NCBI GenBank assembly: GCA_038087875.1
Contig: JAXLNO010005921.1
Location: forward strand, 124,001 to 188,000
Reading direction: 5' to 3'
Length of the DNA stretch: 64,000 nucleotides
From: Malacoraja senta
Taxonomy: Eukaryota
Below the pieces are notes generated by a model, which did not search any database, was not told where the DNA came from, and was given only the letters and a program-made list of their open reading frames with translations. Position 1 is the first letter of the stretch; every line of letters starts with the position of its first letter. The translations under genes were made by a program, and so were the position numbers. Below, piece after piece: positions 1 through 64,000 of this stretch.

Positions 1-1130
1 ATGAGTGGAACATACGGCATAAATCTTGTCTGATGTGACGTTTTTCAGCCTTTATTGATATGCAGTGAAGTCTTAGAAACATTTAGCAATGTTACAAAAT
101 TTTGAGATTTTAAAAATCAAGTCTGTAATTTATCCCATCAGATAAAGCATAAAAAGAAGTTTAATTTGACACCTAATTCACTTTCATATCTTCAGTATTA
201 AAAAGGTTATGGCCATTTTCATACTCTGAAATTAGCATCTTGTTCCCTATTGCTTTTCCATTGACTTAACTCAAAAGCTGTGATCAAGGACAGTCAAAAG
301 CCCATAACTTTCTTAAAAATTAAGAGAACTGAATGAAATGTTCAGTTATTATAGATTGAAGCATTCTGAAACAAATATGAAACAATCTTACTTGGATGAC
401 CTGAAATTAAAGTATATAATTAGTTAGTTACCCAATTGTAGCTAATTACAAAATTCAATTACTAGATCTAAACATCTCTTAAGAATTTCTTAAGAAAAAG
501 TTAACATTTTTAAATAGCCTAAATGTTCAAATAACATTCACACAATAATTCACAATATAACATGATTTTTAAATCTCATGGTCATGAATTTATAGGCCAA
601 ATGGAAGGAATTTAGTGTTTAATTCCCGTAAATTAATGGCCATTTTAATAATCTTGCGAGTGGGTTTTTGTGGAACGCGCTGGTTTGGAACGTTGCATTT
701 GCGGTGAATTTAAACCTCATATCGGCAGGAAAAATACTGCCAGTTCGTATATTTACATAATGACATTTTCGCAATGTGAAATTTTGATTAAAGGCATCCT
801 TAGAAGCAAGTTTATATATAAAATAAACGGCTTTCCTTTACCTGTCCCGTACATGAAATCCGTCCCCGTTGTCGGCGTTGACGGCTTTAGAAGATTATTT
901 TTACTTTACTCCTGTTCGTAAAATATTCAGTGCAGTTTAAAAGAAACTTAATAAAACGGCAATCAAAGTGATTATTCTTTAGCATCTAAACAGCCTGACA
1001 GAAATCGATTTGATCAGGCTGGAGAAACAAGGCATTTTAAACCCGCCCATCTCTCAAAGGCGCCAAAGTCGCGCACACGGACAGGGACAGATCTGCAGCG
1101 TCGCTGAAGGTACGTTTTGTAACATACCTA
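1..1130. mobile_element. Unclassified non-autonomous repeat (DNA-transposon-like), copy A
   Basis: About 84-720 recurs inverted at about 45810-46443. Terminus ...ttttgtaacataccta (1130) is the reverse complement of taggtatgttacaaaa at 45408. Confidence 0.65.
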
Positions 1131-1199
1131 CAACATTGGCTTGAAAGCAATAGACTTTCACAACAGCATCAAGAAGATTCAGCTGCATTCTGTTTCTTG

Positions 1200-1380
1200 C
1201 CTTCGTTTTTACAGAGGATACAAGAGAAATATCCTCTCAACGACAGCATTGCTGACAGGGGTTATTAGGCACGTAAGGGCAAAGGTGGCAAGCTCTTTAA
1301 ATGCCTGATGCTGAAGTACACCAATCCAAAACTGTTCAGTGTCTGTCGGGAGTCTATTTTTCGTAAATGGAGCTTCTTCT
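1200..1380 (-). mobile_element. hAT-like transposase C-terminal dimerisation-domain fragment
   Basis: FWIGVLQHQAFKELATFALTCLITPVSNAVVERIF resembles the hAT C-terminal motif; it is fused to Gypsy RT in ORF 1209-1619. Confidence 0.55.
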
Positions 1381-2290
1381 TTCCATCTATATCTGCCATA
1401 CGGTGTGTTAAATGTCGTAAGCTGAGAACTCTCATCATCCAGTTCCACATGCCAAAACCTATTCTTGACGTCAAACGTGCTGAAGACATTGGCTTCATTC
1501 AGGTCTGTGAGGACATCTTCAATCGTTGTCATTGGGTAATGACTTCTTTTCAGCCCCTTGTTCAGATCCCTCGGGTCGAAACACATTCTCAACTTTCCGT
1601 TGGGCTTTTCTACACACACAAGGCTGGATACCCTTAGAGTGTGGGTCTCTACTGGGGCAATTATTTCAGCTTCTGTTAGTCTGTCTATCCTGTTTCAGCG
1701 TATTCCGTAAGGCTACAGGGACTCTTCGTGGAGGATGGATCACCAGCGTTACGCTGTCATCTACCTGCAGACGGTACTTGCCCTCGAATTTACCTGTCCC
1801 TTCAAACACATCAGCATACTCAGCCATCATTCTTTCCTTGCTCAGAGAGATTTCACTGCCATTCAGTTCTCTGTACAGACTGAGATGAGTCCCATCTGCT
1901 GGGCTGCCCTGCTTCCCAGGATTGGAATGCAGTCTTCCTCCAGGACTACAAACTCTACTTTGTATCTCCTTCCATACTTTAGATTTACTAGTTTCACCTT
2001 GCTTTATTCCAAGAGGCACCACTGTCGTATTGTTGTACATCGACAATACTTGCTTGGTTTCATCCACATCCTTTGCATGCATCTTGGGAATGATGTTACA
2101 TGTGGCTCCACTGTCTACCTGGAATTCTACTTCCTTCTCTTCCAGCATCGTGGTCGCAAAGATTTTCTTTGGGAATTGAGTCTCCTCAACACAGTGAACA
2201 CTCTGCTTTTGATGCTTCTGGTTGCAGTTCCACTGTTAGGCTGTGGGCCAAGGAGCTTTTTCGTTCAAGTTCGTGACCCAACTCACGATA
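1381..2290 (-). mobile_element. Gypsy/Ty3 LTR retrotransposon protease-RT fragment (frameshifted)
   Basis: Protease FQVDSGATCNII; PPRRVPVAL; RT KPNGKLRMCFDPRDLN...FWHVELD...TTFNTPYGRYRW. Confidence 0.88.
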
Positions 2291-2589
2291 CTACCTGAAT
2301 TTTTAACATATTGTGTAAAAATATTATATAAATCATACCTGAAACTCGTCAAGACCAAAACCTGCACATTTTTTACAAATATGAGAAAAAGCTCCGAGTT
2401 GTAATTGTCCAATCAATGCACGTTTGACATTGACGTCGGACGCAAATTGACCAATCCCGCGCTTTTTTTTATGGTCGCTAGGCAGCGATGACCCTAGGAT
2501 CATGGCTGCCTCCTCATTACATCAAAACAATAACAAGGTTTCCAAGGAATGAAGGTTATGCTAACCTTGCTGATAATTTTGTTTTTCAA

Positions 2590-3017
2590 TTGATTTATCT
2601 GTATAAAGTTGGGGTCAATCAGTGAGTCAGTCGGATATTCAGTCAGTCAGACGGTCGGTCGATCAATCGGTCAGTCTGTCGGTCAGGCTTGTCGGTAGGC
2701 CGATGGATGATGTGGAGAATCGGTCGGGCTGTCGGGCTGCCGGTGGGTGGTGACCGTTGGGGCGGGCCGCTGGTGGGTGGTGAGAGTGGTGACTGACAGG
2801 CAAGAAAGAAGACCAATCTGCTGATATAGCGATTTTTTAAACCTTCATAACTTGTAATCCTCCACCGATTGGAACAAAACTTGGTGCACGTGGAGGAGCG
2901 GAGACCAGTGAGTAAGGTGGCACAAAAATCCTAGCAATAAACGGTACAGTGTTTGTTCAAATTTAAAGAAAGGCAAACCGGAAGTTGTCAAGATGAGAGT
3001 TTTAGTAATAGTATAGA
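2590..3017 (-). mobile_element. Probable non-autonomous Helitron 5' portion
   Basis: Minus strand reads a|TCTATACTATTACTAAAA at 3017, similar to the 5' end of the element at 22007. No 3' CTRR end was found. Confidence 0.45.
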
Positions 3018-3329
3018 TAATTATACATATTATGTATGATTACAGTCATGTTCACGTCATATACATACATATATACAGATATATACACATATATAGTATA
3101 ATAATATATGGTTTAAATAGACCACAGCACGGAATTAGGCTCCCCATGGTGTAATATGGGCATAGGACACTAAATGGGGCTTACTTTTACAATCTAATTT
3201 TCTAATTAGTTTAATTAATTAATGTGCAACTTTTGGCATTGATGAGTTATGACTTCCTTCTCAATTATATTTTATCTAAATCTGTGCAAAATTTCATGTA
3301 GTTCCGAGACATGGGTCATGAAAGTTAAA

Positions 3330-4130
3330 TTCTAGACACATTTCTGAAGCTCGGCCCACAGCCTATGTGTGAATTTCATCATACTCTTGAATGTCATTAT
3401 ACTCATCACTGGAGCTCTCCACTTCCCCCACTGCATGCACAGATTTGTTGCCTTTCTTTTCTTCTGGTTCTTCTGTTGCACCTGCTTTTCCATCCATTGT
3501 GATGCAAAATGATTTATCTTATGGCATTTGAAACACTCCTGGCCAGATGTTGGACATTTCTCCTTCTTCCTCTCATGTTTGTGTCCGCGGTATTTACACT
3601 GTATGGTTGGCTGGTATCTTGTCCCCTCTTGTCTTACTGCACAGACATCTTGTCGTTGGTCACCTAACAGGACATCAACTCTGGCCTTGGAAAGCCTGGC
3701 ATGCCTTCACACACTTTTCATCTCTTATGCCCCATATTATGCTATCACTTATCAGTGAATCCTTCAACTCTCTGAAATTGCAATGAGCTGCCAAGAGCTT
3801 CAGTTCTGTTTAGAACAAATGTTTCCCCTCTTCTTGGCACCTTGTAAAGAATCAATACCTGTCGATGGTCTCGTTCCTCACTGGTTAGCAATGCTGATCA
3901 AAAGCATCGAGAGCCTGCATTAGCGTCACTTCTTGTCCGTGTCCCTCGCGGTTTTATCGTTTGGTAGAGCTCTCTCCCTTGTGGTCCAACTAGGTACATG
4001 AGCATTTTCCTCTTTATCTTATCATCCTTCCCTGTCATGCTCAAATCAACATAGAGCTCAAACTCGTCCCTCCATTGGCTCCACTCCATTGGTATATCCG
4101 TCCATGATATATCCGCATTCAGACTTCTTC
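3330..4130 (-). mobile_element. Gypsy-type gag fragment (degenerate)
   Basis: WSQWRDEFELY...LMYLVGPQGRELY and, further along, a zinc-knuckle-like CFKCHKxNHFASQ. Confidence 0.7.
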
Positions 4131-4149
4131 AGAGATTCTTCCATCTTCT

Positions 4150-6450
4150 AGAAGTATTAAAACATTGTTTTTAGTTTGAAGTCGTACCGTGTGCACCAAA
4201 CCCATAACATCAGGCATAATACCGTATATTGTCCAAAACACAAAGCCCAAAGTTTGACAGCATGAAACTTTTTCCTCCATGTCCAATCAACTCATGGATA
4301 TGTTGTAACAATGATGTTGAAGTGTGAAAATCATTCGAGAGAATAATAGGATTTTTAGCAATAACGTTCACTGTGATGTTTTGTTTAATTTCTGGATCAT
4401 TAGCAGAGGTTTCAAATCCCAGTTCATGTTTTGGCCATTCCCTGTCTGGCTTACAGAGCAACTCTTGTCCATTGATCTATCTCTTATTGCTTAAGAAGCG
4501 GTCTGCTGTCAGTCCTCTGGAAGCTTCATCCGCAGGATTTTCTTTTGTGTTAAAATATTTCCATTAATGATACATCAGTTGCTCCCAATGCTCTTTCCAT
4601 TGCCAAATTGTCTTTGTCCAAATCTAACTCTCTGGTCTCTTTGGCTCTATCATCTGGTAGAATGCTTCCAATACAACGCGACTGATGCTGATCCACTTGG
4701 AAAGCATGAATCCTCCCTTATTGCAGAGGGAAGTCAGATGTTTTACCATTTGAATTGCTTCCTGCTCAGTAGACATGGATTTTAAATAATCACCCACATA
4801 GAAATGATTCTTCAAAGTGGTTATCATTCCACTGTAAAATGAACTTTGTGGTCCTCTGCGGTCTTCTTTGATGCAAAGTTCACACAACTTGGTGATGACA
4901 CTGCTCCAAAGAGATGTACCTTCATCTGGTATTCAACAAGATCTTGCTGTACATCCCCTTCAGGCCACCATACGAATCGCAGGTAGTCAATGTGTTTTTC
5001 TGATACTTTGACGATGAAACATCGCTCTGATATCAGCCATCAAAGCAATTGGTTCTTATCTGAATTTAATGAGAACTCCAATGAGTGAGTTGGTAAGGTC
5101 TGGACCTTACAATAGTTGACAGTTAAGTGATGTTCCTTTGAAGACTGCAGCCCAGTCAAAGACCATCCTCAAAGTCCCTTTCTTCGAGTGATACACCCCA
5201 TGGTGCGGAATATATCATAGCTCTCCATCACTTCGATTCAGTTGGTTTGTTGGTACCAGTTCGGCATAATCTTTGTCAATCATATCCTTTTGGAAAGATG
5301 TATATTCCTCATGAAATTTCGTATTCTGGCCAAACTTACGCTTCAAATTTAGGATGCGTTGCTCTGCCATATGACGATTATTTGGCAGACTAACACTTTC
5401 TTGTTTGAAAGGAAAGTCCAAACAATAGTGTCCGTCCATTATCTTTACTGAGTAGTTCATAATATCCAAGAACTTTAACTCTTCCCTGGACATTTCTTCA
5501 GATTCCTTACTAGTTCTTTCATTGAAGTCATGATTGTATTGCTTGATCAATAGCTTTTCTAATTTACCAGTAGATATTTGATTAACAGCAGCGGCAGGAT
5601 AGTTCTTCTGGTTTCCGCTTTCATTGTTCCTTCTCAAGGAGCCATAGATAACCCATCCTAGTAGGGTTTTCACAGCAAACGGTCCATCACCTTGGCTCCT
5701 CACAATCTGTATCGGTTCCAATGCCTTCAATGCATTCGTTCCGATAAGTAGGTCAATATCAGAATCTATTTTAGATATTTTGACATCCTTCAAGTAAGGC
5801 CATTGTCTCAAGTCCTCATGTCTGGGTATATTTTGATGACCAATAGGCATGGTTTCATGTGTAAACACTTCAGATATTGGTATAAAATTATCTTCATCCA
5901 GACTAGATATTTCCCTACTTGTAATGTAATGATTAACGGACTCCTTCTCTTCATTCATGGTATGCAATCGAATCTTAATCTCCTCTCCTGTGATGTCCAG
6001 CCTTCTCATCATGCCTTCTATGCAGAAGGTAGCCGAACTTCCGTGATCTACAAATGGATATGTTTGCAACACTGTATTCGTCTTGCTATTCCTTACCTGT
6101 ACTGGTAAGACAGAGAAGATACAGGCTTCTAACCCGGCCCCAATATGAGCAGTTACTTGAGGTGAGGTGACAGCATCACTAGTAGCTGGCTTCTCCTTCT
6201 GTTCTATTTGCTCCGGTTACCATTATTCGGCCTGCTTTATCTCACCACTTTTCTCTCAGTCGTCTGGGCAGTTTTAGAATGATGGCTCTAGTATTACTAA
6301 CAAGATTCATCTCCCCCATGTGGTTGAGATTTTTCATCGAGCTACATCAACCTCTAAGAAATTTTGCAAAATCAATGCCTCCACATCTTCTGGCTTGATA
6401 TCTTTCCAAGCGTAGGCCTTCTCCATGTATACGTTAGGAATCCTCTGTTC
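4150..6450 (-). mobile_element. BEL/Pao LTR retrotransposon gag-pol remnants
   Basis: Protease-like TYPFVDHGSSATFC, AVKTLLGWVIYG, HYCLDFPFK...LPNNRHMAEQR, FYVGDYLKS (RT YVDD-like) and integrase-region fragment. Confidence 0.85.
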
Positions 6451-7046
6451 AAAGTAACATTAGCAAATTTGCAGATGACACAAAGCTGGATGGCAGTGTG
6501 AGCTGTAAGGAGGATGCTATGAGAATGCAGGATGATTTGGACAGGTTGGGGGAGTGGACAGATGCATGGCAGATGAAGTTTAATGTGGATAAATGTGAGG
6601 TTATCCACCTTGGTATCAAAAACAGGAAGGCAGATAACTATATAAATGGCGTCAAGTTGGGAAAAGGGGAAGTACAATGGGATCTAGGGGTCCTTGTTTA
6701 TCAGTCTATGAAAGTAAGCATGCAGGTACAGCAGGCAGTGAAGAAAGCGAATGGCATGTTGTCCTTTATAACAAGAAGAGTCAAATATAGGAGCAAAGAG
6801 GTCCATCTGCAGTTGTACAGAGCCCTAGTGATACCACACCTGGAGTATTGTGTGCAGTTTTGGTCCCCTAATGTGAGGAAGGGCTTTCTTGCTATTGAGG
6901 GAATGCAACGTAGGTTTACAAGGATGGCGGGACTGTCATATGCTGAGAGAATGGAGCGGCTGGGCTTGTATACTCTGGAGTTTAGAAGAATGAGAGGGGA
7001 TCTTATTGAAACATATAAGATTGTTAACGGTTTGGACATGCTAGAG
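6451..7046 (+). mobile_element. CR1 LINE ORF2 fragment
   Basis: FADDTKL...[12 protein letters not shown]...PHLEYCVQFWSP...QRRFTR. Confidence 0.92.
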
Positions 7047-9763
7047 CAGTGGTCCCCAACCTTTTTTTGGCCATGCCCGACCTAATCACCTCTAAAATCC
7101 TGATGCCCCCCACCCCTCATGTGGTGATATATAATTCTTATCATTTCAATACCTTGGTTTAAACAAGCTTCAAAAGAACATGGCATCCATGAAAAAGAAA
7201 AATGAAATAAACAAAAGACAGTTAAAGTTCTGAGCAAAAAATTACTAAAAAATTGTTAAAAAAAAGAAAAAAACATTAGGTGGTATTAAAATAATAATAA
7301 TGATAAATATGATAATAAAAGAGTATTCACAGGTAATAAAGAGAGAGAAAATTTCTATATTAGAATATTGAAATATTTGTGGATTGTCTCATACCAAAAC
7401 AGCAAATAAAGTTTCAAAACATATAATAGAGAACTGAAATGTTATACAACACAAACTAATTTGAATGGAAGCTTTTTCTGTAATACATCGATCATTTTAA
7501 TTACTGTACAATAAAGTAAAGGTACCTATCAAATGCAAAATACCATTTGAGCTCACCTCAAGATAATTAGAATAAAGTTAGTGAGACCCTTGTGCTTCAT
7601 GCCTGCTGCAAAGAGATTTTATATTAGGCACTAATTTAGTCAGCTTCAGTCTCAAATCTCCTCGTTTAGTGATATCCAGTCGATTTCTTTTCTCCAGTAG
7701 CAAATCATTTACAGCACTAAAGCCACATTCAGCTAAATATGTAGATGGGAATGGTAACAACCGTTTTCTTGCAAAGCTGGTTGAATTTGGGTATCTAGTT
7801 TCTGTCTCATCACAAAGCCATGCCATCACTCCTTTTATGTTGAATAAAGTTTTAACTGACTCATCATTTTGTATTTCCGAGAGTTCTTCTTGGTACTGCA
7901 TTGAAACATCAGATAGATCCACTAGCACTGGCTGCATCACCCATGTTGGAAAATCAATCTGTTTTAAATCAGAAAATCTTTCTTTCAAATCAGAGGCCAA
8001 TATTTTCAGATGATCCACAATGACAAGTACAGCAGCATCAGTCGGCTCACATTTCTTTAGCCAATGAAACTGGTCAAAATTTTTGTCAGAAATATGTTTT
8101 TGGCATAACTCGATAAATGAAATAAAGCCAAATATCTTCGCCTTTGCATCAACAAGAGTTTTATTTGTTCCTTGAAGTTGTTTATTCAACACATTCAGTT
8201 TTTCAAAAATATCTGCTAAATAACTCACAAACGCTTTTCCATCAACGGTTAGCAGGTGCTTCATTTCAGGCTTGTCACTTAAAAAGTCACAAAGCTCATC
8301 AAATAGTTCCATGAATCTTTTCAAACAATTCCCCTTCGAAAGCTACCGCACCTCAGTGTGAAGTAAAAGTCTCACATGGTCTGCATTGTTATCTTCACAA
8401 AATTGCTGAAAAGACGCCCACATTTGGCATTAGCTTTGATAGCATTGATAGATTTTATAACTGATTTCAGTACCTCATTAAGTACAGGAGAAATATTTTT
8501 CGACACTAAGTTCTCTCTGTGAATAACACAGTGCACAAGAAGCATTTCCGGATTCTCATCTTTCATCAATTTTAAGCAACCATTTTTCTTGCCCATCATA
8601 ACAGGAGCACCATCAGCTGCACAAGATGTTATGTTTTCCATTGGTATATTATTGACATCTAAGTAGTGTTTTAGTTTATTATATATATCAGTGGCGGTAG
8701 TGGTGGTCTCTAACGATTTGCAGAATAACATTTCTTCAGCAAATTCACCTTTATCAATATATCTTACATAGGTTAGCAATAAGGCCTCACTGTCTCTCAC
8801 AGTTGATTCATCCATTTGTACTGAGAATTTTCTTGATTTCAGCTTTTCAACAAGTTGCGTTTCAATATCTTCACTCATTTCATCTGTTCTTCTCCTAACA
8901 GTGTTGTTACTGAGTGGCATGGCTTTAACATCTTTGTCATCTTTTTCCAGAACTGTTTTAAGAAATGCTGATAATGATGGTTTAATTAAATCCTCCCCTA
9001 TAGTATGATTTTTTCCAGATTTAGCAATGAGTAAAGAAATTTCATAACTAGCCTCAAGAGTACGACTGACAGTAACAGTTTGTGCAGTGAACAGAGACTT
9101 TATTGTTGATCTTTTTTCAAACTTATCCTTTAAAGATTTGAAGTAATTCAAATCTGAATTTACATACGCACTATGTTTCGCCTTCAAATGCGCCTCAAGA
9201 CGACCTGGTTTAATTGATTCGTTGGTCAAGCATTGTTGGCATAAGAGGCAGAAAGGTGACCGTTCACCATGGACAGCGGGTATGAAACCAAGTTTTAAAT
9301 ATTACTCTGAATACTGACGAACTTTCTTCTTGCTTGCACTACTCATTTTAGCACGAGCAGTCAAAGAAATAATTCTCAGAAAATGGATTGCTTTCCCTTG
9401 AGAGAAAACGGAGGAAATAGATATTATAAGGGTAATTTAGCAAAAGCTCTTTGAATCGCATTTCTAAATCCAATTCAATAAATAAGGTTCTCCCATGACC
9501 TCGCGCGCTTCGTGCGACGTGCATGAAGAGCGATGGCGCGGTGATTATGTAATAACTACACAATAAAGACCTTTTTTACCCCAAAAAAATTATTTACTCA
9601 AAATAACATCTGAAACATAAACTACATATGTTTACCTGATGGAAAATCCAAAAAAATAAAAATTGAAAATTTGGACCCAGACCTCCTCAGTCGCGCTCAA
9701 TTGCCCCCCTTAAAAATCAAATTGCCCCCCTGTGGAGCGTACGCCCCACGTTGGGAACCACTG
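7047..9763 (-). mobile_element. Near full-length hAT (Buster/Charlie, ZBED5/8-like) DNA transposon, 2717 bp, transposase disrupted
   Basis: TIRs cagtggtccccaac (7047) and gttgggaaccactg (9763). Transposase starts at ATG 9346 (MSSASKKKVRQY...CLLCQQCLTNESIKP..HLKAKH), with FSVQMDEST, DGAP, HCVIHRE and PFPSTYLAECGFS. One frameshift near 8400 and EVR*LS at 8343-8345. Confidence 0.93.
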
Positions 9764-10260
9764 ATGTAAACGGTGGCATGCACATATGTGTAGTGGAGAT
9801 TATAAATGGCATGGATCAATAAGGGTTAATCTACAAACCTCACTTTTCATTATCTACATCATCGATTTGGCAACCACCAACTTTGTGGCTAGTTCCAGGT
9901 GTGCTTTTCGTTACCTTATCTCTTCTTCTTGTCGCCTCATCTCTTCTCTCAGCTGTTCTTCTTGTCGCTCAATCTCATGTTTCTTCTCCAAGGTATTTGA
10001 TTCTATTGAGAGTGCAGCTAGATCAACTTCAACTTCCATTCGAGCAAAGGCCCTTGATGCTTTACTGGCTATAGAACCAGATTTATGTCCTGATCTTTGT
10101 GTAGATACATTTGAAATATTATCTTGAGGTGTAATCACATCTTCCATTCCAGCACCTTGTTGCGTGGCTTGTTTCCTGTTTTCCAGGCTGGCAAGCGAAC
10201 AAGCTTCTTGGCTTCTTTCCAAACTTTAGCAGAACTAAATTTCTCCAGACTCTTCAGAAG
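9764..10260 (-). mobile_element. BEL/Pao gag N-terminal fragment
   Basis: Ser-rich then coiled-coil SIASKASRAFARMEVEVDLAAL...LEKKHEIERQEEQL, typical of BEL gag; collinear with 4150-6450. Confidence 0.65.
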
Positions 10261-11159
10261 CTGTTTGAAGTAAACATTCCAGCTTCTGAATTCAACATAG
10301 TAGAATAGTTGTTCTACACAAGATTCTGGGCAGTGGGCAGGTGCTATAGACCTGCACGGGAAGGTAGACGCTCCCGTCCCCACGAGTCTCGGGCAGATGG
10401 GGCTCGTCAGCCTGGGAAGGCAGTCCATCTAGGAGAGGGAAAACTCTGATTTAAAACCTCCACTGCCTTGTGGCTATATCCAGTCATGGAAAAGGCTCCA
10501 GGAGTAAACCTGGCTGGTTGAGATCTATTTTCTTCAGTTCCTCTTCCAAGGAACCAGTCTTCAGTTCCTCCTGGTACTAATTTTTGGGCGAATCTCTCTC
10601 CAGAGATCCAGGCCAATCTGTCCCACTTCTACCACCTCCTGACTGTAAGGTAGCTTTCGACTCGATATAATGGCAGATTATTATATTGTTCAAGGATTTT
10701 CTCCCTCTAGCCACTAGGAGAAGACACGGGGTGAGGAGATAGCGTCGTTTTACGAATGGGAACTCTCCACGAGACATTCAAAGCCGTAGAAAGATAAATC
10801 ATCAAAACAAACTCTCTTGATTAATAGTTTCTTTATTGTCAAAGTAAAACAGTCAGATATTCATCTAAACCTCTTCTTGATAAGTACATTTTAATCTTCG
10901 TCAAACTCCAGCATGTGGCTCCGAAATATTAGAAAACGTCTTTGGTGTTGGAAAGCTCTGACCATTGGTCGAAAGCTATACTGTCCCACCATGCTTCCTC
11001 CGAACTAAATAAAAACCTACAAGTTTCTTCCAAGAATCCCAGCAGCAAACACGCCTCTGACTACATAATATATCCCACCCACATAATTACAGGCAGACAA
11101 CATTTAAAGGCAAATTCCATAATTTATGACACAAAAAATTAAGCCAAACGGCCACTACA

Positions 11160-11314
11160 CTCACTCTCTCACTCACTCATCTACTCTCACTCACTCACTC
11201 ACACTCTCATTCACTCACTCACTCTCAGTCACTCACATTCACTAACACACTCACTCACACTCTCTCACTCACACTCACTTACTCACTGTCACTCTCTCTT
11301 TCTCTGTCTCTCTT

Positions 11315-11358
<44 letters not shown>
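11160..11358. repeat. (CACT)n/(CT)n microsatellite
   Basis: Direct inspection. Confidence 0.95.
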
Positions 11359-12299
11359 GGTAACCATGTGCCTATGATCTCCAGTGAGCAAGTGTTCGAA
11401 GAAGCTCACAAACAAAGATCTGGAGTTCCTACTCTTTTTTCCCCTCTCTTCCTTCATCCGGTCCACCTTAGCTGAAACACCAGTAACTAATATGTTCATC
11501 AGACACGGACTGCCCCGAACCTACATGAAAGTTTCAAAATCTCGGCGCTTTCTCTCAGCATTGAGTGCACTAATGTAAAAAGAAAATGTATCTACGGTAT
11601 TGGACACAGATGTTAAACACAAATTGCCTGCGGTATCAGTGAAACCTTCTGTATATATACTTTTGTAAATAGTTTTGAATATTCCCTGTTTTTAATTAGT
11701 TTTTAAGAAAATAGCTATTATTAATGAATTTCAGTGCATCAATTTGTTTTTTGAAATAAAATTTTGAGATATTTAACGCATTAGGCTTTGGCGGCTGTTA
11801 TTTTTCTGCTCTGACCTTAACCGCTGCTCTCTGCATGTTGTTTATTTGTTGTTCTGAGTTTGGTTCCATGGTATGGATTAGGTATTGGGAATACAGCCAT
11901 CTCTTACACATCACAGATCCAAGCACAAGTCTAATTTCCCAATAAGCTGTTCACGTACTATTTATGGTAACTCCCTTCAATAACATTATCGAGATAGACA
12001 CAAAGTGCTGGAGTTACTCAATGGGCCGGGCAACATATCTGGAGAAAAACAATGGGTAATTTTTTTGTTTTGTTTAGAGATACAGCACGGAAACTGGCCC
12101 CTTCAGCCCACGGAGTCCATGCCGATCAGCGATCCCTGCACACTAACGCTATCCTACACACACTTACTTACTTAGACTTAGTTCCTCCCACACTGTTGAG
12201 TGCGTTGGGCAGCAAGCTTTGGCCATTCTGTTCGGTTATGTGCAACGTCTTCCACCCTCGATAGGTTAGCGTCCCGGGCTTCCAAATCCTACCAGAATG

Positions 12300-12745
12300 T
12301 TCACCTCATGTGAGTTTTGGTCGGCCTCTTTTCCTTCTTCCGTCAGCTTGCCATGTCATTGCTATCTTAGGTGCACGTTCTGCTGACATTCTGAGTACAT
12401 GTCCTGCAGATTTCATCCTGTGTCCCTCCATGTCCTGGATGAGAGGCTTTGTTGCAATTTCCCGGTAGATCTCCTCATTTGTGATGTGGTCTCTGTAGCT
12501 AGTCTTCAGGATCCTCCTCAAGCAACGTTGTTGGGATGCATCCAATTTATTTTTCATCTTCACATTGATTTTCCATGTATCAGTGGCACAGAGGGCTGTA
12601 GGGAAGACTACGGACTGGAAGAGTTTGACTTTTAGCATCTTGGATATCCCACCACTAGACCATATTGGCTGCATTTGTCTGAAGATTGATGCAGCTTTAC
12701 CAATTCCGAGTATTTTATAATTTTTACCGAAGCAAATTAAAAACC
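12300..12745 (-). mobile_element. RTE-clade LINE ORF C-terminal fragment
   Basis: LDASQQRCLRRILKTSYRDHITNEEI...GHVLRM...KIAMTW...GRRKRGRPKLT. Confidence 0.85.
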
Positions 12746-13349
12746 CTAGCGTCTTTGGCATTTTGGAGGAAACCGGAGCACCTGGAGAAATCCCACAAAG
12801 GTCACGGGGAGAACGTAAAACTCCATACAGACAGCACTCGTAGTGTGGATCGAACCTGGGTCTCTGGCGCTGTAAGGCAGCAGCTCTAACGTGGGTGACG
12901 TTTCGGGTCGGGACTCGCCTTCAGACTGAAAATAGAGGGGAGGGAATTGGAGGTAAGAATAGAATAGAAACATAGAAAATAGGTGCAGGAGTAGGCCATT
13001 CGACCCTTTGAGCCAGCACCGCCATTTAATATGATCATGGCTGATCATCCAGAATCAGTACCCTGTTCCTGATTTCTCCCCATATCCCTTGATTCCATTA
13101 GCCCTAAGAGCTAAATCTAACTCTTTTAAACACACGGACCAATATAGAACAAATCAGGGCCAGCAACAGGTGAACAGCAACAGCAAGGAAGGGTGGAGCC
13201 CATAATGGCCCATTGTTGGCTGGGGAAGAGGTTATAACGAAGGGATACAATAACATTATTACCGACCCAAAACATTGCCTATCCATGTTCTCCAGAGATA
13301 CTGTCCCACTCAGATATTTTGTGTACACCAGCATCTGCAATGGAGCAGT

Positions 13350-13377
13350 CTGAAGAAGGGTCTCGACCCGAAACGTC
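13350..13377 (+). ncRNA. Minimal hammerhead-ribozyme-like core in a Penelope-derived short repeat (representative copy)
   Basis: CTGAAGA-A-GGGTC-TC-GACCC-GAAA-CG-TC: CUGANGA, stem II, GAAA, palindromic ACGU helix III and GUC triplet. Activity untested. Confidence 0.55.
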
Positions 13378-13469
13378 ACCCATTCCTTCTATCCAGAGAT
13401 GCTGTCTGACCTGCTGAGTTACTCCAGCATTTTATGTCCAGCATCAGCAGTTCTTTGTTTTCATATTCT

Positions 13470-13735
13470 CCCTTCTACCCATTCCTCCCCCACTCCCAAT
13501 TCTTCCGTCTACACCGCATCTGCACCCAGGATGAGGTGTTCCAGACCAGGGCATCGGAGAAGTCCTCATTCTTTAGGGAACGGGGGTTCCCCTCTTCGAT
13601 TATAGATGAGGCTCTCACCAGGGTCTCCTCTATATCCCGCAGCTCTGCTCTCACTCCCCATCACCCTACTCGTAACAAGGACAGAGTCCCCCTTGTCCTC
13701 ACCTTCCACCCTACCAGCCGTCGCATTTGCTTTCA
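13470..13735 (+). mobile_element. Penelope-like element fragment (RT C-terminal/linker)
   Basis: QFFRLHRICTQDEVF...FFRERGFPSSIIDEAL...RVPLVLTFHP; flanked by the pLTR-type repeat at 13310-13460. Confidence 0.8.
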
Positions 13736-15029
13736 CCTCCTTTCCCCATTTTGTACCAACATTTGATACAGTAACATTTAAACGACGTAGGAAGGAACTA
13801 CAGATGCTGGTTTACACTGAAGATAGACACAAAAAACAGCGGGTTAGACAACATCTCTGGAGAAAAAGAATATGTGACATTTTGGTTTCAGACTCTTCTT
13901 CGGACTCAAGTCTGTTGCCATCTGTAAAACATCTGTCATGTTTCAATGGTAGACTTCCAAAATATATTGGACATTTGGGCACAATTTCAGAAAGTGTGGT
14001 GCGTAGGTCCCGAAATGAAAGCGAGGAGCCAGGTATTTCGGGAGGCACCTTTATTTATGTCCTTCTAGATTGTAGGGAAGTCCACGAGAGAAAGATGGCA
14101 CCCAAACCCTTGCCTTTAAACCTCTGGTTAAGGGCCGCCTCTGGACTGAACCATTCCCGTGCCGAGGGGTTTGACAGTTAGGATGGTCCGACCCTTGGGA
14201 GCCGCCACAAAAGTTTAGATTAGAGATACAGTGTAGAAACAGGCCCTTCAGCCCACTGAGTCCGTGCCGACCAGTGATTACCCGCACACTAATACTATCC
14301 CACACACTAGGGACAATTTACTATTTTATCAAAGCCAATTAAGCTACAAACTTGTACATCTTTGGACAGTGGGATGAAACCAGAGCCCCCCGGAGAAAAC
14401 CCACTCAGTCACGGGCCGAACGTACAAAATCCGTACCAACAGGACCCGTATTCAGAATCGAACCTGGGTCTCTAGCGCTGTGAGGTAGCAACTGTACCGC
14501 TGTGCCGCCCCTGAATGTATCCAACTGTAAATCCTTGGTGTTGCACCTGTTACATAGTTCTCTTGAATGAGCTTTCCAATTACACAAAGTGGCGTTCTCT
14601 GTTACAGGATTCTCAGTAGGATTTGCATTAGAGTGCAAGGATTTCTGGCTGCCCATTGCTATGAATCCAGCTGTTTTCCTTGCTGGTTCTGGTTAGACAG
14701 ATGTTTCCCATAAATAGTCTAATGATCCAAATGAATTGGAGAAGTGAGATTCACAACAATCCAGAAATCAGTTTAGCATTTTGATTAATATGTTCTTTTA
14801 AACAAGATTAGTCGTGGAATGTGCAACTTCTCATGTATGGTCTGTAAACTCTTCCTATATTGTGATCTAATTATGCTTCTAAACTGATAGCCAAACATCA
14901 ACATCAACATTCCCTGTGTTCCCATTCTATTTTCACTTGGTTCTCAGAATAAAAATTTTAAACTTTGGAGATTACTCCACCTTATTTTCTCTTACATCTT
15001 CAAGCTTTGCAAAACCATATAACCATATA

Positions 15030-16010
15030 ACCATATAACCATAACAGCACGGAAACAGGCCATCTCGTCCCTTCAAGTCCGTGCCGAACATTTTTTTTTA
15101 ATTATTATTATTTTTTTTAATTAAAAATAAATACTTCCCCCTAGTCCCATCTACCTGCACTCAGACCATAACCCTCCATTTCTTTCCCGTCCATATACCC
15201 ATCCAATCTATTTTTAAAGGATAACATCGAACCTGCCTCCACCACTTCCACTGGAAGCTCATTCCACACAGCTACCACTCTCTGAGTAAAGAAGTTCCCC
15301 CTAATGTTCCCCCTAAACTTCTGTCCCTTAATTCTCAAGTCATGTCCCCTTGTTTGAATCTTCCCTACTCTCAATGGGAAAAGCTTATCCACGTCCACTC
15401 TGTCTAACCCGCTCATAATTTTAAAGACCTCTATCAAGTCCCCTCTTAACCTTCTGCGCTCCAAAAAATAAAGACCTAACTTGTCAAACCTTTCTCTGTA
15501 ACTTAGTTGCTGAAACCCAGGCAACATTCTAGTAAATCTCCTCTGTACTCTCTCTATTTTGTTGACATCCTTCCTATAATTAGGCGACCAAAATTGTACT
15601 CCATACTCCAGAATTGGCCTCACCAATGCCTTGTACAATTTTAACATTACATCCCAACTTCTATATTCAATGCTCTGATTTATAAAGGCCAGCACACCAA
15701 AAGCTTTCTTTACCACCCTATCTACATGAGATTCCACCTTCAGGGAACTATGCACAGTTATTCCTAGATCCCTCTGTTCAACTGCATTCCTCAATTCGCT
15801 ACCATTTACCGTGTACGTCCTATTTTGATTTGTCCTGCCGAGATGTAGCACCTCACATTTGTCAGCATTAAACTCCATCTGCCATCTTTCAGCCCACTCT
15901 TCCAAATGGCCTAAATCTCTCTGTAGACTTTGAAAATCTACTTCATTATCCACAACACCACCTATCTTAGTATCATCTGCATACTTACTAATCCAATTTT
16001 CCACACCAAA
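15030..16010 (-). mobile_element. CR1 LINE 3' fragment with (TTATATGG)n-type tail
   Basis: ORF 15141-16046 is the RT C-terminus; near-identical to 61440-62370. Confidence 0.93.
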
Positions 16011-16289
16011 TAACCAAATAATTAGTTTAGTTGAGTGATACAGCATGGAAACAGGTCCTTGGGCCCACCGGGTCCGCTCCAGCCAATGATCATCCTACAC
16101 ACTAGGGACAATGTACAGAAGCCAATTAACCTACAAACCTCCATGTCTTTGGGATGTGGGAGGAAACCGGAGCACTCGGAGAAAACCCACGCGGTCACGG
16201 GGAGAACATACGAACTCCGTAGAGACAGCACCCGTAGTCAGGATCGAACCAGGGTCTGTCGCACCAAAGGTTCTTAATGATAGACACAA

Positions 16290-16615
16290 AGTGCTGGAGT
16301 AACTCAGCAGGTGAGCCAGCATCTCTGGAGAAAATGGATAGGTGACGTTTCACAGAGTGTTGGAGTAACTCAGTGGGTCAGGCAGCATCTCTGGAGAAAA
16401 TGGATAGGTGACGTTTCACAGAGTGTTGGAGTAACTCAGCGGGACAGGCAGCATCTCTGGAGAACATGGATAGGTGACGTTTCACAGAGTGCTCGAGTAA
16501 CGCAGCGGGTCAGGCAGCATCTCTGAAGAAAATGAATAGGTGACGTTTCACAGAGTGCTCGAGTAACTCAGTGGGTCAGGCAGCATCTCTGGAGAACATG
16601 GATAGGTGTCGTTTC
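16290..16615. repeat. Tandem array, 66-bp unit x5, derived from the Penelope-type short repeat
   Basis: atctctg(g/a)ag recurs at 16321, 16387, 16453, 16519 and 16585. Confidence 0.9.
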
Positions 16616-18161
16616 GGATCAGGACCCTTCTTCGGACTGATTGTGGGTGGGAGGGGGTGGATTGGAAGCAAGAAAGGACCAGGACAAATCAGGACCGGCA
16701 ACAGATTACCTCAGGCAAGGACAGTACAGAAACATAGAAAATAGGTGCAGGAGTAGGCCATATGGCCCTTTGAGCCAGCATCGCCATTCAATATGATCAT
16801 GGCTGATCATCCAGAATCAGTACCCCGTTCCTGCTTTCTCCCCATATCCCTTCATTCTGTTAGCTCTTAGAGCTATATCTAACTGAAAGGCTGATTATCT
16901 GCTAGGGATGGTGTGAATCTGAGGAATATATTGTGAACTGTGGAACTAATTAACTGACTTTTAGTGCAAGAAGGGGGTGGGAGGGTGGAGGGGGGGGGAA
17001 GGAGAGGAGGAAGGGGAGCATATGTAGAAGTTACCTTAACTCAGAGAATCCAATGTTTACATTACTGGGTAGTGAGTTGTTCCTCCATGTTGTGTACAGC
17101 CTCAATCTGGCAAAGGAGGAGGCCCGGGACACATTTCTTAAAGTCACACACATGCCGTAGGTAGAACAATGGAAGATAGACTATATTCCTCACCAATGTG
17201 AGGTGAAGTACTTGGTGAGGGCTATTCACGGTGGGAATGCGTAGGGAATGGTGGATTCCTACGGAGTATTGAGGAATGGGGACTTTGGAGTTCGAGGATC
17301 CTTGAAATTGGCAACATTTAAGGTGGTAAAGAAGGCATACAGGATATTTACCTTCAATATCTGTTATCTCTACTACTGATTTTCCAGCATCCTTGGTTCC
17401 AGAGCCTTTCTGGATTATCTGTTTTGCCGGACCAACAGTGAAGTGGTTTTTTGGTGTGGGCTATCCAGTCAGTGGAAAGGCTATACATGAATCCCAGAAT
17501 ACATACATCTTAGAATAAAGGGGAGGCCATTTGAGACTGAGGTGAGAAAAGACTTTTTCACCCAGAGAGTTGTGAATTTGTGGAATTCCCTGCCACAGAG
17601 GGCAGTGGAGGCCAAATCACTGGATGGATTTAAGAGAGAGTTAGATAGAGCTCTAGGAGCCAGTGGAGTCAAGGGATATGGGGAGAAGGCAGGCACGGGT
17701 TATTGATAGGGGACGATTAGCAATGATCACAATGAATGGCAGTGCAGGTTCGAAGGGCCGACTGGCCTCCTCCTGCACCTATTGTCTATGTTTCTATGAT
17801 AACAACCAAACCCCTCCTCTAGTAGGGAAACAAAAATGCAGCATCTATGGAGCGGAGGAAATAGGCAACGTTTCAGTCTGAAGAAGGGTTTGGGCCCGAA
17901 ACGTTGCCTATTTCCTTCGCTCCATAGATGCTGCTGCACCCGCTGAGTTTCTCCAGCATTTGTTTACCTTCCATTTTCCAGCATCTGCAGCAAAGATACT
18001 AGAGGATCCGCGATATAATCTTTGATCTGCAGTTCCTTCTTCAACACTTTGTCCTCGAGTATCTTTGTTGTCCACAAAGGCGCTTCCGGCAGGAGGGGGG
18101 ACGGGACAGTTTAGGAGTGGGTTTTTGTTGTTGTTTGGTGTATTGAGGGTGGGATGGAGAG

Positions 18162-18292
18162 NNNNNNNNNNNNNNNNNNNNNNNNNNNNNNNNNNNNNNN
18201 NNNNNNNNNNNNNNNNNNNNNNNNNNNNNNNNNNNNNNNNNNNNNNNNNNNNNNNNNNNNNNNNNNNNNNNNNNNNNNNNNNNNNNNNNNNN
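18162..18292. other. Assembly gap (131 N)
   Basis: Run of n. Confidence 1.
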
Positions 18293-19019
18293 GAGAGTGG
18301 GTTTGTAGGTTAATTGGTTTCTGGTAAAGATTGTAAATTGTCCCCCTGTGTGTGTGTAGGATAGTGTTAGTGTGCGGGGATCGCTAGTCTGCACAGACTC
18401 GGTGGGCCGAAGGGCCTGCTTCCGCGCTGTATCTCTAAACTAAACTAGTGTGTGAACGGACGATCGCTGGTCAGCACAGACTCGGTGGGGCCGAAGGGCC
18501 TGTTTCCGTGCTGTATCTCTAAACTAAACTGGTCTAAACTGGTTGAAGAACATAATTCAAACATCAAGTTGTCTACCTTGGATTTTTCCAGCATCTGCAG
18601 TTCTTTCTTAAACATGTACTTGTTCCTTGTACTTTTCCTGAGTGTATGATGGGGGTAATATGGAGTGAGCTTTACCCAAAATCAAATGTGAGGTAAGAGT
18701 CGTTTAATTGTCATATGTATGAACAATAGAACAACAAAATTCTGACTTGCTGCAGCTTCACCTGCATGTAACTGCAATAACACAGAGATAATATAAAACA
18801 ACCAATAAAACAATAAATTAATAACTGTAATAGTGGACTATCATAATAGTGCAAAAAACTAAATTCATATTACATTCAAAGACAGTCCGTAGATGATCAT
18901 AGATGCTGAAGTTAGTTTTGTGTGGTGTTGAAGAGCCTGATGTTTGCTGAGAAGAGACTATTCTTGAATCTGGTTGTCACGGTTTTCAGGCTGCTGTATC
19001 TTTCCCTATATCTATACTT

Positions 19020-19327
19020 AGGGGCGGCAGGGTGGCGCAGCGGTAGGGTTGCTGCCTTATAGCACCAGACACCAGGGTTCGACCCTGACTATGGATGCGG
19101 TCTGCACGGTGTTTGTATGTTGGGTGAACGCATGGGTTTTCTCCGGGTGCTCCAGTTTCCTCCCACACTCCAAAGACGTACAGGTTTGTAGGTTAATTGG
19201 TTTGTAAATTGTAATTTGTACCTAGTGTGTGTAGGATAGTGCCAATGTAAAGGGATCATTGGTCTTCGCAAACTTGGTAGGCCGAAAGGCCTGTTTCCAC
19301 GCTGTATCTCTAAACTAAACTAAACTA
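19020..19327 (+). mobile_element. tRNA-derived V-SINE (HE1-like), representative full copy; further copies at about 12740-12890, 14210-14510, 16030-16260, 19925-20200, 35235-35540, 41830-42110, 42165-42480, 43670-43960 and 47575-47890
   Basis: tRNA-like head, V-domain gggttttctccgggtgctccagtttcctccca, CR1-like 3' end and (CTAAA)n tail. Confidence 0.85.
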
Positions 19328-19373
19328 ATTCTGCCCTGAGAGTGTGTGCATGGACAACGCAGACACAGCTTAA

Positions 19374-19686
19374 AGGCCCTGTCCCACTGTACGAGCTAAT
19401 TCAAGAGTTCTCCCGAGTTTCCCCCGATTCGAACTCGGAGAATTACGGTAATAGCCGCTCGTAGGTACTTGGGGCTCTCGTGGACTTTTTTCAACATGTT
19501 GAAAAATCTTCACGAGTCTTCACGAGCTTACCGCGTTTCCCGAGTACCTGCCGTTAGCGTTACGAGCCGCTAGGAGACTTCCCGAGCTCCGACGTACCCG
19601 CTACGTACATTCTACGTGCTTACCACGAGTTTAATTTTTTTAACTCGGGAGAGCTCTTGAATTACCTCGTACAGTGGGACAGGCTT
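19374..19686. mobile_element. MITE with TIR (a/g)ggccctgtcccactgt, TTAA-like flanks (Kolobok- or Harbinger-like)
   Basis: Terminal inverted repeats; a closely similar inverted copy lies at 34152-34466. Confidence 0.8.
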
Positions 19687-21451
19687 TGAATTTTCTTTTT
19701 AAAAGGCAGTATATTGAGGCAACTGGCAGAATTGGTGCCCCTCTGCTACAGCAACTTGGATTCAATCCTGATCTCGGGTACAACGTGTATCATTTTCTTG
19801 TTCTCCCTATGACACGAGGATCTCCACCAAATGCTCCGTTCCTCCTATATCTCAAAGACATGCGAGTTGGTTGGTTAATTGAATTTTGTAAATTGCCCAG
19901 TGCGTGATTGGATGACAGATGTTGTCTATGTTTAGTTTAGTTTAGAGATACAGTGAGGAAACAGACCCTACAGCCCACCGTGTCTGCACCGACCAGCGAT
20001 CCCCGCACTTTAACGCTACCCTACACACACTAGGGGTAATTTTACCTTTTATACCAAGCCAATTAACGTACAAACCTGTACATCTTTGGAGTGTGGGAGG
20101 AAACCGAAGATCTTGGAAAAAACCTACGCAGGTCAAGGGGAGAACGTACAAACTCCATATAGAAAAGCACTTGTAGTCAGGATTGAACCCAGATCTCTGG
20201 CACCATGCCATCCTTCAGCAAGGTCCCACATGGGTGGCTGGTCCATTAGGTTGGAAAACATGGGATCCAGGGTGAGCTAGTCAATTGGACACAAAGTTGG
20301 CTTGGTGGTAGGAGTCAGAGAATGGTAGTGCAGGGTTGTTTTTTTACATAGGAAGCCTGTGACCAGTGGTATGCCTCAGGGACTGATGCTCTGATGTCAT
20401 TCAGTCACACACAGTGCTCTCAGACTGATTAATGATTTCAATTTGCAGAAATGAAAGAGATGAAGGAAAGAGAGATAGAGCTGAGGGATGAGAGATGGAG
20501 AGATAAATAGATGGAGAGAGGTAGGGAGATAGAGAGAGATATATATAGTGAGATGGAGAGAGATGATAGATAGAGAGAGGGATAATGTGATTGATACTTG
20601 TTGAGAGCAGAGCTGAAAATAGGTGAGGTGCCCTTGGGAAACAGTGTGGAAACAGGATGTCTGGGGATGGCCAGTTTATAAATGGACTACACTATGAAGG
20701 AAAATAGATCAATGTTAAGAGTTCTCAAGCCAGATAAGCAAAACAAAGATGTGTTTTGTTATTCAGTCCATGGATGAGTGGCAACTTGAATTTCTTGATT
20801 TTCTTTTCAGAGTTCAGACCTTGGATTAGAGTCTATTGTGCAACAAATCAGCTGAGCCCCTGGACAGATTAATGGTTGCCTGTTCAACATTCTGTACAAC
20901 TGTAACATGACACCCCAACCCTAGTCCTCAGTACCATGGCTGAGGAAACAAGGCACAACATATACTCTGCGTAGGAATGAACAGCAGATGCTAATTTAAA
21001 CCGAAGATAGACACAAAAAGCTAGAGAGACTCAGCGGCAATATTTCTGGAGAGAAGGAATGGGTGACGTTTTGGGTCGAGGCGATTCTTCAGACATATAT
21101 TCCCTTCACTTCCCTATCAAACTATGATGCCATTTTCAGGGAATTATGTAATTGTACACCAAGGTACAGCTCCATTTACAATCCTGCAATAGATTTGGCC
21201 AGTCATGATTTGACTTCCCAAAATGCATCAAATCACACTTGTTTGAGTTAGATTTCAACTGGCATTCCTTCCCTCCCTCACCTCCCATCCCCTCACCTCC
21301 ATACCTTTCCGGTTGATCAACATTATTTTGTAATCTTAGACAACAATTATCATTACCTAATATACTTATCAATTTTGTTGTCAACTCTGGCAAAGAAGAA
21401 TCCAAAGATACTTTATGTACATTCAAGAGTCAATATTGTTTTATTGTCATA

Positions 21452-22007
21452 CCAGACCAAGTGCAGATCGGGTCTGCTCCCCCAACGAAATATTCCAGCA
21501 CTCATCCGTTCCCCCAACGCAACCCGTTTGGCTTAAAAAAACACTTTAATCATGAATAACCCGGTGGGGGGAGGGGGCAGGGGGTGTGGCACTCGGCAGC
21601 TTGAGAGCCCATCGTGATTGGTGCACTGGAGGGGGGTGGGGAGGGGGGGAGGGGGGGGTGGGGAGGGGGGAGGGAGGGTTGGAGCACTGGAGTGCCCGTC
21701 CCTCCTGGAGTGGCCCTGTCCTGCCTTGCGAGTGCATTGTGAAGTCACTCGGATTTTGTTTCCAAAATGGAAGAGTTTGAAGAAATCAGACTGTTTAAAT
21801 TTTTTTTACGATTAATAACTTCGGAAATATAGGTGGAAATATGACGGGAAGATGTTTATCGCCACCACGGGAAAAATGTGAGTACGACGTGTGAAAATGA
21901 GAAAGCTGTGGCCTAGCATTAGGAAGAAGATAGCAATTAACCAGATTGACACACACAGAGACACATCGTGGGCACAAACAAGCCAAAGACTTTTAGTTAT
22001 ATAGAGA
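21452..22007 (-). mobile_element. Non-autonomous Helitron (556 bp)
   Basis: 5' A|TCTCTATATAAC and 3' GCAGA-cccga-TCTGC hairpin 11 nt before ...CTGG|T. The flanks rejoin as ttattgtcata|tgtcc with no TSD. Confidence 0.8.
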
Positions 22008-22564
22008 TGTCCTAGATAGAACAATGACATTCTTACTTGCAGCAGCACAACAGAATATGTAAACATAGAACACTGTAAACAATATAAGAAACAAGAAATA
22101 AAAATATCTGGGTGTGTATATATACACATACTCACAAATACACATATATACAGATCATATTCGTATATATATATCCACACACACACACTCATATGTACAC
22201 ACAAAAAACAAACAATAATGGTGCAACAATAACAATAATAGTCTATGTAGTTAAGAGCTTGTTTAAGGCTGTAGTGTTTAATAGCCTAAAGGCTGTAGGG
22301 TAGAAGTTATTCCTGAACCTGACGTTACAGTTTTAAGGCTCCTGTACCTTCTACCCTATGGCAGGGGTGGTGTGGGTCTCTGATGATGCTTGCTGCCTTT
22401 TTGAGCTTCCTTCGATGGTAGGAAGGTCAGAACCCGTGATGGACTGGGCAGTGTTCACAAGTTTTTACAGTCTTCTTCACTCCTATATTAAATGAATGAG
22501 GGTAACTTGATAAAGAATAAATCCACTCAGAAAATAAAAGCTGTCATCACTGTGAGAAGCTGCA

Positions 22565-23460
22565 TGAGATGAGCAAGATCTTCAATGAGTATTTCTCCCC
22601 TGTTTTTACTGTGGAGAAAGATTTGAAGATGAGGGAGCTTGCAACAGGAAATGGAGATGTCTGGAGGACAGTCCGTGTTATGGCCGATGATGTGCTGGAC
22701 ATCCTAAGACATATGAAAGTAGATAATTCACCCAGACCTGATCACATATATCTGAGGACAATGTGGGGAGCTAGAGAAGAAATTGCAAGCGCCCTGACTG
22801 AGAGATATGAATCATTGTTAGACATGGGTGAGGTGCCGGATAACTGGAGGTTGGCAAATGTTGTGCCTCTATTTAAGAATGACTACAGGGCAAAACCTAG
22901 AAACTATAAATCAGTGGGCCTACAATCTGCGGTAGGTAAGTTACTGGACAGGATTCTGAGAGATGGGGTAAATATGCATTTGTAGAGACAAGGGCTGGTC
23001 AGCGTAGTTTCGGACGTGGGAGATCATGCATCGCCAATCTGGTAGTTTTTGGAAAAAGTAACCAAGAAGGTTGATGATGATAAGGTCATAGACATTGTAC
23101 ATATGGTCTTCAGCAAGGCCTTTGATAAGTTTCTGCATGGTAGGCTGCCCTTGATGATTAGAGCTCATGGCATTCAGGGAGAACTAGCTGCCTAACCAAT
23201 GAATTAGGTTCATGGAAGGAAGCATAGGGTGATAGTGGAAGTGATTTTCACACAGGAGGCCTGTGACTAGAGGTGTCCCTCAGGGATCTGTGCTGGGCCC
23301 ATTGCTGATTGTGGTTTATATGAGCAACTTAGATGAAAATGTGCAGCATGATTAGAAACTTTGCAGATGACATTGACATAGTTGGTATCATAAACAGTGA
23401 ACATAGTTATCAAAAATTACAGCTGGATCTTGATCAGTGAGACAAGTGGGCTGAAGAATG
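22565..23460 (+). mobile_element. Degenerate CR1 ORF2 fragment
   Basis: FNEYFSPVFT...PDNWRLANVVPLFK...NYKSV. Confidence 0.88.
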
Positions 23461-23779
23461 GTTAATGGAGCTTCCAGGCCTGACCTACTGACACTGTTGA
23501 TCATGCCACCATCAGCCCACAAAGCTTCCAGGCCATGTTTGCCTCCAACCTTCACCTGTACTCTAGCCCCTCGTGGGCCCATTGACTCCGCCGATCCTCA
23601 CCTCGTCACCGGCCACCAGCCGGCCAAAGACATCAACTCACATGGTTTGCAGTCCCAGTTTTCGGCCATTGGCTGTTGGCCCCTACAATGTATGGTAGAG
23701 CTGTCTGGGATCCTTCCCCCCCCTGCGACTTACTTCTGATACAGACCAGTCAGTCTTGAACAGAGGCCTTATCTTTGTA

Positions 23780-24000
23780 CCCCTACACCCCCCACTTCAA
23801 CGAGTTCAGGGCTTACCATGATGTAGAGCTCTTCTTCAGTTGCCTCCGCTTCCGAGCCTTTTTCTACGGGAAGGAGTCCTCACCTCCTGGTGAAAACACC
23901 GTCCTCCATATCCAACATTCCCCCTCCTCTTTGACCCCCTGTGCCGGCCTTCTACCCTCTCCCGACCTGTTTATTTCGAACTGCCGGCATGACATATCTC
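23780..24000 (+). mobile_element. Penelope-like element N-terminal fragment
   Basis: FNEFRAYHDVELFFSCLRFRAFF...DLFISNCRHDI. Confidence 0.65.
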
Positions 24001-24811
24001 TAAACCAAACTCAATTATGAACAAATGGTGATTCAATTCTAAGTCAGGATGGATCCCAGGTCAGGTTCTCACACATCTGCTGACCTTGTTGTTCTTGTGC
24101 TTGAGATGTTGAGTTTGGAATGTTCTGATGGGCTAGACGACACGTATCTGCAGTGTGTTTTGTCGCTGGTTAAAGCTTGTGGTGCAGTGAATAAACGAGG
24201 AAATGAAATTGAGCATTGTGCAATCAACAACAGACAATCACTTTTGACTTTATAATGGAAGGAAGGTCACTAAAGTCCCAGATCTTGATTACTGAGTACT
24301 GTACATTTTCCAGGCACCTAACATTAATTTACCTTGATTGGGTTACTTGGATCTGCATAAGGAATGGGAACAGCTTCAAACAATCTACTTGATTGTCGTT
24401 AATTAATTTTATTAATAATATCATAGAGTCATAGAGTGATACAGTTTGGAAACAGGTCCTTCGGCCCAACTCGCCCAACAATGTCCCAGCTACACTGGTC
24501 CCACTTGCCTGTGATTGGTCCATATCCACCCAAACCTGTCCTATCCATGTACGTCCAACTGTTTCTTAAACAATAGCATAGTCCCAGCCTCAACTCCCTC
24601 CTCTGGCAGCTTGTTCCATAAACCCACCACCCTTTGTGTGAAAAAGTTACCCCTCGGATACCTATTAAATCTTTTCGCCTTCACCTTGAACCTATGTCCT
24701 CTGTTCCTGGGCAAAGTAATCTATGCATTGAATAACAGTTGATTGCGTTATCATTTCAATGTGTGCTGATCTTTCAGGAAACGTTCCAAGTCAATCCATG
24801 TTCATCACACT

Positions 24812-24915
24812 CTGAAGAAGGGTTTCGGCCCGAAACGTTACCTATTTCCTTCGCTCCATAGATGCTGCTGCACCCGCTGAGTTTCTCCAGCATTTTTGTG
24901 TACCTTCATCACACT
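24812..24915 (+). mobile_element. Penelope-type short repeat with 11-bp target-site duplication
   Basis: ttcatcacact at 24801-24811 and 24905-24915 flank ctgaagaagggtttcggcccgaaacg... Confidence 0.85.
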
Positions 24916-25964
24916 CATAGTCACTTTGAGGTAACATTGGCAGGGCAGGTTGTCGCTTCTAGTAATCTTGATAAGGAATGTCTAGCCAAGTGTACAATGC
25001 TCAATTATTTCATAAAGTCAGATTCAAGTTAGGGCCGTGGACCAGTGTCTGTTCCATGCAAGATTAATCCTGATATTGTGAACTTTACACTAATACCAAA
25101 TAATGTGGGCTAAACCCTGCAGCTCCAAACCAGTGCTGCCACCAAAGCAATAGGTTATAAGGTGAAGTTAAATCACTACATTGTTTACAACTTTGGAGTT
25201 TTGATTTATGCAAAATGTTAGTGGAAATGTGGTAACTCTTGTATTGTCTCAATGTAATCTATATTTCCTGTAGTCTTGTACTAAAGTATGATTGTCCTTG
25301 TGTATTGTAAATGTTTGACAGAACTGTATGCAAAAAGGAATTTCACTGAACCCAGGTATATGCGACAATGAAGTACCATTGAACCATTGAATCAATGCAC
25401 CCACTGTCACTTGAATACATAAGCAGGTTATAGTCAAGAATTATTTTAAAATTCATTTGCCCAGGTTTATGCACAGGTATGAAGTATTAATAGTCTCAGT
25501 TCAGTTTAGTTTATTGTGAAACAGTGAAAGCTGTTTACAGTGAAAAGCTTTTGTTGTGTGCTAACCAGTCAGCAGAAAGTCAATACATGATTGTAATCGA
25601 TCTGAAGATAGACACAAAAAGCTGGAGTAACTCAGCAGGACAGGCAGCATCTCTGGAGAGAAGGAATGGGTGACGTTTCAGGTTGAGACCCTTCTTCAAT
25701 TCTTCTCTCCAGAGATGCTGCCTGCCCCGCTGAGTTACTCCAGCTTTTTTATGTCTATCTTCTGTTTAAACCAGTATCTGCAGTTCCTTCGTACACATTA
25801 CAATCGATCCATTTACAATGTATCACAGCAACTGGAGAAAGAATCTCATCCTTTAATCCCATTTTTTCCCCTCAGTCCAACACACTGAACACAATGGAAA
25901 TTAGCTGACTGACCGGAGATGTGTTCTCCATGACTTTGCATAACTCAAGCTGTGGAAGCTCTAC

Positions 25965-27170
25965 AGAGCTGTAGATGTTGTGTACATGGATTTCAGAAAG
26001 GTATTCGAAAAGGTAGCATGGTAGGCTGCTCTGGAAGATTTGATCACATGAGATCCAAGGAGAGATAGCTGAATGGATAGCAAATGGCTCCATGGAAGGA
26101 AGCAGAGGGTGATGGTGGAAGGTTGCTTCACTGATTGGAGGCGTGTGACTAGTGGTGTGACTCAGGGTTCGGTGCTGGGCCCGTTACTGTTTGTCATCTA
26201 CATAATTGATTTGGATGATATAATGTGGGGCAAGATTAGCAAGGTTGCTGATGATACAAAAGGGAGTGGTTTTGCAGATAGTGAAGATGGTTGTGAACGA
26301 TTGCAGGTAGACAATGGTTGTGAACGATTGCAGCAGGATCTGGATCGATTGGCCAGTGGGCTGAGGAATGGTTGATGGAAGTTAATACAGAGAAGTGTGA
26401 GGTGTTGCTTTTTGGGACATCTAACACAGTAAATAGTCGGTCTCTGGGGAGTGTTGAGAGGAGAGGGATCTAGGAGTACAAGTGCAAGGTTCCTTAAAGG
26501 TCGAGTCATAGGTAGATAAGGTGGTCACAAAGGCTTTTGGCACATTGTCCTTCATCAGTCAGAATAATGAGTACAGAAGTTGGGAGGTCATGTAGCAGTC
26601 ATATAAGACATTGGTGAGACCGCATTTAGAATATTGTGTTCAGTTCTTGGCACCATGTTATAGGAAATATGTTGTCAAGCTTGAAACTGGTCAGAAAATA
26701 TTTACAAGGATGTTGCCAGGACTAGAGGGTGTGAGTTATAGGGAGAGGTTGAGTAGGCTGGGTCTCTATTCCTTGGAGCGCAGGAGGATGAGGGGTGATC
26801 TTGCAAGAGGTATACAAAACCATGAGAGGAATAGTTCGGGTAGATGCACAGAGTCTTTTGCCCAGAGTAGGGGAATCGAGGACCAGATGACATAGTTTCA
26901 AGGTCAATGGGAAAAGATTTAATAGGAATCCGAAGGGTAACTTTTTCACACAAAGTGTGGTGGGTGTATGGAACAAGCTCCCAGAGGAGGTAATTGAGGC
27001 TGGGACTATCCCCTCGTTTAAGAAACAGTTAGGCAGGTACATTAATATGACAGGTTTGGAGGGATATGGACCAAAGGCAAGCAGGTGGGACTAGTGTAGC
27101 TGGGACATGTTGGCCGGTGTGGACAAGTTGGGCCGAAGGGCCTGTTCCCAAACTATATCACTCTATGACT
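25965..27170 (+). mobile_element. CR1 LINE 3' fragment (frameshifted)
   Basis: SGVTQGSVLGPLLF, RPHLEYCVQF and 3' UTR. Confidence 0.9.
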
Positions 27171-28046
27171 CCATAACTAAACCAGGGGCCACAGTCTTAG
27201 AATAAAGGGGAGGTCATTTAAGACTCGGGTCAGAAAAATCTTTTTCACCCAGAAGATTGTGAATTTATGGAATTCCCTGCCACAGAGGGCAGTGGAGGCC
27301 AAATCACTGGATGGATTTAACAGAGAGTTAGATAGAGCTCTAGGGGCTAGTGGAGTCAAGGGATATGGGGAGAAGGCAGGCATGGGTTATTGATAGGGGA
27401 CGATCAGCCATGATCATAATGAATGGCGGTGCTGGCTCGAAGGGCCGAATGGCCTCCTCCTGCACCTATTTTCTATGTTTCTATGTCTCTATGTTTAAAA
27501 GTCATGGAAGGAAGGAGATAATTTTCATTGGAGATGGGTTGTATGATGTGAAAGTGTTCATCGAATGTAAAATTTCTGTTTGCATTCGACTAGGTCAGTT
27601 TATCTTGGCATTACATTTGGCATATACATTGTGGGCCAAAGGGTGAGTTCCTGACCTGTAATATTCTGTATCTGATAGTGTACAAAGCACACATTCACCC
27701 TGCCTCTGTTCCTGTACCTCTTCTGACTGATCTGTTGGGCTGAGACTCCAGCCCCAACCTCTTACACAATGTGAGATTTGTGGAATGACAAATACATTTC
27801 CATCACTTAGTGACTGGAGCACCTCGGGCACTGGGCCAAGTGTTTGCTGATAAACTGTCCACTATTGCCTGGGTTCTTGAGTGAACAAGGCACTCTTTCA
27901 ATATCTTCTCAACTATCTAAAAGATCAAGTAACAGGGTGGAACGTAATTAATTCAATTTGAAGTTCATATTTATGTTATAAAATTAGATATGATAAATAT
28001 AGATTAATTGCATAAATGTAGCTGTCATTGATAAGCTTGATCTGTT

Positions 28047-28243
28047 CACACCATTTTGAATCACATGCCCGTTCAAAAATTCCTCCATTCACACCATTCT
28101 GAATCACATACCCCATTCAAAAATGTATCCACCAGCACCATTCTGAAGAACATCCCCATTCAAAAATGTATCCACCAGCACCATGGTGAATCACATACCC
28201 CATTCAAAAAATTATCCATTCACACAATACTGATTCACATACC
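28047..28243. repeat. Imperfect minisatellite, about 43-bp unit x4-5
   Basis: Repeated caccattctgaatcacataccccattcaaaaa motif. Confidence 0.8.
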
Positions 28244-29674
28244 AAATGTGCAGGAAGGAACTGCAGATGCCAGTTTACACGGAAGACAGACACAAAATGC
28301 TGGAGTAACTCACAGGCAGTATCTCTAGAGAGAAGGAATGGGTGACATTGTGGGTCGAGACCCTACTTCAGACCAAGATGTGTTCAGATCCAATAGACTA
28401 CTATTAAATTTTATAAGTTCACATTTCCATCCAAATCCCACTGACTCCCATTTCACAGTCAACAGCTCCATTCTCATTGACATGCGATTTACACATAGGC
28501 CAGGAGGATTTTCCCCCCCAATGGATCTCAACCCAAAACATCACCCATTCCTTCTATCCAGAGATGCTGCCTGTGCCTGTGAGTTACTACAACATTTTGT
28601 GTCTATCTTCGGCTTAAACCAGCATCTGCCGTTCCTTCGTGTACATTAAGAATGTTTTGAACTTGTTTAGCATGGTTTGAACTCATTGTTTGAAACAGAA
28701 TTCATTAACATTGTCCAATAGGGAGAGTGAGTATTTCTTTAATAAATGCCCCAATTTGTTTGCTTTTCCTCGTGAAAGGCTGTGCTTGGTATTGGGTTTC
28801 CTGAATTCAACTGTAATCAATATCAGACTGACAGACAAAAAGCCTTGATCTCGCCATTAACTATGGGGTAACATGCAGTCTAGTTCAGGCTAGGCTGTGA
28901 TGTCTCCCAGTAAATGGAAATAGCTCTCAAACATACCATATGAGAACTGATCTTCAAAGTTCAGTCATGTGAGAAAGTTACTGTAGAGAGTGTGTCTACT
29001 TACAGCTAAAGCAGAACAAGAGGTCAGTGCACTTGTATCAGAGAAATTGATTAAAACATGTTTAAATAACCTACGCCTTTCCAGAGAATGCCATCTTGTA
29101 ACAAAAGGCCTGTTATCAATAGATTATGAGAGGTGGCTGTTGATTGAATTGAATTGAATACTTTATTGTCACATGTGACAAGGCTCAGTGACATTCTTTG
29201 CTTGCACACACAAGGCATGGAAATAGTTGCCCATAAAGGGCGCTTACAAAGTGACAAATTTCCATCCCCCCACGCCAGGTCCTCCTTTGTTCCTTCCCTC
29301 GGCAGCGGCGCCCTCAATTCCACGTCTCCATCCTCGTCCATCAGTAGGCGCCATCATCGACCGCCACACCGGCCTCTTCACTAACGCTGCCTGGTCCTCT
29401 CCGGACACCTTCGTGGCACCAACCCAAGCCCCCGCTGCGGGCTCCATCCACCCAGGCAAGAAGTAACTGTGAGTTGTGTGCAAAACATTTTTTTCATGCG
29501 GTGTCAGCCACAGCATATCTCCATTCTCAGTCAGAGAGCCACGGGTCAATATCCCACCAAAGAAACACCAGTGGATTCTAGTGCTATACAGGGCGTTCTG
29601 CAGAGATTGTTGCAATTTTATAACCACATGTTAAACCAAAATACTACCAGGCACAACTGGCAGAGCTGCTCCCT

Positions 29675-30230
29675 CAGTGCTAGAGAATATTGTGAGCAAT
29701 TTTGGGCACTATATCTGAGAAAGGATGTGCTGGCTCTGGAGAGGGTCCAGAGGAGGTTTACAACAATGATCCCAGAAATGAGTAGGTTAACCTATCATGA
29801 ACATTTGTTAGCACTGGGCCTGTACTCTCTGGAGTTTAGAAGAATGGGGGGGGGCCTCATTAAAATCTACAGAATAGTGAATGGCTTGGATAGAGTGGAT
29901 GTGGAGAGGATGTTTCCACTAGTGGGAGAGTCTAAGACTGGAGGCCATAGCCTCAGATTTAAAGGAAGTTCTTTTAGGAAGATGAGGAGAAATTTCTTAA
30001 GGCAGAGGGTGGCAAATCCATGGAATTTGTTGCCACAGAAGGCTGTGGAGGCCGTCAGTGGATATTTTTAAGTCGAAGATAGATAGATTCTTGATTGGTA
30101 CAAGTGTCCAAGGTTATGGGGAGAAGGCAGGAGAATGGGGTGAGGAGGGAGAGATAGATCAGTAATGAATGAATGGTGGAGTGGACTAGATGGGCCAAAT
30201 GGCCTAATTCTACACCCATTCCTTATGACC
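29675..30230 (+). mobile_element. CR1 LINE 3' fragment
   Basis: EYCEQFWA...LERVQRRFT...YSLEFRR. Confidence 0.9.
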
Positions 30231-32454
30231 TGGCCTTGTTTCTGCCCTCAAGTACTGTCCATGTGGAGTTTGCACCTTCCCCCTGTGACTGCGCTGGCTA
30301 CCTCCAGGTGCTCCAGCTTCCTTGTACACCACATGCTGGCTTGTTGTTTAATCGGCCTCCGTGAAGTCAAAATATGATGCATAAATGTGATAACACTGAA
30401 CTGGTGTGAACGGATGGTCAATGACTGGTGTGGATTCGGTGGGCTGAATGGCCTGATATATATTTCAGCCCTCTAAAAAATAATCCCAAAACGTTATTTA
30501 AGGAATACAGGTTAATCCCAGAATCCTCATTGATATTTTTCTTGCAGTTGATACCACCGAAGAACACAGATCATCTGTAGCTCATCACATTTCCCTTTGA
30601 ATGAAAATTGAAAGCAGTGTTTGAGAGTGTCAGCTGTGAGGACAGGTTGGACAAACTTAGATCATTTGCTCTTGTGGAGTTGGAATATGAGGGGGATAAA
30701 GGACACCTGATGGAAGTATATATAATTATGAGAGACACAGAGTAGAGAGGAGTAAATCTTAAATGATTTTTTACACAGAGAGTGGTGGGTGCTTGGAGCG
30801 TGCTGTCAGAGGAAGTAGTGGAAACAGATATGATAGCAATGTTTAAAGGCATTTAAACAGGCATGTATGTGGTACTGCCCTATGTTTTATGTTAACTAAT
30901 AAATTGATTTTGACTGTCGCGCCACACAGTGGCTCTTTTATTTTTTATTTTTATTATTATCTTGTTTATCTATTTATACTCTGTTTATGGGCCTGTTAGG
31001 CTGCTGCATGTAATAATGTAATTGTTCTGTTGTTGGAACATTTAATTAGACATTTCATTAAAGAAGCTTAACTCTCTTGTCTCTCTTGGGTCCTGACATG
31101 TGAACAGAGAGGAAATAAAGGGGTGTGTGGAAAGGAACGGCAGATGCTGGTTTAAACCAAAGGTAGACACAAAAATCTTGAGTAACTCAGTGGGAAAGGC
31201 AGCATCTCAGGAGAGAAGGATTGGGTGATATTTTGGGTCGAGACCCTTCTTCAGTCTGGATAGACCATGTGCAGGAAGATGGGGGCAAAGTTTGTAAAGG
31301 CAACATAGCCAGCACAGACATTGTGATGCTAGGGCTTGTCCCTGTGTCATCCTGCTCAATGTTCTTTGTTTATTCATTCAATAGTGTTTACTTTTCAAGA
31401 AATACTCAGTGGTTCTAAATGTTTTTAAAATGTTGTGAAAGGTTTTGCAAGAATGAATCTATATATTTTACTTTTTTCTCCGTTTTTCATATTCTGATTT
31501 ACATTGTAAAGAATCTCATTGCGTACGCACACAGAAACCAATCAAACAGTATCATACTTCAAGGCCAGAGTTTATGTTGCACTTGAACCTGCAAACACCC
31601 TTGTTGGTATAACTTTATCAGTGTAACCATCTGTTGGCTTGTTACTTATTTGTTTACCGAGGCAGCTTGCTGTTAAATAAAGGTGTTATATTTACCCCAG
31701 CTTCTCACTATGTAGCAGATCCCCCCCTTGTCAATCTTTTCCGAGAGTTTCCCTTCTTTATCTCTTTCCTTTGCTGCTACATTTTCCTTGATCTCCATTC
31801 CCTTTGTCCTGTTTTCACATCTTACACGTCCTTATCTATACAGTTCCTTATCTATCGACCTCCCATTCCCCTGACATCAGCCTGAAGAAGGGTCTCGACC
31901 CAAAATGTCACCCATTCCTTCTCTTCAGAGATGCTGCCTGTCCCGACGAGTTACTCCAGCATTTTGTGTCTATGTTCTGATTGGATCTCTTGTTGTTTCC
32001 TTGCATTCTTATTTTGATTGTCATTAAAGTTGTTGGCCTTGCCTGTACTGGATCCCACCCCTGGCCCAAGACAAGCAACAAGACACAATGACATAAAAGT
32101 TAACATAAACATCCACCACGGCAGAATCCCACATTCCTCACTGTGATGGAAGGCAAAAAAGTCCAATCTTCTTTCTTTTTATTCTCCCGCGGTCGGGGCA
32201 GTAGAGCCATTGTCGGGGTGATCGAAGCTCCCGCAGCGGGCGGTTGAAGCACCTGCGTAGGGGCGATTGAAGCTCCTGTGTCGGGGTGGTCGAAGCACCT
32301 GCAGCTTGGAACTCCCAAGGTCGGTCTCTGACCAGAGACCGCGAGCTCCGTGATGGTAACTCCGCAAGCACCCACAGTTGGAGCTCCGAGGTCGATCCCT
32401 GGCAAAGGGATCATGAGCTCCGTGATCTTCTTCTTTTCGTGTCTTTGAAGCTGG

Positions 32455-33500
32455 TTGGCTATATGACAGTTTCCCATTCCTTTACACAGTCCTTTGCATT
32501 TTTATTGAACACTGCAAGATACTTTGAGCTGCACTGGTTGGGTAGTAGGGGGAAGACAAGGCAGTGCTGCATTGTGTGGTCCTCTTCTCCACCTTCACAG
32601 GTGGTTTGGCCAGTTTCATAGCCCCATCTGGCCATGGCTTCCTTTGATCGCCCTGTTCCTGTTCTCAGGCGGTTGAGCGTCTTCCACTGGACCCATGGTG
32701 CTTCTGAGCCCGGAGGGAGGGCTTCAGAAGGAGGGATACCCATGTCAGTAGGAGGGGGGTCGTCCTCGAGCCTTTTTGTCCATTGTTGGAGTCTGGTTTC
32801 TTCCCGTGATGCTATTAGGGGCTGGACATGGCTGAGAAAGCTTCTCCTGGACTTCAGCCGTTGGGCCGGGGGTACACGTCCGTAGTGGAGGTGGCGTTCA
32901 TCACTGGTGGCCTTGGTCATCTCTACTCGGCTGGCGACTTTCCGTCTCACATCAGCAGGGGCAATGCCAGCGAGGAGGTGCAGATTTTTTATGTTGGTGG
33001 GCTTCAAGCAGCCAGTGATTGAGCGGCAGGTGTTATTCAACGCTGGGTCTAGTTTCTTGGCATGGGATGATCTCTCCCAGACAGGACACGCATACTCCGC
33101 AGAGGAGTAGCACAGGGCCAGAGCAGTAGATCTTAATGTGTGAGCTGTGGCTCCCCATTTGGAGTTGGTCAGCTTCCGGAGGATGTTATTCCGGGAATTT
33201 ACTTTGTTTGGTGTTTTTGACGTGTTCCTTATAGGAGAGAGTGCGATCCAGTGTTACACCGAGGTAGACAGGGTTGGTGCAGTGCTCAAGAGGTGTTCCA
33301 GACCATGTGATGTTAAGGGGTCTGTTTGCTTCCCGGTTCCTGAGATGGAACGAGCAGGCTTGGGTCTTCGCAGGGTTTGCGTGTAGGTGGTTGCGCTCGT
33401 AGTAGAGGTGTAGCTCATCTTTTTTTGGAGGAGGTGGTGGTTCACAGTGTCATACGCGGCAGACAGATCAACAAAGACGGCTCCTGTCACCAGTCCTTTC
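32455..33500 (-). mobile_element. Vingi/Ingi-like LINE, internally deleted
   Basis: AVFVDLSAAYDTVNH abuts the post-RT region; NTCRSITGCLKPT...LAGIAP.DVRR; WKTLNRLRTGTGRS. Confidence 0.7.
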
Positions 33501-34151
33501 AGGAACCCGTGATGGTAACTCCGTGATGGTAACTCCGCACGCTCCCGTGGTGGAGCTCTCAATAGTCGGTCTCCACCAAAGGCCGCCAACTCCTGGATGT
33601 TAGGCTGCAGTGCGGACCGAGATACGATACAGAAAAAAATCGCATCTCCATCGAGGTAAGATATTAGAAAAGGTTTCCCGCAACTCCCCCAACCACCCCC
33701 ACCGTAAAACAAGCTAAAGAACACTAAAAACATACATTTAACACATGGGTCAGCATCCTTGTTCTGCATAGGAGCCAGGACCCATGTCTGTGAGTGGATG
33801 GCGGGCCACATCTATCACCATAGTTAATAATTAATTAATTATAGTTTTAAAAAAATCGCGACAAAAATGTAACAAAAAGACAATTACCCCCGCGACAAAT
33901 ACGACTAAAGTGCAACACTGTGGTCGGAGCGGAATTGCTCACCGACCCCGCTGATGCTTTGTTTTCCTCCAGCCCGTCCGCTGCTGGGCTCCTGAGGAAA
34001 CCGCTCCAGTACCGCCTTGTCGAAGTCGCTCTCATCCCGCTGCAGTCTCACACAAGCCGCAGCACTGAGGTGGGGGACGCTTTCACTTTGCGTGGTCGGG
34101 AGGATGGAAGAGGGGGTGGGAGGGTAGGGGCGGAAAGAGAGAGAGATTTAA

Positions 34152-34466
34152 GGGCCTGTCCCACTGTAAGATGTAATTCAAAAGCTCTCCCGAGTTTAAA
34201 AAAAAATCATACTCGTGGTAAGTACGTAGAATGTACGTAGCGGGTACGTCAGAGCTCGGGACGTCTCTTAGCGGCTCGTAACGCTAACGGCAGGTACTCG
34301 GGAAACGCAGTAAGCTCGTGAAGACTCGTGAAGATTTGTAAACATGTTGAAAAATGTCCACGAGAGCCCCGAGTACCTACGAGCGGCTATTACTATAATT
34401 CTCCGAGTTCGAATCAGGGGAAACTCGGGAGAACACTTGAATTAGCTCGTACAGTGGGACAGGCCC
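34152..34466. mobile_element. Second copy of the same MITE (opposite orientation)
   Basis: ttaa|gggcctgtcccactgt...acagtgggacaggccc|ttga. Confidence 0.85.
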
Positions 34467-37400
34467 TTGAGTCGACGGGTATTGTGATATGGAATTGGCT
34501 CTGTGTGTGTGTGTGTGTGAGAACTACTCTCGGATAAGTGTTGTGTGTGTTTTGTGTTACGCCTGCGGGCCAGATGATTTCGAGTTACAGTCCGGATCTG
34601 GGCCGTAGGTTGCCAACCCCTGATTTAACACAAACTGTTAAAACACAAAGAATGAAGGGACAGACAGACTGTTGGAGAGGCAGCTATTGCTGGCGCCACC
34701 AAGTGGTTGGGTTGGTTAGTTAGTTTGCAGGCGCCACCAACATTGATGGAGTTGCGAAGAGTGAAGAAGGCTGTAGTGTACAATGGGAAATGCATCAGAT
34801 ACAGAAATGGGCAGAAAAAATGCAAATGGAGGTCATTTTGAGCAAGTATGTCACACTTTGAGTGGTCGAATGTAAAGGAAAAGTATACAGTTATTGGCAA
34901 GACCCTTAACAGCATTAATCTACAGAGAGATCTTGGGGTTGAATCTTGTGTTTCTAGAGACAGGAAGTCATAATACAGTTTTATAGGGCTGGGTAGTCCA
35001 CATTTGGAGTACTATGTGCAGTTTTTGTTGACCCATTACATTAAGGATGTAGAGGCATTGGAAAGGGTGCAGAGGTTTACAAGAATGATGCCTCAACTAG
35101 GGTGTGTTGGCTACATCAAACATATGGACAGATATGGATTGCTTCCGCTAGAATGCCGGAGTTTGATGGGACACCTGATAGAAGTACATACAACCATGAG
35201 AGGTATAGATAGGATAGATAGTCAGAACAGGGGCAGTCACTGTGGCGTAGCAGTAGAGTTGATGCTTTACAGCGCTTGCAGCGTGGGAGACCCAGGTTCG
35301 ATCCCGACCACGGGTGCTGTATGTATGGAGTTTCTACGTTCTCTCCATGACAGCATGGGTTTTCTCTGAGATCTTCGGTTTCCTCCCACACTCCAAAGAT
35401 GTACAGGTATGTAGATTAATTGGCTTGGTGTATGTGTAAATCGTCCCTAGTGTGTGTAGGGTAGTGCTAATGCCCAGGGATCACTAGTCGGTGCGGACCC
35501 GGTGGGCCGAAGGGCCTGTATCTCTAAACTAAAATAAACTAAACTTAACATGGATGGAAACATTGAATACAAGAGGGCATAGCTTTAAGATGAGAGTCTA
35601 AAGGAAATGTGCAGGGCATGTTTTTTCACAGACAGTGACGAGTGCCTGGATGACACTGTCTGAGGTGTGTTTGATGCTGCAGGTAAATATATTGTCTTGC
35701 CTTCAGAGGTGTTGGGTCAAAATCTTGCAAACCCCTCCAAAAAGTCTAGCAGTCAGGTTTCTGCTTCATCTCAGTCCTTGCGAGGAATCTCACAACTGGG
35801 CAATAAATTCAGGGTCACCCAGATTGCAAACACTGATGGAAACAAGCCAATTACCATTTGGTGTAACATTAAACTCACAGTTACATATTAACAGAAAATA
35901 AATATATCAGTACCTCAATAAAGTTGATGTTTCATGCTGACTAGGGTGTGGGAATTAGATGACTTGGGAATGGAATTTAGTTTTGTCTGAATATTTAATG
36001 TACCAAGTAAATACACTTAAGATATCAGCAATCAAGTAATTATTATGTGTTTTCACAATCACCACAATAGATCAGTACAGCACAGGAACAGGCCCTTTTG
36101 CCCACAATGTCTGTGTTGAACATGATGCCAAGACCAACTCCTATCTGCCTGCACATAATATACCTCCATTCCCTGCACATCCTACAACAATAAGGGCAAC
36201 ATGGTGATGCACCACTGGAGTTGCTGCCTTAAGTGCCACACAGCCGGGTTTGATCTTGACTATGGGTATGTAGGTTAATTGGGTTGGTATAAATGTAAAC
36301 CTGTTCCAAGTGTGTGTAGGATAGTGTTAGTGTGCGGGAATTGGTGCGGACCCTGTTTCCACCCTGTATCTCTAAACTAAATAAACTAAATGTGCTAACC
36401 AGTCAGTGGAAAGACAATACATTACAATCGAGCCATCCATAGTGTACAGATATATGATCAAGGGAATAACATGAATAACGTTTGGTGCAAGATAAAGGCA
36501 GTAAAGTCCGATCAAAGATTGCCCGAGGATCTCCAATGCAGGAGACAGTAGTTCAGGACTGCACCCTGGTTGTAGGTAGGATGGTTTCAGTTGCCTGATA
36601 ACAATTGGGAAGAGACTGTCCCTGAATGTGGAGGTGTGAATTTTCACAATTGGTTATATGAAGAGTAAAGTTGTTGTTATTCCGTTCTGATGGGCGTTTG
36701 ACGGCACTAGGCCTCTACTCGCTGGAGTTTAGAAGGATGAGGGGGGGACCTCATTGAAACTTACCGAATAGTGAAAGGCCTGGATAGAGTGGATGTTGAG
36801 AGGATGTTTCCACTAGTGTCAGCATATCACCAGAGGGCATAGCCTCACAATCAAAGTACACTCCTTTAGGAAGGAGATGAGGAGGAATTTCTTTATTCAG
36901 AGGGTGGTAAATCTGTGGAATTCTGCCACGGAAGGCTGTGGAGGCTGTCAATGGATATTTTTTAAGGCAGAGATAGATAGATTCTTGAATAGTACGGGTG
37001 TCAGGGGTTATGGGGAGAAGGCAGGAAAATGAGGTTTGGAGGATAGGATAGATCAGCCATGATAGATGGGACGAATGGCCTAATTCTGTTCCTATCACTG
37101 ATGATCTTATGATTGAGTAAATAGCTGTCTGTAGTATTAACAATGACAAAACAAGTATATAGGTCAGTGTAGCATGCTAACGTCTTGGTAAAACTCATTC
37201 AAAAGTATTTTATTAAATGCTCATAATTCAGAAATGACACTGGTGGATATACAATGAAATTCTCGGTCTGTTGCACATAAAACACTTCCAGAGCTATTAC
37301 ACCACAGCTTTGATAATGAGTATTGTTACCTGTGATCTGTCGGGTCAACAAAACACAGCCCCCATACGTTACCATGTTCCATAAATATTCACATGACATG

Positions 37401-38894
37401 GGACTGGGATGTTGTCTATGTGGAGTTTGCATGTGCTCCCTGTGACCATGTGGGATTTCTCCCGGTGCTCCGGTTTCCTCGCACATCTCAATGATGTACA
37501 GGTTTGTAGGTGAGTTGGCCTTTGTAAAATTGCCCTAGTGTATCGAAAGCGGATGTGAAAGAGGGATAACAGAACTGGTGTGCAGGATGGTTGGTATCAA
37601 CTCGATGAGCTGAAGGCTCTGCATCCATGCTCTATAACTCAACTAAACTAAGCAATCTTATCGAAGCTGTGGTGTAGAGCGTGGTTCGTATTGAAAACAA
37701 AGATCCTTGTTGACTGGCCCATTAAATACTTGAAGCACTGAGTGAAGCATTAAATGCAAAGGCAATTACTTCTCCACTACACCATCAGGTATGTGAACAA
37801 GGAATGCAGCTTACAGTATGTGACAAAGACAAGTGGCAAAATAACTAGGAACGAACTGCAGATGCAGGTTTAACCCGAAGATAGGCTCAAAAAGCTGGAG
37901 TAACTCAGCGGGTCAAACAGCATTTCTGGAGTCTGAACAAGGGTCTCATCCCGAAATGTCACCTATGTCTTGTATCCAGAGATGCTGTCTGATCCGGTGA
38001 GTTTCTCCAACTTTTTGTGTCTATCTCTCGCAAGATATGTATATGATGTTTGAGAGGCTTTTAGATCGACAAACTGATCTGCAGGAAATAGAGGGATATG
38101 GATCAAGTTGCAGTTGGATGGGATCAGTTTAGCATCTCATCATGTTCACCACAGACATTGTGGGCCAAAGGGCCTCTTCCTGAGATGAACATTTTTATGT
38201 TTTATATAAAATAAGATTAGTAATCAGCTGTAAGCCCCCTTGAACAGACTGCATCATTCAATAACATTATGTCCAATCTGATTTCGATCAGTTTACTGCA
38301 TTATTCCTGCTACCTTTGATTCATTTCTGATCTAAAATTCTCTATATCTCAACCTGGAAAATATTCATTCACCTTATCTTCACAGCTGGAATAGAATGTT
38401 CAGGCAAATCATACACCTCCTGGAAAATAAATCTTCTTCATAGCTATTTTAAAGAAGAACCTGGCAAGGGAGGATTGCCGAGAACAAAGAGGGTCTCGGG
38501 GTTGGGGGGGCTGATAATACAGGTGAACCCAACATGGAGCGGCTGCCGAGAACAAAGATGGTCCCAGGGTTGGGGGGCCGTTGATAACACAGGTGAACCC
38601 AACATGGAGGGACTGCCGAGAACAAAGAGGGACCATTGGGGACTGTAATGATTACTTTGTAACTGTGTCGACACCCTATACATGGTGACTCTTTGTATGT
38701 CATGCAAAACAAAGAATTTCACTGTGACATGACTCATATGGTAATAAAGTATCAATCAATAAAATGGGCGACCTTTTATTCCAAAATGTGGCGCAATGTA
38801 TGACTTTGGAATCACAGGGTAACTGGTGAAGACAGCACTTGAAAAATTAATGGCTGAATGTAAAGCCATCAGTCAGCATTGATACAATAAAGAG

Positions 38895-39392
38895 CATAGA
38901 ACATAGAACAGTACAGCACAATAACAGGCCCTTTGACCCACAATGTTTGTGCCGAACATGATGCCAAGACCAATTGTTATCTGCTTGCACATAATCCATA
39001 TCCATCCATACCCTGCATATACATGTGCCTATCTAAAAGTCTCTTAAATGCCACTATCATATCTGCTTCCACCACCACCCCCGGCAGCACATTCCAGTCA
39101 CTCGCCACCCTTGGCGTAAAACACTTGTCCTGCACATCTTTTTTAAACTTTGCCACTCATTGCAAAGCTATACCTGCTCTTATTTGATATTTCCATCCTG
39201 GGTAAAAAGTCAGATGGTCTACCCTATCGCTACTCCTCCCAGTTTGATATATTACTGTCAGGTCTCCCCTCAATCCCCGACATTCCAGAGAAAACAATCC
39301 AACTGCCCAGTCTGTCCAACTTCTCCCTGTGGCTAATACCCCACTAATCCAGGCATCATTCCGGTAGACCTCCTCTGTATCCCAACGGAAGC
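38895..39392 (-). mobile_element. CR1 3' fragment overlapping the end of the class I terminal exon
   Basis: CR1 frame IQRRSTGMMPGL...REKLDRLG; tail (ttctatg) near 38895. Confidence 0.85.
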
Positions 39393-39576
39393 TGATTGTG
39401 CTTCATGGTCACTGCAGTCCGCTGCTGGTCTCTGCTGTTGTCAGCTGGTCCCTGTTCATTGAAAGGTTTCATCTTTTTCCTCTTCTTCCAGCAACCAATT
39501 CCAAGGATGATCCCCAGGAGAATAAGAGGAACAATTACAGCTCCAGTCACGATCCTAATCTTTATATCTTCTTTCG
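39356..39576 (-). CDS. Probable TM/cytoplasmic terminal exon of the class I gene: ...KEDIKIRIVTGAVIVPLILLGIILGIGCWKKRKK...LPE*
   Basis: About 21-aa hydrophobic stretch followed by a basic stop-transfer KKRKK, on the expected strand and 3 kb downstream of alpha3. Acceptor ambiguous: phase-1 in-frame options at 39576 (cag|CG) or 39600 (aag|TC), both with weak pyrimidine tracts. Confidence 0.72.
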
Positions 39577-40803
39577 CTGCCATGTATTGATCAATAACGA
39601 CTTTGTAATGATTTTATTATCTACATTAAACTAGCACTGTTCATATCTAATTACAAAGTAACAAAGTCTTAGATTTATGTAATTGTCCAGACGATGGATG
39701 TTTAAATAGATCAATGAAAAATCTTTGAAGTTCATATTAGCGTTGAGATTTTATCTGCAGCATTTAATTATGAATTTAAAGAATCAAGCATATGTCAGAA
39801 ATAAAGATTCAAGATTCAAGATATTTTATTTGTCACATTCACATACACCCGGGTGTAGTGAAGTGAAATGCTTTTTGCCATTATGCAGCACAAAAAAGAG
39901 AAGAATACAGACATCACACCAAGATAGTCTTAACACTGAACATCCCCCCACAATGGCTCCCACCATGAGGGAAGGCACAAAGTCCAGTCCCCCACCCCAG
40001 TTCACCCATAGTCGGGCCCATTGAGGCCTCCACAGTTGCCTCTACGGAGGCCCGATGTTCCAGGCCGTTCTCGGCGGGTGATGTTGCTCCGGCGACGGGA
40101 GAGTCCTCCCAGCGGCCTGGGAACCCTGGAACGGCCGCTTCCGCACTGGGGGCCGCGGCTTCCGAAGCCAACAAGGCCGCGCCGGTTGGAGCTCCACAAC
40201 TGGCGCTCTCATATAGAGATCCCAGGCTCCCGGTGTAAAGTTCAGCGCCGCTGCCCGCAGCTGGTCGCTCCACAGTCCCGCAGCCCCGCGATGTTTTCTC
40301 CAGTGATCCTCAGCTCACCGGAGCTCCAGCGCGGCGACCCGGGCAAGGCATCGCCCGCTCCGCGATAGCGCTCCAGCGCTGTGCCGCCGCCGAAGCCGAG
40401 GCTCTGGGCGGTCCCCGACAGGAAACGCCGCTCCAGGCCTGCTGGTAGGCCGCGAGGACGGGTCGAAGCTGCAGCCCGGAGAAAAGCTGCCTCTCCGGCC
40501 AGGTAGGGACCCTGAAAGGTAGTTTCCCCCTTCCCCCCCCACACAAAAAAGTCTAGACCTCCAAAACAAAACACTTTACTGACTAAAATAAAAAAGAAAG
40601 GTGAAAGGACAGACAGGTCAGCGCCCCCGGTGGTCTATTTGCAGTGTAGAGGTCAACAAGGCTATTTTCTTATGTTGACCATTGTTATTTTAGCAAATAA
40701 AAGTGAACCCATTTATAGTTGATAAAACTTCAAAGGTTTTAAACTTTGCTGATATTTAAATATCTGAGAGTTTGATATTTTCACACACACACACGCACGC
40801 ACG

Positions 40804-40844
<41 letters not shown>

Positions 40845-41029
40845 TGCTACTTCAGACTGATAATGAGGTTGGATGTGGCACCACTATTGGCCTTTTGTGC
40901 AACTAACTACTATCAAAAAAATTAGCTAGATGCCCAAGAAATAAGATAAGAGACCTTGGCCAGGATCAGCCTATCTTGCTTCCTACATTTGGATGTGTGA
41001 GTTAAGGGTGACAAGAATAATTTTTACCA

Positions 41030-41820
41030 TTGGAGCAGAAGTAGGCCTTTCAGTCCATTGAGTCTACTCCACCATTCAGTCATGGCAGATCTATTTTTAC
41101 CTCTGAATCCCATTCTCCAGCCTTCTCCCTGTAACTTTTGGCACTCATACTAATCAAGAACCTATCATTCTCTGCTTTAAAATATGCAATGACTTGACCC
41201 ACACAGCTGTCTGTATCAATGAATTCCACAGATTCACCACCCTGTGACTAAAGAAATTCCTCCTCATCTCCATTTTGAAAGTACGTATTTTATTGTGAGG
41301 CTGTGCTAGACTCTCCCATTACTGAAAACATCCTATCCACATCCACCAACTGGGACTTTCATTAACTGGTAGGTTTCAGAGATTTCCCCCTCATCCTTCT
41401 AAATTCCCATGAGTAGAAGCCCAGAGACTTCAAACATTCCTCATACGTTAAATCAATCATCCCCAGGACATACTTCCTCTGGACCCTCTCCAAAGCCAGC
41501 ACATCCTTTCTAATATGGAGCCCAAAACTGCTCACAATATTCCAAATGTGTCTTCACCAGTGCCCGATAAATCCTCAGCATTATATCATTGTTTTTATAT
41601 TCTAGTCCCCCCGAAATGAATGCTGGCATTGCATTTGCCTTACTTACCACTGACTCAATCTGCAAATGAACTATTTGGGAATCCTGCACTAGTATTCCCA
41701 CTTTGTAGCCCAGATTTCTGAATTCTCTCCCCATTTAGAAAATAGTCTATGTCTTTATTCCGACTGCCAAAATGTAAAACCAGACACTTGCTACACTGTA
41801 TTCCATTTGGCTCTGCTTTG
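41030..41820 (-). mobile_element. CR1 3' fragment in the alpha3-TM intron
   Basis: KANAMPAFISGGLEYK...THLEYCEQFWAPY. Confidence 0.85.
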
Positions 41821-42577
41821 CCCACTCGGTGGAACTGCTGCCTTACAGCGCCAGAGACCCGGTTCAATTCTGACTACGGGTCCCGTCTGTACAGAGTTTT
41901 GTACCTTCTCCCCGGGACTTGCGTGGGTTTTGCCTGGATCTCCGGTTTCCTCCCTCAGTCCAAAGACAGACAGGTTTGTAGGTTAATTGGCTTGGTATAA
42001 TTGTAAATTGTCCCCTAATAAGTAAGATAATGTAAGTGTGCAGGGATCGCTGGTTGACGCAGACTCGGTGGGCTGAAGGGCTGGTTTCTGGGCTGTATCT
42101 CTTAAACTAAAACCACATTCCATTGACTATCAATAATTCTGGGCAATTAGATAACCACAAATTAATAATGGGTGGCACAGTGGCGTAGCAGTAGAGCTGC
42201 TTCCTTACTGCACCAGAGACCTGGGTTCGATCCTGACTACAGGTGCTGTCTGCAAGGACATTGTATGTTCTCCCTGTGACTGCGTGGGTTTTCTCCGGGT
42301 GCTCCGGTTCCCTCCCACACTCCAAAGAAATATGGGCTTGAAGGTTACTTGGCTTAGGTAAAATTGTAATTTGTCCCCAGTGTGTTGGTTAGTGTAAATG
42401 TACGGGATGATCACTGTTCAGCGAGGACTCAGTGAGCTGAGGGGTCTGTATCTGCACCATATCTCTAAAGTTTAAAGTCTAAATGCACAGCTTAGTTAAG
42501 AGTGTGAGTTGAGGCTGTTATCTCAGTCCAGGAGGTTTATTGTCTCAAGTGATCAGCCGCATTGACTTGCCACTTAC

Positions 42578-42853
42578 CCTGTGGAACATTGACTCCCTGC
42601 AGCAGAGTTGCATGTTCGATGTAACAGGAGAATTTTGCCACATCTTCTCTACTCAGTTGAATTGTATTCTTCAGCTGGTAAGTCCCATCCCAATTGGGCA
42701 ACAGATCATCACTGGATTCAGACTTGTGGACCCCCTCACCATCTCTCAGCCACGTTACATCGATGGCCCGTGGCTAGAAGCCTGTGACAAGGCAGGAGAG
42801 TCTCAGTGATTGCGACCCATCACTTTTAATCCCAATAAACACCTCAGAGGTTT
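42578..42853 (-). pseudogene. MHC class I alpha3 (Ig C1) exon with in-frame stop: (E)TSEVFIGIKSDGSQSLRLSCLVTGF*PRAIDVTWLRDGEGVHKSESSDDLLPNWDGTYQLKNTIQLSREDVAKFSCYIEHATLLQGVNVPQ
   Basis: Acceptor ttcttacacttgcag|AA, donor CAGG|gtaagt, 276 bp. Ig C1 motifs LSC, GF(Y)P, VTW, LLPNxDGTYQ and SCxxxH present. Absent from the ORF track because of the TAG. Confidence 0.92.
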
Positions 42854-44059
42854 CTGCAAGTGTAAGAAGCGTCAGAATCAGTGAAGACATGAACAAAAGC
42901 CTTCAATTGTAAGATCACTGCAACTCACCACTTTCCCAATCAGAGTTTTTTCTCTGGCTGAACTAAGTTTCCAGCCTAGACCCAAAATGCTGGAATAACT
43001 CAGCAGGTCAGGCAGCATCTCTGGAGAGAAGGAATGCCCAGAGATGCTTCTGACCCACTGAGTTACGCCAACATCTTCTATCTTCAGTGTAAACCAGCAT
43101 CTGCAGTTCTATCTTGCACAAGGTTTACAGCCTTTTCTCTTTTCATTTTGCATTTCTGACAAAACAACAAAACATTTAGTTTTAATACAACTGACATGCT
43201 CCTTATCTTAGCTCCAGACTTGAACTGACAGCACAGATGAAAGGGGAATGCAGGGCCCAATGGAGGAGTATAACTCACCATTGGGATTGATACTGTAGAC
43301 ATGATTGCTTCTATTTGTTCATGAATCTCAGCTGAATAATAACACTAAATATTCCAAGAGGGAATGGGAGGAAGAAGTTCTTCAACCAGAGAACTGTTGG
43401 AAATTGAATGTCACCATCCCAAGGAGTAATAGAGGCAAATAGAGAATCTGATTGGGTTTTTGATCAGCACAGCAACAGACCCTTCAGGCCACAAGGTCGG
43501 TGCTAAACATAAGACCAAGATACATATTCCTCCATTTCCTGAATATCTATATGACTGTGGATAAAGGACACTGGTACAATATTTATCTTTCACTTGCACT
43601 TCCTACCCACTGGCTCCATCTAAGAGGCATGTTGCCAGACAATTTACTGATACCCTCGCCCAAGAACAGGGTGGCGAAGCGATCGAGCTACTGCCTTACA
43701 GCGCCAGAGACCTGGGTTTGTTACTAACTAACGGGTGCTTGTTTTTACACAGTTTGTACGTTCTCCCTGTGACCTGCGTGGGTTTTATCCGAGATCTTCG
43801 GTTTCCCCTCACGCTCGAAAGACGTACAAATTTGTAGGTTAATTGGATTGGTATAAATGCAAATTGTCCCTAGTGTGTGTAGGATAGTGTTAGTGTGCGG
43901 GCATGGCTGCTCGGTGCGGTGTCGGTGGGCTTCCGAGCTGTATCTCTAAACTAAACTAAATAATTACTCAAGTGACAGCCTGACGTGCATGATATTTCCC
44001 ACCTGATCTATCCAGAGGATATCCTCTGGCCCATCAGTCAGAGTGCCTACGTCGTGTAC

Positions 44060-44341
44060 CTCTCCTCTGTAGTGCTTCTTGTCCACACTCCAGATATATC
44101 CGCAGCCACTTCACACAGTCCTTCTCCAGGAGATCTTTAAAATACTTGTTCATGAAGGTGTTGACATTCCACCGATCTGCTAGCATCTGGAAATCTGGAC
44201 GTAGTGCAATCCAGAACATTCTGTCCTTGTCAAAAGCACAGGCATCCTCCCCATCATAACCCAGTCTGACAAACCCATCAGTGGAATTGTCACTGTCCAC
44301 TTCACAGCCGCAGAAACCCTGCACAAAGAAAACAGCTTGGG
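44060..44341 (-). CDS. MHC class I alpha2 exon: (T)QAVFFVQGFCGCEVDSDNSTDGFVRLGYDGEDACAFDKDRMFWIALRPDFQMLADRWNVNTFMNKYFKDLLEKDCVKWLRIYLECGQEALQRR
   Basis: Acceptor cccctacctcag|CC, donor AGAG|gtacac, 282 bp open. Q..GCE, GYDGED, W133, RW147 and C164VxWLxxYL motifs present. Confidence 0.95.
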
Positions 44342-45407
44342 CTGAGGTAGGGGTGGAGGATTTGGGTTGGGGTGAGTGGATGGAAGGGAGAGGCAATTTA
44401 CAAATCAGTTCTCAGCATGGTACAAACAGGCATAACAGAACACAACATAGAGCTGTACAGCACAGGAGCAGGTTTAGTTCAGAGATACAGCGCCGAAACA
44501 GGTCCTTCGGCCCACCGAGTCCGCACTGACCAGTGGTCCCCGCATATTAACACTATCCTACACAGACTACTTTTCTTTCCAGCTTTCTCCACCCTACTCC
44601 ATTACTCTAAATGGTCCTGGTCTCATATGTTTTCTGTCCATTTGTCCACAGCATGCTGCCTGACTCGTTGAGTTCCTCCTGTTTGTTTTTAATTCAGATT
44701 GGCAGCATCTGCAGTTTGCTGTGACTCCATCTTAGCACAATGGATGATCAGTGTGGATTCAGTGAGCAGAAGGGCCGGTTTCCATGATGTGTGACTCAAT
44801 GACCCATGGTCTATATACTGAGGGCATGGACTAACCTCAAGTGTTGAGGGGGGAAGCTTTACTGTTGTGGATGTAACACTAAAGGAGTTTTGCTGTGTCA
44901 GAAGGGTAGAACTCAGATTCTGCACTTTCGTACATAAAGAACAGAGGAAGGAGTGCATTGTCAGATGGGCAATGTTATACAGTGAACAGGTCAGTCTCAA
45001 GGTTAAGGCAATGCAGATGGGTAGTACATCAACGCTGTTGCACAGTGTGGGATTGCTACACTCTCTGTGGATTGCTGCCAATATTGAGGGAATGCTGGAT
45101 TAACAGAATATTATTGTTGAGGGAATACATCATAGTCACCATCAACCAGCTTAAATCAAGGTCCCATCTCTAGGTGATCAGGCTATAAATAAACTAATGG
45201 TTTCTCCCTCATTCCAGCCCAATAAAACAGATGATCCAATCCATCCACTTTTTACTGGTGTTAAATATCAAATGCTTAACCCATAAAGAGACTATCACCA
45301 GCCAACTGTTATCAATGGGTGTTCAGCAGTTAGGACACATTAAATATAGGCGATGGGCCGTGTCTCTATCAAAATGTGATGGAGTAAATGTCTGAAACAG
45401 CATCAAT

Positions 45408-46443
45408 TAGGTATGTTACAAAACCTACCTTCAGTCGCGCTGTAATTCTGCCACTGGCCATATGCGCGATTTTGGCGCCTTTAAGGGGGGGCGGGGTTAA
45501 AACGCGGGTTTCTCCTTCCTTGTCCTAGTTAATATTTTGTTGGAGTACAAGCGCTGGCTGATGAATCGTTCCTACCGGCGTTTTGTGAATTTTTTATTTT
45601 TATTAAATCGTCAATGTCAGCGCTAGAGTAATTTTAAAAGCAGCTCCTGAAGCGTCAACGCCGATAACGGGGACGGATTTCACACACGGGACAGGTAAAC
45701 GAAAGTGGTTTCTTTAAATGTATAAAAGTGCTTCTTAAGAAGCCTTTAATTCACATTTTTTCATGCGACACGGTGATTTTATTCCCCGAACTAACGGCAG
45801 TATTTTTCATGCCAATACGGGGTTAAATTCACCGCAAATGAACGTTCCAAATGATCGCGTTCCAGAAATCCTCACTCGCAAAATGAATTAAATGCCCATT
45901 AATTTACAGGTATTAAACATTCAATTCCTTCCATTTGGCCTGTAAATTCATGAAAATGAGATTTAAAAGTTATGTTATATTGTGAATTATTGTGTGAATG
46001 TTATTTGGACACTTAGGCTATTTAAAAATGTTAATCTATTCTTAAGAAATTGATAGATGTTTAGATCTAGTAATTGAATTTTGTAATTAGCTACAATTAG
46101 GTAACTAACTAATTATATGCTTTAATTTCAAGTCATCCATACTTTCATGTCTTCTAAGTAAGATTGTTTCATATTTGTTTCAGAATGCTTCAATCTATAA
46201 TAACTGAAAATGTCTTTCAGTTATCTTAATTTTTAAGAAAGTTATGGGCTTTTGACTGTCCTCGATCACAGCTTTTGTGTTAAGTCAATGGAAAAGCAAT
46301 AGGGAACAAGATGGCCATAACTTCTTTAATACTGAAGATATGAAAGTGAATTAGGTGTCAAATTAAACTTCTTTTTATGCTTTATCTGATGGGATAAATT
46401 GCAGACTTTATTTTTAAAATCTCAAAATTTTGTAACATTGCTA
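45408..46443. mobile_element. Same non-autonomous repeat, copy B (inverted), inside the alpha1-alpha2 intron
   Basis: High reverse-complement similarity to copy A and the same terminus. Confidence 0.65.
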
Positions 46444-47126
46444 CATCAATGGTGCTGAAGTGAAAAAGGTTGAGAGTTTCTGGTTCCCCTACTGCCTCAG
46501 GAGACTAAGGAAATGCGGCATCTCCAATGACTCTTACAAATGTCTACAAATGTGCCATAGAAAGCATACTGACAGGTTGTATCACAACTTAGTTTGGAAA
46601 GAGTTCTGCCCAAGACCGCTGGAAATTGCAGGGAGGTGGAGATGTAGCACAGTCGATCACACAAACATGATTCCCCACCAGTGAATCCACCTGTATTTCA
46701 ACTGGTTCAGGAAAGCAGACAACATAATCAAAGATTCATCCCGCTCTGGTCATTCCTTCTTCTTCCTGCAGAAGGTACGTAAGCATTAAAGCGTGCACCA
46801 CCAGACTCAGTAACTGTTTCCTCCCCTATGTTGTCTGGTTTATGAACAGTCCTCCCTTATGCTAGGGTTCACCTCAACCCCATTGTAGACACTGGACTTT
46901 GTCTCTGGCACTGGTGCCTTACAATGCTGAGAACTACATTCTGCACTCTTTGCTCTACCTATTGTACGAGTTTGGTTTGATTGTATTTATGAATAGTTTT
47001 CTTTGATGTGATTGACTAACATGCAAAAAAAGTGTATCAGAGAATCATGTGACAGCAACAAAACTAAAACAAAATCCATTTGTTCCATCACTGGGTGTCT
47101 ACCCCAGGTCCGGTCATGACACTTAC

Positions 47127-47387
47127 TCGAGATACCATGTTGCTGTTGGTAGACTATCTCAGCATTTCCTCTGACAATCCCATGAAAACCTGCAACTGTG
47201 ATGGCCATTGAATCCCATTGATCCTGCGGGAAAGACTGGGCCATCCATCGCTGTCTGGGAATAGCCAGCTCTAGTGTGCTTTCAAAATATGCTATCTGGA
47301 GGTCATCCAGCATTGCTACCATACTGTACTCAGGCAGCTCACTCAATCCATGGTTCAACAGGTAGTAAGATGCAAGATGGTGTAAAT
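47127..47387 (-). CDS. MHC class I alpha1 exon: (D)LHHLASYYLLNHGLSELPEYSMVAMLDDLQIAYFESTLELAIPRQRWMAQSFPQDQWDSMAITVAGFHGIVRGNAEIVYQQQHGIS
   Basis: Acceptor ttgtttatgcattgcag|AT, donor TCGA|gtaagt, 261 bp open. H3, L5, LPE, DD and IPRQxWM...W match non-mammalian class I alpha1. Confidence 0.93.
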
Positions 47388-48482
47388 CTGCAATGCATAA
47401 ACAATAATAAATATGATTGTATCATTCACTGAAAATAACTAAGAGTTATTAAACTGATAACAATACAATAACTTTGAATAAGGGAGTCACAAGGACCTGC
47501 AGATGCAAGTGCTGGATGAACTCAGTGGGGCAGGCAGCATCAATGATCAGGTGACAATTTGTGTCAGGAGCCTTTAGTTTAGTTTTTAGCTTAGAGATAC
47601 AGCATGGAAACAGGCCCTTCGGGCCACTGAGTCCACACTGACCAGCAACCCCCACACGCTAACACTATCCTACACACACAAGGGACAATTTACATTCTAC
47701 ACCAAGCCAATTAAACTACAAACCTGTACGTCATGGAATGTGGGAAGAATCTGAAGATCTCAGGAAAAACCCACCCGGTCAGGTGGAGAATGTACAAACT
47801 CCATACAGACAGGACCCGTAGTCAGGATCCAACCTGGGCATTGGTGCTGTAAGGGCGATAAGGCAGCATCTCTAATGCTGCACCACTGAGCCTTCTACAA
47901 GAGTTGGCTAGATGGGCTCTGATACCTATTCCACCAATTGTGGTCGAGGTATTGAATGATCCTATTGGATTGCTTCCCATCTTCAAAGATCTATTATTAT
48001 CTATCATGTCGATACAGCCTACTAGTTACAATATTCCAAAATTCAAAGAATATTTTATTATATTAAGAAAATGGACAACGTCAAGGAGATTTTATAAAAT
48101 CATAGAGAGGTAAAGTCAAAGAGTCATACAGCAGGGAATCAGGGCCTACGGCTGAATGGCCTAATTCAATCATGGCTGCTCTATCTCGCCCTCTCAACCA
48201 CATTCCCTGCTTTCGCCCCATAACCCTTGACACCCATACTGATCAAGAATCTGTCAATATCCACCTGAGAAATATCCATTGACGTGGGCTCCACGGCTGT
48301 CTGAGGAGGCCCATATCCTTCTAAACCTATCTATCCATGTACCAGATTAAATGTTTCTTAAATGTTGCGATAGTACCTGCCTGAACTCCCTTCTCCGGCA
48401 GTTCATTCAGTACTCCCACCAAAGCTATGCCTCTGGTTCTTATTAAATCTTTCCCCCCTCATTTTAAACTTATGTATTCATT

Positions 48483-50008
48483 TTTTGCCCATTTTGGTTT
48501 CACCATGTAGAAATTACACCTGTGTTTATACATAGTCCCCCCATTTCAGGGCACCATAATGTTTGGGACATGGCTTCGCAGATGTATGTAATTGCTCAGG
48601 GGTATTTAAATGCCTCCTTAATGCAGGTATAAGAGAACTCAGCATCTAGTCTTTCCTCCAGTCTTTCCATCACCTTTGGAAACTTTTATTGCTGTTCATC
48701 AACAGGAGGACCAGAGTTGTGCCAATGAAAGTAAAAGAGACCATTATGAGACTGAGAAACAAGAATAAAACTGTTCGAGACATCAGCCAAACCTTAGGCT
48801 TACCAAAATCAAACTGTTTGGAACATCATTAAGAAGAAAGAGAGCACTGTGAGCTTACTAATCGCAAAGGGACTGGCTGGCCAAGGAACACCTCCACAGC
48901 TGATGACAGAAGACTTCTCTCTATAATAAAGACAAAACCCCAATCCTTTACTAATCGCAAAGGGACTGACAGGTCAGAAACACTCATCAGGAGTCAGGTG
49001 TGGATTTGCCAATGACCACTGTCCGCAGAAGACTTCATGAACAGAAATACAGAGACTGCACTGCAAGATGCAAACCACTGTTTAGCCGCAAAAACAGGAT
49101 GGCCGGGTTACAGTTTGCCAAGAAGTACTTAAAAGAGCAACCACAGTTCTGGAAAAAGGTCTTCTGGACAGATGATACAAAGATTAACTTATATCGGAGT
49201 GATGCCAAGAGCAAAGTATGGAGGAGAGAAGGAACTGCCCTAGATCCAAAGCATACCACCTCATCTGTGAAACACGGTGGTGGGGGTGTTGTGGGCTGGG
49301 CATGTATGGCTGCTGAAGGTACTGGCTAACTTAGCTTTGTTGACCATTCAGCTACTGATGGTAGCAGCATAATGAATTCTGAAGTGTATAGACACATCCT
49401 ATATGCTCAAGTTCAAACACATTGGCCTCAAAACACATTGCCCAGCGGTTCATACTACAGCAAGACAATGATCCTAAAGCAACAAAGGAGTTTTTCAAAG
49501 CTAAAAAATTGTTAATTCTTGAGTGGCCAAGACAATCACCCGATCTGAACGCAACTGAGCATGCCTTTGATATGCCAAAGAGAAAACTGAATGGGGACTA
49601 GCCCCCAAAACAAGCACAGGCTGCAATACAGGCCTGGCAGAGCATCGCCAGAGAAGTCACCCAGCAACTGGCGATGTCCATGAATCACAGACTTCAAGCA
49701 GTCATTGCATGCATAGGATATGCAACAAAATACTAAACATGGCTACTTTCATTTACATGACATTGCTGTGTCCCAAACATTATGGTGCCCTAAAATGGGG
49801 CAGACTATGTATTTTGTGACTATGTAAATTGACTGCTGTAATTTCTACATGGTGAAACCAAAATGTTTAAAAAATTGCCTTTTTTTTAATCTGACAATGT
49901 GCACTTTAACCACATGTGATTTTTTTCTATTACAAATCTCAAATTATGGAGTACAGAGGCAAATAAATATATGATGGGTCTTTGTCCGAAACATTATGGA
50001 GGTCACAG
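48483..50008 (+). mobile_element. Tc1-like DNA transposon (IR/DR-type ends), degenerate DD34E transposase
   Basis: CKPLFSRKNR..LQFAKKY...WKKVFWTDDTKINL...KHGGGGVVGWACM, QQDNDPK and WPRQSPDLNATEH. Right end ...ggtcacag|ta at 50008; inverted internal repeats at 48483-48570 and 49769-49865; left end truncated. Confidence 0.9.
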
Positions 50009-51604
50009 TATGTACGATCAATTCACACTGGCCAATTTACCTCTCAGCCTCTCATCTTTGGAATATTGGGAGAAACTGGAATAACCAGAGGAAGCACACA
50101 TGGTTTCAGGGAAAGAATAAAAGTGCCACACAGGTTGTAGTAGAGATCGGGATTGAGTCCAGGTCCTCATAGGCACCATCTCTATGAGCTGCAACCCTGA
50201 AATGCCCATCTGGTGGGAAATCTCTGCATGGAATGGGGCACTTCTGACTTATGAGGACATTGGGATTCTGTAACAGTAAGTGTAAAGAAGACCTTACTGA
50301 TGAGTCCCGACTATCAAGGCTTGGGTGGGGTGGGAGGTGGGGGTGGGGTCGGAGCAGACTATAATAAACAGGGTCTAAACTGAAACTCGACACATACTGG
50401 AGTAACTTAGTGGGTCAGGCAGCATCTCCGGAGAAAAGGAAAAGGTGACGTTTCGGGTCGAGACCCTTCTTCAGACTGAGAATCAGGAGACAGGGAACCA
50501 AGCGATATGAAAAGGTACATAGAACAAATTAATAAAAGATATACCCCCGACTCTGTCTGAAGAAGTGCCTTGACCTGAAACGCCATCTATTCCTTTTCTC
50601 CAGCGATGCTGCCTGACTTCCTGATTTACTCCAGCTTTTTGTGTCTATCTTCGGTGTAAACCAGCATCTGCATCACCAGTCTGAAGAAGGGTCTAGACGC
50701 GAAACATCACCCATTTCGTCTCTCCAGAGATGCTGCATGTCCCGCTGAGTTACTCCAGCTTTTTGTGTCTATCTTCGGTTTAAATCAGCATCTGCAGTTC
50801 CTTCTTACACATCTAAACTGATGTCTAAACTGAAACATCACCTATCCATGTTCTCCAGACATACTGCCTGACCTGCTGAATTACTCCAGCATTTTATGTG
50901 TATTAACCAGCATCTGCATTTTCTTGTTTCTACATGAATAAGCAGTATTTGTTCTGTGATAAAGTTTCCATGCAGCACACCAGACAGTGTCAAAGTTCAG
51001 TGTCAAAGTGAGGTGAGAAGGGGCCCCAAAGGGAGAGTTAGAAGTGTCTGTTTCAGTGTTACCAAGAGAAACATAAGAAGGCTAGTGGAATACAGTAATG
51101 ATAAAATCCACGTGACTTCCCAAAACACTCCACAACCAAGGATTTTTGTTTTATATGTTATTATTTCAACAGGGGAATCACCATTTTATATTTACTTTCA
51201 TCTGATAACAATGGGATTAAACTTTCAGGATGAGTAGGTTTGTAATCTCCAAGCCTTCACGATTGTCAGAATAGTTAGAAAGGAAGCATTGTGTGGGAAG
51301 AAATTGCTCATCAGATTCCCATTAAATCTTCCCCCCCCCCCCCTCAATTTAAACCTATGTCTTCTGGTTCTCGATTCTGTAATCTGTTGAATATGTTGCC
51401 CACTTGAAAATTTCCAGATTTAGATTGATATATTTTTGTTCATTAAGGGTGTAATGGGTTAGAGCTCAGCCACAATGTCTGTGCCGAACATGATGTCAAG
51501 TTAAACTAAACTGCTTGTACATGATTCATATCCCTCAAGTCCCTACATATCCACGTGCCTATCCTCAAGCTTCTTAAATCTCATTATCGTCTTCTGGGGA
51601 AGTC

Positions 51605-53370
51605 GTGGATAGAGCCTGGATTGACACCTGGAAGTATGTTGTTGTGGCGATCAGTGACACATGGTTGCAGGAGGGCTGTGATTGGAAACTAAATATTCCA
51701 GGATTTCGTTGCTTCTGGTGTGATAGAATTGGAGGGTCAAGAGGTGGGGGTGTTGCATTGCTTGTCAAGGAAGATATTACAGCAGTGCTTTGGCAGGATA
51801 GAGTAGAGGGCTCGTCTAGGGAGGCTATTTGGGTGGAACTGAGAAATGGGAAAGGTGTAGCAACACATATAGGGGTGTATTATAGACTGCCTAATGGGGA
51901 GCGAGAATTGGAAGAGCAAATATGTAAGGAGATAGCAGATATTAGTAGTAAGCACAAGGTAGTGATTGTGGGAGATTTCAATTTTCCACACTTAGACTGG
52001 GAAACACTTACTGTAAAAGGGCTGGTTGGTTTGGAATTTGTAAAATGTGTGCAGGATAGTTTTTTGCAGCAATACATAGAGGTACCTACTAAAGAAGGGG
52101 CAGTGCTGGACCTCCTGTTAGGAAATGAGACAGGGCAGGTGGCGGAGGTGGGCGTTGGGGAGCACTTCGGGTCCAGTGATCACAATACCATTAGTTTCAA
52201 TATAATTATGGAGAGGATCAGAACTGGACCTAGGGTTAAAATTTTTGATTGGAGAAAGTCTAACTTTGAGGAGATGCGAAAGGATTTAAAAGGAGTGAAT
52301 TGGGACATGTTGTTTTATGGGAAGGATGTAGTAGAGAAATGGAGGACATTTAAAGGTGACATTTTAAGAATACAGAATCTTTATGTCCCTGTTCGGTTGA
52401 AAGGAAGTAGTAAAAATTGGAAAGAGCCATGGTTTTCAAGGGAAATTGGACACTTGGTTCGGAAAAAGAGAGAGATCTACAATAATTATTGCCAGCATGG
52501 AGTAAATGAGGTGCTTGAGGAGTATAAAGAATGTAAAAAGAATATTAAGAAATAAATTAGAAAAGCTAAAAGAAGATATGAGGTTGCTTTTGCAAGTAAG
52601 GTGAAAGTAAATCCAAAGGGTTTCTACAGCTATATTAATAGAAAAAGGATAATAAGGAATAAAATTGGTCCATTAGAGAGTCAGAGTGGACAGCTATCTG
52701 CAGAGGCAAAAGAGATGGGGGAGATATTGAACAATTTTTTTTCTTCGGTATTCACCAAGGAGAAGGATATGGAATTCTGTGAGTTAAGGGAAACAAGCAG
52801 AGTAGCAATGGAAACTATGAGATTCAAATAAGAGGAGGTGCGGACAGTTTTGAAAAATATGAAAATGGATAAGCCTCCAGGTCCTGACAGGATATTTTCT
52901 AGGGCAGTGAGGGAAGTTAGTGTAGAAATAGCAGGGGCTATGACAAAAATATTTCAAATGTCATTAGAAACGGGAATAGTGCCGGAGGATTGGCGTACAG
53001 CGCATGTTGTTCCGTTGTTTAAAAAGGGTTGTGAGAGTAAACCAAGCAATTATAGACCTGTTAGTTTGACGTCAGTGGTGGGCAAATTAATGGAAATGAT
53101 ACTTAGAGATAATATATATAAGCATCTGGATAAGCAGGGTCTGATTAGGAACAGTCAACATGGATTTGTGCCTGGAAGGTCATGTTTGACTAATCTTCTT
53201 GAATTTTTCGAAGAGGTTACTAGCGAAATTGATGAGGGTAAAGCAGTGGATGTTGTCTATATGGACTTCAGTAAGGCCTTTGACAAGGTTCCTCATGGAA
53301 GGTTGGTTAAGAAGATTCAATTGTTCGGTATTAATGGTGGAGTAGCAAGATGGATTCAACAGTGGCTGAA
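51605..53370 (+). mobile_element. CR1 ORF2 (APE endonuclease + RT N-part), interrupted by stops
   Basis: VGDFNFP, LDLLL, SDH; NYRPVSLTS...QHGF..GRSCLTNL...YMDFSKAFDKV. Confidence 0.93.
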
Positions 53371-53974
53371 TGCAATATGGGATGACTTTGGTGTAATGAC
53401 AAAACATTGTCCTCAATGAGAACTGTGCAATGGTCTTCTGATTTCTGCCAAAGCCATGGTCAACAGATTCACCTGTTGCAGGTGGACAGGAGAGGAGGAG
53501 GTCAAGTAGGTCAATCCCTTGTGTTGGCTCATTCTCTACCTGCTGTAGAAAGAGCCTGGTAGACACATCCTTCAGGGTTCGGCCATCTCAGTGAGTGGTC
53601 GTGTGACCAAGCCACTCCCAATGATGGATGCTGAGGTCCACACCCAGTGTACACTCTGTATTCCTGCTTCTTTTAATGTCATTCGAGATTTTGCTCAGCT
53701 GACCAATAATGGTGGGCATTCATTAGGACAGTGAAAGCTTCCCATGGTGTAATCTGTGGGCTCCTTCCCATGAAGAGGCAAGTGAGGAAACAGCATGTTC
53801 TTTCTCCTTTCACCAGGGCCAATCCTCTCCCCGGGAATGGTTCAGTTTATCCCAATGGGTGCAATGGAATTGCCAGCATGTTTAATGAACACAACCCTCT
53901 ATGGAGGTTTTTTCATCATGGTGCAAGTTCAATTCCAGATGGAATCTTTATTTGTGGTATAATTATATATCTGA

Positions 53975-54760
53975 ACCCATTTCTATTATCTAAATGGTGG
54001 ACGATTTGGAAAAGGGGAGATGCAGCGAGACCTGGGTGTCATGGTACACCAGTCATTGAAAGTAGGCATGCAGGTGCAGCAGGCAGTGAAGAAAGCGAAT
54101 GGTATGTTAGCTTTCATAGCAAAAGGATTTGAGTATAGGAGCAGGGAGGTTCTACTGCAGTTGTACAGGGTCTTGGTGAGACCACACCTGGAGTATTGCG
54201 TACAGTTTTGGTCTCCAAATCCGAGGAAGGACATTATAGCCATAGAGGGAGTGCAGAGAAGGTTCACCAGACTGATTCCTGGGATGTCAGGACTTTCATA
54301 TGAAGAAAGACTGGATAGACTCGGCTTGTACTCGCTAGAATTTAGGAGATTGAGAGGGGATCTTATAGAAACGTACAAAATTCTTATGGGGTTGGACAGG
54401 CTAGATGCAGGAAGATTGTTCCCGATGTTGGGAAAGTCCAGGACAAGGGGTCACAGCTTAAGGATAAGGGGGAAATCCTTTAAGACCGAGATGAGGAAAA
54501 ACTTTTTCACACAGAGAGTGGTGAATCTCTGGAACTCTCTGCCACAGAGGGTAGTTGAGGCCAGTTCATTGGCTATATTTAAGAGGGAGTTAGATGTGGC
54601 CCTTGTGGCTAAAGGGATCAGGGGGTATGGAGAGAAGGCAGGTACGGGATACTGAGTTGGATGATCAGCCATGATCATATTGAATGGCGGTGCAGGCTCG
54701 AAGGGCCGAATGGCCTACTCCTGCACCTATTTTCTATGTATCTATGTATCTATGTATCAA
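53975..54760 (+). mobile_element. CR1 3' fragment with (ctatgtat)n tail
   Basis: ORF 54020-54655 plus 3' UTR. Confidence 0.92.
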
Positions 54761-55234
54761 CACCAGTGGTGCCGGAAACCTGAGCTGGAGGGGGAGTGTC
54801 ATTTAGTTTGACAAGAGGCAGTGTCAGTTACTGTGCAGTGTGAGGGAACCTCAGCTTGTCCTGTGCTGGGCTCAAAGCCATGTCGCTGCTTCTCCAGAAT
54901 TCTACACAAGTTCCTCTGCAGAAGGTCAGTAAACTTCAGACATTATTCTTCATTGGTAATAGTGGATTAAATGAACGCGATTAAATGATTGAAATGTAGT
55001 TTGCAAAACTGATGTACTTCTTCAAATGTTATTGTGAAATGTGTTCTCCTATTACAATGATGGTGTCTTCACTAAAAAGGGAACAAATGTCATTGTTTTT
55101 GCTACATCCGACTGATTAAAATCTAAAATAGCGGTGTTTCTCTTGACTATTCAAATTCAGTTTATTCTTTCCAATGAATAAAGCTAATGTTATTATTGTT
55201 TCAAATGTTTCTATTTTTTTTCCAATGTTCAATA

Positions 55235-55980
55235 GATTCAGGATCAGTTCCTGTGGATTGGAGGGTAGCTAATGTTATCCCGCTTTTTAAGAAATGCGGG
55301 AGAGAGAAAACAGGGAATTATAGACCAGTTAGCCTGACATCGGTGGTGGGGTAGATGCTGGAGTCAATTATAAAAGATGAGATAGCCGCACATTTGGATA
55401 GCAGTAACAGGATCGGTCCGAGTCAGCATGGATTTACGAAGGGGAAATCATGCTTGACTAAATCTTCTGGAATCTTCTGGAGGATGTAACTAGGAAAATG
55501 GACAAGGGAGAGCCAGTGGATGTAGTGTACCTGGACTTTCAGAAAGCATTTGATAAGGTCCCACATAGGAGATTAGTGGGCAAAATTAGGGCACATGGTA
55601 TTGGGGTAGAGTGCTGACATGGATAGAGAAGTGGTTGGCAGACAGGAAACAAAGAGTAGGGATTAACGGGTCCCTTTCAGAATGGCAGTGAGTTGACTAG
55701 TGGGGTACCGCAAGGCTCGGTGCTGGGACCGCAGCTATTTACAATATACATCAATGATTTGGATGAAGGGATTCAAATTAACATTAGCAAATTTGCAGAT
55801 GACACAAAGCTGGGTGGCAGTGTGGACTGTGAGGAAGATGCTATGAGAATACAGGGTGACTTGGACAGGTTGGGGGAGTGGGCAGATGCATGGCAGATGA
55901 AGTTTAATGTGGATAAATGTGAGGTTATCCACTTTGGAGCAAAAACAGGAAGGCAGATTACTATCTAAATGGCGTCAAAT
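55235..55980 (+). mobile_element. CR1 RT fragment (left arm of inverted pair)
   Basis: [14 protein letters not shown]...FADDTKL. Confidence 0.9.
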
Positions 55981-57700
55981 TAACCTTGTAAACCTACGCT
56001 GCATTCCATCAATAGCAAGAATGTCCTTCCTCAAATGTGGAGACCAAAACTGCACACAATACTCCAGGTGTGGTCTCACTAGGGCTCTGTACAACTGCAG
56101 AAGGATCTCTTTGCTCCTATATTGAACTCCTCTTGTTATAAAGGCCAACATGCCATTTGCTTTCTTCACTGCCTGTTGTACCTACATGCTTACTTTCATA
56201 GACTGATGAACAAGGACCCCCAGATCCCGTTGTACTTCCCCTTTTCCCAACTTGACGCCATTTAGATAGTAATGTGCCTTGCTGTTTTTGCTACCAAAGT
56301 GGATAACCTCACATTTATCTGCATTAAACTTCATCTGCCATGCATCTGCCCACTCCCCCAACCTGTCCAAGTCACCCTGCATTCTCATAGCATCCTCCTC
56401 ACAGTTCACACTGCCACCCAGCTTTGTGTCATCTGCAAATTTGCTAATGTTACTTTGAATCTCTTCATCCAAATCATTGATGTATATTGTAAATAGCTGC
56501 GGTCCCAGCACCGAGCATTGCGGTACCCAACTAGTCACTGACTGCCATTCTGAAAGGGACCCGTTAATCCCTACTCTGTGTTTCCTGTCTGCCAAACACT
56601 TCTCTATCCATGTCAGCACTCTACCCCAATACCATGTGCCCTAATTTTGCCCACTAATCTCCTATGTGGGACCTTTTCAAATGCTTTCTGAAAGTCCAGG
56701 TACACTACATCCACTGGCTCTCCCATGTCCATTTTCTTCGTTACATCTTCAAAAAATTCCAGAAGATTAGTCAAGCATGATTTCCCCTTCGTAAATCCAT
56801 GCTGACTCGGACCGATCCTGTTACTGCTATCCAAATGTGAGGCTATTTCATCTTTCATAATTGACTCCAGCATCTTCCCCACCACCGATGTCAGGCTAAC
56901 TGGTCTATAATTCCCTGTTTTCTCTCTCCCGCCTTTCTTAAAAAGTGGGATAACATTAGCTACCCTCCAATCCACAGGAACTGATCCTGAGTCTATAGAA
57001 CATTGGAAAATTACCACCAATGCATCCACGATTTCTAGAGCCACTTCCTTAAGTACCCTGGGATGCAGACCATCAGGCCCTGGGGATTTATCAGCCTTCA
57101 GTCCCATCTGTCTATCCAACACCATTTCCTGCCTAATGTGGATTTCCTTCAGTTCCTCCGTCACCCCAGATCCTCTTGCCACTACTATATCAGGAAGATT
57201 GTTTGTGTCCTCCTTAGTGAAGACAGATCCAAAGTACCTGTTCAACTCATCTGCCATTTCCTTGTTCCCCATAATATAGTCACCTTTTTCAGTCTACAAG
57301 GGTCCAACTTTGGTCTTAACTAATTTTATCCTCTTCACATACCTAAAGAAGCTTTTACTATCCTGCTTTATATTCTTGGCTAGCTTACCCTTCGTACCTC
57401 ATCTTTTCTCCCCGTATTGTCTTTTTGGTTATCTTCTGTTGTTCTTTAAACATTACCCAATCCTCTTGCTTCCCGCTCATCTTTGCTACGTTGTACTTCT
57501 TCGCTTTAATTTTTATACTGTCCCTGACGTCCTTTGTCAGCCATGGTCTCATCCCTTTCTCCCCTTGGAATCTTTCTTCCTCCTAGGAATGAACTGATCC
57601 TGCACCTTCTGTATTATTCCTAGAAACACCTGCCATTTTTGTTCCACTGTCATCCCTGCTAGTGTATCTTTCCAGTCAATTTTGGCCGGCTCCTCCCAGT
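55981..57700 (-). mobile_element. CR1 ORF2 fragment (right arm of inverted pair)
   Basis: ORFs 56613-57272, 56182-56619 and 55975-56169. Confidence 0.92.
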
Positions 57701-58139
57701 CAGTTGAGCTAGTGTCCAAATATACACACAGATGCAGCAAAGAGTCATAGAGCTGTACAGCATGGAAATAGGCCCATTGGCCCAATGCATACATGCCAAC
57801 CAAGTTGTCTATCTGAGCCAGTCCCAACTGCCTGCACCTAACCCATGTCGGTCCATACATTTCCTATCCATAATATTGTGGATAAACAGAAAGACTGAGA
57901 ACTATAGGAATTGTGATTGATTCAGAAATATTGATAAAGATATCTGCGTCTTTGTGCACTAATCACTGAAAGCAGACATGTGATGCAGCCTGCAGTAAGT
58001 AGGCAAGTGATATTTGTTAGTCTTCTCTTCTGGAGTTTTTGAGCACAGTAACAAGATGTCTTGTTGCCATATTACAGGATATTCCTGCGACCACCCCTCG
58101 TGTGCTGTTTTGTTCTCCTTACCCATTAAGGATCAGATA

Positions 58140-61100
58140 GGCGATTCTGTGGACGCAGTCAGGAGACCCAGATGGTAGTTTGCCTCACTGGTGCCAGGGT
58201 CTGGGATGTGTCTGAACGTGTCCAAGATATCCTGAAATGGGAGGGAGAGGAGCCTGAGGTCATGGTACATATAGGTACCAATGACATAGGTAGAAAAAGA
58301 GAAGAGGTCCTGAAAGGAGAATCTAGGGAGTTAGGAAGAGAGTTAAGGAGAAGGACCGCAAAAGTAACAATCTCAGGATTACTGCCTGTGCCACGTGACA
58401 GTGAGAGTAGGAATCGACTGAGGTGGAGGATAAATTTGGGGCTGAGGGACTGGTGCAGAGGGCAGGGATTCAAGTTTCTGGATCATTGGGGCCACTTTTG
58501 GGGAAGGTGTGACCTGTACAAAAAGGATGGGTTGCACTTGAACCTGAGGGGAATCAATATCCTGGTGGCAAGATTTGCAAACGCTACTGGGGGGACTTTA
58601 AACTAGAACGGTTGGGGGGAGGGACTCAAATAGAGAAAGCTAGTAGACGGTGTGTGAGGCAGGAGGCAGAGAAGGGAAGCACTCAGACCCAACATGTAGG
58701 GAAGAAAGAAGAAAAAGATAATAAACAGAGAATAAGAGGTGGTGGGTTTCTTAAATGTGTATATTTTAATGCTAGGAGCATTGTAAGAAAGGTGGATGAG
58801 CTTAGAGCCTGGTTTGACACCTGGAAGTATGATGTTGCGGCGATTAGTCAAATCAAATCAAATCAACCTTTATTGTCATCTTGCAAGCAACAGTTGTACA
58901 GTGCAAAATGAAAAGACGTTTCCCAGGGAATACCGGAGCATCGCACATGAAATTTAAAACATTTCACACATAATAACACTTAAAAACTATCCAGTCCCTG
59001 ATGGAACAGTATAAATAGTTTAAAAAGTAGGTAAAAACAACGTTAAAATACAGTAAACCAATCATAAACATGTCCGGGGTGACTGATTTGAGTGGCCAGT
59101 GCCAGCTATTGAAGTGGCCAGTGTCAGTTATTAAAGTGTCCGTGCCAAGCCGCAGAATCAGGTGACTGTGAGTACAGAGTGGCTGTTTATCAGCCTCGCA
59201 GCATATGGCAGGAAGCTGTTTAGCATTCTTGTAGTCCGGGCTTTGATGCTGCGATATCTCTTGCCTGATGGCAGGAGATCCAGGTGTATGTGGAGGGGGT
59301 GCAGTTTGTCCTTAGCAATTCTCTGAGCTTTTTTCCGACAGCGGCTCTGGAACAGTTCTTGTACCGAGGGTAGGGAGACGCCAATGATCTTCTCTGCTCC
59401 CCTCATTACCCTCTGCAGAGCCTTCCTGTTCGAGCAGTTGCAGGTGGAGTACCACATATTTATGCAGTACGTGAGTACAGACTCCACCGTACCCCTGTAG
59501 AAAGTCCTGAGGATGTTGGTGGGGATTGAGGCCTGTTTTAGTTTCCTCAGGAAGTGCAGTCGCTGATGGGCCCGTTTGACGGTCCCAGTGGTGTTCCTGG
59601 ACCAGGTGAGGCTGTCTGTAATTTGCACCCCGAGGAACTAGTGAAACATGGTTGCAGGATGGCTGTGATTGGAAACTAAATATTCCAGAGATAAGAGGTG
59701 GAGGTGTTGCATTGCTTGTCAAGGAAGATATTACAGCAGTGCTTTGGCAGGATAGATTAGAGGGCTCGTCTAGGGAGGCTATTTGGGTGGAACTGAGAAA
59801 TGGGAAAGGTGTAGCAACACTTATAGGGGTGTATTATAGACCGCCTAATGGGGAGCGAGAATTGGAAGAGCAAATATGTAAGGAGATAGCAGATATTAGT
59901 AGTAAGCACAAGGTAGTGATTGTGGGAGATTTCAATTTTCCACACATAGACTGGGAAACACATTCTGTAAAAGGACTGGATGGTTTGGAGTTTGTAAAAT
60001 GTGTGCAGGATAGTTTTTTGCAGCAATACATAGAGGTACCTACTAGAGAAGGGGCAGTGCTGGATCTCCTGTTAGGAAATGAGACAAGTCAGTTGACAGA
60101 AGTATGTGTTGGGGAGCACTTCGAGTCCCGTGATCACAATGCCATTAGTTTCAATATAATTATGGAGAAGGTCAGAACTGGACCAAGGGTTGAGATTTTT
60201 GATTGGAGAAAGGCTAACTTTGAGGAGATGCGAAAGGGTTTAAAAGGAGTGAATTGGGACATTTTGTTTTATGGGAAGGATGTAGAAGAGAAATGGAGGA
60301 CATTTAAAGGTGAAATTTGAAGAGTACAGAATCTTTATGACCCGGTTCAGTTGAAAGCAAAGAGTAATAATTGGAAAGAGCCATGGTTTTCAAGGGAAAT
60401 TGGACATGGTTCGGAAAAAGAGAGAGATCTACAATATTTATAGGCAGCATGGAGTAAATGAGTTGCTTGAAGAGTATAAAGAATGTAAAAAGAATCTTAA
60501 GAGAGAAATTAGAAAAGCTGAAAGAAGATATTGAGGTTGCTTTGTGAAAGTAAATCCAAAGGGTTTCTACAGCTATATTAATAGCAAAAGTATAAGGAGG
60601 GATAAAATTGGTCCATTAGAGTGTCACAGTGGACAGCTATGTGCAGAGCCAAAAGAGATGGGGGAGATATTGAACAATTTCTTTTCTTCGGTATTCACCA
60701 AGCAGAAGGATATTGAATTATGTGAGGTAAGGGAAACAAGTAGAGTAGCTATGGAAACTATGAGATTCAAAGAAGAGGAAGTGCGGACACTTTTGAAAAA
60801 TATAAAAATGGATAAGTATCCAGGTCCGGACAGGATATTCCCTAGGACATTGAGGGAAGTTAGTGTAGAAATAGCAGGGGCTATGACAGAAATATTTCAA
60901 ATGTCATTAGAAACGGGAATGGTGCCGGAGGATTGGCGTACTGCGCATGTTGCTCCATTGTTTAAGAAGGGTTCTAAGAGTAAACCTAGCAATTATAGAC
61001 CTGTTAGTTTGACGTCAGTGGTGGGCAAATTAATGGAAAGGATACTTAGAGATAATATATATAATCATCTGGATAAACAGGGTCTGATTAGGAACAGCCC

Positions 61101-62370
61101 GCATGGATTTGTGCCTGGAAGGTCATGTTTGACTAATCTTCTTGAATTTTTTGAAGAGGTTACTAGGGAAATTGATGAGGGTAAAGCGGTGGATGTTGTC
61201 TATATGGACTTCAGTAAGGCCTTTGACAAGGTTCTACATGGAAGGTTGGTTAAGAATTGTTGGGTATTAATAGTGGAGTAGCAAGATGGATTCAACAGTG
61301 GCTGAATGGGAGATACCAGAGAGTAATGGTGGATACTGTTTGTCAGGTTGGAGGCCGGTGACTAGTGGGGTGCCTCAGGGATCTGTGTTGGATCCACTGT
61401 TGTTTGTCGTATACATCAATGATCTGGATGATGGTGTGGTAAATTGGATTAGTAAGTATGCAGATGATACTAAGATAGGTGGTGTTGTGGATAATGAAGT
61501 AGATTTTCAAAGTCTACAGAGAGATTTAGGCCATTTGGAAGAGTGGGCTGAAAGATGGCAGATGGAGTTTAATGCAGATAAGTGTGAGGTGCTACATCTT
61601 GGTAGGACAAATCAAAATAGGACGTACATGGTAAATGGTAGCGAATTGAGGAATGCAGTAGAACAGAGGGATCTAGGAATAACTGTGCATAGTTCCCTGA
61701 AGTTGGAATCTCATGTAGATACGGTGGTAAAGAAAGCTTTTGGTCTGCTGGCTTTTATAAATCAGAGCATTGAGTATAGAAGTTGGGATGTAATGTTAAA
61801 ATTGTACAAAGCATTGGTGAGGCCAATTCTGGAATATGGTGTACAATTTTGGTCGCCAAATTATAGGAAAGATGTCAACAAAATAGAGAGAGTACAGAGG
61901 AGATTTACTAGAATGTTGCCTGGGTTTCAGCACCTAAGTTACAGAGAAAGGTTGAACAAGATAGGTCTTTATTCTTTGGAGCGCAGAAGGTTAAGGGGGG
62001 ACTTGATAGAGGTCTTTAAAATGATGAGAGGGATAGACAGAGTTGACGTGGATAAGCTTTTTCCATTGGTAGTAGGGAAGATTCAAACAAGAGGACATGA
62101 TTTGAGAATTAAGGGACAAAAGTTAAGGGGAAACATGAGGGGGAACCTCTTTACTCAGAGAGTGGTAGCTGTGTGGAATGAGCTTCCAGTGGAAGTGATG
62201 GAGGCAGGTTCGATTTTATCATTTAAAAATAAATTGGATAGGTATATGGACGGGAAAGGAATGGAGGGTTATGGTCTGAGTACAGGTAGATGGGACTAGG
62301 TGAGAGTAAGTTTTCGGCACGGACTAGAAGGGCCGAGATGGCCTGTTTCCATGCTGTAATTGTTATATTA
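58140..62370 (+). mobile_element. Near full-length CR1 (ORF1 esterase + ORF2 APE-RT + 3' UTR), disrupted, with nested insertion
   Basis: ORF1 SGNH-type VHIGTND...DGLHLN. ORF2 YFNARS...VAAIS resumes after 59640 and continues through RT to the 3' end. Confidence 0.92.
58848..59640 (-). mobile_element. Rex1/Babar-like LINE 3' fragment nested in CR1
   Basis: KRAHQRLHFLRKL...FYRGTVESVLTYCINMWY...LLPSGKRYRSI; (tttga)n tail; tagt on both sides. Confidence 0.85.
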
Positions 62371-62874
62371 TATACCCAAGAAAGGGTTTTCCTGCCACAG
62401 AATGAATTCAGCCAAAGCTGACCAGACTGATTCTTGGAATGGCAGGGCTAACGTGTGAGGTGAGGAGGAGCCACTGGGCCAGTAGTCACTGGAGTTTGGA
62501 AGACATGAACGGGACCTCACTAAATCAGTCAAAATTCAGGCAGAGCGAGACAAACTCCATTTGTAAAGGATTTTATTCGGCGACTGGAGGATCTAGAACA
62601 AGGGGTCGCAGACTTAAGACCTGAAGGGCTGAGATGTGGAAAAATGTCTTCATTCTGAATATAGTGAGCCTTTAAAATTCACCCCACGGAAAAAATGGTG
62701 GATGACTAGTAAATGAATCCAGTTAAGTAGCGGATAGGTTTTTTCTTGACACAAATGGCATCAATGATTATAGGGAGAGAATTGTAATATGGGGTTGACA
62801 GAGAAGGTTGTGTTGAATGACGGAACGGGCTCAATGTGCCAAATAATCCACCTGCTCCTCTTTTGCATGTTTCA

Positions 62875-63885
62875 ATAAGTAAGTAAGTTTATTGGCCAAG
62901 TATTCACATACAAGGATTTTACCTTGGTGCTCCGCCCACAAGTAACAACATGACATACAGTGACAGTTACGAACGACTCAGAAAACACTAAACATTAATG
63001 ATAATAAAACATTAATGATAAAACACCATTGACCAAGCATGTGAACCAACAAAATACCAGATCAAAGGGAGGCTACAGATTTTTGGCTGTTGAGTAGAGC
63101 AACTACTCGTGGATAAAAATTGTTTTTATGTCTGGTTGTGGCAGCTTTGACAGCCCGGAGTCGCCTTCCAGAGGGAAGTGATTCAAAGAGTTTGTGGCCA
63201 GGATGAGAGGGGTCAGAGATGATCTTGCCCGCTCGCTTCCTGGCCCTTGCAGTGTACAGTTCATCAATGGAGGGAAGGTTGCAGCCAATAACCTTCTCTG
63301 TTGATCGGACGATTCGCTGCAGCCTCCAGGTGTCGTGCTTGGTGACTGAGCCAAACCAGACCATGATGGGGATGGTGAGGACAGACTCTACGATGGCCGT
63401 GTAGAATTGGACCATCATTGCCTGTGGCAGATTGTGCTTCCTCAGCTGCCATAGGAAGTCCATCCTCTGTTGTGCCTTTTTGACTGTGGAGTCGATGGTA
63501 GCCCCCCACTTAGGGTCCTTGGAGATGATGGTTCCCAGGAACTTAAAAGACTCCACAGATGTGACTGTGGTGTTGTTGATGGTGAGTGGGGTGAGGGGAG
63601 GGGGAGCTCTCCTAAAGTCTACAATAAATTCCACTGTCTTAAGAGCATTGAGCTCCAGGTTGTTGCGATGGCACCAGGATGCCAGCTGCATCACTTCCTG
63701 TCTGTAGGCAGATTCTTCCCCATCCTGAATCAGTCCAATCAGGGTTGTGTCGTCCGCAAACTTGAGAAGCTTGACAGAGGTGTCAGTGGAGGTGCAGTCA
63801 TTGGTGTAGAGAGAGTAGAGGAGAGGAGAGAGTACACAGCCTTGCGGTGCTCCTATGCTGAGCGTTTGCGGGTCCGAGATGTGCC
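62875..63885 (-). mobile_element. Rex1/Babar-like LINE RT/3' fragment
   Basis: GAPQGCVLSPLLYSLYTND...KFADDTT...KKAQQR...LPSGRRLR; (ttac)n tail. Confidence 0.88.
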
Positions 63886-64000
63886 CCATTATTACCTCTT
63901 TAATAATTGACTCCAGCATCTTTCCCACCAATGAAGTCAGGCTAACTGGTCTGTAATTCCCCACTTACTCTCTCGCTCCTTTCTTGAAAAGTGGGATGAA

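What the first reader, a model, noticed from the sequence alone, without database searches (positions are those of the whole stretch)
39356..47387. Unannotated non-classical MHC class I gene with CD1-like signatures in a probable skate/ray
Seen: four exons splice in frame into alpha1-alpha2-alpha3-TM-cyt. Recalled from known proteins: alpha1 has MLDDLQI...AI...W (human CD1b WLDDLQI...AI...W) and W-x4-F-x3-QW spacing (CD1d WSQGTFSDQQW). Alpha2 has FFVQGFCGCE (CD1b FEIQGIAGCE), GFVR (CD1b SFLR) and xLLxxxC (CD1 type) in place of the classical YLEGxC. It keeps MHC-I-like LPE, IPRQxWM, GYDGED and RW. Inference: a hybrid class I/CD1-like molecule, possibly a batoid member of the CD1-like shark lineage reported as UFA, or a new lineage. 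This bears on the origin of lipid presentation.
Basis: partly seen in the sequence, partly recalled or inferred. Interest (0 to 1): 0.9.

Follow-up and report, generated by a model that had tools for sequence, protein, structure and literature searches.

The report
Skate UGA-sister class I pseudogene
This is a real skate MHC class I-like gene from a conserved shark-and-ray lineage next to the lipid-binding-type gene UGA, but this copy carries a stop codon, is probably dead, and is neither UFA nor a CD1 gene.

Summary
The reading frame is not open. The Tyr codon of GFYP in alpha3 is TAG here and TAC in four relatives. No leader exon lies in the 16.6 kb upstream, which is filled with LINEs.

The gene belongs to a conserved lineage (my label "A") found mostly once per genome in at least 12 sharks and rays. 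RefSeq calls its members "MR1-like". ML trees place the window copy with little skate (100/99), make lineage A monophyletic (100/100), and make it sister to UGA (99/97; PDB 9CH4).

The CD1b motif matches are real but partial, and they are not conserved within the lineage. Pfam, profile searches and trees give no CD1 affinity, although an AU test cannot exclude it. What is CD1-like is the chemistry: only 2 of 8 peptide-end anchor residues are kept, and 66% of groove positions are apolar, against 42% in classical types.

On this copy's branch substitutions look neutral (19 non-synonymous to 5 synonymous).

An earlier scan note found a broken UGA copy elsewhere in this genome. Interest is moderate.

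The parts
47127..47387 (-). alpha1 exon (phase 1; first full codon at 47385)
   Evidence: Acceptor TTGCAG| and donor |GTAAGT. 92% amino-acid identity to little skate P0001 at E=5.8e-45. The best PDB hit is 9CH4 (UGA) at E=1.3e-21.
44060..44341 (-). alpha2 exon, with the disulfide Cys pair and an extra groove-floor Cys (QGFCGCE)
   Evidence: Pfam MHC_I scores 60.9 bits against MHC_I_3 at 23.1. 96.5% nucleotide identity to L001.
42578..42853 (-). alpha3 (C1-set Ig) exon, interrupted by a stop; it also carries one extra codon relative to its relatives (276 nt against 273 nt)
   Evidence: C1-set scores 34.7 bits on the part after the stop.
42774..42776 (-). in-frame TAG replacing the Tyr codon of the GFYP motif
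   Evidence: The codon is TAC at the same place in L001 and L002 (little skate), L003 (sawfish) and L004 (sevengill shark).
39356..39576 (-). connecting peptide, transmembrane segment and 45-residue cytoplasmic tail, ending in TGA
   Evidence: The homologous single exon exists in L001 and L003. The tail has no YxxPhi motif.
47388..51608 (-). upstream flank (part of intron 1), collinear with the little skate gene but lacking the leader exon
   Evidence: blastn collinearity with L001 at 85-91% identity ends at 51608. The leader lies at L001:100-152, about 1 kb beyond that break.
51605..64000 (.). block of LINE fragments where the leader and promoter would be expected
   Evidence: Pfam finds an endonuclease at 51605-52555 and reverse transcriptase at 61286-62299 and 63062-63964. 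Further reverse-transcriptase-like ORFs appear.

Best explanation
The locus is a skate copy of a conserved elasmobranch non-classical MHC class I lineage, which I call lineage A. Lineage A is the sister and chromosomal neighbour of UGA. In species where the gene is intact, it encodes a leader, an alpha1-alpha2 platform, a C1-set alpha3 domain, a transmembrane segment and a long hydrophilic tail. The platform keeps the class I fold but has replaced the residues that hold peptide ends. Its groove is lined almost entirely with apolar residues. It therefore most likely holds a conserved hydrophobic non-peptide ligand, as is reported for UGA, and displays it at the cell surface with beta2-microglobulin (inferred). 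In this window the copy is disabled. A C-to-G change turns the GFYP tyrosine codon into TAG after 25 residues of alpha3. No leader exon is present within 16.6 kb upstream. The coding changes on this copy's branch accumulate at the neutral ratio. It is therefore most likely a recently inactivated pseudogene or a null allele. Shown: the exons, the lineage placement, the stop codon, the neutral substitution pattern and the groove composition. Inferred: loss of expression, the ligand class and beta2m pairing.
For: Exons and splice sites are. The leader is absent from the window and LINEs lie upstream. For orthology, one RefSeq 'MR1-like' protein per species matches at 54-72% identity in Pristis, Mobula, Hypanus, Pristiophorus, Heptranchias, Scyliorhinus, Stegostoma, Hemiscyllium, Mustelus, Cetorhinus and Chiloscyllium. 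Mean column identity across alpha1-alpha2 is 82%. In the careful ML tree, WIN+P0001 is 100/99, lineage A is 100/100 with species-like branching, and A+UGA is 99/97 (the quick tree agrees). 9CH4 is UGA and 8GM8 is UFA by their PDB titles. A and UGA lie about 42 kb apart on the same strand in sawfish and have consecutive RefSeq numbers in bamboo sharks. Long-term dN/dS between skate and sawfish is 0.27, and 0.18 in alpha1-alpha2. Between the window copy and little skate it is 0.83. The window branch has 19 non-synonymous and 5 synonymous changes, which fits the neutral ratio (p=1.0) and departs from the long-term ratio (p=0.014). At the anchor positions lineage A has F7 H59 Q84 L143 R146 W147 L159 Y171. 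The apolar fraction of 40 groove positions is 0.66 in A, against 0.53 in UGA, 0.55 in UFA, 0.57 in the CD1b-like protein and 0.42 in classical types. An AF2 model of the sevengill ortholog (pLDDT 89.5) fits 9CH4 best (TM 0.92-0.95, rmsd 1.5-1.6 A, Z 29.4). The literature describes UFA and UGA as lipid-binding and CD1-like (PMC12562908, PMC10751288).
Against: The stop is a single base, and everything else in the four exons is open. The window's alpha1-alpha2 deviates at only 4 of 90 lineage-invariant columns, no more than intact orthologs do in a leave-one-out comparison. The lesion could therefore be very recent, allelic, or a base-calling error. The leader could lie beyond the window end. The little skate copy also shows a raised non-synonymous to synonymous ratio (16:6), so relaxed constraint may be a general feature of skates rather than a sign of death of this copy. 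The substitution counts are small. The ligand class rests on alignment-based proxies and on analogy with UGA. No coordinates, expression data or binding data were available. The HLA-numbered groove positions were mapped from my own knowledge of the class I fold.
Confidence: 0.72

Rival explanations
1. It is a working gene. The TAG is an assembly or base-calling error, or a null allele carried only by the sequenced haplotype, and the leader exon lies beyond the window end.
For: There is only one lesion. All splice sites are intact. Alpha1-alpha2 is no more deviant than intact orthologs. Intron 1 is about 10 kb in little skate and sevengill shark, so a distant leader is normal for this gene.
Against: A substitution error is less likely than an indel error in modern assemblies. 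The window branch shows a neutral substitution ratio. Collinearity with the intact skate gene breaks at a LINE block about 1 kb short of where the leader should lie. No skate other than Leucoraja erinacea contributed a protein of this lineage to the protein search.
Confidence: 0.15
2. It is the batoid ortholog of UFA, the first CD1-like shark lineage reported.
For: It shares the MLDDLQI stretch and the PRQ.WM stretch with the UFA structure 8GM8.
Against: 8GM8 is titled UFA and groups with P0016, P0030 and P0192. These have an extra Cys pair in alpha2 and a short hydrophobic C-terminus. The window's alpha1-alpha2 is 29% identical to the ray UFA-type protein and 38.5% identical to UGA. The lineage profile scores 8GM8 at 78 bits and 9CH4 at 175 bits. 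In the trees UFA is a separate 100/100 clade. Rays carry both gene types on the same chromosome.
Confidence: 0.02
3. It is a true CD1 relative, so that lineage A plus UGA share a more recent ancestor with CD1 than with other class I genes. The motif matches would then be inherited.
For: The CD1b-type motifs are real. Weak sub-threshold MHC_I_3 hits occur in lineages A and UGA but not in a shark multicopy class Ib protein. An AU test does not reject an A+UGA+CD1 clade (p=0.34). The groove is apolar.
Against: Alpha1-alpha2 identity to the CD1b-like protein is 21%, against 19% for an unrelated shark class Ib protein. The lineage profile gives it 15 bits, the lowest score in the set. In the careful tree CD1b sits on a branch of length 2.6, nearest to tetrapod class I, with no supported link to A or UGA. 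LDDLQI is not conserved within the lineage. Lineage A has no YxxPhi tail. Only one CD1 sequence was available.
Confidence: 0.08
4. The stop is tolerated. Either skipping the symmetric 276-nt alpha3 exon gives an alpha1-alpha2-TM two-domain protein, or the truncated alpha1-alpha2 product is secreted.
For: All exons are in phase 1-1, so skipping alpha3 keeps the frame. Platform-only class I relatives exist in mammals (my own knowledge).
Against: Alpha3 downstream of the stop is still a good C1-set domain, so the loss is recent rather than an adapted architecture. There is no leader exon. No transcript evidence exists.
Confidence: 0.03

Closest known systems
UGA, shark non-classical MHC class I (PDB 9CH4); the P0002/P0165/P0169 lineage
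   Same: It is the sister clade (99/97) and the chromosomal neighbour. It is the best sequence and structural match: about 42% identity in alpha1, 175 bits to the lineage profile, TM 0.92-0.95. It shares AGFHG in the alpha1 helix, YFK.LLE.DC in the alpha2 helix, L at position 159 and a bulky apolar residue at 143. It occurs in both sharks and rays.
   Different: UGA keeps Y7, Y59 and K146. It has a short tail ending in a YxxPhi motif (YNxV in sharks; YQTI, YENI or YESI in rays). It has Phe where lineage A has the extra groove-floor Cys. Its groove is less apolar (0.53 against 0.66). Lineage A has a long Gln-rich tail without YxxPhi.
UFA, shark non-classical MHC class I (PDB 8GM8); the P0016/P0030 lineage
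   Same: It is an elasmobranch class Ib gene on the same chromosome. It has the MLDDLQI-type strand in alpha1 and has lost the peptide anchors.
   Different: It is a separate 100/100 clade, only 29% identical in alpha1-alpha2. It has a rebuilt alpha2 with an extra Cys pair and a short hydrophobic C-terminus with no cytoplasmic tail. RefSeq names some members CD1d-like.
CD1 (tetrapod lipid-presenting molecules)
   Same: It has an apolar groove, has lost the peptide-end anchors, and shares a few short motifs with CD1b (LDDLQI, AI...W, GCE, LL...C).
   Different: Overall identity is 21%. The Pfam CD1 model is below threshold. There is no supported tree link and no YxxPhi sorting tail. In sequence, the platform of lineage A is closer to fish classical class I and MR1.
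MR1
   Same: The best PDB sequence hits for the alpha2 exon are MR1 (64 bits). RefSeq names the lineage 'MR1-like'. Foldseek E-values are comparable.
   Different: The Schiff-base residue Lys43 aligns with Ala here and with Cys in some sharks. There is no tree support. MR1 itself was not in my trees.
Classical-type UAA and UDA class I of cartilaginous fish
   Same: Same exon plan, same disulfide pairs, same C1-set alpha3, and location on the same chromosome.
   Different: Classical-type sequences keep Y7 Y59 R84 T143 K146 W147 Y159 Y171, while lineage A keeps only W147 and Y171. The window gene lies outside the UAA-type clade (97/86).

Membership tests
MHC class I superfamily | alpha1-alpha2 platform matching Pfam MHC_I above its cut-off | tested here: met
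   The alpha2 exon alone scores 60.9 bits against a cut-off of 28.3. Alpha1 adds 18.4 bits. Orthologs score 81-97 bits.
MHC class I superfamily | membrane-proximal C1-set Ig domain with its Cys pair, and phase-1 exon-per-domain structure | tested here: met
   C1-set scores 34.7 bits (cut-off 21) on the post-stop part. The LSCLV and FSCYIEH Cys residues are present. All exons are in phase 1.
Functional protein-coding gene | open reading frame from a leader exon to the stop | tested here: not met
   TAG lies at 42776-42774. No leader exon is found in the window.
Lineage A (UGA-sister, RefSeq 'MR1-like' of sharks and rays) | falls inside the clade, and keeps the lineage-invariant alpha1-alpha2 columns | tested here: met
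   The clade is 100/100 and WIN+P0001 is 100/99. 86 of 90 invariant columns are kept.
UGA (PDB 9CH4) | falls inside the UGA clade | tested here: not met
   UGA is 100/100 and lineage A is 100/100 as reciprocal sister clades. Both are present in the same species.
UGA (PDB 9CH4) | short cytoplasmic tail ending in a tyrosine YxxPhi motif | tested here: not met
   The window and lineage A tails are long and lack the motif.
UFA (PDB 8GM8) | falls inside the UFA clade and shares its alpha2 architecture | tested here: not met
   It is a separate 100/100 clade. Identity is 29%. 8GM8 scores 78 bits against 9CH4 at 175.
CD1 | matches the CD1 platform model (Pfam MHC_I_3) above its cut-off | tested here: not met
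   Scores are 23.1 bits for the window's alpha2 and 22.7-32.8 for orthologs, against a cut-off of 35. The CD1b-like P0160 scores 235.9.
CD1 | groups with CD1 in phylogeny | tested here: inconclusive
   There is no supported link. The AU test does not reject A+UGA+CD1 (p=0.34). Only one CD1 sequence and no MR1 or EPCR were available.
CD1 | deep apolar groove that binds lipid tails | tested here: inconclusive
   By an alignment proxy, 62-68% of 40 groove positions are apolar, against 57% in the CD1b-like protein. Groove volume and binding could not be measured.
MR1 | Lys43 for Schiff-base capture of ligand | tested here: not met
   In the HMMER alignment of the Stegostoma ortholog to MR1, the Lys column holds Cys. 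The window has Ala at that position (LELAIPRQ).
Classical UAA / UDA | conserved residues that bind peptide N and C termini | tested here: not met
   Only 2 of 8 are kept, W147 and Y171. The figure of 8 of 9 for UDA is from my memory of Almeida et al. 2020, which is not held in the library.

The most novel reading that the evidence does not exclude
Lineage A may be a third member of the elasmobranch 'CD1-like' group, beside UFA and UGA, that has not yet been named. It would be about 300 million years old or more, and mostly single-copy. It has the most apolar predicted groove of the three, a different trafficking tail, and an invariant unpaired cysteine on the groove floor at the position equivalent to HLA residue 99. 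That cysteine could tether or sense a ligand. Skates would then be duplicating and losing copies of it. If an earlier scan note is right that UGA is also broken in this genome, this skate may be losing the whole neighbouring gene pair.
Probability: 0.3. Interest if true: 0.6.

Novelty: new member of a known kind. Interest (0 to 1): 0.4.

Why it matters
The origin of non-peptide antigen presentation is an open question. Specialists have recently reported UFA and UGA as shark and ray molecules that bind lipids. This window shows that UGA has a conserved neighbouring sister gene with an even more apolar groove, different end anchors and a different tail. Public annotation hides this gene under the name 'MR1-like'. 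That gives a third, directly testable candidate for lipid or small-molecule presentation in the oldest jawed vertebrates. The window copy itself adds little, because it is a dead or null copy. It does indicate that skates have duplicated this gene and are eroding the copies.

Tried and rejected
A full-text search for the PDB codes 9CH4 and 8GM8 returned only unrelated papers. The identities came later from Foldseek entry titles.

No primary paper on UFA or UGA is in the library. Almeida et al. 2020 and 2021 are not held. The supplements of the 2023 MBE paper do not name UFA loci.

A repeat PDB search on the alpha2 exon added nothing.

The leader exon was sought by peptide scan, by blastn and by short-word blastn, and none was found in the window.

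The sevengill UGA protein is not on record for a locus look-up.

A look-up of scan notes by sequence was blank.

No other class I exon or MHC marker gene lies in the 64 kb window (tblastn with all 193 proteins held at that point), so synteny cannot be read from this window.

Structural searches do not separate CD1, MR1 and classical class I for this fold (Z 26.7-29.4 across all). They were therefore not used to argue for or against CD1.

The source species could not be fixed. Divergence from both little skate copies is about 11-13% in introns. This fits either a third paralog or an ortholog in another skate genus.

A possible identity with the old dogfish 'NC1/UCA' gene could not be tested directly. 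No Squalus protein appeared among the lineage A or UGA hits.

Full report
**Observation**

On the minus strand there are four exons with canonical AG/GT borders, all in phase 1:
- alpha1: 47387-47127
- alpha2: 44341-44060
- alpha3: 42853-42578
- TM plus tail: 39576-39356, ending in TGA

The same borders are used in the homologous genes of little skate, sawfish and sevengill shark.

The domains are real. Pfam MHC_I gives E=1.6e-16 on the alpha2 exon and C1-set gives 2.2e-8 on alpha3. The alpha1 exon finds a little skate protein at E=5.8e-45.

- The alpha3 exon holds an in-frame TAG at 42776-42774, in place of the tyrosine of the GFYP motif. The two little skate copies, the sawfish gene and the sevengill shark gene all have TAC there.
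- There is no leader exon. The lineage has a conserved leader, MLL(F/V)TLLN...VSS followed by a GTAAGC donor, lying 5-11 kb upstream of alpha1 in the sevengill shark, sawfish and little skate genes. Nothing like it is in the window. Collinearity with the little skate locus stops at 51608, about 1 kb short of the leader position. From there to the window end the sequence is LINE endonuclease and reverse-transcriptase fragments.

**What it belongs to**

The closest protein is a partial RefSeq model from Leucoraja erinacea, P0001. It is 85% identical before correction and about 90% identical over kept columns once 12 residues of intron read-through in that model are removed.

Behind it come mostly one protein per species from Pristis, Mobula, Hypanus, Pristiophorus, Heptranchias, Scyliorhinus, Stegostoma, Hemiscyllium, Mustelus, Cetorhinus and Chiloscyllium. 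They are 54-72% identical to P0001 (54-73% to the window protein) and all are auto-named 'MR1-like'. Pristiophorus and Leucoraja each contributed a second hit. I call this lineage A. Its alpha1-alpha2 is very conserved, with 82% mean column identity between sharks and rays.

A second lineage (P0002, P0162-P0174) and a third (P0016, P0030, P0192) share the alpha1 signature. Foldseek entry titles identify their solved structures:
- 9CH4 is 'shark nonclassical MHC class I, UGA'.
- 8GM8 is 'shark nonclassical MHC class I, UFA'.

A careful ML tree of 61 sequences gave these supports (the 103-sequence quick tree agrees):

| Grouping | Support |
|---|---|
| window + little skate | 100/99 |
| batoid lineage A | 100/100 |
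| lineage A | 100/100 |
| lineage A + UGA | 99/97 |
| UFA (separate clade) | 100/100 |
| UAA-type clade (separate) | 97/86 |

Deeper nodes are unresolved.

A and UGA coexist in the same species. They lie about 42 kb apart on one strand in sawfish. They have consecutive RefSeq numbers in two bamboo sharks. They share chromosomes with classical-type class I genes.

The window gene is therefore not UFA, UGA, UAA or UDA-like. It is the UGA-sister lineage. I found no curated name for it. Whether specialists already have one cannot be told from the library.

**CD1 claim**

I checked the motifs against a tool-supplied lemur CD1b-like protein, P0160. LDDLQI, the AI...W spacing, the GCE strand and the LL...C helix stretch do match. 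The homology tests, however, do not support a CD1 affinity:

| Test | Result |
|---|---|
| alpha1-alpha2 identity, window vs CD1b-like | 21% |
| alpha1-alpha2 identity, unrelated shark class Ib vs CD1b-like | 19% |
| alpha1-alpha2 identity, window vs UGA | 38.5% |
| LDDLQI within lineage A | batoids only; sharks have LDDYEI or LDDYHI |
| Pfam CD1 model (cut-off 35) | 23-33 bits; a true CD1b scores 236 |
| lineage A profile vs PDB | 9CH4 175, carp class I 124, MR1 116, shark UAA 107, UFA 78, HLA 69; no CD1 in the top 60 |
| lineage A profile vs CD1b-like | 15 bits, last of 193 |
| position of CD1b in the tree | long branch nearest tetrapod class I |
| AU test of an A+UGA+CD1 clade | not rejected, p=0.34 |

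The W-x4-F-x3-QW spacing is also the ordinary fish class I spacing, as seen in P0017. Homology to CD1 is thus neither supported nor excluded.

The resemblance is chemical:
- Lineage A has F7 H59 Q84 L143 R146 W147 L159 Y171 where classical types have Y Y R T K W Y Y.
- 66% of 40 groove positions are apolar and 5% are charged. The corresponding apolar fractions are 42% in classical types, 53% in UGA, 55% in UFA and 57% in the CD1b-like protein.

The mapping to HLA numbering is my own. Unlike UGA, lineage A lacks a YxxPhi tail.

An AF2 model of the sevengill ortholog (pLDDT 89.5) fits 9CH4 best, with rmsd 1.5-1.6 A. Classical, MR1, YF1 and CD1 structures all score within a narrow band, so the fold does not discriminate between them.

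**State of this copy**

- Between skate and sawfish, dN/dS is 0.27 overall and 0.18 in alpha1-alpha2. This shows long-term constraint.
- Between the window copy and little skate, dN/dS is 0.83.
- With sawfish as outgroup, the window branch has 19 non-synonymous and 5 synonymous changes. This fits the neutral ratio (p=1.0) and departs from the long-term ratio (p=0.014). The little skate branch has 16 and 6.
- Two of the window's four deviations from invariant columns hit groove positions (F7S and H59Q). Four deviations is within the range of intact orthologs.
- Little skate has one intact copy, L001, once the leader that I located is added. It also has one decayed alpha2-alpha3 fragment with a stop, a lost donor and a frameshift, L002.

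Skates therefore carry a small, eroding family. I read the window copy as a recent pseudogene or null allele. An error or polymorphism remains possible at about 15%.

**Earlier scan notes**

Notes on this window had already flagged the TAG and the loss of anchors, and I confirm both. Notes on another piece of this genome describe a frameshifted UGA copy with a YQNI tail. My results agree that UGA is the lineage with the tyrosine tail, but I did not examine that other locus.

**Verdict**

This is a real gene body of a conserved UGA-sister class Ib lineage in a skate, disabled in this copy. It is not UFA and not demonstrably CD1-related, but it has a strikingly apolar groove. The window itself is of modest value. 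The lineage is a reasonable target for ligand studies.

Noticed in passing
L001:100-152 and L001:10001-22177 (Leucoraja erinacea JAMYXN010000384.1): The RefSeq 'partial' model P0001 can be completed. A leader exon (MLLFTLLNTYGVATVSS plus a phase-1 GTAAGC donor) lies 9.9 kb upstream of alpha1. The model also reads 12 residues into the intron after alpha2, although the normal donor and acceptor are intact. With these corrections little skate has a full-length open gene.
   Followed up: partly
L002:11717-14218 (Leucoraja erinacea JAMYXN010000412.1; protein model P0090): This is a second little skate copy, consisting only of alpha2 and alpha3. Alpha2 has a stop at the Cys164-equivalent codon and a GC in place of the GT donor. 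Alpha3 is frameshifted. It is a decayed fragment that is nevertheless annotated as a protein.
   Followed up: partly
window 44305-44313 region (QGFCGCE) and all lineage A orthologs (alignment A1): An extra cysteine lies two residues before the disulfide Cys, at the groove-floor position equivalent to HLA residue 99. It is invariant in all nine lineage A species aligned and is Phe in UGA. No invariant partner cysteine exists, so it may be free in the groove.
   Followed up: partly
P0079 (Pristiophorus) C-terminus; L004:33443-33815: The cytoplasmic tails of shark lineage A proteins contain tandem copies of a roughly 10-residue Gln-rich unit of the type (N/D)RDQQR.AET. The window tail has a single copy (NSRDQQRTAVT).
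   Followed up: no
P0108, P0117, P0123 (Callorhinchus milii): The chimaera 'MR1-like' and 'ZAG-like' proteins form their own clade. They share H59 (in P0108 only), L143 and Y171 with lineage A. Their relation to A+UGA is unresolved, and they may be the holocephalan counterpart.
   Followed up: no
window 39802-41290 (intron between alpha3 and the TM exon): This stretch has no counterpart in the little skate locus. It contains a G+C-rich segment (about 40000-40570) and a (CA)n/(TG)n microsatellite near 40713-40906.
   Followed up: no
window 5215-9229, minus strand: Three long ORFs (285, 248 and 285 aa) have no Pfam match at E<=0.001. The two at 7578-9229 look by eye like a domesticated or decayed DNA-transposon transposase.
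   Followed up: partly
protein searches: Amblyraja radiata proteins are in the database (P0272). No Amblyraja protein of lineage A or of UGA was returned, while Leucoraja and Rhinoraja supply UGA. This would fit the window's genome being a skate in which both genes are broken, but that is only a guess.
   Followed up: no

Follow-up and report, generated by a model that had tools for sequence, protein, structure and literature searches.

A non-classical MHC class I lineage of sharks and rays with an apolar groove, and a most likely inactivated copy in Malacoraja senta

An exon on the minus strand of a 64,000-nt stretch of the Malacoraja senta genome (hereafter the window) encodes an MHC class I alpha1 domain in which, according to a first-pass annotation of the letters, residues that hold the ends of bound peptides are replaced and the groove is lined by apolar side chains. 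The locus thereby raises the question of whether such a molecule can present peptides in the classical way or would hold a lipid or another hydrophobic ligand, and whether the answer concerns this one copy or a wider group of genes. The reading that we favour, with reasonable though far from full confidence, is that the gene belongs to a non-classical class I lineage, sister to UGA, that would bind a conserved hydrophobic, lipid-like ligand, and that the copy in the window was recently inactivated.

The window gene has one exon per domain and a phase-1 exon structure, which is the class I layout, and comprises the following features.

47127..47387, minus strand: alpha1 exon, 261 nt, phase 1/1, with acceptor ttgcag/AT at 47387 and donor A/GTAAGT at 47127 (slashes mark the exon borders).
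Within the alpha1 exon: codons of S7 (47368-47370), Q59 (47218-47220), and Q84 (47143-47145); H86 instead of the N86 glycan site.
44060..44341, minus strand: alpha2 exon, 282 nt, encoding G97, L143, R146, W147, L159, and Y171.
Within the alpha2 exon: free C99 (44310-44312), the cysteines C101 and C164 of the disulfide, and an N-S-T glycan site (44286-44288) that is conserved.
42578..42853, minus strand: exon of alpha3 (C1-set Ig), where an in-frame TAG at 42774-42776 replaces Y of the GFYP motif.
39356..39576, minus strand: exon of the connecting peptide, transmembrane segment, and cytoplasmic tail, with a terminal TGA at 39356-39358.

Borders and flanking splice signals of the ectodomain exons (alpha1-alpha3) agree with those of the ortholog in the little skate (Leucoraja). 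The alpha2 exon alone matched the Pfam family MHC_I above the cut-off (1.6e-16) and the alpha1 exon alone stayed below it (0.0016, 18.4 bits versus a cut-off of 28.3), while the Leucoraja ortholog matched both MHC_I (8.5e-23) and C1-set (1.2e-14). By the combination of PF00129 and C1-set, the window gene and its ortholog are MHC class I heavy chains. No further class I exons or paralogs were found within the 64-kb window. The Leucoraja locus L001 is collinear with the window over ~10 kb, with introns 86-92% and exons 93-97% identical. A second Leucoraja copy (L002, contig JAMYXN010000412.1) was rejected as the true ortholog, the window being nearer to L001; it is a decayed paralog with a stop at the alpha2 Cys164 codon, a one-residue gap in alpha3, and no aligned alpha1 exon.

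Several other elements surround the gene. On the plus strand, a 316-aa ORF at 51605-52555 with an endonuclease/reverse-transcriptase-type domain (LINE) sits exactly at the break of the Leucoraja collinearity, and a Tc1/mariner-type transposase remnant (HTH_Tnp_Tc3_2) with stops lies upstream of the alpha1 exon at 48600-49600. Dispersed SINE-like repeats at 47570-47890 and many other sites of the window have very high contig depth in all runs, and copies of another repeat family, whose core is ...gggtctcgacccgaaacgtcacc..., are scattered over the window. The intron between the alpha3 and transmembrane exons contains a GC-rich stretch at 40000-40600; G+C is ~0.49 over 40001-42000, and long ORFs overlap there on both strands. 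A run of 131 N occupies 18162-18292 (assembly gap or masked sequence).

Peptide-presenting class I molecules hold the termini of their ligand with eight conserved anchors, Y7, Y59, Y/R84, T143, K146, W147, Y159, and Y171 (PMC4364491). We inferred HLA numbers for the window protein through classical fish, shark, and chicken sequences. In HMMER, the alpha1 exon aligned without gaps to the nurse shark classical UAA (6lup; query 2-80 on chain 3-81) and to chicken BF2 (3bew; 17-80 on 19-82). The window has S at Y7 of 6lup and Q at the tyrosine of its PEYW motif, and extension of the 3bew offset by one residue beyond the aligned end places the window Q on the R anchor. Ten class I proteins aligned with MAFFT read Y,Y,R,T,K,W,Y,Y at columns 7, 59, 84, 143, 146, 147, 159, and 171. 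Because the gap-free HMMER matches and the MAFFT columns agree, the numbering does not depend on a manual alignment alone.

In the MAFFT columns, the anchor string is SQQLRWLY in the Malacoraja copy, FHQLRWLY in its orthologs, and YYRTKWYY in anchor-keeping class I. Five of the eight anchors are lost in the Malacoraja copy, W147 and Y171 are retained, and K146 is replaced by R; the loss extends into alpha2 (T143L, Y159L). Neither this copy nor its orthologs carry the anchor set of classical class I. The replacements that the first-pass annotation had read off by hand (Y7 to S, Y59 to Q, and R/Y84 to Q) hold codon by codon and in the HMMER and MAFFT columns, and Y7, Y59, and R84 were not restored by proper alignment to 6lup, to 3bew, or among the ten proteins. 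The N86 glycan site is missing as had been stated: the window reads H86-G-I, with no N-x-S/T, and the site is absent in all orthologs, which have a conserved N-S-T in the alpha2 loop instead. With five of eight anchors gone, the view that the molecule does not hold peptide termini in the classical manner is supported.

Scanned against 1.8 billion representative proteins, the alpha1 domain matched the 92%-identical little skate protein P0001 (XP_055486430.1, "MR1-like, partial") best, followed by matches of ~40% identity. The NCBI model of this protein is partial, and 12 of its residues, between the alpha2 and alpha3 domains, derive from an intron. When P0001 served as query in a word-indexed search, a single ortholog was recovered in each of Pristis, Mobula, Hypanus, Scyliorhinus, Heptranchias, Mustelus, Stegostoma, Hemiscyllium, Chiloscyllium, and Cetorhinus, and two ortholog entries in Pristiophorus. 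Orthologs were thus present in 12 elasmobranch species, with identities of 69-82% to P0001; identity to the window over alpha1-alpha2 was 67-92% including Leucoraja and 67-80% for the other orthologs. All orthologs bear the automatic NCBI name MR1-like. The lineage is conserved across sharks and rays, mostly single-copy per species, and anchor loss is a property of the lineage and not of the Malacoraja copy alone.

In a maximum-likelihood tree of the orthologs with UGA-like, UFA-like, and anchor-keeping sequences, the lineage formed a clade of its own (100/100), sister to UGA-like sequences (92/83) and with UFA-like sequences outside (94/93); the anchor-keeping sequences fell on the opposite side of the midpoint root. 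A UGA-like gene and a lineage ortholog occur together in the sawshark Pristiophorus japonicus, and a UFA-like gene and a lineage ortholog in Cetorhinus. Because single species carry two lineages side by side, we treat this one as a third lineage that is neither UGA nor UFA. Orthology to UGA (9CH4) was rejected on the basis of 37-40% identity, separate 100/100 clades, and the presence of both types in P. japonicus. Orthology to UFA (8GM8) was likewise rejected; the 8gm8 ortholog is a different protein (P0016, E 4e-90), ~27% identical to the window gene and outside the clade. UDA reportedly keeps 8 of 9 invariant peptide-terminus residues, and by this criterion membership in UDA was rejected, with 2-3 of eight anchors kept in the lineage. 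The shark UFA/UGA/UCA literature that we searched yielded no published name for the lineage.

The apolar lining of the groove was assessed at 39 pocket positions in the UGA-sister lineage, UGA-like proteins, and ten anchor-keeping sequences. The residues that the first-pass annotation had listed as apolar in alpha1 (M24, A26, M63, V67, F70, I73, V74, I80, and V81) are each encoded as claimed. The apolar fraction at the 39 positions is 0.69-0.72 in the lineage (window 0.69), 0.49-0.56 in UGA-like proteins, and 0.33-0.49 in anchor-keeping sequences, so the ranges of the lineage and the anchor-keeping sequences do not overlap; charged residues number 2-3 (window 2), 3-6, and 4-10, respectively. 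The apolar excess in the window groove is beyond chance, and the proposed apolar lining, 0.69 against 0.33-0.49, is borne out in alpha1 and alpha2 alike. It affects the floor (0.81 in the lineage, 0.59 in UGA-like, and 0.48 in anchor-keeping sequences) as well as the helix faces (0.63, 0.48, and 0.39). Mean alpha1-alpha2 GRAVY is -0.15 in the lineage, -0.62 in UGA-like proteins, and -0.65 in anchor-keeping sequences; in published data, human CD1 spans -0.06 to -0.45 and HLA-A2 has -0.90 (PMC4364491). Mean side-chain volume of the floor is 151 Å3 in the lineage, 161 Å3 in UGA-like, and 163 Å3 in anchor-keeping sequences, these residue volumes, like the hydropathy values, being proxies for the pocket and not cavity volumes. 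The smaller floor volume of the lineage is due to G97, C99, V/I114, L116, and A123. Across nine orthologs, 64% of the groove positions are invariant, compared with 47% in the rest of alpha1-alpha2 (permutation p 0.04).

An apolar groove need not be an open one. Bulky apolar side chains point inward (F70, M63, F156, M152, L159, L160, and W167), and HFE is among the sequence matches of alpha2 (1a6z, E 9e-11), as might be expected if the groove were occluded and the molecule, devoid of ligand, served as a surface ligand or receptor partner in the manner of HFE, FcRn, or MIC. We regard such occlusion as unlikely, since the side chains of the central floor (G97, C99, and A123; mean 151 versus 163 Å3) take up less volume than those of peptide-binding class I, the groove positions are more conserved than the remainder, and the modelled backbone described below is nearest to ligand-binding platforms (UGA, MR1, and classical; rmsd 1.6-1.9 Å). 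A groove that receives a hydrophobic ligand remains our preferred reading. Floor position 99 is a free cysteine in all ten lineage sequences, F in UGA-like proteins, W in the UFA-like protein, and Y in most anchor-keeping class I. The bolder proposal that the lineage is the unnamed third member, with UFA and UGA, of an ancient lipid-presenting class I group, and that its invariant C99 captures the ligand covalently as K43 does in MR1, is in our estimation very unlikely. At position 124, a second cysteine has been added in the rays and skates of the lineage.

Among solved structures, alpha1 is closest in sequence to 9ch4 (E 1.3e-21), followed by 8gm8, while alpha2 matches MR1 best (E ~1e-16, ungapped) and 9ch4 at 4.6e-14. 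We modelled residues 1-180 (alpha1-alpha2) of P0001, the 92%-identical Leucoraja ortholog, in place of the window protein with AlphaFold (pLDDT 93). The model has class I topology and matches 9ch4 best (Z 25.3, rmsd 1.6 Å over 178 residues, 37% identity), followed at Z ~24 by MR1 and by the peptide-binding class I molecules of fish and birds. The entry 9CH4, released 2026-03-18, is titled "Crystal structure of shark nonclassical MHC CLASS I, UGA", and 8GM8, released 2024-11-27, is shark nonclassical UFA by a title that was retrieved with the model of its ortholog P0016. According to a personal communication in a 2025 review (PMC12562908), crystallographic and mass-spectrometric evidence suggests binding of CD1d-type lipids by UFA and UGA, and UFA has been termed CD1-like (PMC10751288).

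The lineage and UGA share the motifs AGFHG and MNxYFKxLLEKDCV as well as G97, A123, M152, F156, T66, Q84, and L159, all of which except Q84 count as derived residues of the groove. UGA-like proteins differ in keeping Y7, Y59, K146, and the N86 glycan site, in having F99 instead of C99, and in their less apolar groove. With UFA, which is described as CD1-like and MHC-linked, the lineage shares the wider clade (94/93), G97, and the alpha1 core motif MLDDLQI..PRQ.WMA (E 8e-11), whereas the alpha2 domain of UFA has diverged strongly, carrying an insertion and a helix of another kind. Overall identity to UFA is ~27%, and UFA makes up an ortholog group of its own. CD1, the lipid-presenting family of mammals, birds, and reptiles, resembles the lineage in its lost peptide anchors and apolar groove, and the GRAVY of the lineage lies within the published CD1 range. 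Membership in CD1 was nevertheless rejected: CD1 was absent from the 60 best PDB sequence matches and from the 50 best structural matches of the P0001 model, and Pfam MHC_I_3 scored 22.7 bits, below its 35-bit cut-off. In teleosts, the L-lineage is a non-classical class I group without anchors whose alpha1-alpha2 is the most hydrophobic within its group and for which a lipid ligand is suspected (PMC4364491); this bony-fish lineage is unrelated, and its likeness to the shark lineage is one of kind only.

MR1, from which the automatic name derives, is not only the top sequence match of alpha2, with an alpha2 helix of equal length; its entries also fill the structural list at Z ~24, and presentation of small metabolites in the MR1 manner would be an alternative to lipid binding. 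MR1 captures its ligands with the Schiff-base lysine K43 and a basic/aromatic cradle (R9 and R94), of which K43 and R94 are not conserved in the lineage. At the positions aligned to these, the window has A at K43 (with no K within one residue), Y9, and G at R94. Overall identity to MR1 is 30%, and the tree, in which MR1 was not included, groups the lineage with UGA and UFA. We consider an MR1-type function extremely improbable.

A specialised hydrophobic peptide or lipopeptide, comparable to the leader peptides of HLA-E/Qa-1 or the N-myristoylated ligands of chicken YF1, would be an alternative to a free lipid. W147, Y171, and R146 persist, the backbone of the platform resembles that of classical class I, MR1, and UGA, with the 50 best structural matches free of CD1, and the structure of chicken YF1*7.1 bound to N-myristoylated glycine (9eb3) is close to the model (Z 24.0). 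Set against these points, five of eight terminus anchors are lost, including all three N-terminal tyrosines apart from Y171, and the nearest relatives are reported lipid binders (PMC12562908), and we judge a peptide or lipopeptide ligand to be quite unlikely. A hydrophobic non-peptide ligand for the lineage is plausible by analogy, because the groove is apolar and conserved and because the related lineages UFA and UGA have been reported to bind lipids.

The Malacoraja copy itself departs from the lineage. The TAG at 42774-42776 in alpha3 corresponds to TAC in Leucoraja and to Y in all orthologs. A contig of the public run X2, whose source is ~2-3% divergent, covers 42727-42917 with three differences, all away from the TAG; since its only differences fall elsewhere, this contig shares the stop. 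Contigs of runs X1 and X2 retain the ancestral P and R where the window alpha2 has Q and F. Upstream of position 39577, the window lacks 31 nt that are present in Leucoraja (L001 ~21900-21960) and contain the polypyrimidine tract and the acceptor of the transmembrane exon. The first three residues beyond the ancestral acceptor are conserved in rays and sharks, and the window is left with a weak in-frame AG. The Leucoraja locus has its leader exon, which matches those of sharks, ~9.9 kb upstream of alpha1 (L001:100-151). No credible leader exon was found in the window by a scan for ATG, hydrophobic stretch, and donor, by blastn with a word size of 7, or by tblastn with the Leucoraja leader, and the leader exon may lie outside the window. 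A candidate at 50407-50586 was rejected as part of a dispersed repeat.

S7, Q59, V45I, D36E, and L169R are private to the window. Derived replacements in alpha1-alpha2 number eight in the window and two in Leucoraja (chi-square 3.6, not significant), and private changes at otherwise invariant sites number four, three of them in the groove (F7S, V45I, and H59Q), versus none in Leucoraja. dN/dS relative to Leucoraja is 0.81, on 57 changes. The first-pass annotation had counted the loss of Y7 and Y59 towards a groove built for another ligand; the two anchors are truly lost, but S7 and Q59 occur in this copy alone and the lineage has F7 and H59. We therefore interpret S7 and Q59 as probable marks of decay and not as ligand design, because they are private to the Malacoraja copy and all orthologs have F7 and H59.

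No public RNA run of Malacoraja senta was found that holds the alpha1 exon. The RNA-like run X21, from a related species with ~91% identity over alpha1, has contigs at 42578-42854 and 47157-47387. Their ends deviate by at most one base from the borders of the alpha3 exon and coincide with the alpha1 acceptor, where the alpha1 contig carries 21 extra letters at its 5' end. From these contig ends and the extra 5' letters, we infer that the ortholog of this relative is spliced and expressed.

With the TAG recurring in the independent X2 contig and the acceptor of the transmembrane exon deleted, the Malacoraja copy is most likely a recent pseudogene. The contrary reading, that it still functions, would take the TAG for an assembly error, a rare allele, or a bypassed codon and S7 and Q59 for a shift in ligand specificity. 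It could draw on the stop being the only one, on the intact splice sites of alpha1-alpha3, on exons more conserved than introns (93-97% versus 86-92%), and on the weak in-frame AG that remains for the last exon. The independent TAG, the deletion of the ancestral last-exon acceptor together with a leader exon not found in the window, and the dN/dS of 0.81 over 57 changes make it highly improbable in our view. Owing to the TAG in alpha3 and the lost transmembrane-exon acceptor, the copy in the window probably binds nothing in this animal.

For the lineage as a whole, we propose the following mode of action. The clamp for peptide ends, a network of tyrosines, threonine, and lysine, has been replaced by F7, H59, Q/R84, L143, and L159, and conserved apolar residues line the walls and floor, with the small central side chains G97, C99, V/I114, L116, and A123. 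A non-polymorphic molecule, putatively associated with beta2-microglobulin, would hold one conserved hydrophobic, lipid-like ligand in this groove for an innate-like receptor, in line with the lipids reported for UGA and UFA.

Taken alone, the Malacoraja exon adds little, as it belongs to a decaying copy and displays two striking substitutions that reflect recent drift. Its value lies in the lineage to which it leads, which the automatic name "MR1-like" currently hides and misrepresents. The wider question is whether the first jawed vertebrates already presented lipids in the manner of CD1, and it was not long ago that UFA and UGA were proposed as CD1-like shark molecules. The lineage described here is the closest relative of UFA and UGA, and its groove is greasier than those of the UGA-like proteins and of the single UFA-like protein with which it was compared. 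Because it is conserved, has the greasiest groove among those compared, and is the closest relative of UFA and UGA, an intact ortholog would be a good candidate for ligand and structure work.
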